A stretch of DNA of 64,000 nt. Origin: Podarcis vaucheri. Lineage: Eukaryota. The notes beneath the pieces were generated by a model. That model worked only from the letters and a program-made list of their open reading frames with translations. It was not told where the DNA came from and ran no database searches. How positions within the stretch are numbered: the first letter of the stretch is position 1; each line of letters starts with the position of its first letter. Below are positions 1 through 64,000 of the stretch, one piece after another. The translations under genes and the position numbers were made by a program. The stretch lies in assembly GCA_965113315.1 (NCBI GenBank), contig OZ220374.1. One strand, given 5' to 3'.

Positions 1-388
1 TCCTGAGATCCTGGAATTCTTAGACTTCATTGCCCATCCTTGTTCTGTGGCATGTCTATTCTAACAGGGTCCAGATCACCTTCCATTCTATTATCAGAAA
101 TGCACAAAACAGCCAGCTTCACTTTGCAGCTCTCAGTAAGTCCCTTCCCAAGGTGGTCCATCAGCTCATCTTGTCCACTGCCTATCCAGGTCACTGTTGC
201 CTGCCCTTTCCTTGCTTCTCCATACCATGAGGTCTCTATCTTTTCTTCACTCCCACATATTCCACAGCAGCAGAAGCATGTGGTGGGTGCATGCAGGGAA
301 GTTAAATGTCAAGCATTAACAAAAAAGATGACCTCATCCAATTTCCCTACGCATCCACCTAAGGTTTTGTCTGTTACAGTTAATAAAC

Positions 389-520
389 CAGGGGCAGGTG
401 TCTGTGGCCCTCCAGCTGTTTTGGAGTACAACTCCCATTAACCTTGAGCATGCTGGTGGGAGTGTGGGGCTAATAGTTGGAATCCAGCAACCTCTAGAAT
501 GTTACAGGTTTCCCACCTTT
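389..520. mobile_element. Short palindromic hAT-type MITE (degenerate)
   Basis: Core ccctccagctgttttggagtacaactccc, shared with copies at 5848, 18588, 20400 and 32852. Confidence 0.6.
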
Positions 521-710
521 ACAAACTGCTAGCTATCTCTACACATTTCCAGGTATGTTAAAAAACCAGCATTTTGGCTCTATCCTCCCTGCCCATCAAA
601 GTATATAATTAACACTGCCACCAGTTGTTAAAAGAGTAAAGTTCCTTGGATTCGTGCATAAAATCATATGAAACTGCTGTTCTGTAAAGTTTATTATCTG
701 CTTATTCTAG

Positions 711-831
711 AAAAAATCTTGGAGAAAGTTCTGAAGACCATTGCTAGCAATATCGCGTTTGAACATTTTGAATTTTTTTGTCAAAAACTCCAGCTTAACA
801 GTATTGTAATCAAAACAATAGAAACTGACAG
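711..831 (+). CDS. LRRD1: LRRD1 penultimate coding exon (C-terminal death-like domain)
   Basis: ttctag|...gacag|gttagt. Encodes (E)KILEKVLKTIASNIAFEHFEFFCQKLQLNSIVIKTIETD(R), resembling the recalled LRRD1 C-terminus (EKILEKIFKIVANNI...FEFLCQKL). Syntenic position upstream of CYP51A1. Confidence 0.85.
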
Positions 832-945
832 GTTAGTGATACGTAAAATTTATTTATTTTCCCTTGGAACAGGTTCTGCTAATTTCATCCATCTGGTTTT
901 TATGTTTTATGTTTTATAGATTCACTGATACGCCTCCCTGTTTAA

Positions 946-1300
946 GGGAGCAATCCTAACCCCCAATTCATGCTCCTGGAAGGTGTTCGGTTTGGGTGGA
1001 AGCCTGTACCCACTAATGGTGCAGATTGCTTGGGAGTTAAGCATGCTGCTGCCCCCCTCTGGTTTTTTTTGGGTGAGGGCAGAACACGGCCACACAAGAA
1101 TTTTCTGGATCCTAATCTGGCCCACTGACAAGCGAGGGGTCCAGTTTGGTCCCCTCTGCTGCAGCCATCTTGAGTTGGCACAGCACACCCTCTGAAAACT
1201 CTTGACTGCCCACCTGCCACCCTGACCTGCAGGAACCAGCAGGGATGTGGATGTCACCATCATCCCCAGGGCCACGTGACCCAAAGTTAGGATTGCTGTG
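946..1300. repeat. Interspersed repeat with GCAATCCTAA...TTAGGATTGC inverted termini
   Basis: Inverted termini at 946-959 and 1287-1300; a related fragment ending ttaggattgctccctta lies at about 12960-13097. Confidence 0.5.
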
Positions 1301-1343
1301 TAAAGGAGTTTAAGCATCTTCTCTGAATATTTTTTTCTATTAG

Positions 1344-1524
1344 GACTCTTTTGTTGGAAGAAAAAGTTACTCAGGCATTGAACCACTGGAAAACTGCAAA
1401 TCAAAACCTGTCTCCGGCAGCCATGACAGACCAGTTGATCAGAATACTAACTATGGCTGGCCTGTATTACCTGACCAACAAAGTGAAATCTTTAAAACTC
1501 TGTTCAAGACTGGTAAAGTTCTAA
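1344..1524 (+). CDS. LRRD1: LRRD1 last coding exon
   Basis: tttctattag| acceptor, phase matches the previous exon. Encodes TLLLEEKVTQALNHWKTANQNLSPAAMTDQLIRILTMAGLYYLTNKVKSLKLCSRLVKF*, similar to recalled ...QALVIWKT...DQLIRALTMIG...IKF*. TAA at 1522-1524. Confidence 0.85.
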
Positions 1525-1580
1525 AGAGCAAATAATATTGGTATTTTCAGTTCTGTTGCTTGGGCACATAAAATAAGCTG

Positions 1581-1586
1581 AATAAA
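1581..1586 (+). terminator. Probable LRRD1 polyadenylation signal AATAAA
   Basis: AATAAA about 57 nt after the LRRD1 stop codon. Confidence 0.6.
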
Positions 1587-1813
1587 ACTACCTTGTCAGG
1601 AGTCAGTAATTTACTGTGTTCAATGAATTGCTATTGCTGCTTTCAGTTAACTCTGATTCCAACCAGGCTTTTAAAATTAATTTTCCTCTCATGTTTTTTA
1701 TTACTTACACACACACACACGAAACAACACAAACAACAAATAATGGGTATCGGTCACCAAGTAGAAAGCAAAATCCATTCATGACATGTATACAGCAGGA
1801 AATAATAGCAGCA

Positions 1814-2438
1814 TGTTACGTTAAATAACCAGGCTAAAAAGATGTAGGAGTTACAGGGAGTCTAGGTTGCTCTGGGTGAAAGTTAATAAACAAACATCAA
1901 CTGATCAGTACTGAAAGCATAACAGCGTTGTGCAAGTTTGTCAAAGTAATGTTGTTTGTGAAACGCAAGTGTGGCGTTTGCCTCCTAGATGGGTCATAAG
2001 GTTAAAATGGGTGTGATGTGATTGGCTAGTGAGAATACAAGGGGGGAGTAAAAGTTAGAGTGGGAGGTTTTGAAGCTCAGCTGAGGTTTGGGAGTTGGGA
2101 ATTGAAGAAGGAAGAGGGAGGATTAGGTGTGGGTTGGTAGAGTTGTATTGTGAGAGAGTGAGAGGAATTGTTAGGTTGAGTCAGATACATAGGTGGAATA
2201 ATCAGTTTGGAGTTGTTAGGAACTAAGATTAAGAAACTGACAAGAGAAAAATAAACTGAAACCATACGCTTGTTCCTGCATTTAAAAATAAACTTGATTA
2301 TTTGTTAATGTTAACAACTGTCTGGACTCCGTGTGTCCCCCGTGAGAGGCGGGGTGGTGGCAGCAAAGAAAGCAATCACAGTGGTGGCACAGGGCCAACA
2401 GACCGTCAAACGTCCGGGGGCCCTGTGTGTTCGTCACA
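1814..2438 (+). mobile_element. Probable solo LTR
   Basis: TGTTACG...CGTCACA termini, purine-rich U3-like body, GATTGG about 2020, AATAAA 2287-2292. No clean TSD seen. Confidence 0.55.
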
Positions 2439-2984
2439 GCAAGCTCTATAAGTACATGAAGATCTTTAAAATTACTGGGCAAGGTTATTTCTTTGCACCA
2501 CAGGCTGTATCAGAAGAACATCTTTGCCACTGTGCCTTTGAACTGTTCCCATTATTTTCTCCCACACATCCTAAGTCATGTCACACTCTTTACTCTTGAC
2601 TCTTGACTGGCTCTTTACTGCATAGAGTTTGACTCTTGCGTCTAGGAGCTCTATAGACCTTGATGCGAAAAGCTTTTTATTTTCCTGTATGCTGTGGCAC
2701 TGTGCATGATAACAGAACAACAACACGGTGGTCTGGAGAAGAAGGAAAACCACAGCCTGGTCTGCTTCTGTCTGCTTAACAGAGACTGGATATATAAAGA
2801 AAGAATCAATAGAAGCTTCTCACAGCATAGAGACGAAAGGTTTATCAGGACTGCAGATGAAATAAGCTCCTCCGCGTGTGCCCTTTTGGCTACTAAGCAT
2901 GGCTCCGTCTCCTTTTCTCCACAGGTGGAGCACCCCGACCTCTTATCATGGGGTTGAGATTATTATGGGAGATAGTTTGGGAAA

Positions 2985-3520
2985 ACGCCCGCCTCACCCT
3001 ACCTCAGGGCGCCTCAGCGTCCGCCTCCTCCAACCGCTGCGCCGCCGCCGCGGTCACCCTGTGGCGGCGCGCTCGCCGATTGGCTTCCGCGCCGCGTTCG
3101 TCAGATGGGCAGAGATCGGCCCAGCTCCCGCCGGCGGAGGATAGGCCACGCCCCTTCGCCCGGCTTCTCTCGGCGTCCGAGTCCCCGTCGGTCCTGGTCC
3201 TGCGTGCCTCAGAGCCGGGAGGATGATGGCGGCGCCGAGCTTGCTGGAAGCGGGCTACTCCCTGCTGGAGAAGGCGGCGGCTGGCAGCCCGCTCTCCCTC
3301 TTGCTGGCCGCCTCCGCTTTCGCCCTCGGCTTGGGATATTTGCTGCAGCTCGGCTCCCGGCAGAAGATGCCCAGCGCCGGCCAGGTGGGTCGCGGCGGGG
3401 GCGGCATTGGGTGGGCAGAACTTGGACCCGTGCCGGTATTTGGGGGTCGCACCAAACCTGGGCAGCGGAAGGGGAAGCGGCGGGTCCTTGCAGCAGGTGC
3501 ATCCAAGCACAGGCAGCCGC
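2985..3520 (+). promoter_or_regulatory. CpG island / CYP51A1 promoter with SRE-like, CCAAT, CRE-half and GC-box motifs
   Basis: Sharp GC/CpG-rich block over exon 1. CTCACCCTAC 2993-3002, GTCACCCTGT 3053-3062, ATTGG 3079-3083, CGTCA 3099-3103, CCACGCCCC about 3146-3154. Confidence 0.75.
3223..3384 (+). CDS. CYP51A1: CYP51A1 exon 1 (membrane anchor)
   Basis: [11 protein letters not shown]...[19 protein letters not shown]...SAGQ|gtgggt. Confidence 0.9.
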
Positions 3521-6500
3521 CGCCTTGGAATGGGCAGCCAAAGGAGGAACAAGGGCACTCTGTGCGTGTGCAGAAATCCCCCTTCCTCAAACGCCTTTGT
3601 TTTGTTTCCAGAGAAGAAATCTGGAGTAAAGAAATCAGAGTAAAGAGCCCGGGTGCTTGGCATTTCTTTAATTTCTATAGATGCGTGTAGGTGAAAAGGT
3701 GGAGATTCATAGGGGCGGTGCTGTTTCCTGATTCCCATCCAAAGCGGAGCATTGAATATCTGTCATCCTTTTTTTTAGAGCCAGCCTTGCTGGTTAGCTC
3801 AGTTGGTTAGATCACGGTGCTGAAAACAGTTTAGTGAGAGCTGCTTTTTGCTAAACTATATAACAAAAGGCTTTCTTCTTCTTCTTCTTCAGAATTACCC
3901 ACCTTACATTTCGTCGAACGTCCCCTTTTTGGGACATGCGATTGCATTTGGGAAGAATCCTATCGAATTCTTGGAAAACGCCTATGAAAAAGTGAGTCTA
4001 TAATCATTTTGCGGTATAAGTGTTAGGGTTCCAAAGTAACACAACTATTCAGAATCCTTGAGCTCAAATATTCAGCTGAATGAAATTCCAAGACTGAAGT
4101 CTCATAGGCTAGCCATGCATCCCATGCAAATATGAGAACCTTGATGCTACTTTTAAAAAATGAAAAGCTGTTTTAGAAGATTTTAGAATGCAAAAGTGCG
4201 GTTTGAGTTCTTTCTCTGTATCAGCTCCTAAATCCTCCTCCAAGTGGCTTCACCTCATCTTGTGTGGGGTTTCTGTGGTTCATCGTGGATGTTCGAGATC
4301 TGAGTTCTTCTCATGATTGGTTATGCATTTGAGTATATTAGCCTATTGAGACTAATATTTGGTGCAGAGTGATAATAATGGTCTGCCCAAAATCTTAACT
4401 AAAATAACAGTAAGTTATCGGTAAATCAATATTCACATTAGTAGTAAGTGAGTGAACAGGGATGTGGTTAACAACAACACTCTTTTCAAAACCAAAGCTA
4501 CTATAGGGTAATATCCAACTAAGTCATGTTTGGGGTATTGATAGAAGGAATCTAAGTACTGGTTTCATTGGGTTTACTCTATGAATAACCTTGGGTATTA
4601 AATGAAATGAACAGATGCAAATAATCTACATGTGGTTAGTATAACTTTTTCTATGGGAAAAAGAGTGGTGTAGAATTATAATTGGGTGGGCCTGGTGAAT
4701 CTCTGGTCATTGTCTACTTTGTCTGGCCATTCCCCATCTGTCTACTTGAACAAGTTTAAACATTATGTGCAATTCAAGTCTAAGTATGTTTACCTGGAAG
4801 TATTTACATACATACATACATATATATATTCTGCCTTCCAAGAAGCTCAAAGCACTGTGTAATCCTACTCTGATTTTATCCTCCCAACTACCTTGTAAAA
4901 CAGTTACCGTATATTGTGCCATAGGTTGCAGCCAGACACAGTAGATGTCTAGGTAGATGCATTTTTGTTTTCGTTTTTGCTTCTTGTATACAGCTATTTA
5001 TGTTTTTTAAAGCAGTTACTATACATTTTATGGATTTCAGTGAAAATTCTCACTATCTTTGCTGCATGATAATAAAGTCACATTCTTGTACGCTTCTGTT
5101 CCCTGCCCCTTCATTTCCTACCTTCTCGATTTGTTTCCACAGTACGGTCCTGTATTTAGCTTCACAATGGTGGGGAAGACGTTTACATATCTCCTGGGTA
5201 GTGATGCTGCTGCTCTGCTGTTCAACAGTAAAAATGAAGACTTGAATGCAGAAGATGTGTATTCACGGCTAACCACACCTGTCTTTGGCAAGGGAGTAGC
5301 TTATGATGTACCCAACCCAGTATGTGTTATTTCCATTTCAGTTTATTTACAGTGGTACCTCTGGTTGCGAACGGGATCCGTTCCGGAGGCCCGTTCGCAA
5401 CATGAAAAGAACGCAACCTGCAGCGGTGCATCTTCGCACACACAGGTTGCAATTTGCTGCTTCTATGCATGCACGTGACACCATTTTGCGCGTTTGTGCA
5501 TGCGCAAGCGGTGAAACCCGGAAGTAACCCTTTCCTGTACTTCCGGGTCGCCACGGGATGTAACCTGAAAGGATGTAACATGAAGTGCACGTAACATGAG
5601 GTATGACTGTACTTTCATGATGCATATAGAACACAACAAGTTGTTGCAATAACAAAACAACAGAGTTAGCTTCAATTACTCATAAGTATTGCTGCCATAT
5701 TCAGTATTGCTGCCATAATTCAATACAATTAGCCAAACTAATGACAGAAGATGAAATAGTAGATAGTACAATTTTATGGCTGAATACCCACTCCAGAACT
5801 GCTGATACACTCTTTCAGGGTGCATTGTATTACTTTATAGTTTAACTCAAGCATAGCAAACTCGACCCTCCAGATGTTTTGGGACTACAACTCCCATCAT
5901 CCCTAGCTAACAGGACCAGTGGTCAGGGATGATGGGAATTGTAGCCCCCAAAATATATGGCGGGCTGAGTTTGCCTATGCCTGGTTTAACTTATGGTTCA
6001 CTTCAGAAAGAAGTTATTAGCCTGAAGGCATTTTATATAAAAAAAGGTTTGGATCAAGACGGGTTTTTTGTGCACATGTAAATGCTTCACAGTTTGTCTT
6101 ATTATGTCCTAAAAAATTGCCATCTTTGCAATGAGTTCTATAATGTATTATAGCCACAAGCCAGCCAAAGTGAAACTGATTCTGATGTGGGAAGAAAGTG
6201 GAACATATGTGCCTTACTTTTTCCTACTAAAATTAGTGGCAAACAAGTCCTTACCTTTTTGCTAGTTCATGCCTAAAACATACAAGTTGAATATTTTGTA
6301 AATACAGCATTCTTTGCTTTTTAAAGGTATTTCTGGAACAGAAGAAGATGCTTAAAACTGGGCTGAACATAAGCCAGTTTAAAAGTCATATACCAATAAT
6401 TGAAAAAGAAACTATGGAATATTTTAAAACTTGGGGGGAAAGTGGAGAAAAAAGTAAGTGTATAGTTTGAAATATTGTGCTTCTGTTTGAACTGGATCAT

Positions 6501-9500
6501 TCTGGAACAAGCGTTGGTGTATCAGGTTGCAATCAATTATTTGTAACTTCTTAGGTGTATAGAATCCTATATCAACAACTTCAGGGCAAATAAAATACTC
6601 AGTTGCTATCTTATGGGCAACAAATAATGAAATAAAAATGGCAGGAAAAATAACACTATGTGCTCAGTTCCAGACCTATTTTTGCATAAGGCTTTGGTGC
6701 TGGTATTGAAAAGGAGTTTGGAAGGTTTGCCTCCTGCTTTTCCCTATGCACGTTGCTTGAGTAAAAATTCTAGTGAATGGCTACTCATTGGCTCCATCGT
6801 GATGGATAACTGTTTTGTTTTTTCCCTCCTTGTTATAATGACCTGAGATGATTGTTTGAAGGGTAGACTTGCATTTTTTATTGAAATTTGAAAAAGAATA
6901 CAAAGATTAATATCAAATATCTTTTTATCAAGGCCAAAAACCGATCTAAATAAAACACAGAGAAGAAAGAAAGAAAGAAAAAAGGGAGTACTTTCACAAC
7001 CTATTCTAGGGTTGATGGGAGCCTTGTGTGATGTTTTCATCCAATTTGAGCTATTTCATCCCTATGTAGGACTGAAAATAAACATGCAACCAGTTCTGTT
7101 CAAACAACCTGATGGCACATTTCATTAAAGCATGTGGTCAGGAATGGATTTAGTTCATGGGTCTGAAGTTTCTAGGTTGTAGGCTCTCAAGTTAGATGGG
7201 ATTTTATAACCCTGTGGGATGGATAACTCTAAATCTGGCTTCAGCACATTTCGTCTGGCCCATTCCTTACAATATATTTTTAAAAAAGAAATCTTCAGTA
7301 AATTCTGTCACACAACCTCTCCCACAGACAAAGGTAAGATACTCACAAGGGAGCAGGATTACAAGGTACTTTTAGGGCTGCCTTTACTTTTACTTTATTT
7401 TATTTTCCATGTAAAAAACCATTTGCAGCATCTAGAAACAGTAGCTTCTGCCACACATGGCAAAAATGGACTGTGTTCATTTATTTTTGAGGTTCATTTT
7501 GATGGTAAATGTGAATTCTTCCTCTGATTTACTGAATTCCCATTAATGTACTTTCCCCCTCTATGCACAGACTTGTTTACAGCACTTTCAGAACTAATAA
7601 TTTTGACAGCAAGTCACTGTTTACATGGGAAGGAGATAAGAAGCATTCTTGACGAGAAGGTAGCACAGCTCTATGCCGATTTGGATGGGGGATTTTCTCA
7701 TGCAGCTTGGCTTTTGCCAGGCTGGCTGCCTTTGCCCAGCTTCAGGTACTGAGAAACTTGATGAACAGGGAATTTAGTTAATCAGATATGCATTCTATAG
7801 ATTTTATCCTACCCTCCATGAGGAATTATGGGCTTTCTATGCAGTTGCCTTTCCTTTGTTACACCATCACAGCAACCCTGTCAATTAAATTGGTCTTAGT
7901 GATGTTGTACTTCAGGGTGGAGCAGGGATTAACATTAATTATGTTGTGCTGTAACCTGAGATACTTAACTTCACTAATGTTTCAGTTCAATTCCAGTTTA
8001 CACTACTATACTTCTTGATGTTTTGTTTATTTACTGAGTGCTGCTAAAACAGAACACTTAGTATTTAGCTTAAATATCAATTTGGTTTCACAGCATTTAT
8101 TTTCGAATCTATAGCCACAACATTCTACGTATGAGTCAGTCCTGCTTAAGGACCTCTTTGCTCTTTATGTGGTGTGGGAGCTGCTTCAGTGCAGCCCCTT
8201 GCCAGCCCATGGAGGACCGCCAAATTCCACTGTTTTCTATGCCAGTATTGCCCTGGTTTTCAAAAGGGGAAATACCAGCATGAGAAGGGAGCAATCTCCC
8301 TTTGAACCAAAACAAAGCCTCCATTACTGTTGGTGCTAGACTATGAAGTACAGATTAGAATGTGGATTGTTTCTCAGCATGCCAGTGTTTGTCAGATACA
8401 GTGGTACCTCGGGTTACATACGCTTCGGGTTACATACGCTTCAGGTTACAGACTCTGGTAACCCAGAAATAGTGCTTCAGGTTAAGAACTTTGCTTCAGG
8501 ATAAGAACAGAAATCGTGCTCTGACGGCGCAGCGGCAGCAGGAGGCCCCTTTAGCTAAAGTGGTGATTCAGGTTAAGAAAAGTTTCAGGTTAAGAACGGA
8601 CCTCCGGAACGAATTACGTACGTAACCCGAGGTACCACGCGTATTGAAAGAAAGTCCCACCTTTCAGGTAGTAGTATCACCTTAGCCCAGGGGTCAGCAA
8701 ACTTTTTCAGCAGGGGGCTGTCCCACTGTCCCTCAGACCTTGTGGGGGGCCGGACTATATTTTGGAAAAAAAATGAACAAATTCCTATGCCCCACTAATA
8801 ACCCAGAGATGCATTTTAAATAAAAGCACACATTCTACTCATGTAAAAAGACGCTGATTCCCGGACCGTCCACAGGCCGGATTTAGAAGGCGATTGGGCT
8901 GGATCCGGCCCCTGGGCCTTAGTTTGCCTACCCATGCATTAGCCTCTCAGTAAGTACACTTTTGTATAGAATTGTAGGGTCAATCTAGTCTTTTTACGTT
9001 TGTGTAAATTGATACAGCCTTTTAAGGAGCAATGCAGGGAACATGCATGCGTGTTGAAATTGGAAACTGATATGTAGAATTCAAACCCTGTAGATTAAAT
9101 TTTTTCCCCCTTGTAAACACGCTGTGACTTGGATTGTTTTAATTTCAGGCGCAGAGATAGAGCCCACAATAAGATAAAGTCCATTTTTTACGAAATAATT
9201 CAGAAACGACGGAAGTCTTTGGCAAGAGAGGACGATATGCTTCAAACACTGCTGGATGTTACCTACAAGTACGTGATGTAGCAAAAATGTTGCTGTTAGT
9301 TCCAGGAAGGTCTTTTCAGCTCTGAGTTTCCAACAACTTTTTATTCAGGAAGATAAAATAGCAGCAGAGCAACAAGTAGCCTGACTTATGCGAAGCAGAG
9401 CAGGCTTTTTTGCAGTGCCAGCCCTGCCCCTCACTGCAAATGCAGTGGAAGGACACAGTATGAATATTTCTGTATAAATTGTAGAATATTTCTAATAAAT

Positions 9501-12500
9501 TGTCCTAGCAATCCTGAAACGATTCTATGTATTTTGCTTGAATTAATTTGAATTTGTTTTAGCAGAAATGGAAAACAGCAGCCACCCAGAGGATTGTGTC
9601 CATGAAATCTGTTTTTTGACTTCCTTGTTCAAGTGGCACATATGACCTGTGTTGTCTGTTTTTAAAATCTAGAGATGGCCGTTACCTATCAGATGATGAA
9701 ATTGCTGGGATGCTTATTGGGCTGCTGTTGGCCGGTCAGCACACATCTTCGACTACAAGCACTTGGCTTGGCTTCTTTTTGGCTAGAGATAAATCAATCC
9801 AGGAGCGATGTTATGGGGAGCAAAAAGCAGTGTGTGGGGAAGACTTGCCTTCATTAAGCTATGACCAGGTTTGTAAGTTCTGTAATTCCTTTTAATCATT
9901 TCTGTGTGAATGCATGCAAGTTCCTTAAATGTTTAGGTGGAATTAGTTGAGAGAACAGGTTTTCAGAGGGCTTTTTAGTTCTTGGTTTTTAATTATGAGT
10001 GAAGTTAAATCTCCTAAATTGGGGGGGGGGGCAAATTGGTGGGCTTTCCTATTTGGCGAAGCCATGTCCACCTTCCCTGCATGTAATATATGATGCCAGG
10101 TGTGGGGCAGGTAAAGGTGAGTCTTGGCTGAAAGGGCGCTTGCAGGCAAGACTGATTGGCAATGTCTGCAAAGCCATTTACAAAAGTGCTATTTTCCACA
10201 GTGCTTTGAATGGAGTTTCCGAACATCTGACAATCAGCTGCTTCTCAGATCTTTAGGAACCTCCTTGAAAGCCTTGTATAAAGTAGCAGGCAGAAGAGCT
10301 CACTTGCCATCGGTCAGAATAAGAATGAGTGAAGATAATTATCTGGCCCGCTGGGCTAGAGAGATTCCTACCCTTGCCCTAGCTCAGTCAGTAAAAGCAT
10401 GTGACTCTTAATCTTAGGGTCATGGGTTCAAGTTCTACTTCGGGCAAGAAGATTCCTGCATTGCAGGGGATTGGATGGGAAGGTCCCTTCCAACAATTCT
10501 ATGATTCTAGGTGTAATGAGAGTTAGTTTGGACCAGAGTTAAGATTGAGCAGTGTTATGGATGCTAATGTAAAATTACACGCCAACACGTAGTTTCTTTT
10601 TCTCCAATTACATAGAGGAAAATGTGTTTTAAATTGCTTTAGTTCTGCTGGAAGATAATGATCTGCTGTTTAGCTTCATGCTAAATTATGTTTCTTTCAC
10701 TAAAGGACGTTATCCGTATAGATATGCACAAAACCGACAAGGTTTGTTTTTACTCATTTGTAGCTCAAAGATATGACTTTCCTGGAACTTTGCTTGAAAG
10801 AAACATTAAGACTTCGACCTCCTATAATGACTATGATGAGGATGGCTAAAACTCCCCAAGTAAGAATCTTTGTTTGTTTCAGCGATATGTTAAAGCAGAA
10901 ATAAGACTTGATGAGGCGGTAAGTGGAATGTGTGGTGGGGCAGAGCCACCTTCCTGTCATTGCTGCTTCTCTGGGCAGCAGAGAAGAGGAGCCAGCGATA
11001 CTCCTGCTGGTGAACTGTGACTCTGACCTCACCCCTTCTAACTAGGTAGCAGTGATGTCAAGGTGCCACTACTGACCAGAAGGGTACGCTCCAAAAGCAA
11101 TATGAAGTTGCAAACATTACTTTTATTGACAAATAACAGTACGAAAGGTGGAATAGTTCTAACCTCTTGATTTCTCCCCTTCTAAATGATGCAATCAGTT
11201 AAAGTAACTGGGCAGACACAGTTATGTATGAGGTTGTTGTAGTACCTAAAACTTAATACATGGGCAAAGTAGTCCTTGGAGGCGGGGTTGAAGAAGAAGG
11301 GAGTTTATGGCAGATGAGTTAATGCTTACTTCCAAAGCCCTGCTGTGTTTACACTGGCCAGGGTGGAAGGTGGGGGTGGGAATAATCTCTCTCCCAAAGA
11401 GAATAGACTACATCAGCTTGAGGGCAGGAGTAGGGCTGTGGCTGGTTTGAAGGCTTCTAAGGAAAAGAGGAACTAAGAGTTTCCACAACATGCCCCCTTT
11501 CCATTCGATACTATCCTTGGAGCGCTAACAGCAGAGGAGTGGTGATGGTGGAGCTTTTAACTCCCACAAGAAGGACTCTAGTGCTGGACCTCCCTTTCTG
11601 ACTGCAGAGAAGAAACCCTGTGCTATCCTATAGACTCTCTGCTGCTCTTCCAGGTGTTCAGGACTGCTGCTTGCCTTAAATTATTTCCAGCAGTTGGCCA
11701 ATTACTGATGTGCTAAGCAATATCTTAAGGACATTTCAGCATCTTTGTCAACTACCCTGGTATAAAGTAACAGCTCTGCATTTAGGCCCCAACATACTTG
11801 TGTTGGTTTTTGGTTAAGTAATAAAAAATACTAGGTATATAAAAAGAGAATTCCCTGGATGCCAAGATTCAGGTTCGGGATAAGTACTCTTTGGTGAAAG
11901 AACCCCAGCAGAGATTTAAGACCACAAAACACGCAGCAAAGTGCTGTTGGATCTTTAAAATATTAAATTCTAAGTTGCTTCCAGAGTTCCTCACTTCACT
12001 TAACACAGAAAAAGACTAGACGTTTGGTAAATAAAAAATGGTTTACTAATAAACTCTTCAATAGACAGATTCATCTGCTTTTCCATACAGTCGTCAGAAT
12101 AGGGGGTAGTAAAACTTAGGTTCTAAAGTAGTGTTTCTAAATTATTTGGTATAGACACACCAAGGCGGCTGGCTTAAGCCATGTGGTCTGAGCTTGGAGC
12201 ATCTAGCTTAGACTCCCTTATTGGTAGAGTTCACATGCTGGAATGGAAAGAACAAAGGCTTGATCCCTTCCTCCCAAGGTGAGAGGGGGAGTGACCTAGC
12301 TAAACTAAACAGGACAGCTTAAGCTATGGTCTTAACCCCAATGCATTAATTAGACTTAAGCATATTGGTTATAGGAGGCTGGATGTCCCACAACTTGAGC
12401 AAACATAGAGAATTGCCTTAGCTGGGATAGTGATAATACATTTCTCTTGATGATATGAGTGGTACATGAATAGTATTAGTAAATCAACTATCCAAACTTT

Positions 12501-13357
12501 CGATGGGTTGGATTTGAATGTACATTTGATAAGTGTTTTCTTGCTTTTTTTAGACAGTTGCTGGGTATACAATTCCACCTGGTCATCAAGTTTGTGTATC
12601 TCCCACTGTCAATCAGAGACTTAAGGATTGTTGGACAGAAAATGTAGATTTCAAACCAGAGCGTTATCTCCAAGATAACCCCGCAGCTAAAGAGAAGTTT
12701 GCGTATGTGCCGTTTGGTGCTGGTAAGTTGGTTGTAGTAGATGTTCTCTAAATAAGGGATACAGTCATTGCCACCTTCAGTCATTTAAAAACAAACAAGC
12801 AAAAGACTTTAATTAAAAAAAATAATTTGCGGCATGGACACCTCTGTCGGTCCTCATGTTTTGAAAAGTAGAGTATCAGTGTCTCTAGCTAATCTCTTGA
12901 AAATGCAGGCACTTGGCTAATAAACAGTAACTGAGGATCCAACAGGTTAAAGGCCTATCCCACAGCAACCCGTTTTTGTTCCCATGAAGCAGACCTTGTT
13001 ACCCCCGCATGGGTGGGTTTTGTTCGCAGGCATCCAGTTTTGTGGCATCCTGTGGCCCTTCAGCTCCCCCCCCCCGAATTTAGGATTGCTCCCTTATACA
13101 GATCTAATTTCTTGGTGGTACAAGAATGTTTGCAAACGTAAAATAAAGACCCTTTTAATTTTCTTTTAGGTCGTCATCGTTGTATTGGAGAGAACTTTGC
13201 TTATATTCAAATTAAGACAATTTGGTCAACGCTTCTGCGCTTGTATGAATTTGATTTGGTGGACGGTTATTTCCCTACCATAAATTATACAACTATGATC
13301 CATACAGCCACTAACCCTATCATTAGATACAAAAGGAGATCAAACAGCACAACATAG
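3223..13357 (+). CDS. CYP51A1: Lanosterol 14-alpha demethylase (CYP51A1), 10 exons, 502 aa
   Basis: Exons 3223-3384, 3893-3991, 5143-5319, 6327-6453, 7571-7745, 9149-9268, 9673-9868, 10764-10859, 12554-12722 and 13170-13357 sum to 1509 nt. All junctions GT-AG and in phase. Motifs [19 protein letters not shown] (I-helix), ETLR (K-helix), PERY, FGAGRHRCIG (heme Cys). Confidence 0.98.
3893..3991 (+). CDS. CYP51A1: CYP51A1 exon 2
   Basis: [33 protein letters not shown]; ag/gtgagt. Confidence 0.96.
5143..5319 (+). CDS. CYP51A1: CYP51A1 exon 3
   Basis: [19 protein letters not shown]...VAYDVPNP. Confidence 0.96.
5350..5609. mobile_element. Tc1/mariner (Tigger/pogo-like) MITE
   Basis: TA|CAGTGGTACCTC...GAGGTATGACTG|TA inverted termini with TA target site. 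Confidence 0.8.
5848..5983. mobile_element. hAT-type palindromic MITE
   Basis: CAAGCATAG...CTATGCCTG termini; perfect 8-bp TSD GTTTAACT at 5840-5847 and 5984-5991. Confidence 0.85.
6327..6453 (+). CDS. CYP51A1: CYP51A1 exon 4
   Basis: [19 protein letters not shown]...WGESGEK; gtaagt donor. Confidence 0.96.
7571..7745 (+). CDS. CYP51A1: CYP51A1 exon 5
   Basis: [23 protein letters not shown]...LPLPSFR. Confidence 0.96.
8399..8641. mobile_element. Tc1/mariner MITE
   Basis: TA|CAGTGGTACCTCGGGTTAC...GTAACCCGAGGTACCAC; internal CTTCAGGTTA sub-repeats. Confidence 0.85.
8688..8936. mobile_element. hAT non-autonomous element
   Basis: CAGGGGTCAGCAAACT...AGTTTGCCTACCCATG; 8-bp TSD ccttagcc/cattagcc. 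Confidence 0.8.
9149..9268 (+). CDS. CYP51A1: CYP51A1 exon 6
   Basis: [22 protein letters not shown]...LLDVTYK. Confidence 0.95.
9673..9868 (+). CDS. CYP51A1: CYP51A1 exon 7 (I-helix)
   Basis: [31 protein letters not shown]...LSYDQ. Confidence 0.96.
10376..10509 (+). mobile_element. tRNA-Lys(CTT)-derived SINE with CR1-type tail
   Basis: Head ctagctcagtcagtaaaagcatgtgactcttaatcttagggtcatgggttcaag resembles tRNA-Lys; tail ggtcccttccaac...attctatgattcta is CR1-like. Confidence 0.7.
10764..10859 (+). CDS. CYP51A1: CYP51A1 exon 8 (K-helix ExxR)
   Basis: [32 protein letters not shown]. Confidence 0.96.
12554..12722 (+). CDS. CYP51A1: CYP51A1 exon 9
   Basis: [23 protein letters not shown]...KFAYVPFGA(G). 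Confidence 0.96.
13170..13357 (+). CDS. CYP51A1: CYP51A1 exon 10 coding part (heme Cys, stop)
   Basis: [20 protein letters not shown]...[12 protein letters not shown]; TAG 13355-13357. Confidence 0.96.
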
Positions 13358-14403
13358 CTTCTTGCAGCTGAACTGCAGGGACATTTCTGTACAAGTTATG
13401 TGAAGACAGTTAAAAGAAGTGGCTGTTCCTAGCCTATAGTATTGTGAAGAAGTGTGGAAAGTTTGTGCTATTGGGAGTACTAAGTGGGGGGTTGGGAATG
13501 TTTGCTTTTTATGTTTCTATCATTTCTTACCCTGTACTTCTGATTCTGTAATGTGAATGTGTTCTAATATATGTGCCTTTTAAAAGAAAACTATTAATCT
13601 TTGGTAGGTTTAGAAATACAAACCACAGGTTTTTTAAATGTAAATGGATTAATGAGAATGTATTTTGGTTTCTTTAAAATGTTGGGATAAAAAAATAAGA
13701 TCCTGCTTCATTGACTCCAGTAGTTTCACTCTAAACTTGTAAAAAAACCTCGTCTAGTGGAATGCTGATTAAGCCAAAGATGACTAATCATGAGAGCTGT
13801 AGATCATAGATGTTATTATTTTCCAGAGGTGACTTTCTGCCTGTGGCAAAGATCCACTTGCAAAGCACTGGATGCAACCCTTTGTTTTTAAATTGGGCAA
13901 TGCCAAAATGACACCTTTAATGTAATTTACAGTTAGGCAATCGGGTTGAGATTAATATTTTAGATCTTTATCATATGTTACTAGCGCAGAACATTTTTAC
14001 TTACACGGTGTCTTATCTATAAAATGTTGGTGTGCAAGCAGTTTTGGAAGAAAGCAGAAGGCTCTCATGGGTGTAGTGCCCTCAGTATGGACTGGGAGCA
14101 GAATAGAGGAATAACCAGGTGACTTGTTCACACCTGAGAATCAGACATTCTCCCCCTTCCCCATTTCTCACAAATACACAAGCAACTCCCCATATTCTAT
14201 TTGTGCATGATTGTGCACACACAAGCTGGGCGGGCAGCTTATGTGTAGGGAAGACGCTTCCCCTCCGACTCACGAGGAGACCACTGGGGCAGGTCTCCTG
14301 AGCAAGGACGACTCTCCAGGGTGTTTTCCATTTTGCACATTTTCATGTATGCATGTGGGGGCCCGGAACATAACCCCCGTGTAAATGGGGAACCACCTGT
14401 AAC

Positions 14404-14409
14404 AATAAA
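14404..14409 (+). terminator. Candidate CYP51A1 poly(A) signal (second AATAAA at 14489-14494)
   Basis: First canonical AATAAA I found after the CYP51A1 stop codon. Confidence 0.45.
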
Positions 14410-14532
14410 AATGTTGTAGCGCCTTAAAAACAGTCTTATTGTAGCTAGTCAGAAGAATGGTTTTTTTCCAGCAGACATAAAGTTTCAAAATAAATTTTGA
14501 ACACAAGTCACATTTAAAAGGATGAAATCATC

Positions 14533-14538
14533 TTTATT
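14533..14538 (-). terminator. Candidate AKAP9 poly(A) signal
   Basis: TTTATT on + is AATAAA on -, about 495 nt past the AKAP9 stop; U-rich sequence follows on -. Confidence 0.55.
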
Positions 14539-15031
14539 TCAGTACTTTGACAAAATACCCATAAAATTCAAAACTTCTACCTTTACAAAAATAGGTCTCT
14601 ACGGGTGATATTTTTTCTCTGCAGTGCCAGTAGCAAATAGGATAAAATCATGAAAAGTCCTTCACTTATAGCCTCATCAGAAACTGTTGTGCACACTTGG
14701 GAGCTACACACTCGGCAATCTCAAGACATAAACATTTCAACCTCTCAAACTGCCTGATAAATACACTTTAAATAATTTAATTGTTTAAATTAGCATTCCA
14801 CAAATATACATGAAATTTAATGATCGGTTTCAAATGTCCACAAAAAGTGCCTATATACATAAGTTCCAGTCTTGGTGAAGATGCCAGCATGGTGAACTGC
14901 ATACAATCATTGAGCTGTGTTCATGTTGGTCCCACAATATACACATACGAAAAGCACAGCAGCAGCAGCAGCAGAGTTGCAAAAGGCATTTCATCTGATA
15001 TCACTACCAGCGGTGAAAAAGGTCACAAGGA

Positions 15032-15075
15032 TTATCTTCTGATACCAGAATGCAGTTGAGTGTGTGAAGCAGGTG
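15032..15075 (-). CDS. AKAP9: AKAP9 last exon coding part
   Basis: cccacag|(A)PASHTQLHSGIRR*. Confidence 0.85.
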
Positions 15076-18000
15076 CTGTGGGCCAAAATGAAACACATTA
15101 GTGGGTGGTGGTGGTGCGGCTTTGACAATAACAGACTTCCTGAAATTAACACAATGATCGATGTGAACAGCAGTTCTTTACAGAAATACACACTGGAACG
15201 CAATAATTTCAAAAGAGCAACGTTTACCTGACTGTACACTGCCAAGCCGCCTCTGCAGAGCCTCCAGGCGGTTGATATAATCTGTTAAAGCCCTGTCAGG
15301 ATCATAATTCTGCAGCTGAGAACATGCGAGGGAGACTGGGCTTAAATCGGTGTGGATGCCCTGGTACCTTAGAATGGAGAGAGAAGCAACAAAAGAGGTC
15401 AGTTGCTGTAAAGTGCTTTCAGGTTGTAGAATGCGACAAATACTGCAAAATAAGCAAAACTCTGTTCATGATTACTGAATCATATGAAGATATGATACAG
15501 AAGACATGTTACAGAAACTACGCCAAACAAGTGCAGCGGGTATGTCAATATACAATCCTCAGGCATTTATGCTGATCCTTCTGTAAAAGCCGTAATAACT
15601 TCCCTGCTGGCTGTGAAGCACAAGGCACTCTGACGATGCTATGTAAACTAATGAGAGTACAAGAGGGCAGCTCCCTCCCCAAGGAGCTTCCAATCTAAAA
15701 TTTGACACGGAGTATTAGGTTGATCAGATCAAAGGTCCAACTAGCCAGCCATCCCATTTCCAACTGTAGCCAATGACATGCCACCGGGAAGTCCATAAGC
15801 AGGACGCAAAGGTCAACGCTGCCTTCCCACACCCAGCATCTGGTACTGAAAATGTGCACAGCCTTTTATGGGGTGTGTAGATTCCATTTATGAATTTGTC
15901 TGTTCCCTTTTAAAAGCTATGGAAGTCACTGGCCCTTGCCACAGTAGTATGTGGTAGGTAAATCCATTCATTGATTATGTGGTGCAAGGGAGCATATGTT
16001 CAATTGCCCCGATTCTACTACCAATACATTTTGTTGGTTGAAACCCCCCACCCAGTTCTAGTGTTTGAGAAGGGGACATGCATTTTCGGCATTTTTTCTC
16101 CTTGTAAGCCAGTATTCATGCCTAAGGAATGGCTTCCTTGGTCAAGTCAGGGTCCAGCACTCCGTTTCCAGCAAAGTTCACAAAACATGGCATAAAGATG
16201 ACAGCCTCTCTTAGCTTGTTTTGTCCCCAGTACCTCTGAAAATAGAAACTACATGCTAATTTGCTTCAGCAGCCCATCACAGACATGCAAGTAAAGAACA
16301 AACACTGATACTTACCTATGCTGATAGCTTAGAGGAGATCTAAGTGATTCCAGCTCTGATCTAGATCTGTAAGATGAATGCCTATGTTCTCCAAAGAGCT
16401 CCAGACCACCAGGGAAGGAATCAGGTCGCAGGTCATTACCTATGTAAACAAACAAATTAACTTTCTGCTAAAGAGAAGCAGCAAATTAAAGACTCCCATT
16501 TCTGCACACCAGCAGCATTTAATGAACTTGTTTCTTGTAGCTTATGGGTGAAAAACACTGAAACGGGTGGCCTTGTTTACAAATCATGCTGTCACCATTC
16601 AAGCCTATGCTGCAGCCATGAGGGCTTAGAAGTATCACCTTAAACCCGCAAAGTTTTGTTTAATTTACAACCCAGAAGCTGAGCTTTTCCAAAGAGGTCA
16701 AAGTATAATTTCTGGGCTTTGCTTGCTGGTTCTGAGCATTCAAATATAGTGTTCAAAACTCTCTTCTTAAATCAACACTGGACTCTTTTCACAAAATACA
16801 GAAATTTGAGTGTCAGGATAATCTCCAATAATTCTTCTTTTCATGCTACATGATTGCATTTTATTGCCTATTTAAAGCCACAATGTCTGGTTTTGCAAGT
16901 TAGAAGAAAAGCATAGGCCAGTTAAATATCTAGTAGTGCAGAAGACAAACCTCTGATGGTCACAGAATAGTAGACGAAAGCAAATACTATAGGCACTTGT
17001 TTAAGTTTGCTTAAGCACTAAGCTCTGACTACAATGGAATCAAAGTATGCGGCACTTTGTGGAGATAGTATTGAGGGCTCTGATACCTCATCAGCTTCCC
17101 CATCCACTGTGTGAATGTGTGACTTGGCTCGGGTTTGTATTCTCAGCACAGAATTTCAAAAACGTGCTACTTTGCATCTTTTTATTTCCTCTCTCTCCAA
17201 AAGATGGCCATGGTAACACTGGCGTGATCACTTTAAGATCACCTGAGAACCACCAACAAATGATTTCAAGAAAGCTATCCTTATATATGCATAACAGACA
17301 TACACACACTCTTCTCTGGATGGGGGAAAATGTCCCTCAAAAACCAAATCATTGGAAAAGTTTATCTCATCGCTAAACTTAAAAAAGGAGACACTTGTGT
17401 CTAGGACTACCAGACCTTAAAAGGGAATCTGTCAAAAATTATTTACCTGTGTTCTGGCTAAAACCATCTCTGTTGATGCCTGTTAAACTATAACCAGTTA
17501 CTCGGTGCCATCGACGAACTAGAAACTTCATTCTGCAATTTGAAAATGAACAAAGAAAGACTTGTCTAAACATTTCTGATGCAAACAACAGGATTAGAAT
17601 TCTCCATAGATACATGAAACAGTCTTACATAGCCAATGTCTAAATCAGCTAATGCAACTTTCTGGGCAGAGCAAACCAATGGCAGTGGGAAAGAAGTGCC
17701 AAATCTGGAGCGCTGTCAATCTCATGCCACCCAGGGTCAAAGGGAGGGGGGGTTGTGCTTTCACTTATCAGGAGAGCTGAGGATTCAAAGCCGCCTCTTG
17801 GCCTGTCTCCCTGATCAGCTTTGGAGAAGAGACAGCCACAAAGGTTCCTGCAGCCACAATGAAGAGGCCTCCAGGAATGGAGTTCCTTCTCTGCTTTCAG
17901 AGAAAGATCATAGGTCCCTCGGGATGAACTTCCAGGGACCACAGCACTGCACCCCAACACTGCTTTTGTAATACATTTTTAAAATAATGTAGGCTTGTTT

Positions 18001-21000
18001 TTTGTGAATATAAACATAGATAAACTAAATAATAAGTTGTACAATTAGTGACATTCAGGAGAGAAAAATGAATCATGTTTTCTTAGGTACTGCAAGTAGA
18101 ACACATGCCATAGAATCTCTTGATTTGTTTTCTGTCCATGAAGCGTAACTTTGCAGTGACACAGGGGCTCAGATTTAAATGGCGTGGACGCCTACTTTCA
18201 TCATTTAATTTATTTACACATGCAGGTCATGTATTTAGTTCACTTATACAAAACAAATGTCCTGTATCATACCTTGAAATTGCGATTAATACTCTAACTG
18301 CTGAGCGGAACCGAGTGAAACTCTTTGAACGACGGGTGATCCCCTCTAGGTCTGTGTAGGAAGGCTGCCCACCCATTCTGGCAAGGAGGGATAAGGTGGC
18401 ATCTTCACACTCCTGAAACCCGCCCAATAAAAGCAGCAAATATTTCTTCTGGTATATGAGCGCCTTCCGAAAGCTCTCTGCTCTCAGATATCTGCCATAA
18501 ATTCTCTAGAAAGGAAAGGAAATAAAATAACACTCTTTGTCATGTCTGATGTCCGAATGGAGGTCATTCTTTCCACCTATTCTAGGCCAGGAATGGGGAA
18601 TTTTGTTGGACTACAACTCTCACCAGCCCCAGCCAGTATGGCCAATGGATGGAGATGATAGGAGTTGCGGTGCAGCAATCTCTGGAGGGCCACAGCTTCC
18701 CCAGCCCTGTCCACTACCCATGCGGCTCCTGAAGTTCGTATTGCAGTTTGAGGAGCTGCAACTTCAACCTTAACTGGCAAAGCGAAAAGGCTCCACTTGA
18801 ATGCAGGATCTTGTTCCTCTGAACTTCAACCAAGTGCAGAATGGCCTTTTCCTTTCATTTATCCAAAGGAAAAATCAGAAGAAAAACAAAAGAAAGGAAA
18901 GGAAAGGAAAGGAAAAAGAATTTGGATGTGATATCCCGCTTTATCACTACCCTAAGGAGTCTCAAAGCAGCTAACATTCTCCTTTCCCTTCCTCCCCCAC
19001 AACAAACACTCTGTGAGGTGAGTGGGGCTGAGAGACTTCAGAGAAGTGTGACTGACCCAAGGTCACCCAGCAGCTGCATGTGGAGGAGCGGAGACGCGAA
19101 CCCGGTTCACCAGATTACGAGACTACCGCTCTTGCAGACTAGGATGTGACAGGCCAGGGCTCAAATCTCCACTCAGCCTTGAATCGAGTTTGGGCCAGTC
19201 ACAGTCTGTCAGCCTAAGCTACCACACAGAGTTGTTACAAGGATAAAATGGTGAGTGAGAGAATGATGAAGGCCACCTTGAGCTTCGTGGAGAAAAGGTG
19301 GGATATAAATGCAATAATAAGCATTTTGCCTCAGATTAATGCAGGAAGAAAAAATCAAGTAATATTCTTAACAATAGAACAAAATGTCCAAACAGCAGGT
19401 GATGAAAGGCCTCTTACCTTTAAAGCAGCATTTTCTGAATCTGACCCCAGTTCTCTCAGAAAAGCCTCATTCCTTAATTCTGCCCTCAGTTTGGCCAGCT
19501 CTGCTTCGGCCTGCTTCAGGGACTGTTGCAGAATCCATTTCTCTTTGTTCCAGAGCTCTCTTTCAGAAGCAAGGAGAGTATCAACACTTCCTCCATTGTT
19601 CAGCGACAGTCTGAAAGCCTTGTGAAATTTCAGAAGAAATGCAGAATTAAGTCCACCGGTACCAACAAGGCAAACACCAATTTCAGGGGAGGCATCTTCC
19701 TCAGGTCTAGGAGGGGAGTAAAAGTTTAAATCTCCCCTCCAGCAAAAGACAGTAGCTCGGTGGTACAGCATCTTGCTTTGTGTGCAAAAAAAGTCTGAAG
19801 CTCAATCCCCCAGCATCTCCAGGTAGGGCAGGGAAAGAACCCTGCCTGAAATCCTGAAGGTATTGCCAGTAGGTATAGACAAAATTCATCAGCTATACAG
19901 ACCAACTGTCTGACTCAGTATAGGGCAAGCTTCCTAAACCTGCTAGGATCCTAAACATTGTTTACCAGCCAGCTAATGAGTGCAGAGAGAATGCAAGAGA
20001 GCTCCTCAGCTGGTTGCTGTCAGTTGGTGCCCATTGAAACACAGCCAAGCAAGAGGTGGGTGGGGGAGAGAAAGCAGCCATTGTAAATGTTGATCCGGTT
20101 CATTTCCATGGACCTTGTTGCCCGAGACAAGGCAGAAGGGCTTCAAATCCTATAGGGGACTCTTAATGATACAGTCTGAGAAAGATAGGAGTATGGCCAG
20201 CTGCCAGACAGCAGAATATAGGAGACACAGGAGAAGTGGGAGAAGGTAAGGGCAGGGATGGTGAAGTTATTCAGTCCCAGCCATTGAGGGAACAAAGCTG
20301 GGTGCTATGCCCAGAGGTCAGGTAGCAACGGAAGGGAGTGACCTAGAGGAAGAGCTAACAGGCATCCCTGTGATGAGATGGGTCTTGATTCCAGTACGGC
20401 AGGGTTTCCCATACTTGGGTCTCCATCTGTTGTTGGACTACAACTCCCATCATCCCTAGCTAGCAGGTCAGGGATGATGGGAACTGTAGTCCAAAAACAG
20501 CTGGAGACCCAAATTTGGGAAAACATGTGTTTAAAAATGTGCAAGTTAACAGAAATGCACTCAGCTTAAGAGATGTATGACTCAGTCCATCTGGACGAGT
20601 ACTTAAGGTGAACTGAAGGACTATTTATATTCAAATTAGGTAGAAACATACCGAGTCTCCACACGGCCCTCTCTGCTGGTATCGTCTAAGCTCCTCCTCC
20701 AGTTTCATGACTGCATTTCTCAAATTGTTCTTCTCCTCGCTCAGTCTGCTGACAAACCCAGTTAATTCAGCATTCTGTTTTAGTAATCTTTCAGTCAATG
20801 AAGCAGAGGATGGCAAGTCTGAACTTATCTAGATAGAAAAACAAGTAGTTTTCAAGTAGATCAGTTTGGCTCCCAAGAATTTTTTTTAAAATGCTACAAG
20901 ATCAGGAAGAGTACCCACAATTGTTCTTTAAATCAACTTTGGAAAAACTTTCATGAAACAATGTAACAAAATAAAACAGATAAATATACCTATTTTATTA

Positions 21001-24000
21001 TTTTGCTAAATTTTGATCTCTTGGGAGCCACCTTGAGCTCCCCGTATTTAGCCAGAAAGGCAGGAAGAAATATTTTAAGTAAATTAATAGTAATTTTAAA
21101 TGGATAGAGTCCCATACTAGGGTAAACTGAGTTCCATCAGAATTCAACAGGACCTATGTCCACAGAACGATGTGTACAGAATTCACAGAAAATGTAGCAT
21201 GTTTTGAATACACACGTTAATTTATCAGGCATACATACTTATGACATTTTGTATCAGAAACGTCTTGAATAAGTGCTAATTTCTCTCACCTCTGCTTCCA
21301 GATTGGGCAAGCCAGACAGCATTTGTAACTGCAAGATAACTTCTTCAATGTTATTTTGTATTCCAACAAAGCCTTCATCATCTGCTTTTTCAAAAGGTAA
21401 TCTGGAATAAATAAAAACAACTGTTAATTTAGGTAGAGGTATAGGTATATAGGTATAAATGTAGTATAATGCAAGAACTGGTACCTAGTTTTCATTTCTG
21501 TAGTCTAGCTTTCAGAATTCTTTAACATAAAAGTAATACAAAGTAATTGCAAATCTAAACTGTGGCTAAGCGCTATGGCATATTCATGGTCTACATCACT
21601 GTCCTGAAGATTTAAACTTTTATTCAAGAATTTATGTCATTTTCTCCTGGAAAGCTGTTATTTAACTTATACCAGGGGTGTCCAAACTTTTTTCAAAGAG
21701 GGCCAGATTTGATGAAGTGAACAAGTGTGAGGGCCAACCAAAGTTGTTGAGCTTTTCTTAGGTTTTACCCCAGGAGATTGCCACAGGGACCAAATTAAAC
21801 CAACCGGTGGGCTGGATTAGGCCCCCGAAACGGACTTTGGACATGCCTGACTTATACCATATATAAAAAAAGGATAAAGGACCCCTGGAAGGTTAAGTCC
21901 AGTCAATGGTGACAATGAGGTTGTGGCACTCATCTTGCTTTCAGGCCAAGGGAGCAGACAGCTTTCTGGGTCATGTGGCCAGCATGACTAAACCGTTTCT
22001 GGCACAACGGAACATCGTGACAGAAACTAGAGCGCACGGAAACACTGTTTACCTTCCTACCACAACAGTTCCTATCTACTTGTACTAGCATGCTTTCGAA
22101 CTGCGAGGTTGGCAGGAGCTGGGACAGAGCAACAGGAGCTCGCTCCACTGTAGGGATACGAACTGCCAACCTTCCAATCAGCAAGCCCAAGAGGCTCAGT
22201 GGTTTAGACCACAGCGTCACCTGTGTCCCATTCCTGGTTTTGATCCCCATCATCTCTAGTTAAAGCATATGGGACAGCAACACAGGATATGATTTCTGAA
22301 TGAGGTCCAGAGAGTCACTGCCTGCCATGGTAAACCTCCCTGGGCTACAAGGACCCATAATGGTCTGCTTCTGCACAAACCGCTTCAACTCAGGCAGTTT
22401 ATTTGGGACATCACGAAAGGGAAGAAAACTGTTACTTTTAAAGTTATTACACCTGGAATTTAGTGGCACAAGTCCGTTTGACTTCCAAAAACGTTCAAAA
22501 ACCAAAGTGCGGCTTCTGATTGGCTGCAAGAGCTTCCTGCACTCAACCGGAAGTTGCGGGAGCCACTCGGACATCAGGGTTCCAAAGAATGTTCGCAAAC
22601 CAGAACACTCACTTTCAGGTTTGTGGCGTTCGGGAGCCAAAACGTTTGACTCGCAAGGCATTTGTGAACCAAAGCATGACTGTATTTAGCTAAGTTGTAC
22701 TCAAAGGAGATCTATTGAAACTAATGGACCCAACTTAGTCATGTTTATTTATTTCAGTGGGACTCCTGTGAATAAAATGTACGACTCTGTGCATCTTGGG
22801 ATGGGCTGCTCCACCTCAGTCAACAAAATATTTTACCTCCTCGTATTTAAGCAGGCGATTCATACATTTTGGCATTGGTAGGTAGCCAAAGTTTACATTC
22901 AGAATGACCTAACCCCAAAAGGATAGCACTTTTCTGATGTCAATCAGAAAAGCACGTTATCTCCTTCTGAAGCAAGGGGAGGATCTTTGTCGCAAAGTGA
23001 ACACAGTCAATTAAATTCCACAACCCCCAAAGTGTGGCACGCTGCTAATATAAAAGAGCCGACCACCTTAACAATAAAAGGGTAAGCTGAGTCATTGGTT
23101 TCAGAACATCCAGTTATTGTCAGTAGTAAGAAATCACTCTAACCTTTGGGCAGCTTTGTTAGCCAGATGTTTCAATGTGGAAGACACACTTATAAGCTTC
23201 TGTCCAATCATCTGCAGATCTTGAGATTCCTTGGTAGCATCTCCTATGCCAACTAGGGCAGAATAGGACAATTCTTTTGTTTCAACTCCTCCAATTTTCT
23301 GCTGGAAAACCCACTTTCTGGTTCGCTCATTAGATGTATCCCTAGTAGTCTGTACATGCAAGTGTGGGGGGAAAGATTGAATTTCCTTATTTAGTACAAA
23401 ATCCTATTACTGAATTAAATGAAAGGACTGATAGGACTATCTTAGACATGTAACATTAAAATATACAAATGGTGATTTCATTTAAATAAAGGCTGCATTA
23501 AAAAAAACCAACCCAACTATTTGTAGCTTCAAGCTGCATTCTTCATGATGCAAGGCTATTTAGAAAATAATTTTCAAATAGGTATACAACATGTACAAGG
23601 ACATGTACAAGCCACTGTATAACTGGCTTAGATGAAGTTAAGCACCTCACAAACTTTTAGGTGCTGTTTTTAAAAACGATCCTACTTATTTTTGAGCTAT
23701 TGTTATCTGTAACTGTTGCTGGTTTTTATTGGTCTTTTCTTTCCCCCTTTTTAGTAGATTTAAACTTCTTGTAAGCTGCCCTGAGCACAGTGGAAGGGCA
23801 GAGCATGAATTATCTTAATGAAATTTATTAGCATTCGCAATAGCAATTTTTGACAAATGCTAGGAGATCTTAATGAAATACCTAAAATTTTGCTTTCATT
23901 GTCCTTCATTCCCCCTAATGAAAAGCAATTTTGATTCATGCAGTTAAGACTCAATGATCTAGAGATTACCAATTTTATCGGGCAATTAAAATCACTTGCA

Positions 24001-27000
24001 ATTTTGAACTTTATGTTCTAAAATCTACCATACCTCATTTAGATTCTGACATACTGCTTTTTCCCCTTTTACTCCCGGCTCTTCTCTCTGTTCTCTTTGC
24101 TGCAATTCTTGGATTGTTTCTTGCAATTTCTTTTCCTCACATTGCAGCTGATGAACCTGTTGTCTCTTCTCCCCAAGCTGCCACTGAAGATCTTCTACCT
24201 TGGATTCCAATTCGTGTACTTTTTTCTGTGCCAGGATGTTAGCATCTTGCTCAGTCTGTAGAGCTTTTCTTTGCACCTGCCTCTCCTTTTCCATCTGTTG
24301 TTTCAATTGCACAACTTCCAATTTATATTTCTCAGTTTCGCTAACCAGGGCAACTATACAGTCATGCTTTTCGTCCAGTTGTTTTTGTAGATCCTGGAGT
24401 AATTCTTCAGCTGGTGTAAGAGTTCCATCCTGACTTTTCTGGTCAGCTGCCTGAAGCTGGGCACACAACTCTTTCTCCCTTTCTAGGGCACTGTTTATCT
24501 CAAGAACCCTGAATCTCTCAGATTCCAGAAGTACCTGAAGCTCAGAGTTACAGCTGCGCTCCTGGGACAACTGGGCTGCATTCAACGTTTCTTGGGACTG
24601 GATCTTCTTTTGCAAATCAGTTGACAGCTCTCTCTCCAGCTCCAAAAGATTACTCAGTTCCGCAACTTTTTGTTTCTCATTTTCAAGGGAATATTTCAAA
24701 TCCTTCCAAAAGGAAAAAAGAAAATCATACACAACTGTCTGAATGAATCTGAAAATACAACTTGAATGTTGACACTACTGGGGCTGAAGAAGATCTTACT
24801 AGATGTGATTCTAATTCAGGGCTTAACCTAATGCTGGAGTCTCTTCATTAAATATCCCCCCCCCCCACTCCAATAAAAAGGATTATGCAGACCTGCAAAT
24901 ATCTCAGCTTAAAAGTCTTGGTGCCTACTGAGAATGTGTTGAAATGTAAATTTATTTCTGACAACTTGAAGGGATTCAGACTCCCACCTACTGGCATATC
25001 AAAAAACCTCAGGCATCATTTGGCAGCCGAGTAGATTTAAACTTGGTACAAAGGAAGAGGAGGAGGAATAGTTCACATACTTATTAGAAGTATACGGTCC
25101 ATCATGGGAGAGACTAGCATGCTGGAACACATTCCTTGTATGCACAAGGTCACAGGCTTACTTCCAGGCATCACCAGTTAAATGGCTCAGATATAGCAAT
25201 GTAAAAGACCTCTGCCTGACACTCTAAAGAGCTACTGCTAGTTAGAGTGGACAATACTGAATTAGATGGACAAATAAAAAGTCCGACTTTGCGTAAGACT
25301 GCTTCTCATGTCCCTAAAAGGATGAACATATGGCTTCAGGTACTGAAACCCACAAGGCCACACACTGTCAGTCAGTGCACCGCTTCTACTTCCACACCTT
25401 GCTTGTTGCATCATTATTTAGTTAGATAAAATCTATAGCTCTGTATGACTACATTCCACACGCTCAGAATGTTTTAAGGGTCAAGAACTGTTACCTCAAG
25501 CTCTTCTTTTCCTCTTTCTTCACTGCGTTCTATTTTGGCCCTTTCTTTCTCCAACGCCCATTGAAGCTCTCTTGATTTCTTCTGTTCACTTGCCATGGTG
25601 TCCTTGAGCAAATCTAATTCAGCTGCTTTCCCCTTAAGTTCGTTTCTGACAAAAGTCAAGACAAGGTTGCCTTTATAAACCTTTTTCAAGAAAGTAACTA
25701 GAACAGGATAAATTATTCACACGTGTGTGGACACTGAGTGTGAAACTACATGTTAAAAGGGAAACATTAGGTTGTCAATTTCATCTTTGCCTCCTAATAG
25801 TAATGGGGGGTGGACATTTGTTTAGGAAGTACTGAATCCTTCCTTGTCCACTAATTCGACATCATCCCAACCCTTGGTGTTTATGGAGTTAACATGTTGT
25901 TCCTTGTAGAATATTTTTTCTTAAGCGTCAGCAAAACGAGGCAAGTCAATCTAAGGGATTATCCACCCTTACCTTTTGCCCCTCTTTCCAGGGTTTTTTG
26001 GATTTTTTTGCCACAGATGTTTCTCCATGTAAACCCGCTCTTTAGTGGTCAATCAGAGCAAGCGTTAATTCGGGTATCTGTGGATTGCTATTTTCTCTGA
26101 TTGACCTTTAAAGAGTAGGTTTTCGCAGGCAAAGCTCTGGAGCGAAAAAAAGAAAAGAAAAGAAAAAAAGGATGCTAAAACATGGAGCTTTAAAGCACAG
26201 GCTGTGCCTGGAAAGAGTAGAAAAAGCTCAGTGTGGATAAGCCCTGATTTAAGTAATTAAACAGATTCAATAACCAACCTGATACTACATTAGCTATTAT
26301 AGCTATTACAGTTAGAGGTCATTGGTTTTTTCTATAATTAAAAACCAGAGAAGTCAAACTGACTTTGTATAACAACTTATGGATATATAATTTATATTGA
26401 CATTAAACTTCAGATTTATTATAGGACCCAGCCAATGAGAATCTCACCTGATGGCTTCCAGATCTCTTAAGTGCTTATGCTGGGCTTTCAGTGTAGTTTC
26501 CAGTTCCAGTTTAGTCTGTCCAAGTTCATTCTTCAGTTCTGCAACCATCACCCTCTCAGAATTCAGCTGCTCCTGAACCTCAGCTGCTTTGTCCTTTATA
26601 TTACTAAGCTCCATTTGCACTTCCATATTGTACCCCAACAATTCTAGAGAATATGCAGTCAAACAATAAGTAACTGACTGTACACACTAATCCTTTATGA
26701 TCGGAAAAAACGCCCTGAGCAAATGGCTGTTGCAAGTCCAATATACCACTTATAAAACACGTTTCAGCAAATGGTAGCAAAGAAACAGGTACACATACAT
26801 ATGCCTTCACTCAGAACAGACCCTTGACATACCTCTCTCATCTTCAGTCTTCTCCTTCCTCAAGCTTTTTGGCAAACAGTACTGTATTGTGACTGTTTAC
26901 CTACCAGTATGTTAGATTTCTTTAGTTAGTGTGACTGTCTCTGTGCTTGCCTCAGAATTGCTCTTAGTCACAAACCAATATCAGCTTTATTTTGCCCTAT

Positions 27001-30000
27001 TAAGTAAGCCACCCTCTCCTCAGTCTGTTGTCTATTCTCTGCTTTTCCTTGTGCCTCTTCATCTAGGCAAGCAGCCTTCAAAGATGGGAAAGGCTTTGGG
27101 GAAAAGCACCACCTCACCCACCTCCAAGGCATGCGTGCTTCAGAGTCTGTCATCCAGATTATCGAGTGTTGCAGAGGTTGAGACGTAGAATGAGGGAGAA
27201 GGTGCCTAATGAGGTAGACCCAATGGCACTTGAAATACAGCGCTCCAACTACTATCTTGCTGGTGCAGTTCAAAGCGGTAGCAACTGTGTGCATGCCTCA
27301 AATTTGTCCCACATTAGACAAGTTTCTCCTGCGGCAAGGTAAACAGTGTTTCCGTGCGCTGCTCTGGTTCACCAGAAGCGGCTTAGACATGCTGGCCACA
27401 TGACCCGGTAGCTGTACGCCAGCTCCCTTGACCACTAAAGTGAGATGAGCGCCGCAACCTCAGAGTTGTCCGCGACTGGACCTAACGGTCAGGGGTCCCT
27501 TTACCTTTATGAATATATAAGCATACACAGCAACACAGAGTCTTATAAATTACCATGACATTTTGGCTCCACTTCTAGTTCTCCCCTTAGATCAGTTCTT
27601 CTGTTGTTCAGCTGAGCACGCAATAAATTGATTTCCATTAACAGACTTCTTCTATCTGCATTCTGAATGCAGTCCACAGCAGTTCTCTGAAATATGTGCT
27701 GTTATCAATTAGAAACAAAAGAACGAACAAGAACACCAAATGAGTGAGCAATAACCCAGATTATTAACTAAAATGTGTCTTCAGAAATCACAATTTAGCA
27801 AGTTATTGTCATCTCAAGCATTTTATACGGAACATTGTGTTTGCCGCTGAAGAGCACATAATGCAAAACATGCAGGATTTCATCAAGGGATCAGTAATAA
27901 CTATTAATGTTTATAGTTTTATCATTTCTGTGTGGTGATCTTCAGTAACAAGTCTTCTACTTTTCTTAAACTGTATTTCTATAAAATAAAAGCATTGTGG
28001 TATCACAATAGCATGACACTACATCTTTATAGAATGCTTTTCAATTTACATTTTTAAATGAAGGAAATATTCCTGTTGCAGTGCAATTCTATATATATCT
28101 ACTCAGAAATAAGTTTCAATGGAGCTTAGGGGGTACAAAGGTATAGGTGTGCAGTCAAAGATGGAAAAAGTTTATAAACTACAATTTTGGAGAAAGTTCA
28201 AAGTTGACTCTCTGGGAACAACCTTAGCAACATGGAAGGCATTTTTAGATGAAGCAGTATATAAACTGTTCCCCCGATATGCTTTTGGACATTGGATTGA
28301 CAGGCAAGACTGTGGAGCAACAGGCAAGACAATTGCTAGGATTTAAAACCGCAATGTGAAGAGCTTCTGTAGTAATTTAAAAGTTTGTCAAGAGAGAATC
28401 ACAATTTTTGCCATACATGAGTACGTCTTACCTGTTCTTGAAGTCTCTTTTCCAACTGATCCACAATCTCCATTACATCTCTAATGCCCATTTCAGCCAA
28501 TTCCATTTGAAACGCTGCTAGAAGAACATCCTTTTCTTTTTGAAACACTTGTTGAACGGCATACAGAAGTTCAGCTCGCCAATCTGAGACACCTTCAGAA
28601 GATTCAGATCCTGCATAAAACTACAAAGGCATGAATGCAATTAAGTAGTCATATCATCACGTCAAACTTTTTTGTTGTTAACTTTCATTGATCTGGCTTT
28701 TAACTTATGCATACTATTGTGGTCATCAGTAATACTCAAAGAAGCTGCATATATGTTTTGAGATGGCCCAAATTGCTGGAACAGATTCTGGGCTAGCTGT
28801 GGTGGAGACTGGAGTAAAGCTTGTGGTAAATGTTGTGCCAGAACATTTGGAATCTGGAGACAACTGCACTTCAGTGTGTTAAGTGTGACAACTGGGGCCT
28901 GACGCCTCCAATAATATGTGTGAGTGCTAGGTCCAGTTTTTGTAAACAACTGAGAAGCTGAGTAAACTCTCAATATAGTTGTTGTTGTTGGGTTTAGTTT
29001 TGCTTAGAGGGCCAGGGAAGGTGAGCTGTATTGCAACCTCCCATTCATTTTAAGAGTACTATTGTGCTGGATTCTGCATTAAACATTGTCATTCTTGACC
29101 CTTTTGCCCTTTGCTTAATTAAAATAATAATTAAATCCAACCAAAACTGTAACAAGGAATATGACCACATTCTCAGTTTGATTGCTTTTGTATTTTGTAT
29201 TTTGTATTTTGATTGCTAGTCTTTATTTTTTGTTATTTTGGTCTTGGCTCTTCTGCCTTCAAAGCCACTTTTGAATCAAAGGTATTTGAAAAGCTGCTTG
29301 TGATTTTGGTAGGTTACTGTTAAAAGCAGAAAAATAAGAGGTCCTGCTGAGTGTGTACAAGCTCTCTGGAGCTTGCATGACTTGGGCTGTAATTCTATAT
29401 ACACCTTCCTAGGAGTAAGTCCCACTGAACACAATGAGATTCACTACTAAGTTGACCTGTATAGGATTGATTTACATATGGCAAGAATTAGATCAGTACT
29501 TTCTTATCTCTGCTTGCAATGGCCAAACTCAAAAAATCACTTGCATACGATTTAGCAAGGATCTTAAATTTACTTGCAGTCAATTTTTCGCCCTTCACAG
29601 CCCTCTTCTATCAAAGAATGCACAACGAATATTTCACATTAACCTACGTAAAGAAAAAGGCATCTAGTACAAACCACGAAGACTAAGCAGTTTCGCGGTT
29701 ATAATTACCTCAGTGTCCCTGTGAATCTGCATTTTTGCAATTACATCCTTCAAAGATGAAACAGTGCCCAAGAAAGCCTTACGTTCTTCTAGCCAAAATT
29801 CTGGGCCTTGTTTAAGGGAATGTACGTTACTTTCCTTATAAGGAGATTCTGAGAGAGATATAATCTGTTCACCTTCCCGATGAATAGCTCTTAGCAATCC
29901 CTGTTAAAAAAAGAAGACAAAAGCTGTTATAAAATCATGCTGTTTGCTGTTTACCATTCTGAGCACATCATATCAAATCAGCCATGCAAAGATAAAGGGG

Positions 30001-31132
30001 CAGTCCAAAGACAATGGGGAGCCACTGTCCCCCTATGTGCTCAAACTTGCACGTGCTTTGGGCTTGAACACTCTCTACCTACCTTCATGGCTGTAAAGAA
30101 GAGATTGGAAGCGATCACTTTTCAATAACCCAAAGATCCTCATTTTGCCCTACTCTTTGAGTTTATGACTTGCTTTCAAACCATAGTTTTTTTTAAAAAA
30201 AACAACACCTCAAATTTGGAAATGAGGGGGAATTGTGATTTATTTAAAAATGGAAGTGAAAGATTATAATTTTCTCCTCATTATGCTCAAACTGGCCCAG
30301 AGCAATGGCTATAACCAAGAGGAAATGTTGGCTCCTCAAACAGTATGTATGTTTTTCTGTTTCTACATCTCCCCTCTAATCTCTGTAATAGTTGTTGCAA
30401 GGATTCCAGATTATACTGGTATAAAATCCCCTTATTTACCTTTATTCCCTTTGGAAGAATATCTGTTGATTCTTCACCTTCATCTCCTATTCCTTCTGAT
30501 ACAGAATCTGATCCTTGGCTTGGTACAAGATATGCTCCTTGGCTCCAGTCTGAACTAGAGTCTAAAACAGGCAAATCATTGGGACAAATCAACATGGCTT
30601 CTGGAAAGGGAAATACTGCCAAACGCAGCAAGAGACAGGGGACATTCTCAACCATATTTGGAGATAGTGGGAACTGAATCTGCATGCAGAGAAAAAACAT
30701 TGTTCTCTTACCACTGGAGCATCCATCTCTAGCGTTAGAAGATGAGGGTTGCGCTATGCCAGGGATCCCCTAAAAGTCGAAAAAATAAATAAATCTAAAG
30801 ATCAAGATTGAGTTCACTGTAATAAACTGATGAACAGAAAACAATAATAAAAGCAACCAGCACAACTACTAGTTGTTGTTGTTTTTAAAATACAACCACA
30901 TTTCATTATCATCTACAAGGTCAGCACAAAAGCAACCAACTTTCCCAGCTTAAATTCAGCTTGCTTTCAACAATTTATAACATCTCTGCATTCCAATTTA
31001 CACCAGCCACTGAAAGTTAGAGGAAAAATTATTTGAGGCCCACTTTAAAATGTTGATTCCATTAAATCCCTGACTAGCACTTCATTTTATGGGAATCCAA
31101 TTCATGTCCCAATAAGCTATCCACAACCTTTC

Positions 31133-31177
<45 letters not shown>

Positions 31178-34100
31178 TTATTATTTATATCCCACCCATG
31201 GAGAACTAATCAGTATTCCTCAACAAGGGCCTCCAGATGGTGAGTCCTACCATAAACCCTTTCAAAGCCCTCCCAGACCCCTTTCCTTATACCCTCCCTC
31301 TCCTCTTATCCCTATTAATCCCCAGGGAACCCTAAATAAGGCAGCTGTTTCCTATGAAGAGTGCTAGTTTCAGAAGCACCATATGTGCTCACTTCTAATA
31401 GCCACGAGTGCCACAAAAAGAACATCATCATCTGCACCATCTATGGAAGCCCGCAAGAAAAAGGTTGGACATTTTCCCCACATATCACTGGATTCCCCTG
31501 GACTGATGAGAAATTATGGAAATTTATCTGATAGTGATAGAACTCCATGAGGCTATGACTGGTTCAACACCCTTGTAGGCATCCTGCAAACCCTCTTATT
31601 GAAAATGGAAGTGTTGTGACATTATTCATAATACACACCTCTTTATCTCTCAGGGCTTCTATGACATCCTTCAAAGTGTTACATTCCTCCGTTAATTCCT
31701 GCACTACAATAAACTGCTCTCTTTTTAGTGCATCCGATTCTGAGATATGCCGGGTCTCCATATCCATTATTTCAGCAGCATGTAGCTCCTGCATTTTATC
31801 AATTTTTTCACTGAATTCTTTGATGATTTCTGCAACTTCCTCTGCAGAACACCCATTCTGTAAATCAATCTGAATTTCCTCATTTTTGACAAGGAGCTGT
31901 GAAGTTTGGTTGCAGCTGTTGATATGCAGGGCTTTGTCAGTCTGACATGATGCATCACTTCTATTGATACAAACACCCTCTGACTTTTCAATGCACTTTT
32001 CCTTTCTCACATAATTTTCAATTTTCTCTTCTGCCTCAGCCAGTTTATCTTTGGTTTGCCTTAGATCTTCTTCGAGACGAAGTAAACTTGTTTCTTTTAC
32101 CTAGAAATGGATCAGAATTACATGTGTTTCAAATGCCTTTTTCAAAGCATTGAGTTTAAAACATCTGAAGTGGTTAGGGCCTTGTCAAAAAGTCAGATTT
32201 TTATTGTTGGCAGCCAGTGGCCATTACAATGTAACTCACAAAAACAAACAAGGGAACATTTATGTGGAAAAACATCGTGTATATTGATATAAGAATAAGA
32301 ATACCACTCTTCAACCAAACAGTCTTTTATGAAAATATTACAAGCAATCATTAGCTCAAAAATGAAATAATTATGGCAATGTTCAGTTCTTACCATTAAC
32401 TGCTCATTAAGTTTTTCTGCCTTTTCTCTGTAACTATTAAGCTCTTCCTTAGCAGCAACAGACTCAGCTCTGATTCTCTCTAGTTCAGGATCATCAGACA
32501 GTATATTTCCTTCTTTGTTTTCACTCAATTCTTTAGCCACCTGCACAGCAATGTATAAAAAACCCCAATTTTGTGACTATAAGCCCATGAATGTTTTGCT
32601 ATTTGCTACTACAACCCTGATATCATGATTCCTCATGACATAAGCTGCGCAACAAAGCTTTAAGTAGTTCATTAGGTTGCTAACCAATGAAATCAGGACC
32701 ATGCAGCTAAGATGTGGTGTCTCTGAAGCGCTCTGGATCATTAAAGAAGTCCACTGAAGCATTTGAAAAGGCCACGGAGTACTACAATACAGATATTGGC
32801 CTAGTTAGGTGTGCGCATATTCAGCAGGTCGTGGTGAGTCATAGCTTTCCACAGGCTTCCTCAACCTCGGCCCTCCAGATGTTTTTGAGACTACAATTCC
32901 CAGCATCCCTGACCACTGGTCCTGCTAGCTAGGGATCATGGGAGTTGTAGGCCAAAAACATCTGGAGGGCCGAGGTTGAGGAAGCCTGACTTACCACATC
33001 ATGCATACCAGGCCAGTATTACCTTTAGCACTTAGAGCACAAGAGTATGGCATTAAATGGAATAACCTAAAGCTACGATTCCAAGAGTCCATGCCTAGCA
33101 AAGTGCTTCTTTGAGTGTGCTACAACTTGTCTGAAGCTACTTTCATTGAATCAGCAAGAGAAAATGTCTACTCATTTTCAGCAGCGGTTATTTGAAGGGC
33201 ACAAGCAGTAGCAGTTGGTGGGCAGAGCAGGGTGGTGTTGCATATCTTGCGTCCCAATGCTGGGGTCACTGCCCGCTACTGGCGGGCAGCGGGGAAGCTG
33301 GCATACAGCAGGTGATGCAGCACCGTCAGTCTGGAACTCCCACCACTGGCCTGCAATGCACAAACCTCTCCACTGCCTTGTTCCCTCCCCATCTCAGAAA
33401 CTAGCAAGTGACCCAGGTACTGGGAAGCCAGGTAAGCAGCTCATTCCCACTCCAACCTGCAGATTGCTACTGGCTACAGTGGCTGGGGCACAAAAGGAAA
33501 CCAAAGTATTTCCAGCAGGCGGGTAGAGGTTCACACATGGTCTTTGGAACCCATCCTCAGAAACAGTAATACTTAACTGGATGACCTTTTAGAATTTACT
33601 GAAGTATATTGATGGGAGGGTGCTTCTTTCTACCTTGCACAGTTATGCAGCTAGTATTATTATAATCTGCTAGAACTGGCAACAGTTCATGATAAGCAAT
33701 GCGAAAAGATACAAGTTTCCTTACAACTGAGAAATCTGTTCCCCATTATGCAAGGAGACTTGATGAACTATTGCAGAAACATTTTTGGTCATGTATATGG
33801 TGTTTTCCAACATCACCTCACCCATATTTTGGGAAAAGTCACCTACTCCATAAAAGAAGAATGAGCAGCCATTTTCGGGCCACACAAACCTGAGCAGTAA
33901 GCGTTTTTTCTTGCTTAGAACCCTTTGCTTTCTCCTTTTTGTGCTTTTCTTCTACTTCTGCTAGTAGCTGGTGAAGTTCAGCAAGTCTCTCTTCCTTCTC
34001 CTTTGCTTCCTTCTGTGCAATTTCCACCTTTGCTTTTTCTAGCTCCAGGCTGCTCTGTGCACCTGCCAGCTGGCTCTCCATTTCCAAAAGTTTGTTGGAT

Positions 34101-37100
34101 AATGAAGATAATACAGAACCTGCATCTTCTCCAGGCGTGCTGTTTCCTTTCTCCGCTGAAATAGTTTTTATAGCTTCTAAGGCGTCTCCTGAAACCACCT
34201 GCATTTCTTGGAGAAGTTTACTTTGCTCCAGAACTGCTTTCAGCTGAGCTTGACTCACAAGGGCTGCAGCAACTTTCTGCTCAAGCGTTTCTTCCAGCTC
34301 TGTTATTTTCTGTTTAAGCACCACTGACTCAGCCTGGGCTTGCTCTTTTAAAGCCGTGAGCTGATTGCAATGTTGCTTTAGCTCTGAATCCTTTTCCTCC
34401 AAAGCCTCTTGAAGCTGCTGCAACTTTGTGCTGGAAGAATCTTTGGCATTTTCCTCCTCATAGCCAAGAGGGGTTTCATTTTTTAACATTTTAGTTTTCT
34501 TCTGACTTTCAGTTTTCAGTTGGCTTGATCCTCGTATTTCTGCCACACCACTGTCCATCTGCATGTTTCTGTGTATTCCTTCCTTTTTCTCATGTTCTTT
34601 CTTAAATGCATCTACTTCTTTCTCCAACTTGCCCATCTTTAATTTTGTTTCCTCAAGTTCATTCTTCATGACAGAGACCTCTACATCTTTATTTTCCACT
34701 TGTTTCACCAAAGCTTCCTTTTCTGCCAACACGACATCAAGCTGGTATTTTAAGTTATCTGCGTCTTCCTGAGTCAAAGAAAAGTCCAGAGGTACTTTGT
34801 GCTCAATATTTGCCAACTCCTGCTGGAGTTTTTCGATAACGTCATTTAGCTGCTCGAGTTCCTGTTCGCTGTTTTGCTTCACACGTTCCTGATCGCTCTT
34901 TAAATATTCTATTTGGGCCTCCAGTTCCCTTATGTGCTCATTTTTGCCCTCAATCACCTAGGTGGTCAAAGAAATAAAAAATATTTAATTATCCAAAAGA
35001 GGTAGACAGTTCTGGAATTCATTCCAACAACTTGCTTACATAAACAACAACTCATATTATCAATATATGATTGATTGCATAGTGTCAATCAATCCACCTT
35101 CGCATGGAAGTTTTAAAAACCAAATGTTTCTGACAGTTATTTAAGAATTTTGGTTTGTTCAAACATACACTTCATAGTATTTTCCACTTAAATGTTTCAA
35201 GTTCTGGAAAATATAAAATTCACTGTGTTCAAAGGGACTATATGCAGGACCAAGTCGCTTCATAGTGCTTTTTGATCAATTATGTCTGTAGATATACAAG
35301 CAGCTTATAGAGTAATTTGTGTAACTCTAATTCAGCTGATATTTTCTCTGCCAGAACTATTCCTATATCTCAGCTCCTCAGCTTCATTCTAGTTACTGAA
35401 CTCCCATTTGCCATTTGCAAAAAAGAACTCTCCAGAGTGCTGGTTGTTTCAACAAAACCACCGTTATATCCTTAGTCACTAGAACTTAACATTCTTTTCC
35501 ACAGTCCAAACATACAACAAAAAAATGAGTAAGTAAGGATCCTGATCGGTCTCCTAAGTTACAGAATCATAGGGTAATTTCCACATCTTCCTACACGGAT
35601 GAAGTTGCTATATTATCTAAGTACCGTCATACCTTGGAAGTCAAACGGAATCCATTCCAGAAGTCCGTTCGACATCCAAAACGTATGGAAACCAAAGCAC
35701 AGCTTCTGATTGGCTGCAGGAAGCTCCTGCAGCCAATCGGAAGCCGTGGAAGCCCCGTAGGACATTTGGCTTCCAAAAATAGTTCACAAACCAGAACAGT
35801 CACTTCCAGGTTTGCGGCGTTCGGGAGCGAAAACGTTTGAGAACTAAGCTGTTCAAAAACCAAGGTACGACTATATATGGTTGGGGAAAAGAGAAACTCA
35901 TACAATCAACACCTCATATCTTTTTTTCTTTTTTTTAAAAGTGGGATACATTTAACAACGTAAGAAAAGCCATGCTGGGTTAGGTCAAAAGCCCACCTAG
36001 TCCAGCATCTTGTTCTCTCAGTGGCCAACCAGATGCCTATGGGAAGCTCATAGCACTCTCTCCACTTGTGATTCCTGGCATGCATTCAGATGCATACTGC
36101 CTCTAATAGTGAGAGAGAACATAGCCACTGTGGCTAGAAGCCATTTGACTGAGAGAAAAAAAGAATTGGGGACTATTCAAAAGCTGTGAAATCATGACTT
36201 TACAAAACAGATGTAAGAGATTTTGTAAGGGGGCGGGGAAGGACACTATGAAGTAGCAGAAGAAATAAAAATAATAAAGCATATTATTTCACTTGTGTAT
36301 TATTATGAAGAAGGCAAAATGATCCAAGAGATAAGTTGCCAACCATACAAGGACTGTTCCAGAATTTTATCTAAAAGAAATCTATTAAGAAAGAGGGGAA
36401 GGTGTAAAGACCAAGTAAGAAGATTCAAATTATTCAGACAAATAATTTAGAGGAAGATAGAAGTAGCTAAATGGGGAAGGTGTGGTTTAGAAACCTCAGG
36501 AAGAGTTTCAATGCTAGGAATTCAAAGTCAGAAACAGAAAGAGGAGTATAAATAGAATGAGTTCAAAAGACCAATGTAGAATAGCTGAAATATTGGTTTT
36601 GAATAGATGACAAGTGATTGATTTATAACAACTTCAAGAATAGAGTTTTCTTTTTGCTTTCTCAGCAAAGGATGCAGAAAGAATTTATTAGCCACCACAA
36701 AAATCTTAAAATCAAAAGAAATACAATAAACAACAACTACTAGATGGAACCAGAAAACTCAGAAGCTCTAGATATTTTACATCTTAATGATACAAGATAA
36801 AGTCACAGGATTTATGGGAAGCACTACAAATAATTGTCTTCCTCTTTCCAAAAGATATAGCAATTCCTGAAAAGACATATAAATAAAGCTAGTGAATTCT
36901 CTCTATTGCTAATGCAAAGGAGGCTGTGTGGAGGACTTGCTAGGTAACATAACTTGAAGAACAAGTAACATATCTATATGAGTAGCAGCGGCAGTGATTT
37001 TAGGCATGTAGTCAAGAAAGGAACAGAAATATGGGATCCTGAAATTGAAAGGGGGGGGGAGGAAGATCCAGAACAAGTTTCTCTTTTGAAACCTGAAAAT

Positions 37101-40100
37101 AGCAGGAATACTATTATAACTTGGAATAGAGAAATATTATGACTCACTAGATTTTGCTTTTCGAAGCACTTTGTTTCACAGTAACTGGCATCAGCACTCT
37201 GAAAACTATTAAAAACTGGTCTGCCTTTTGTGCTTTGCTGTAAAACGCACACTGACACTCTATCCTAAGTTTGCAAGAAGAATTCAGCAACTTTCTAGAA
37301 TCACAATTTCAGTTATGAAACGTATTTTTTCTGCAAACCTCTGGCAGAAATTAGGCAAAATCCAGCAGATGGCATTAGAGTACAACCCATTGTATAAATA
37401 CTTATACTGGAGATGATACATTTCATTAGCATCCTGATAATCACTACTCAGATTATCTACGTTTATATTGCTTCAGTTATCCTACAGAGGAATTGAGACT
37501 AAAATTGCACAATTATCTACCACTACACAGAAATTAATATTTCAATAAATATATCAAGAGAAAGCAGAATTCATGAGAACTGTATTTTGAAAATCAGGAC
37601 ATGGGTTTCTAAATGCAGTGTGGCCTAACCCATGTTCTAACACCTTAAACTATTTGGCTTATACGGAAGTCTTGATTTTACATCTCACAATGAAAAGAGA
37701 AGTTCCCACAAAAGATTCCAAAAACCATGTACTTTGTTATCTGTTGTAATTTCAAGTTGCTGTTGCAGTTTTGAAATTTGTTCATGAAGTTCATTTATTT
37801 CCTGTTCCTTTTCCTGTATGATCTGCACAAATTTTCCAGCAACTGCATGATGACCCTTTATAGAAGTATCTTCAGGTTTCTGGATAGCTAGTCCCATTTT
37901 TTCCATATCCTCCTACAGACAAAAAAACAGCGGCAAATAATGTAACTTGTGTTTCTCTCATTCTTTTCCATTTACAAGATGAATATACACATATATATTA
38001 ATATATTCTTTTTAAAAAAGAAGAAACCAGGATGTTATGTATTAAAAGTTTTAAAACCTCATGATTTGCAGATGTGTTCATTCAAGAGAAGAAGATGGGT
38101 GGGAAATACCGGATTTCCTTTCCAGATAATTACCTTGAAAAATTTATTCTCTTGCTCAAGTTCTTGTTGTCTTGTAGTGGACTCTTTGTGCTGGATTTCT
38201 AATTGCATGTGCAACTGTTGTACTTCTTCGTTTTTGTTTTCTAGTTCCTCACGAAACTGCTCTAATTGTTCTTCAAGATTTATGATCTATATACCCAAGG
38301 TAAGTGGCAAAGGGATAATATATTTTAAACAAACAAAAACCATAAAAATAAAAACTGTTCTGCACTCTTACGACCATACTTATTTTCAGAAACAAATGTT
38401 TGTATTTAACTTCTAATTTTAAAGACTTAAAAAAATACTCAATTTTACAGTGAGCGTGGAAAATTATGGATGGATGCTAGCTCATTTCTTCTATTCCCTC
38501 ATTCTCAATATAGCACTAGATATACAATGGCTACACACATCCTGAAGATTATTCCAGAGGCGTTGTTTCTTCAGGAAGGTGACAAAGGACCTACAAGAGC
38601 TGGTGGGGCTATCTGTCTGTGGCTGAGGGCACAGTCATTCAGCACCCTGAGGTTTTAAATGGGCATCCACAATTATATCAGGATGGTGATAGCACCCTGT
38701 GGCTAGAGAACATTGCAGTGGGCTCAATAGTAATACTAAACACCCATCAAGTCTGGTGATGAAGCTGGATAACCTGCAGATGACTCAGGTTTTTTAAGAG
38801 GCAACTGTGATCTCCAAGGCTAAAAGTACCCAAACTGACCAGGTGGCTGGGTATGGGGAGACCAGAAGTTGTGTCACAGGGTCTGGAAAAGGGCATCTGT
38901 TGGCCTCTTCCAGACATCATTCCCCTCCACAGCGAGCTAAGCAAGATTTGAGCTGGCTTATATCTAAGCAGAAGCAGCCATACCATACCATGGCTCTGCC
39001 TTTGCCTTGCGGCTCCCAAGCTATGCGGTCGCATATACATTTGCCATGAATGTGGTATGTGGCTCTCTTTGCTCCTCTTACCTCCACTCGGGGGGACAGT
39101 TTCATCTAGGCCACATGTCTGGCCCGCAGAAGAAAGCCAGGCTCATACAATGGAGCCATGTGACTATTCTGACCCTCTGCACCCTCTGCATCCTGTGAAG
39201 TTGGACTGAAATGAATTATATGAAATATTAACTTATCTGCATTATTGAAAGGGATACTCTACCTCTTTTTCTTTCCTGTCTACAGCTTCTTGCTCAGCCT
39301 GTAACTGTGCTTCAAGGGGCAATTCTCTCCTTATTGTTGTAGAGCCAAACTGCTTCCTTTCCTCCACCTTTTAAAGTAAGGATATTAGCTATCACATCTC
39401 TTTAATTCACAATTAAACAACTGAATGTTCTTGTTGATAATAAATATATAAAAACATTGTCCACAAAAAAATACCTTTTGCAAACTGTCTGCACTGATCA
39501 TTAAAGCTTGTTCCAGTTCTCTGATTCTGCACTCTAATTTCTCAATTTCTTCGTTCCGTTCTTGCACATCTCTCTGAAGTTGCTCCTTAGAGAGCAAAAG
39601 CTCACTGCATTTGTCTGTTTTTTCTTTGAGGTGATTTGTTAACTGCTCAACCTGGTGACAATAGGCAGGAACGATATTTCAAACCTCTTGAAATATTAAG
39701 GATGAAGAACTCGTTTGATGAAGGCTCCAGAAGATGTATGCTAATGTAGGTCATAAGTTCAAACACAAATTTACTGTAACGTTAACCGAGTTAAATTGCG
39801 TAGGAGAAAAAGAGGCAGGAAGTAAGAAGAAAGCTTTCAATCTCTGAAGTATTTAGGTACAAGGAGCTACTTAGTAACCAGAAGCCAAGAGAATAAAGGC
39901 AAGTAAGATGGAAGACTCAAGAGAAAGCACATTGAAAGGAAAGAAAGGATGTTGGCCGCCACGCATACTGAAATGGAATGTTCAGTTATGAGGCAGCCAG
40001 AAAGACCTCATTGAGAAAGAAGTAGTAATTGGCCAAAGAAAGATAGCAAGTGAAAACCAATTAACAAAACACTCCCCAGTGGGTGGACAGCTACCAGTTC

Positions 40101-41782
40101 AAACTGTATGTACAACAGACAGAAATTACGCAGAAGCTCAAGCCTGCCAAATTAAAAAGGATGTTGTTTCACAAACACAAATTAAACAAAACCCAAGAGT
40201 GAGTTGTTGAACTCTTAAAAGATTTATTTCAGCTTTCACATGTGGACTATTTCATCTGATGAATGAAGGGTTATCTGCAACTTCTTCCAGATTAGAGACT
40301 GATGTATGGATAAACATATAGACAGACACACAGGCAGACAGACAGAGTTGAAGGGGGGATAGAACACTGGAGTGCAAAACCATGATTACTTCCCGATATG
40401 ATATGGTTGCTGTGATTATTTTATACGAATTTGAGATTTGCACAGAAACATCGTAGAACCACCTTTGCCAAGATACTGCTATAACTCTGTAGATTAGTCC
40501 CATTGCTGGGGCTAGTGGCAGCTATAGTGCAAAACATCTGGCAAGCACCAGGGTGTTTGTGCTGCAGTTGTACCCATAGACCTTTGGGTTCACGGTTTGC
40601 ACTTCCCCACTTTATCTAGTCTCTCTGTGGTGTTAGCTGTGAACCTGACAAAGTGGGCCCTAGTTCACAAAAGCTTATGCTTCAATAAAAGTCTTTAAAC
40701 ATGCTTCAAAATGTTTTGTTTTTATTGAAACAGGTGAACATGCTTCACCCCTGGAATGTGTCACAGATTAAAACTATGTCAGCTATGTCTGCCACATGGA
40801 AAAAACACTGCCCTAATTCAAGAAAGAAAGATAAACAACCATAAAAGATGCATATCTTTCTGTATTAATGATAAAAAGCAAATTTACAAAATTCTAAGTT
40901 TTCCCTTTCATTATCCCTATTCAGTAAATAGAAATCGTTTATTCAATCTTCCCAGTGATTCCCACAGAGCCTCTGCTCCAACCCAGTTTGCATACGGCCT
41001 TTGGAACTCACTTTGATTTTGTAAAGGGTGTTGACTGACTGCATTGGGACTATCATTAGGAAATGAATGAACTAAAAAACACACCTGAAAAAAAACTGTG
41101 GTTTTGGCTATTAATTCTACAAATAAGTGGTTATAACAATGTGTAGCCCAATTGCATACAATAGACCTTAATTGTTCGAAGGAAATATGTGAAGGATTGC
41201 AGCCTTTAGCTTAATTCAAATCTTATTTTTCTGGTTTGTTAACTGACATTAAGACAGAATTCCCCAGTTTGACTGTAACAAAGTACTCTGGCTTACTGCG
41301 AGACCAGATCTTTGTGCCAAAGCTGGCATGCAATTGGGAAGTAGGAAGGGTGACAGAGGAACATGTAGTCATGACACTTGTCCATGGTCATAAACAAAGG
41401 ATTATGAAACCTTGGACAATTGTCCAAACAGAGGACTTTATTGTTGTACATTTTCAACATTTCAGTTTATGTATTTATGGTAAAACAAACCAACAAACCT
41501 GTATCTTACCTCTCTGTTTTGGTGTTCATTGACTGGCTGAAATCTCTGGGGAATCTTAAGCTGGTGCTCCAGTTTCACAATCTCTTGCTGGAAAACATCT
41601 CTCTCATGCTCCCTATCAATTGCCTGTTCCTGAAAATGTAACCATTATATTTCTTATGGCAAACATGTTCAAATGAACTTCAAAATTAACTCATGGTATC
41701 TTGTTTTCAATTTTACTTAAAACTAAACAAGATTTCCAAAATGAGTGTAATGATACCGCAGTGCTTCTGCTTTTATCAATAA

Positions 41783-41821
<39 letters not shown>

Positions 41822-44800
41822 GTTACCAGTAAATAGCAGAAGTCCACAGAAAATCAACTTTCTAGTTGGAACATAACCACTGATGTTTTATCAAAGTACT
41901 GTAGTCAGATGGCTTATCTTCCCTTATGACTATGAAAATGTGACAAGCACTGGGCCCAAGATATTTGGCACATGCCTGATTGTCTATATACATTTGTGGC
42001 AGGGCTGATAGCAATACATTTTTATATACAGTGTAGTGCCATTGCAGACAGCCAAGGCAGAAACTAAATATTGTAGATGCTTGACAAAGTACTGGCAATT
42101 CTTTTTCTGGCACAGAGCTTAATGTGCTTGCTTGTACTTTAGGCTACTGTTTAGATATCAACTCAAATGGGCCACCTTAATAAATACACAAACACTTGGG
42201 GCCATCTCTAGAATACAGTCATACCTCATGTTATGGATGCTTCAGGTTACATGTTTTTGGGTTATGGACCGCGGGAAACCTGGAAGTACCAGAACGCTTC
42301 AGGATGCGAACGCTGCTGGTTGCGGACATGCCTCTGTCACAGATTATGTCCACAACCCAAGGTTCCACTGTACTATGACTAATGATTCTCTATTACTCAT
42401 CATGTCTGGAAAAATACATCTCACACATTGTTTCATAAGATGTCAGGGTGTGGCTATGTGCTCTCCTAAAGTATTTTTCAAGGTCCGATTTTTTTTATTA
42501 TTATTACCAAGTCTACATTTAGCAAATTTCAAATTCTGAAATTGTGATCAACGTTGTTCTTCATTCCTTTTAAGAACACCTACATTTTTAATTTGCATTA
42601 AAAAAAGTAATCTGCATCAAAATGTAAAAACGCACAGAAAGCTTTTTTAATGTGCAGTATTAACTAAATTAGAGTATGGTCTTTTTGTCTCTCTCCCACT
42701 TTTAAAAAATTCTGTCATATATGGCTAGCAGGATTTGCAACCCATCTCTTACTTACATCTAGAAATTTTTTTGTTTTCTCAAGCTGTTTCTCCAGAGCTT
42801 GGTTTTGTTGCCTTAGATCCATCAGTTCTGCATTTTTTTCATGCTCCAGTTCCAAATATCGGCTGACTTGCTCCTCTATATCAGTTTCCAGTGCCTTCAC
42901 CTGCTTTTGAAGGTAGTCATATTCTTTTTCTGCTTGCCGCTGCACCTCTATTTTTTCCCTCATGAGCTTTTCTGTTTCCGCCAGCAACTCTGTTTTATAA
43001 AGGCATCAGTTGTTGTTTCGGATAGGAATTGTTACCTTAGCCTATCAGAACAAATTCACTCCCAAAACAATGTATTCATGCTATAGTATAATAAAGGATG
43101 GAAATAGGTTTGGGTTTTACCAGAATTATGTGGTATCTCTCAATAAAAGGAGGGAGGTATGGAAGGAAGATATCACAAAAAAGTCATACAAAACCCCAGA
43201 ATGAAAGCTGAAACACTCTCAGTTTACTTTAGGACACACCAATTTTAATGATTAATCACGTATACGGGTCACCGTAACAAATCATAACTGCATATATTTC
43301 ATTCAGTACTGGGGAAAATGTATGATGGCATTAAAACCCAACTGTCTTCTCATCCAGTAGGACTGATCCAAGTTAACAAAAAAAATGGTCCATGAAATGG
43401 CACATACAACGTTTAAATGTGAAAACACTATAGACCTTCACCTGGTGAGTTATAGAAAGGACAGCGAAGGAAATGTCTTACCTGCAACGGAGATTTTCTG
43501 TCATCGGTGTTGTGTTTAAACACCTTACTTCCCCCATCCCCTGCCCTTCAGTTTTAAAAAAATGCTTTTCACGATGTGGGAAAATGCTATCATATTTACG
43601 GCCTACAGTGGCATGGGGCTATTGGAACAGATTGCCTTCCAATGCCACTCCAGTCACATTGGATGTTGGAGGCCATATTGGACTATCTGGTGACACTGAT
43701 ACTTGCTGTGTCGGCAACACTCCTTCTGAGATTTGGGCTACATTAACGTGAACAGGAGGTACATTGTGATCTCTTCCCAGCAGAGCTAAGGCTTCCAATA
43801 CACAGAGTGGACATGCTTAGTCAACTCCCACTGAATTGGGCTCATCACGTACATATCTCCTAACATTTTGTATAGCCAGAAATAACATCAGGATAAACGC
43901 TTTATAATGTGATTCACCAGTATAACAGATACAGATACTGCAATCACAAAATGCTTGTTGATTTTTTAAATGAGGAATACTGCAGAGTAATGGATTTATT
44001 GATAAGGATCTTTTATCATATAAATGAAAGAAAAAGGAAAAAAAGTCACCAGATAGTGGCCATTTTGCATTACACAATACAGAATATTTGGGGACCATCA
44101 TCTTACATCATGCTTGCTTGCTTAAACATCGTATGTCAATACAGAAGTCATATTTGGCAAAGGTATTATCTACCAATGTATTTGCAGTTTTCAAAGCAAA
44201 GTATTACTACTACCTGTGCTCGCAAACTAATTGACTAAGATGATGGTTATTAAATGAATCTGCTTCACTTTACTAATGTATTGCACTTAGAAATTGTGAG
44301 CAACTGTCAAAAAGAAAGTTGTGAGTATGAAACACAGTATCAAAGCTGCAGCCCAGTATAAGTTAATGTCAGTAAGCTGAAAGCCCAAAGAGAGACCATG
44401 ATTAGCAAGTGTCAGTAGCTGTTAAATCTGCCACCCAATGAAAGATTGGCCATGCAATGTACAAACACACCTGCTTGGGAAGCTGCATCGACTGCAGCAT
44501 CTACTAGGCCTAGGAGAACAGAAAAAAAAAACAAGAAGCAAAGTAATTCACATGCCATCTATAGCTTTCTTAAGGTGTAATACTGTATAAGAAAAATGAA
44601 GTTGAAGACAGAATGCTGAGTTCAGTGAAAATGCCTGATGATGCAAGAAATGTGTCATTAATCTGTTAAGTACGATAGTTACGTGTTTTTCTACTATTTT
44701 AATGTGGAATATCCATTTATTATTCCACAAAGTTTCATGAACACACTATAGATGTTCCACTGAAAAGCCCAGGTAACATACCTGCTATTAAATGTACTGA

Positions 44801-47800
44801 TTACTAGATTATTGCAAAATAGAAACCCACGTCCTAATCTTGATAGTTTTACATGATACATTTATTCAAATGTAATTAACTCACAACTACCTCTTTTGAT
44901 CATTATTGCTTCTTCAGCTTTTTTTAAAAAAATCTAAAACTTCACATGCTCCTTATAGAATAGAGATGATATTCTTAAGTGAACACCTTTAGCATGTCAA
45001 TGTACTCTTTACAATAAACACTGTTTCAATAAGATGTCTCTTACTGGGGGAAAAGAGGATTAAAACATTAATTTGCTTTAGGGAGGCAAATATTAGTGGA
45101 ACAAACACTTAAGCACATTAAACAAGCTTTGTGTCTTCTTTTTAGAAGCTATCCAGCAAAAAGGTAGGCACAACAGAATACAAAATTTAAAAAATTAGGG
45201 GTTTTGCTTCCTGAGCAGTTTCTTTGTGGGGGAAAAAGAGACAGTATGAGTATTTTTATATAAAAATCAACTTATACACAATCTTCCTACTCATCAGTTT
45301 CTAGCAATCATCTAGTGAATTGGAACACTCTTCAATATCTATACGTATTTCTCCAGTTACATTTAAATATTCTATTTTTTGGACAAATGTAGTGTTATAG
45401 TTACAATGTTGGGTTTAGGTAAAGGAAAGCCCATCTCAGCTCACTAGGTGGCCTTGGGTAAATACAATAATTTAAGCTACCCTATTTCACAGAATTTAAA
45501 AGGTAAAATGTTGTTCTGAGCATATTGAAGGAAGAGGCAGCTGAAAACATAACTAATATATTTTAGCTGAAACAACATTCTGATTGGGTTGGACTAGATT
45601 ACCCTTGGGGTTCTTTGCAACTCAACACTTATATGATTCCATGATTGCACCCCAATATTCCTTATGTATGTTAACTGGACCTAACCATAAACCCATGTGT
45701 TTTCACCGGGGGAAGATTCAATTCAGCTTCCCCATCTGGTTGTAAATGCCTTCATCCTTTTGGAAATGTTACTAAGAAAAGGTACATGAATCCTTTGGGG
45801 TGAGGAGTTGGCTTGTTAAAGAAAGCTGATATGATCTCTTAACTGAAACATCCACTTGCGATAATATTAAGAGTTTGGATTGTTCTCTCAGTGGGAAGGT
45901 GGCATCTATTGATATGTGTGTGTGTTTCAAGATGGATTTAATCCCACCAATATTATTTTTTTAAAAAATATTTCTATAGGCATCTTAGCATGGTGCCCTT
46001 GTTTGCTTAAGGCAAAGTGGTGGATTTTTCATGTTTCTTTTGCAAAGAAGGTAAGGTACTGTTGCACAGAGGTCAGCTGACCTGATAGGAAGACATACCC
46101 TCCCAACCAGTTTTACAAAAGTGAAGTGAAAAATCTACTAAATAGTAACTGGTTAAACCAGATAAGATCTTTGGAAGACTGAGGGGAATACATACGTTGT
46201 TCTACTGGTCCTGCATCAGCTTTCATAGCATCCTTTTGTCTGAAGAGTAACTCCTTCTCTTCTTGAAGCTGCTGTCGCTCAGCCTCTAGTTCCTGTAATT
46301 TGTTACCTGTACAGAGTAGCTCTTGCTCAAGATGGTCTATTGCATCTGTTTTTTCCTGGATTTGCTCTTCCAGAAGTGATTTTTCATCTGCATAGCCATC
46401 AATAAGATCTTTAGGAACAAGAAAAATACTGAAATTAACCACACTGGTTTCCAAGCATATATTTCAAAGAAAAGAAAAGTTTTAGAAAACATGTTGACAA
46501 CTCTGACCAGAATATCAACAGCTGTTGAAATAAGTGGAAGAGCTTTATCCTATGTGATTGAACCTAGAATATTTTTTTGCCTTCAATTTCAGCTTCACAT
46601 TCCCAAAGTGCCATATATTTAATTAAATTTGTGAGACAGCTTCTTCATGGGGTGGCAACATGACTGTATGTCTGCATGCATGTCTGAGTGAAATGTGTAC
46701 ATGTGTGTATTTGACTGTCATGTTCACACATTCATAGGTGATGATGGGATTCAACACACCATCCGAACAGGCCTAAAGATCTTAAATTCAATAAATTCCA
46801 AAGAGCCCTGCTATGTTAGTGGGCATAACTACATACTAATAAAAGTTGCTTCAAGGTGTTCATTTATCTGTAAAGTGTTTGGGGTGATGAATTTTTACTA
46901 ATAATTTCTTCCTGAAATTATGTATTAAAACTTCATAGACATAAAAATAGGTAGGTCTTAAATTGGTATGAATTATACTAACCCACTTGTTAACTGTTCA
47001 TAATTTTTTAAAAAATACACGTTTACTTTTCCAGCTGTTTTAACAGAATTAAAAAACTAGTAAATGTCTTTAATTAATTATTTCAAAGGTTTTGCATATT
47101 GTATACAACGAAATGGGCTTTGTCTCAAACACCTTACAATGGCTATTGCAAACACAATGGCTGCATTCACACAAGAATGCACAGATGGCTCCCACTTCAC
47201 ATCCCCCCGGCGGGAGCAACAAATCACAATTCCTGGCTTAGCGTTTCACTGAACAGCGGTCACTGTTCCGCTCCAAACTACCATGTGAGGGCAAGGTTTC
47301 TTTAGTATAACGTGTGTCTGTGTAGTTATGATAAATGCAATGTTCTCAAAAGGGACAATAATTAACAATATGCTCATACTGAATCTATTATTATTCTTAG
47401 GAAAATATAATTAACCAGCAATTAGTCACCCGCCACAGTTTAATGCATCACTACTGCAAATTAGGCCAATGTGGGTTTTTTTGAACCACTGAATTTCCCC
47501 CAGCATAAGATTTGTTGATTTATGAGCTCCCAGATTAGATGCATCAATAAAAAGGTACTTCAACAAGTCTTCACATGTTAAAGTTGGTTGTTTCATAGTT
47601 GAACAAACCTGAATTATGAGACTACAATGCCAGCAGTCCCTTAAAATGATAACGTGAAGATTTATAGAAATGTAGATAATGTACCACACCAAAACCCAAC
47701 TCAGATGAAAGCCCATTTAGTATGTTATGCATAAAAAAGCATGTTTGGCAAACCTTGGTATTTTAAGGGAACACAAACCTACAGACCTTTATTGCCTCTT

Positions 47801-48043
47801 CACCAACACAAGAGCTAAACATTCCAAGTACGGTACTTTGCAACATTATTTGCCCTTTCCCACACTTTAGTCCCACTGAATTTTCTACTGTCCTGAGTTA
47901 GATTTCTTGTAAACATGAGAGAATTTGAATTCCTGTACTTGGTTAGGATTCAAAGGAATACTTTAGTTATGTCCAAGGAGCTATGCTAGTCTGGTGGATA
48001 TTTTCCTTTTAAAAAGCTGATCCCCAACTCAAATCAACCTTTG

Positions 48044-48094
<51 letters not shown>

Positions 48095-51000
48095 TATTTT
48101 ACAACAGATATGCTTTTTGATGGTAGTGGTGGGGTGGGAGTGTTGATGCTAGGTACATCAAACAAGTTGGGCCTGCCTTTGAATCCCAATCTTTTTCTTT
48201 ACTTTCTGAAAGCCTATAAACTTGCTCTTTAAGTAACAGTGGCACCAGGATCTACCAGCCCATGTCAGCCAAACTGATATACCAATGTATAGCTTATGCA
48301 TCTGGTTACTTGTCCTAGGATGATATTACCATATGAAAAGAAAACTGGACACGTCATAGGACGTGTGGTGAAATGGGTGTGTTTTATTAACAAAACCATT
48401 CAATACTATTCAACATAACTCAGGTGGTCAGAAAGGCCCAACAGAGACTTAGTTGGTCAGAAAGGCCCAACAGAGACTCCATTTCCTCAGGGTCTTGCAA
48501 AAGAATAATGTTAAACAACAACTGATCAACTCCTTTTACTGGTCCACAATAGAAAGTGTCCTTTCATATTGTATCACAGTCTGGTATGCTGGCCTGACAG
48601 CCGCGGACAGAAAGTCTCTACAGAGGGTGGTGAATACAACACATGATATCATGGGCTGTCCCTTAAGTCCGCTAGATGACATCGCAAGGGATCATTGCCT
48701 TAGGAGAACGAGAAAAAATCTCAGGGATGACTCACACCCTGGCCATCACCTCTTTAATCTTCTCCCCTCGGGCAGGAGATATAGAAGTATAAACAGCCAT
48801 ACCAACAGGCTAAAAAATAGCTTCTATCCGTGGGCTGTTTGGCTGTTGAACAGAAAATAACATCGCAAAATTGACTTGCGAGGTGGTGTGTTGTTCGATA
48901 AAAGATTGAGTATTTGAGGGGGGGCAAGCTCAATTAATTTAATTGTACACAGGTTGTACAATGACAATAAAGGTATTATTATTATTACTATGTGAAGCAG
49001 GATTGTGTGCATGTGCACATACTTTAGAGCTGCAGACACTACTTAACATGTAAAGAGGGTTTTAAATCTTTATGACAGGACAGAAGGCCATAATTTGGAC
49101 AATTTTTTGTATGAATGCACATTCATCATTGGAATTCTACCAAACGAGAAAGTTTGCAGTAGCTTAAATCTGCCTTTTTTAAATAAAAAATAAAAAAATT
49201 CCTTCCAGTAGCACCTTAAAGACCAACTAAGTTAGTTCTTGGTATGAGCTTTCGTGTGCATGCACACTTCTTCAGATTTTTTAAATCAAGGTGACAAAAC
49301 CAGAATCTAAAGGAGTTGGCTGCTGTAATGTCAGAGACTGTAAATACTGCTCCCAAGAAGCAGTCATGAATCAGATCTTTTTTTAAAAAATATGGCACTC
49401 AATTTCATGAGAACTGCCCAAGGGCACATTAGTAAATCACAAATCCTCATTAGAAAGTAGTATTTGTCTTAAGAAAAAATGCAATTCCACAGATTTCTTT
49501 TGACAAATTTTGCAAGCTTGATGAATACTGTTTTGTTGTTAATAAATAGTCTGAAGTAAAGTTATTTCTAGCACAATCCTATCAACCTTTACTCAGAAGC
49601 AAGTCCTACTGAGTTCAATTAATCTTATTTTCTAGTAAATATGTTTAGGATTGCAGCTTTAACACACAGTTTGTTTGTTTGTTTGTTTGGGCTGCTGAAA
49701 GCAGCCAATAAGCAACACAAGAATACCTTTAAAGAACAATTCTAAGCATCAATTTTTTTAAGAAGCAAAGCACAATTATCCAAAAATTAAAATAATTTCT
49801 TTGGCTTTTAGTACAATGTAAGTAATCTATTTTTGTATCAGTCAGAATTTATTTATTAAATGCCAATGTACAGCCTATTAAAGGACAGGTTCATATGCTG
49901 ATTTCTGTGAATGGTTCAGTGCTGCCAAATTCTGGCTCTTTGATTTATCAACTAAATCATTGACCCATGACTCAAACACCTGTTGATTAATTCAAAGGCT
50001 CATTCAAAATCTAGGATCATATGCATTTCAAAGGAGAGCTGGCTGAAAAGTTGAAATGCTGTAAAAGAGAGGCCATCCACCAGCTATAACATGACTTTCC
50101 TTGTATTTAACTTTTTTATAATTAGTTAACAAAAAAGTTGTTTAAGTTGAGCCCTAGTTTTTGAATCTTGCCTTTATGCCTTGCTCAGTAAACAGAACTT
50201 TTCACAAATAATCTGTGTCTTACCCTGCACTAATGTCTATTGAAAGAACGAGTACAATGGTGATAGGTTTCTATGGCAACAGACATCCTGTTATACAGGT
50301 TTAACAGATTCTGAATCATACACAAAATGTGATATTATGAGTAAAGAGCTCATTACTCCTACTGGTGGCATGCAAATTGAGAATATTCACAATGATGAAA
50401 GCATCGTCTATAAAATACGCCAGAGTTGAACCAACCATGAAAACCCTCATTTTGCAATTTTCTCATCAATAAATGCTCAAGACACTGCTGCTGTCCATTA
50501 CAGAACAAATGAATGATAATGATGGTCTTAGGATATAACCTTTAATGTAGTTTAACTTGAAGCACAGGTTGAAAAAAAAGAGGTTAGATTATACACTGCA
50601 GAAGATTATGAAAATCCTCTCCCCCTTATTTCCCCCTAACCTTGGCACAAGATACTCATTTTTTATTTTAGTCTTCATTTCTGCTCTCTGTCTGTCTGTT
50701 TCGCATTGTGGCTGCTTTCCTTTCTCTCAGAGAGGTATGAATTAATTTTGTTTTCTATTTGCTTGCACCTTCCTTTTCTCTACTGCTGAAAAAGAAGGAT
50801 AATTTATCCATAACTACCTGAAAATTTGACATGGATTCAAGAGATCACTAAATGAGTTGCTCTATGATTCTGGCAATTTTTGGGGCAAAGAATGCAAATA
50901 CTGCAAACACTGACATAACGAAGAGAAAGGATTTACTATGCCTTAAACATTTAAAGCCTTATACAGCAGATGAATCATTACTTACTCTCTGCTTTGCTAA

Positions 51001-53695
51001 GCTCCAAAGCCAACTGCTCTCTAGCTTTAACCTCTCCATCGAGTCGCTCTTGCAATTCCTCCTGGCATCTGAGCAATTCAGTGGCTTCTTGTTCCTGTTT
51101 AAAGGACTCTCGCATCAATTCTGTCTGTGTAACTTTAGCATGTTCAAGCTGCGTGATAAGAGAATGAAAAAGGTTAAAATTTGATGGTTTAAAAACCAGG
51201 TCTTATACTGGAAACTTGAAATTGTTGTGGAACGATAAATAATCTGGAAAGGATCGGGCCCTTTCATTCATTTCTACAGACTTCTAAATTAGAGGTTTAT
51301 TGGCCTTACACAATATGGTCAGTAAGATAAGTAAATACCTGCACACTGCAGTATAATGAATCAGTGTCACATGACCATATCCGTGTCGAAGTGCCGGAAC
51401 TTGACACTTCCTAGCTTACGTCAACTTATGAGAGGCTCATTTTAATGTTCATTACAAACTTTCCAGAACGTAATGGAATCCTCAGCACATACTACACATA
51501 TTAGCTTTTGCTACAAATTTTATACGACAGTTCCTAATTAGGATGGTTGAAAAGGAATGTGGAGCAACGGATTTCATGTTGCAAATAATAATTCTACTTC
51601 ATAAGAAACTTTGGTTTTCCACCATGCTCAATTAATACAACAAGACATACTACAAGGTAATATTTACTGTGCAACTCCCTCAGATCAAAGGTTAGAGAAC
51701 CACAATGAAGCAGAAACAACCCTATAGGCAAGGTTCATTAGGCTCTAAAGCTCTTAAACACATATGAATTAGTACTTGAAGGGAGATGTTGTTTCCCATT
51801 GTATATTTTCCATCCATTGTTTAATTTGTGGAAATGTCACCTACTTAACTGACATAATTTTAAAAAACAAACATTGAAACAGTTCATTTGCCCCCCACCA
51901 AAAGCAATACATCTCAAAAACCAATAGCTCTGAGTCAAAAATCCTGCCTGTCTCTTTTGAATAAATCTTTGAGAAATGATGAAGAACCACCTGCTGTAAT
52001 TATCAGACCAGAATCACAGTAGAGACTTGTGGGAAACAATATTTTTCAAGCCATGTGCTTAAGGTAAGTAAGAATATAGCATGACTTTACTTAGAATTTG
52101 TAAAAAAATAAAATTCTTAGATCAGTTTAACAAGTGAAAAAGTTCAGAGTCTAGCTGTTAAGGGCAGGTAAGGCTGCTGACATTTCACGTGCTACTCAAA
52201 TTACAAAATGACAAAACGCATATTTGTTTAACTGCAGGGAAGGAAAGAACCCACACCCATGTTTTTATAAGTATGGTGAATGTGTTCACATATTATGTGT
52301 CTTGTAATACTATATTCCTCATAGAGCATGGCTTTATAGGGGGAAAAAGCTCTTCTATTTTTATCAACTGTTTTAGCGTTAACAAAGCTAAGGTGGTTGT
52401 CGCTGGTTAACAATGAAGACATGGGCCAGCAAGCAAAATGTCAAGCAATCCATGCAAACAGAGTTCTAATGCTAAAGCTTCCTGCAGCAGTATATACCTA
52501 GGGTTAATTTTTTTCTCATCCAGCAATGTGGCTTGGCTGTGTGGAAGGGCTCTCAAAATCCAAATAACTGCTGTCTGGATGATGACAGCTGCACTCATGG
52601 AGAACTTCCAGTTTCCTCCACCACCATCCCAGAGAAGGGGAGAAATGTTATCTAGGTATCCCAGCCCCATTACTAAATCTAAAGGCAGCAAAACTATACC
52701 AATATATATAGAGAGACAGAAGTACACCTCACAGTACAGGTCTCAAGTCACCTAAGTCTGCGCACATATCATACATTTAAAGCACAGGAGTCTCCCCCCA
52801 CAAAATCCAGGAAACTGTAGTTGATGGGGGGGGGGGAGACACGTGTTTGAAATGTGCTTCAAATGCATAGTATGCACAAAGCCTCAGTCAGCACATTGTG
52901 CCAAAACACAAAATAATATTCCTAAAGATTATTTAAATTGTACTAAAGATTTCTCTATGCTTTGATTACATGGCAGATAACTATACTTAGCATTATCAAA
53001 AATTCACAGGTGCATTTTACAGAATATACTACTGCATCTTAGTTTAAGTATGCATTTGATATATCTTATTAGAAAGGGACATTAGTATTTCCATTACTTT
53101 CTGTTTCTCCACTCTATACTTAAGCATGGCCAAATTAAACTATTCACTACTAAAGCAGCACATGCAACACATTGCCCAATGTGGGCATTTGATCCTCATT
53201 TTGTCATGTGCCTCCTATTATCTATCATAACAATGTTGCATTCAGCTTTGGGTGCAAACAGAACCATACATTCATTGGAAACGGTCCTTATATTATTACA
53301 GTATGCTTTTTGCTACTTTGCAAATATATTTTACTGAAAGGCATGGAGGGGGGGAAATCAAATAAATAAAATCAAATAAACAAAGAGAATAAATGTGATT
53401 GTTAAATAATAGCTAGATATGCTACATGGCTCAGATACACAGCTGTCATAACTTAGATTTAAGTGGCAAGCACTAAAATAACAGATACCTACAAATATGT
53501 TACATCTGCGCCTGCTTTATAATGTCAATACTGGCACTGCATGCTGAATTCAATTCTACTGTAGTGTTAATAATTTAAGAAAAAAGTTTCATTAGCTTTG
53601 TTTACAAAATAAAAAACTGCTTTAGATACAAAAATATTATCAAGTACAGTATATACTGTAGTTTAAAACTTTCCCTTTACCATTTCTGCCAGCAT

Positions 53696-53733
<38 letters not shown>

Positions 53734-56700
53734 TACAGCAAGATTAAAATTCCTTCAGCTTCTTTAATACTTACTGAATAAGGGGGTGTAGGCAAAGAAA
53801 TTTTTGAAACAACTCTTACTCTATGCTCATTTTTCCTGCGCCTAAAATGAAAAATTGAAGTATTGACAACTACAGAGTTATTTTCATCCAACTCTTCGGT
53901 GAAAGGAAAAGGATATGGTAAAGGCACACGAGATTCAACTTCATATGTATCTTCTTCCTCGCTTTTTTCTGACTTCAAGCCACTGAATAGATTTGATGCC
54001 CAATATGTACGGTAGGAATCCATTCGAGAATAACGTTGCTGCCTTCGCTCATCAGATAGGGCTATTTGCCTTAGCTATGAAAGGTTTCAATATACTGACA
54101 AAAAAATGCAGAGAAGTTCACCAGTTGTCTGACTGCTGCAGAGAGCCAGGAACTATCAGTTCACATCCGGATAAGTAACCCGCAAGTAAGGAGAAGCCCA
54201 AGTAAATATCAACTTGAGAAGAAAAGAAAGTGTCAACATTTGCAGACTTCACTGAACTACGACTTTCCCCCTCAGAACCAAACTCGAAAAGGTATTTTAA
54301 ACAAAAAGAATTAGTAATGTGAGGCAGGCATTCATTGAGGGAACAAGGTATCTTCATTATTAGGCCATGTAACGACAAGCAACAGGCAGTTAATCAATCC
54401 ATTACAGGAAAAAAAAAATTTCAGCAGTTGTCAATTGAAAAAACAAAACAAAACACCTGCTACAGTGAGGTCAAAAATACAAAAAGTGGCACACTTCTTT
54501 GGCTTTGATTACTTTCTTGAAAGAATTCTCCTGAAGTTAGATAAAGCTTCACCGTGTAAAGTGAAAGCCTCTCTCTCTCTCAATGCCTCTGTTGAGGAAG
54601 AGGTCAGGACAATGGGAGTGGCTTAATTTCTTTACTGCAGGTACACAAGCTGATGGAATTTGAATTAGCACACCCACAGTAAACCTTGCCCGACAAGATT
54701 CAAAATCCAAGTCAGAGCAGAGAAGCTGTATTCGTAAGGGAATAAAACAATAGCTTCAAGACTAAAAGACTATTTTCAATGCTTTGTAAAAAAGAACATT
54801 TCTAAAATACAGTTGCATTTCCAGATCTTTAATGTTGACAGCCTGAAAAGCACTCCTAGCAAGGTTTCTCTTTCTATTAGGATCAATGTGCAAGTCCATG
54901 AATTAGATGATAGGTAAATTCATACTGTTTGTAGATTTTTTTGGCACAAAGATCACCTTATCATCACAACATAGTTCTTTGGAAGTTTGAGGGCGATGAG
55001 GGAAGATAGAAAGGAGAATAAGATTTTGATTACATCCTTTGGAGAAACCAGTTGTAAAATGATGCACTTATTGTCCATTAGAAAATAAGTCTTTCATTTA
55101 ACTTGCTGGGCATTTTCTGCTTGTTCTGTTGCAAGAGAGTCCTGAGAAACTAAGTTGACAAAATTAAACTTGATAGACAGATATGAAACAGAATTGTTGT
55201 TGTTGTTTAGTCGTGACCGACTCTTTGTGACCCCATGGACCAGAGCACGCCAGGCACCCATGTCTTCCACTGCCTCCCACAGTTTGGTCGAACTCATGCT
55301 GGTAGCTTCGACAACACTGTCCAACCATCTCGTCCTCTGTCGTCCCCTTCTCCTTGTGCCCTCAATCTTTCCCAGCATCAGGGTCTTTTCCAGGGAGTCT
55401 TCTCTTCTCATGAGGTGGCCAAAGTATTGGAGCCTCAGCTTCACGATCTGTCCTTCCAGTGAGCACTCAGGGCTGATTTCCTTCAGAATGGATAGGTTTG
55501 ATCTTCTTGCAGTGCACGGGACTCTCAAGAGTCTCCTCCAGCACCATAATTCAAAAGCATCAATTCTTTGGCGATCAGCCTTCTTTATGGTCCAGCTCTC
55601 GCTTCCATACATCACTACTGAGAAAACCATAGCTTTAACTATACGGACCTTTGTTGGCAAGGTGATGTCTCTGCTTTTTAAGATGCTGTCTAGGTTTGTC
55701 ATTGAAATAGAATAGTATATTTCAAATTCAAAGATGTATCTGATCCATTCACCTGTTTCTAAGAGGGATGGAAGAGCTCTCATTTGAGCACTGAGATTCG
55801 TTTCAAATGCATTTAACAGACTGAGGCTATAATACTATGATGCAGGTTCCAAGTTCAAATGTGGCACCATTTTGAGGCATGCAAGAAATGTGATTTCTTC
55901 GTTGAGCACTAAAACTATGCATGCTACAATCTATTGCTTTTTCCAAAAGTCGTTCTAGGTTTCAGGTTCAAAACTGACCTATTTGATAGGGACTATTTTT
56001 GAAAGGGAAATATTCAGCACTGAAAAACTGGATTCAAACTTGGTGTGCATATTCATGGCACCATTCTAAAAGTTCCAAGTATTTGAGGAAGAGGGAGAAG
56101 AGATGGGTAAGCACCTAGGTGCAATGACTCAAAATATTGAAGAAAAATATTGAGGCGGAAAGAAGAAGAAGAAGAGTTTGGATTTGATATCCCGCTTTAT
56201 CACTACCCGAAGGAGTCTCAAAGCGGCTAACATTCTCCTTTCCCTTCCTCCCCCACAACAAACACTCTGTAAGGTGAGTGGGGCTGAGAGACTTCAAAGA
56301 AGTGTGACTGGCCCAAGGTCACCCAGCAGCTGCATGTGGAGGAGCGGAGACGCGAACCCGGTTCCCCAGATTGCAAGACTATTGCTCTTAACCACTACAC
56401 CACACAGATAAAAGGCTTCCAATAGGATAAGCAGGTTGAAACAATTGCAATGAAACAACGTTCATTGGAACGTTCCGGATGCAAGACCTATTCAATCCTA
56501 CGATTCACTAGTTTTTAAAATGAAGTATTTTCTTTCTAGGAAAGCCAACACTGAAAAAACTGGATTGCAAATGAAATCCTATTGCAAGTTACACTGGCAT
56601 ACACATATCTTTCTGGAAATAATAAGAATTGTATAAACACTAGTTGAAACTGGGAACAACTACACATTCCACACTTTGAGGGCACCGATGGTATAGATCT

Positions 56701-58076
56701 GAAGGAATCCAATTTACTTCCTCACGTGGAGGTATTAGGCAATGTTTGTGTGCAGCTTCCCTGTACCCAAAGAATTGGCCCTTCAATTAATGGACACACA
56801 CACCAGCCTATAAGAATTTAAATCCACAGAACGAGAAATATCTGTTCTCCCAAGGAAGGAATGATCAAAGTCATGGCAACCAAAGAAACAACTTTCAAAT
56901 AATTTGATTTAGCTTATCACAACTTTGAACTGTTTACGTCACTGTCTTAAATACATTTAAACATTTAAATGAAAGAAACCTCTGAAAACATAAGAGACTT
57001 CAAAAGATCTGAAAAACTTACCACAATCCCCGAAAAATCATATAATATTGTAGGTGTACCACCACCAGAAGGGGAGATGGAGGTGGAAAATCAATACACC
57101 TGGCTCAACAGATAAACAGGTATCAGGGCTATAGATACTTTTTAAAGAGATGCTAATGCTTACTTTTCTAAATCTATCCTACAGTACTATATACTATATA
57201 AGGATGTCATCATGCTGTGGTTTCCATGGCCAGCAACAGATGGCTCTGTGAACTACAACGTGAAGAAGGAAAAGCAGTGTTGGCAGTTGAGGATGATGGA
57301 AATAGAGATGGGGGCAGCCCACACAAGTGAGTGAACAGGCAGGTGACAGTGCAGGTGAGCAGGTGGCCCAGATGATCAACACAGGTATCAGGTAGCCTAG
57401 GCAAGCCACAGAGGAAAACACAGGGCAGCTCCCCACCAACCATTCAGCTCTGCTGCCACTGCCCACCGCCCACCAATATTGCTGTTTTAGCCTCAGCAGC
57501 ATTGCAGTAGAGAAGGAAGTAAGCAGAGGCAGGTGGGAACCCCAGGCAAGCCGCTGAGGAACAGTCGGGACAGCACAGGGGAGCTGTTGAACAACCATCC
57601 TACCACTTCGCTGCTCCTCAACTTCTGCAGCTAAGGCCAAGGCACCCATGTCAGTGTGAGTATAAGCAGAGGGTGGGAGGGGGGGGTCTAAAGGAGAAAG
57701 TGTGGTTGGGATAAGTTGTAAGGAGAAGGGGGAGAGGAGGTTGGGATGAGATGCTAAGGGAGAAGATTTTCAAAACCTATACTGTATCCAATAGTGTTTT
57801 GCAACCCGTTCCTCAATAATCTACTAAGGATATAATTAAGGAGTGCTACCTGATTGGTGGTTTCGTTTATTGTTTCCAGAAGTTTTTCAACGGCTGCCTG
57901 AAGTCGAGAACTGATATTTAAAACCAGCTCTTCATTTTTGGGGTCTACTTCCACTCCAGCAAAGCCATGCTCCGTGAGGTACTGTGAGAGTTCAAGGCCT
58001 TCATCTGTGACTTCTGACCACATGCTAGGGCCATCACCTTCTACATCGCTGCCATGATACGAAGATGGTGCCTTTT
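15032..58076 (-). CDS. AKAP9: A-kinase anchor protein 9 (AKAP450/CG-NAP), 3' portion: 29 constitutive exons, coiled coils and PACT domain; 5' part outside window
   Basis: 29 GT-AG exons totalling 6293 nt in continuous frame. Includes LNISSRLQAAVEKLLE, LEHAKVTQTELMRESF, QKVAAALVSQ, PACT (RIYGRYLRAESFRKALIYQKKYL...RFRSAVRVLIAISRMKFLVRRW) and C-terminal YDPDRALTDYINRLEALQRRL...SGIRR*. Confidence 0.97.
15228..15367 (-). CDS. AKAP9: AKAP9 exon
   Basis: YQGIHTDLSPVSLACSQLQNYDPDRALTDYINRLEALQRRLGSVQS. Confidence 0.93.
15700..15960 (-). mobile_element. Degenerate CR1 LINE 3' fragment
   Basis: gatcagatcaaaggtccaactagccagc...ccttttaaaagct, related to 35960-36150. Boundaries approximate. Confidence 0.5.
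16316..16439 (-). CDS. AKAP9: AKAP9 exon
   Basis: GNDLRPDSFPGGLELFGEHRHSSYRSRSELESLRSPLSYQHR. Confidence 0.92.
17447..17532 (-). CDS. AKAP9: AKAP9 exon (end of PACT)
   Basis: MKFLVRRWHRVTGYSLTGINRDGFSQNT. Confidence 0.93.
18273..18505 (-). CDS. AKAP9: AKAP9 exon (PACT domain)
   Basis: RIYGRYLRAESFRKALIYQKKYLLLLLGGFQECEDATL...VLIAISR. Confidence 0.95.
18588..18709. mobile_element. hAT-type palindromic MITE
   Basis: CAGGAATGGGGAA...TTCCCCAGCCCTG termini, ggactacaactc core. Confidence 0.65.
18921..19132 (-). mobile_element. Squam3-like tRNA/CORE SINE
   Basis: Nearly identical to 56176-56404; (GAAAG)n tail at about 18890-18920. Confidence 0.75.
19133..19320 (+). mobile_element. Old MIR/Ther1-like SINE
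   Basis: CORE-like gttgttacaaggataaaatgg and tail gccaccttgagc...gggatataaatgcaataataa. Confidence 0.55.
19418..19618 (-). CDS. AKAP9: AKAP9 exon
   Basis: AFRLSLNNGGSVDTLLASERELWNKEK...ENAALK. Confidence 0.9.
19745..19940 (+). mobile_element. tRNA-headed SINE with CR1-like tail (Squam2-like)
   Basis: gtagctcggtggtacagcat...ctgactcagtatagggcaagcttccta; related copy at about 25110-25320. Confidence 0.55.
20400..20527. mobile_element. hAT-type palindromic MITE
   Basis: CAGGGTTTCCC...GGGAAAACATG; long hairpin ggactacaactcccatcatccct/agggatgatgggaactgtagtcc. Confidence 0.75.
20652..20828 (-). CDS. AKAP9: AKAP9 exon
   Basis: ISSDLPSSASLTERLLKQNAELTGFVSRLSEEKNNLRN...GDS. Confidence 0.92.
21290..21401 (-). 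CDS. AKAP9: AKAP9 exon
   Basis: LPFEKADDEGFVGIQNNIEEVILQLQMLSGLPNLEAE. Confidence 0.9.
21673..21849. mobile_element. hAT non-autonomous element
   Basis: CAGGGGTGTCCAAA...TTTGGACATGCCTG; perfect 8-bp TSD ACTTATAC at 21665-21672 and 21850-21857. Confidence 0.85.
21866..22229 (-). mobile_element. Sauria SINE (POM-type), near full length
   Basis: Reverse strand reads GGGACACAGGTGACGCTGTGG...GCAGTTCGAAAGCA...GGGTCCTTTATCCTTT, matching the recalled Sauria SINE. Homologous to 27331-27509 and 62627-62777. Confidence 0.85.
22470..22682. mobile_element. Tc1/mariner MITE (one end truncated)
   Basis: Homologous to 35624-35873 (aaccaaag...cttctgattggctgca...); ends gactg|ta. Confidence 0.7.
23144..23349 (-). 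CDS. AKAP9: AKAP9 exon
   Basis: TTRDTSNERTRKWVFQQK...ANKAAQR. Confidence 0.9.
24034..24702 (-). CDS. AKAP9: AKAP9 exon (669 nt, coiled coil)
   Basis: DLKYSLENEKQKVAELSNLLELERE...CQNLNE. Confidence 0.93.
25495..25645 (-). CDS. AKAP9: AKAP9 exon
   Basis: NELKGKAAELDLLKDTMASEQKKSRELQWALEKE...EELE. Confidence 0.93.
26448..26643 (-). CDS. AKAP9: AKAP9 exon
   Basis: LLGYNMEVQMELSNIKDKA...TLKAQHKHLRDLEAIR. Confidence 0.9.
27331..27509 (+). mobile_element. Sauria SINE 3' half
   Basis: ggtaaacagtgtttccgtgcgctgctctgg...ggggtccctttaccttta. Confidence 0.8.
27554..27698 (-). CDS. AKAP9: AKAP9 exon (alternative in-frame acceptor at 27686)
   Basis: HIFQRTAVDCIQNADRRSLLMEINLLRAQL...EPKCH. Confidence 0.85.
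28432..28620 (-). CDS. AKAP9: AKAP9 exon
   Basis: FYAGSESSEGVSDWRAELLYAVQQVF...EKRLQEQ. Confidence 0.92.
29709..29900 (-). CDS. AKAP9: AKAP9 exon
   Basis: GLLRAIHREGEQIISLSE...WLEERKAFL...HRDTE. Confidence 0.92.
30440..30561 (-). CDS. AKAP9: AKAP9 exon
   Basis: SSSDWSQGAYLVPSQGSD...LPKGIK. Confidence 0.9.
30712..30769 (-). CDS. AKAP9: AKAP9 exon (58 nt)
   Basis: GIPGIAQPSSSNARDGCSS; ttttag acceptor, gtaag donor; required for frame. Confidence 0.85.
31134..31176. repeat. (AAT)n microsatellite
   Basis: About 14 AAT units. Confidence 0.95.
31639..32100 (-). CDS. AKAP9: AKAP9 exon
   Basis: VKETSLLRLEEDL...MQELHAAEIMDMETRHISE...LRDKE. Confidence 0.92.
32394..32540 (-). CDS. AKAP9: AKAP9 exon
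   Basis: VAKELSENKE...LERIRAESVAAKEELNSYREKAEKLNEQLM. Confidence 0.92.
32852..32988. mobile_element. hAT-type palindromic MITE (young)
   Basis: Near-perfect long TIR CAGGCTTCCTCAACCTCGGCCCTCCAGATGTTTTTG and its complement. Confidence 0.85.
33890..34957 (-). CDS. AKAP9: AKAP9 large exon (1068 nt; includes the PKA-RII anchoring helix region)
   Basis: VIEGKNEHIRELEAQIEYLKSDQE...LEETLEQKVAAALVSQAQL...TLTAQ. Confidence 0.94.
35624..35873. mobile_element. Tc1/mariner MITE
   Basis: TA|CCGTCATACCTTGG...CCAAGGTACGACTA|TA. Confidence 0.75.
35960..36150 (-). mobile_element. CR1 LINE 3' end fragment
   Basis: aagaaaagccatgctgggttaggtcaaaagcccacctagtccagcatc..., typical of a reversed CR1 3' end. Confidence 0.55.
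37733..37912 (-). CDS. AKAP9: AKAP9 exon
   Basis: EDMEKMGLAI...GKFVQIIQEKEQEI...ITTDNK. Confidence 0.92.
38134..38286 (-). CDS. AKAP9: AKAP9 exon
   Basis: IINLEEQLEQFREELENKNEEVQQLHMQLEIQ...ENKFFK. Confidence 0.93.
39263..39367 (-). CDS. AKAP9: AKAP9 exon
   Basis: VEERKQFGSTTIRRELPLEAQLQAEQEAVDRKEKE. Confidence 0.92.
39475..39651 (-). CDS. AKAP9: AKAP9 exon
   Basis: VEQLTNHLKEKTDKCSELLLSKEQLQRD...ADSLQK. Confidence 0.93.
41510..41629 (-). CDS. AKAP9: AKAP9 exon
   Basis: EQAIDREHERDVFQQEIVKLEHQLK...HQNRE. Confidence 0.93.
41785..41819. repeat. (CA)n microsatellite
   Basis: About 17 CA units. Confidence 0.95.
42216..42370. mobile_element. Tc1/mariner MITE
   Basis: TA|CAGTCATACCTC...AAGGTTCCACTG|TA. 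Confidence 0.7.
42757..42989 (-). CDS. AKAP9: AKAP9 exon
   Basis: LLAETEKLMREKIEVQRQAEK...LEKTKKFLD. Confidence 0.93.
44471..44509 (-). CDS. AKAP9: AKAP9 alternative 39-nt microexon
   Basis: Strong pyrimidine tract ...ctgttctcctag| and |gtgtgt donor. Symmetric phase 1, matching the flanking exons. Encodes (R)LVDAAVDAASQA(E), similar to a recalled LVDAAVDAA insert in some AKAP9 isoforms. Confidence 0.75.
46196..46408 (-). CDS. AKAP9: AKAP9 exon
   Basis: LIDGYADEKSLLEEQIQEKTD...KADAGPVEQ. Confidence 0.93.
48047..48093. repeat. (CT)n microsatellite
   Basis: About 20 CT units. Confidence 0.95.
48425..48987 (+). mobile_element. 5'-truncated Rex1/Babar-type LINE (RT C-terminal region, 3' UTR, (TAT)n tail)
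   Basis: ORF 48453-48860 KAQQRLHFLR...FYWSTIESVLSYCITVWY...DSHPGHHLFNLLPSGRRYRS...TNRLKNSFYP; ends gacaataaaggtattattattatt. Confidence 0.85.
50986..51148 (-). CDS. AKAP9: AKAP9 exon
   Basis: LEHAKVTQTELMRESFKQEQE...LALELSKAE. Confidence 0.93.
53699..53730. repeat. (CA)n microsatellite, read as (UG)n on AKAP9 pre-mRNA
   Basis: About 16 units. Confidence 0.95.
53775..54074 (-). CDS. AKAP9: Candidate alternative AKAP9 exon (internal first exon from ATG 54023, or 300-nt cassette)
   Basis: Stop-free 100 codons between ctttcatag| and |gtaagt, phase 0 at both ends, matching the flanking AKAP9 exons. Confidence 0.5.
55194..55702 (-). mobile_element. 5'-truncated BovB (RTE) LINE
   Basis: MTNLDSILKSRDITLPTKVRIVKAMVF...IDAFELWCWRRLLRVP...LEKTLMLGKIEGTRRRGRQR...VHGVTKSR; (CAA)n tail; TSD tgaaacagaat/tgaaatagaat. 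Confidence 0.92.
56176..56404 (-). mobile_element. Squam3-like tRNA/CORE SINE
   Basis: Second copy of 18921-19132, with tRNA-like head (gtggtgtagtggttaagagc on -) and (GAA)n tail. Confidence 0.8.
57850..58076 (-). CDS. AKAP9: AKAP9 exon (5'-most found in window)
   Basis: KAPSSYHGSD...MWSEVTDEGLELSQ...LNISSRLQAAVEKLLETINETTNQ. Confidence 0.93.
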
Positions 58077-61000
58077 CTACACAAAAATAATAATGATAAT
58101 AATAATAATATGAGTAATGGTGTCTTGTAAAGCTTTTTGGTATTAAAAATGGTAAAACAGGTTCATATATATATATATATATATACAGAATGAATTATGA
58201 TCAAATAAACAGTACAAATACACATATATAATAATATATGGCCATACTTACACTGTAAAAGCAGGACATCACAGCAACAACAAAAAATACATTTTGCACT
58301 AAAAGTTACACAAATAAGGTAGAGAGAATGTTAGCAAGCAGAAACAGGCAATAGAAAAGGAGATACTAACAGAAGAAAAATATTTTTGTAGCATGCTATA
58401 GTCTATTCCTCTTATAGCGGGTACGTAACTGGAAACTAATCTTATTGGCTTCTGTTAGTGTGTCCCAGTTTGGAATAAGCAGCTGCACATTGCAAGCATA
58501 TAGAATGTAAGCAGACTGCACTTCAGTACCACTTTGAGCCATAACATTCAGATTATGCCCTTAATAAATTACTATTGGGCAATTAAATCAGGGAACTATT
58601 CATGTCGACATCAGGGTTTGTTTTTGCATTTGTTTGTTTGTTTGTTTGTTTAAAAAGATATACCAAGCGGGCTGCAATTCTAGGGAGGGATATATGGGTT
58701 GGGGGAAAATTATTCCTGCTCTCAACTGGCCTGCTTGGGGCCAACTTTATCTCTCCTTAAGTCTCCTCCTGGGAAGTCTACTCTCTTAGATTTCCCAGCA
58801 AACGAAATATATTGTCTCCACCACTAGTGTAAATTAAAACAAAACAAAACAGCCCCCTGCCTCTGTATTTACCCAGTGTTGCCTTTTACTCGGATCTCAG
58901 TTTTGATCAGTATTTTCCAGTTTAAAATTAAAATCCACTGTCAGTAATGAAGCCAGCAGCAGCAGTTTTGCAAGAGCTTTCATGTCCAAAGCAGCAAAAA
59001 GGAAGTCCTGGTTCAGATGTAAGAGTCATCTTAAATTAATAAACTATGATTTCACATCATCAATAATAGTCAAAGACTAAAGCACAATTTCTCCATTAGG
59101 TTGCAATGTGAACCTGTCATTAAAAGAAGAACTGGAGGCAGCTGGGTAGGAAGAGACAAGAAGGGAACGCACAGGCACACTCTCTCAGGCCTTTAAGGAC
59201 TGCAGTTTTCTCAGCTCTGTCTGAATCAGGACCATGGCAAGAGGTCTAGGAATAATTTTATAGTGCCCTTTCCTTTTTGGTGAACTAGTCAGTATGAATT
59301 GAAGTAGGCACCACCAACGCATCTTGCTTAGGCTTTCAGAGCCTTGGTGTACCACTTTTTATAACATCCATGAAATATTTTCCTTAATATGAATTACTGT
59401 TACATATCTCCTTTTATAGTTTTCGTAAGGCCAACATAAAATTCCGTAAAACTGCAACACTCCATGAACAAAAATAAAATAACATAGTTTTTATATGAAT
59501 GGAATGAATAGCTGGATGAGTGTCAAGTTTACATTCACATGGCACCTTTCATCTGCACAGGATGTCAAAGCACTTTACATGCCCTGAAGGATTCAAACTC
59601 AGAGCCATCAGCGTGCAGTTCCCTTAGGGATTTGCTGGCAAATGTTTTCGGCCAACTCATTGCGCAACATTTAGGATGGATTTGGAGAAAGGAAGAGTTT
59701 AAAAACTTTCCAAACCCTTCTTAAAAAACAAACAAAAACAAAAACTTTCTACAGACTTAACCGCTCACCCTTTTTACAATATGCAAAGCGTTACTATTCC
59801 ATCAGGAGGTGAAGGGCCTCCTGGTGTCAAAGCGTATTTACTGCAGGAGCTTTAATATCCTCAGAGTAGAAAGGACCTTTGAGATGCACATCCAGGATAC
59901 TGTTTGGTCAATGTTAATACATTGGTTAAGGCTGAGTCGGGGGAAGCATAACCCCGTACTGAGCCACCGACACCACTTACGGACGCAACGGATGCTCTTT
60001 GAAGTTCACCCATCTTTAAGTACTGACCAGGTAAGAGACCCTGCTTAGCTTCTGACAAATAAGAACCTGGAGTACAGTAAGCAGAGCTACAGAAAAGATA
60101 CAGTCAATTATAAAGATATATTAGTTACTGCGTATTCTAAGCTATGTGCAAAGTCCAATGGGTATATATTACTCTGGCCCAATCCACAACTTCATTACAC
60201 TGCATGCCATTGCACAATGCCCCCTTTGACCCAGGAAATAGGACACCCAAGCTTGCAGCTTTGGCCATGCGTCCTCACTATTAGTCCTTCTGGGTAGGGC
60301 ATTAACTTCAGAAGGTGCATCAAGTATCTGTAGACCTGAGGAATGGCTGTGGGTTAAGAGTCTAGCAGTGCCATGCAGTTCAGCAAAGCTGACTCCGTTG
60401 CCAGTTTAACTCTTGTCTTCCAGCTATATCATGCTTTTCATGGAAACAGAAATGCACCCTTGGTCATTTAGGTTGCAGGCTGTAGGTTTGCTTGCTTTTC
60501 TAACCCCCCTTAAGTAACATGAGATTTTAAAACTGTTGCTAACTAAAAAAAAAACCTTTAAACTTATCCTCACAGGGAAAATGCATGTAGTTCACATTAA
60601 TCTACCATACCCTATAATCTAAGTCCTGACAAGAAATTTTTGCTGAGCTTGTATGGCTGGATGTATTGTGCTTCAGTAAGCTACTTTAGAATACAGGATG
60701 CTATTTTCATAGAATTACACAGATGTGCAAGAACATTTGAACTTCTTAAGGTCTATGAGGTTTTCATGCATCAAATCAGCAGGTTTTGTGCTGACTTAGC
60801 CTTTGTTTTAAGCAGCTCATGTTTTTTCAAGTGTTTATACATACAATTATGAAGTAAATCTCCCTTGTGTATTCCAGTGGCTGAGGGGCTGTGAAAGGAT
60901 TACAAATATTTTGAAGTTACGTTTCTAAAGCCTTGTGTTGGCTCTAGCTATTTATTAACCAAATAGCTCTAAGATTGTGACAATTGTGATTACATGGGAC

Positions 61001-62626
61001 CCGTTTATGCCATGTCCTAATGGAAGCTGAGCCAATGGTGGGATGCTCATCTCTGGCCAAGAGCTCATACAATCATGCTTGTTCCTCCATCTGGTACCAC
61101 ACCGTGGTGCCAACACAGAGGGAAGAATTATTTTCTTTGGTTCACCTCAGGCTATACTTATGGGGCTGAGATGTAGACTTTGCCTCAGTTTCTGGCAAGT
61201 CTATGCAAGTGGAGGCTGAATAGCAACAGTGGGGCGAACGCCTTGGTGTGAATAGGGAAAGTGTCAGCATGACAACAGACCTAAAACAACTTCCCACTCC
61301 TCCACACCTTTGCAGTTTGATTCTGGCTGTTAGTTCACAGAAGCTGTGAGTGAAGGATGCCATTTTAGGTGGTTCAACACCAGAAGCTACCTTCCATTCC
61401 TAACTGTTAATAATGCACAGTCTAATCTACTGCACTAACAAACATTAAACCTGAATAATGCATGTCGGATGGCCAAATACTCTACTCTTTCTTTTTTATA
61501 GAATATTTAGCTAATTTGTAGTAGAATAACACCAATTCCAATGAAACCTGTGGGGTGTTACAAGCTTTTATCATTCACAAAGGAAAAGCTGAACAGGGAC
61601 ACTGTAAAATAACTGAATCATTGAATGCATCATGAAGGTTTCATCAGTCCATGACATAAGCTCTCTATAAATAAGCACGAGTTGCTGGATGTCTAACATT
61701 AATGTCACTTCTATTTCATAGGTTATATAGGGGGACCATACCTTATCAAATATGATCCTTTCTGTGTTGCGTTTGGTGCTCAGACATAGCCAAATCCCAA
61801 ACTTTCCCTTGCCATTCCATCTATCCTGTTCTTAAGCTCGCTAATCTTTCCAATTTATTTACCTGTCACGAGTTCAGAATAGTTTTGCAACATATACGTT
61901 CTGTCTACTTTCCTCTGGCTTACACATACAGCTTCACCCTAGTGATGAAGACTGCTGTTTCTTTACCTATCTATAGTTGCTGACCACACCCAAAAGCAAG
62001 TCTTCCTTGAAGAGTCCAAAAGAAGGCCTTCATTCACACACCCTCTCAAAAAAGCATCTCAGTGAGTTACATAAAACCAAACAAAGCATGAAGTGACAGA
62101 TTATGCTAAATATATGATAGCATCTTAAGATCAATTTTTCAGATTAAAGACTTATGTTTTAAATCTGCAACTCCTAACAACTAGTTTTATATGAGGGCGT
62201 TTCTTTGTATTTCGATGCAGATTTAATTAATCACACAATTTTTGTAAAAGCTTGAGATTTCTCTCTTCCTGTGCAGTAACTTTTATGCTGTTGCCATCTT
62301 AACAGCACTACTCTTTTCCTCTTATTCATCCATGCCTTTAGGAAGCAGAGTCATGGCACATTAACCTGGCTTGGACGTATTCCAAAGTTATTGTATTGCT
62401 ACATGCATAAACACTAGGGCTTATGTACATACCACAGCTGCAAAGAGATCAGAAGGTTTTCGCTTCAATTTGCAACAAACTATGCTTACTTATTCTGTCC
62501 AAACCTAGACAAACTGTGGTTAATCTTAATTATGATTAAGGAAACAAACCAACTGCAAACCATGGCTTATGATCTGGGCTTCTTTCTTAAACTTAAACCA
62601 CTAAGCACAGGTCTCAAGTTGAGAAA

Positions 62627-62777
62627 ACTTGCACTTTACGTGCTTTCGAACTGCTAGGTTGGCAGGAGCAGGGACCGAGCAACGGGAGCTCACCCCATCG
62701 CGGGGATTCGAACCGCCGACCTTCTGATCTACAAGCCTTAGGCTCTGTGGTTTAACCCACAGCGCCACCCGCGTCCC
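62627..62777 (-). mobile_element. Sauria SINE 5' part (young)
   Basis: Reverse strand reads GGGACGCGGGTGGCGCTGTGGGTTAAACCACAGAGCC...GGTTCGAATCCCCGCG. Confidence 0.85.
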
Positions 62778-63064
62778 TTAGTCATTCCTAATAAGTGATG
62801 CTTCAGATGTGATATCATTCATACGTGCAAAGCATTTCCATCTATGAAACAGCGCATAATCCATGTGTACACAGTCGTATACGCCTGAATTTTTCGACAT
62901 GTGTATCACATGGTTTCCAAAACAACAGAATTGGAGGGAGGAACTGAAGTCAGAAAATATGCAGTTCCCCCAAGTGCCAATTACCAAAGCTTATCATGTT
63001 TCAGAACCAACGTTTTATCTTCAGGAACTCTGGTTTTCCTTACGTCAACAGATAGGCAGTGAAG

Positions 63065-63493
63065 TGTAGGTGGGTTCCCACAAGGCAAAACACAGTGATA
63101 ACAACAAGAACCTTTACTGAACTAAAAGAACTTGACAACGGGGGCAAAGCAACTGCTTATATACATTTATGAAGGCTTGGGCCACTCCCACTCCCACCGT
63201 GATTGGCTGTCTAAACTTCCAAGCTGCGAATCATAACTCAGAGTTTAAGGGCCAATGGCAGAGGCCCAAATCCTGAATTGTTCTGTGATTGGATATCCTG
63301 TATCAAATCAGAACACGAGCTCAGAATCCTTAGTCCAGACTCAAGCTCAGGCAAACACAGACCACTGAATACATAACAGGCAGCAACACCGGTGTAAGCT
63401 GCTTCAGAAAGTCTAAGATTGCTCCTGAGCAAAGAATTTTGCATTGATCTGCAATAAATCTCAATAGTTAAGAATAAATACAATATGGTTACA
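63065..63493 (-). mobile_element. Probable solo LTR
   Basis: On -: TGTAACC start, CCAAT (about 63202), TATATAA (about 63157), AGTAAA (about 63112), CCTACA end, in LTR order. Confidence 0.55.
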
Positions 63494-63570
63494 TAGCAAA
63501 TGTTTGTGTAGGTGCACCAACACAAATCATGGTAGCCTGCATATGGCTTATATGTTATATTTTACTAGTA

Positions 63571-63897
63571 CAGTGGTGCCCCGCAAGACGAATGCCTCGC
63601 AAGACGGAAAACTCGATGGACAAAAGAGTTTTCCGTTTTGGAGGTGCTTCACAAAACGAATCTCCTATGGGCTTGCTTCGCAAGACGAAAATGTCTTGCG
63701 AGTTCCTGAGGGTTTTTTTTCCTTTCCCCCCTTTTTCTAAGCCGCTAAGCCGCTTATCAGCTGATCCGATAAGCTGATAAGTCGCTAAAAGCCGCTAATA
63801 GCGCTAATCCTCTAATCCGTCAGTGGGTTTGCTTCGCAAGACGAAAAAACCGCTAGACGAAGAGAATCACGGAATGGATTCTTGCGAGGCACCACTG
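63571..63897. mobile_element. Tc1/mariner MITE
   Basis: TA|CAGTGGTGCCCCGCAAGA...TCTTGCGAGGCACCACTG|TA; internal gcttcgcaagacgaaaa repeats. Confidence 0.85.
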
Positions 63898-64000
63898 TAT
63901 TTGACCCAATTTTGGGTCTTCCTAAAAAAAGCTCAACTTTCGGGGTGTCCTAGTTTTACATGGAGGCACTTTCTGCATTGGAGTTTTGTCTTATCTGAAA

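Follow-up and report, generated by a model that had tools for sequence, protein, structure and literature searches.

An intronic segment of AKAP9 in Podarcis vaucheri is very probably a conserved alternative first exon of the annotated short isoform

An intron of AKAP9 in Podarcis vaucheri very probably contains a conserved, spliced alternative first exon, likely served by an internal promoter. This exon would supply 83 N-terminal residues to the C-terminal half of the scaffold, and the resulting isoform of ~2,100 residues is predicted to be centrosomal and not Golgi-bound. By every feature testable here, the peptide is that of the annotated short AKAP9 isoform. Because the exon and the isoform are already in public annotation (human included), the discovery itself is not new. 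The window analyzed is a stretch of 64,000 nucleotides, and its host gene is AKAP9: the snake isoform P0047 maps to the alternative exon and to 26 downstream stretches, in order. The features of the locus are as follows.

53775..54571, minus strand: AKAP9 alternative first exon (very probable), extent covered by contigs X1 (53775-54556), X2 (53775-54571) and X3 (53775-54566)
53775..54023, minus strand: coding part, the 83-residue isoform-specific N-terminus, conserved from teleosts to human and modelled with AlphaFold2
54024..54571, minus strand: 5' leader, about 545 nt by contig coverage, in which a sequence scan found 8 upstream ATGs
54075..54076, minus strand: in-frame AG, a potential internal acceptor for cassette use; the turtle internal acceptor aligns there, and no use of it is seen in the contigs
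53769..53774, minus strand: donor GTAAGT, joined to 51148 (CT..AC joint 51148-53775 in X2 and X3)
50986..51148, minus strand: common downstream exon (LEHAK...), preceded in transcripts by either the 57850..58076 exon or the alternative first exon
57850..58076, minus strand: last exon of the N-terminal half (...TTNQ), full-length AKAP9 only; loose ends of X2 and X3 at 51151 match it
33887..34957, minus strand: downstream exon with the second PKA-RII site (near 34276), retained in the short isoform
18272..18505, minus strand: PACT domain exon (Pfam PF10495, E 6e-24), retained in the short isoform

The original prediction described the minus strand between 53775 and 54074 as a protein-like exon of 300 nt, in phase 0 at both ends. 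The sequence bears this out: the stretch has no stop, is preceded by ...TCATAG and followed by GTAAGT, and its frame is continuous with that of the two neighboring exons, one of which ends at 57850 while the other starts at 51148. When the intron was block-shuffled 1000 times, 7 of the shuffles gave an open phase-0 exon of at least 300 nt. Within the stretch, an ATG at 54023 opens 83 codons up to the donor at 53775, and an in-frame stop lies just upstream of 54074. The 83-residue peptide has one copy in the genome (single-protein search). No homologue of this module was found elsewhere in the genome by that search, nor among non-AKAP9 named proteins in the database searches.

We looked for transcripts in seven runs presumed to be RNA and one DNA-like run, taken from 24 listed. 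Contigs covered the exon in three of the seven presumed-RNA runs, all three from one study of a related species, and every one of them was unbroken across 54074. Thus, the transcribed exon would be ~800 nt long and not a 300-nt cassette, and the earlier placement of its 5' boundary at 54074 does not hold. A joint from 53775 to 51148, spanning a 2,626-nt GT-AG intron, was found in two of the seven runs (X2 and X3), so the predicted donor is in use. The DNA-like run X19 covered the intron and did not show the joint. Both X2 and X3 also contained a second contig with the full-length junction, which joins 57850 to 51148. Contig depth at the alternative and full-length junctions was 12 versus 41.6 and 9.6 versus 18.1, a poor measure that we did not use. 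For run X1, whose tables were crowded by repeats, no joint was listed, and runs X5, X6, X13 and X14 had no contig over the coding part, which is not evidence of silence. Contigs drop rare forms and cannot map a start site; as these end beside a short AG repeat, a further non-coding exon may lie upstream.

The original prediction called the peptide unexplained. A first search found it in AKAP9-named records of turkey, a marsupial, the aye-aye and two fishes, and the aye-aye query returned 46 proteins of 1,100–3,500 residues and 4 longer ones (21 among cluster representatives). Module-bearing isoforms occur in mammals, marsupials, birds, turtles, snakes and teleosts. The peptide is therefore the already annotated N-terminus of short AKAP9 isoforms, which in amniotes are 2,080–2,142 residues long. 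Examples include "isoform 4" of the aye-aye (KAL2777394.1), a lemur protein of 2,122 residues (XP_069318450.1), a corn snake protein of 2,080 residues (XP_034258140.1) and a human partial record (KAI2546608.1). Like these isoforms, the P. vaucheri form has the same N-terminal peptide from the Met, the same LEHAK junction and the same PACT-bearing C-terminal half; it differs from them by sequence divergence only (83 residues instead of 82, W17K/H62R/N65K/G66E). The closest named matches to the peptide are in birds, turtles and snakes, and several snakes also have 83 residues. Together with the spliced contigs, the amniote isoforms vindicate one of the two readings first proposed, that of an alternative first exon with its ATG at 54023, 83 residues and an isoform of ~2,100 residues that lacks the N-terminal half.

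Could the exon be used solely as a cassette in full-length AKAP9, the short database isoforms being 5'-truncated models? The module is internal in 7 of the 53 database matches of at least 1,100 residues and N-terminal in the other 46, most of these being computational gene models of related, non-independent species. Against a cassette-only exon, the contigs extend ~490 nt upstream of the AG, across in-frame stops, and protein conservation begins sharply at a shared Met. We consider this explanation highly improbable.

The similarity starts at the Met of ATG 54023, a residue shared by all aligned sequences that extend to its column, and 15 columns are invariant among 61 aligned sequences. The peptide is identical to the human partial record P0080 at 54 of 83 positions and to a teleost sequence at 48 of 83. 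For the core the counts are 42/57 (human) and 35/57 (teleost), close to those of the next constitutive exon (44/54 and 39/54), so selection on the protein is needed to account for them. The coding-type conservation that the original prediction called for is thus found, from teleosts to human and from the Met onward. Its 100-codon protein exon is shortened by the same comparison, because the first 17 codons of the 300-nt stretch show no conservation at the protein level and have a frame that differs from the turtle and bird-like linkers. In the related species' contigs, three of the four variant sites in the coding part are silent and every listed indel within the exon falls in the leader; X2 substitutions number 3/249 in the coding part versus 10/548 in the leader, too few to weigh.

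The leader is 533–548 nt long. In-frame stops occur in it, as do 8 upstream ATGs, of which the one at 54052 opens a 25-codon reading frame that overlaps the main start out of frame. A transcript that is made but is effectively non-coding, because the eight upstream ATGs block translation, would agree with this arrangement; however, the core keeps an identity near that of the neighboring coding exon in both teleost and human, and there is little chance that this explanation is right. We prefer a translated first exon. CpG density is 17.6 per kb over the exon versus 7.2 and 4.8 in the flanks, a weak hint of a promoter. A consensus scan of 54500-54900 found no TATA, CCAAT or GC box. In human, the partial record P0080 is 282 residues long, begins with the module and ends mid-frame, and the table of a review lists the Ensembl transcript AKAP9-213 with 282 residues on 1,389 nt (PMC6861388 Table 3). 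If the two are the same, as judged by equal length alone, the human leader would be 543 nt long, near the 533–548 nt found here. The leader also contains a 79-codon upstream reading frame (54118-54357, minus strand) with no Pfam match.

The exon could also be a hybrid, used as a first exon and in addition spliced as a 300-nt cassette (57850 to 54074), in which case full-length AKAP9 would also carry the module, immediately ahead of the inhibitory region. An in-frame AG is available at 54075, and no stop interrupts the 51 nt between it and the ATG. Internal use is annotated in 4/4 green turtle, 10/15 leatherback and 7/9 yellow catfish isoforms, tallies made among the matches listed (15/54 and 15/19 cluster members); among the matches listed for the hawksbill, RefSeq models have the exon either first or skipped. 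The back-translated turtle linker aligns from exactly 54074, with a score reached by 10 of 300 shuffles, and the linkers of the turtle and of a bird-like transcript have 9 of 18 residues in common, in one frame. Thus, the acceptor may be old and weak and the exon perhaps a hybrid. However, X1, X2 and X3 run through 54074 without a break or a joint (though rare forms are lost from contigs), the P. vaucheri linker is frameshifted relative to that of the turtle, the linkers of the internal models of ground squirrel, carp, rohu and electric eel are mutually unrelated, and the pyrimidine tract is weak (0.57 versus 0.81 at 51148). We regard such dual use as possible but rather unlikely in this lizard. 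The main role of the exon here is that of a first exon. The original prediction had left the choice between cassette and first exon open and named the junctions 53775-51148 and 57850-54074 as the ones to look for. The former was found in contigs of two runs from the related species; the latter was in none of the three covering contigs, which may drop rare forms. The spliced contigs thus favor its first-exon alternative, and its cassette is unseen in the contigs of this lineage, though annotated in sea turtles and a catfish.

The module was modelled with AlphaFold2 from 61 sequences (mean pLDDT 77, pTM 0.54). The predicted fold consists of a low-confidence helix (residues 3–14) and three long β-strands (23–34, 50–61 and 67–76). 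The peptide had been described as a set of linear-motif-like segments, among them a basic RRRK. This description is weakened: for the conserved core the model gives a folded β-sheet, and RRRK lacks conservation, the usual residues in other species being H62, N65 and G66. The module has no Pfam match; its best hit among PDB sequences has an E value of 0.07, its best Foldseek hit an E value of 0.22, and its best VIA row a Z of 4.1 and an rmsd of 2.7 over 55 aligned residues. A search of the ESM Atlas with the turkey homologue gave no usable match. The missing clear structural neighbor neither shows a new fold nor rules out a known one. A resemblance to BMP2 (E 0.07 over 26 columns) was rejected as chance, and rows with COMMD-like and phage-coat folds (Z at most 4.1) were taken as generic β-meander matches. 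SRVP, considered as a putative SxIP-like motif, sits within a predicted strand, and this reading was dropped. The modelled sheet is open and three-stranded and has invariant prolines, and it most likely has a partner against which it packs. There is about an even chance that it serves as a protein-binding module in place of the targeting region that the short isoform lacks.

P. vaucheri departs from near-invariant residues of the module at five positions (W17K, H62R, N65K, G66E and L69V), and the related species' contigs have the same codons as P. vaucheri at all five. From sequence, these departures suggest that constraint may be relaxed or altered in this lineage.

What does the short isoform keep of the scaffold? 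The lemur short form consists of 82 residues joined to the sequence of the 3,910-residue form, which is unaltered from residue 1871 to its end. Published maps place the GM130-binding region at residues 159–463 and p150Glued binding in the N-terminal quarter (PMC3105543), the PKA-RII sites at 1440–1457 and 2551–2564, the inhibitory region at 1882–2182, a proposed Golgi-targeting region at 3259–3307, and PACT at 3704–3786 (bioRxiv 2024.07.02.601773). On these maps, the short isoform would have neither the first PKA site nor the regions that bind GM130 and p150Glued; it would retain the inhibitory region, the second PKA site, residues 3259–3307 and PACT. The module sits ~10 residues before the inhibitory region.

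These maps lead us to a conditional model. An internal promoter would produce a transcript with a leader of ~545 nt, spliced from 53775 to 51148; translation from the conserved Met would give a product in which the 83 residues precede the C-terminal half of AKAP9; and loss of the GM130 region with retention of PACT would direct the product to the centrosome rather than the Golgi. The retained region 3259–3307 argues against a strictly centrosomal location. For C-terminal AKAP9 fragments, one study reports that no Golgi targeting was seen (PMC3105543). On balance, we infer that the short isoform is somewhat likely to be a PKA scaffold that is targeted by PACT, needs no GM130 and is held at a low level by its upstream ATGs.

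A pool that may correspond to the short isoform has been described under the name AKAP450cent. RPE-1 cells with a knockout of AKAP9 exon 2 are left with a minor, siRNA-sensitive, centrosome-only AKAP450 pool, which fits the C-terminal half of the protein, depends on pericentrin and is unseen by N-terminal antibodies (bioRxiv 10.1101/153304). Like AKAP450cent, the short isoform begins downstream of exon 2 and lacks the N-terminal epitopes, its common sequence starting only at 1871; it also keeps residues 1871 onward of the middle region recognized by Av/CTR453 (fragment 1708–2864, exon 29). In contrast to the short isoform, AKAP450cent was defined by antibodies and siRNA alone, and its authors proposed H7BYL6 (exons 27–50) as its source (bioRxiv 10.1101/153304). 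H7BYL6 is 1,769 residues long (PMC6861388); it would fall wholly inside the short isoform and could be a 5'-incomplete piece of it. We therefore put forward the short isoform as a candidate for the AKAP450cent pool that survives the exon-2 knockout, at somewhat less than an even chance. The Golgi-targeting region proposed at 3259–3307, which the short isoform would retain, calls for caution here as well.

Two other scaffolds offer comparisons, and neither has detected sequence in common with the module. Pericentrin S is likewise a short form of a PACT protein, the paralogue of AKAP9, that lacks an N-terminal targeting sequence and keeps PACT; unlike the AKAP9 isoform, it comes from a different gene and is enriched in heart, muscle and testis and at the nuclear envelope (PMC8397033). 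In myomegalin, the isoforms CM-MMG and EB-MMG similarly show how alternative N-termini on a coiled-coil scaffold of the centrosome and Golgi change its partners and location, whereas the gene is different, the N-termini are unrelated and the function was experimentally tested (PMC4113106, PMC13678657).

A more speculative proposal, which we think is probably not correct as a whole, treats the 83-residue sheet as a targeting domain that has so far gone undescribed and has persisted since teleosts and tetrapods diverged; it would replace the Golgi-binding half and dock on pericentrin. The isoform would then be AKAP450cent, AKAP9 knockouts in 5' exons would not be nulls, and turtles and a catfish would also splice the domain into the full-length protein. 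If the exon does start the centrosome-only pool, a second AKAP9 protein has escaped the knockouts, siRNAs and antibodies directed at the 5' half, and a variant in the coding part of the exon would be classed as intronic on the full-length transcript.

A full-text search of a collection with few subscription journals returned no paper that treats this exon, and in the literature searched the Ensembl and UniProt ids of AKAP9 isoforms appear only in a review table. Term searches of PMC11853192, PMC4703868 and bioRxiv 2026.10.15.759098 gave no passage on an isoform of this kind. An alternative promoter of AKAP9, not necessarily this one, is reported to be lower in basal breast tumors (PMC12575860). 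Thus, a conserved module on a well-studied scaffold apparently has a function without description in the literature searched.

The surroundings of the exon contain several other elements. A (GT)n repeat at 53691-53739 starts ~36 nt downstream of the donor; (GT)n repeats near donors can modulate splice-site use. High-copy repeat fragments lie at 55097-55834 and 56160-56405, ~600 nt upstream of the exon, and were very deep in all four runs of one contig comparison. The former has no Pfam match and, as we take it, resembles an RTE/BovB-type LINE. Inside an AKAP9 intron, an open reading frame at 48453-48857 on the plus strand matches Pfam ALKBH8_N (E 7e-13) and is presumably a LINE fragment. At ~3000-13350 on the plus strand, a cytochrome P450 gene (PF00067), which we assume from synteny to be CYP51A1, stands tail to tail with AKAP9.
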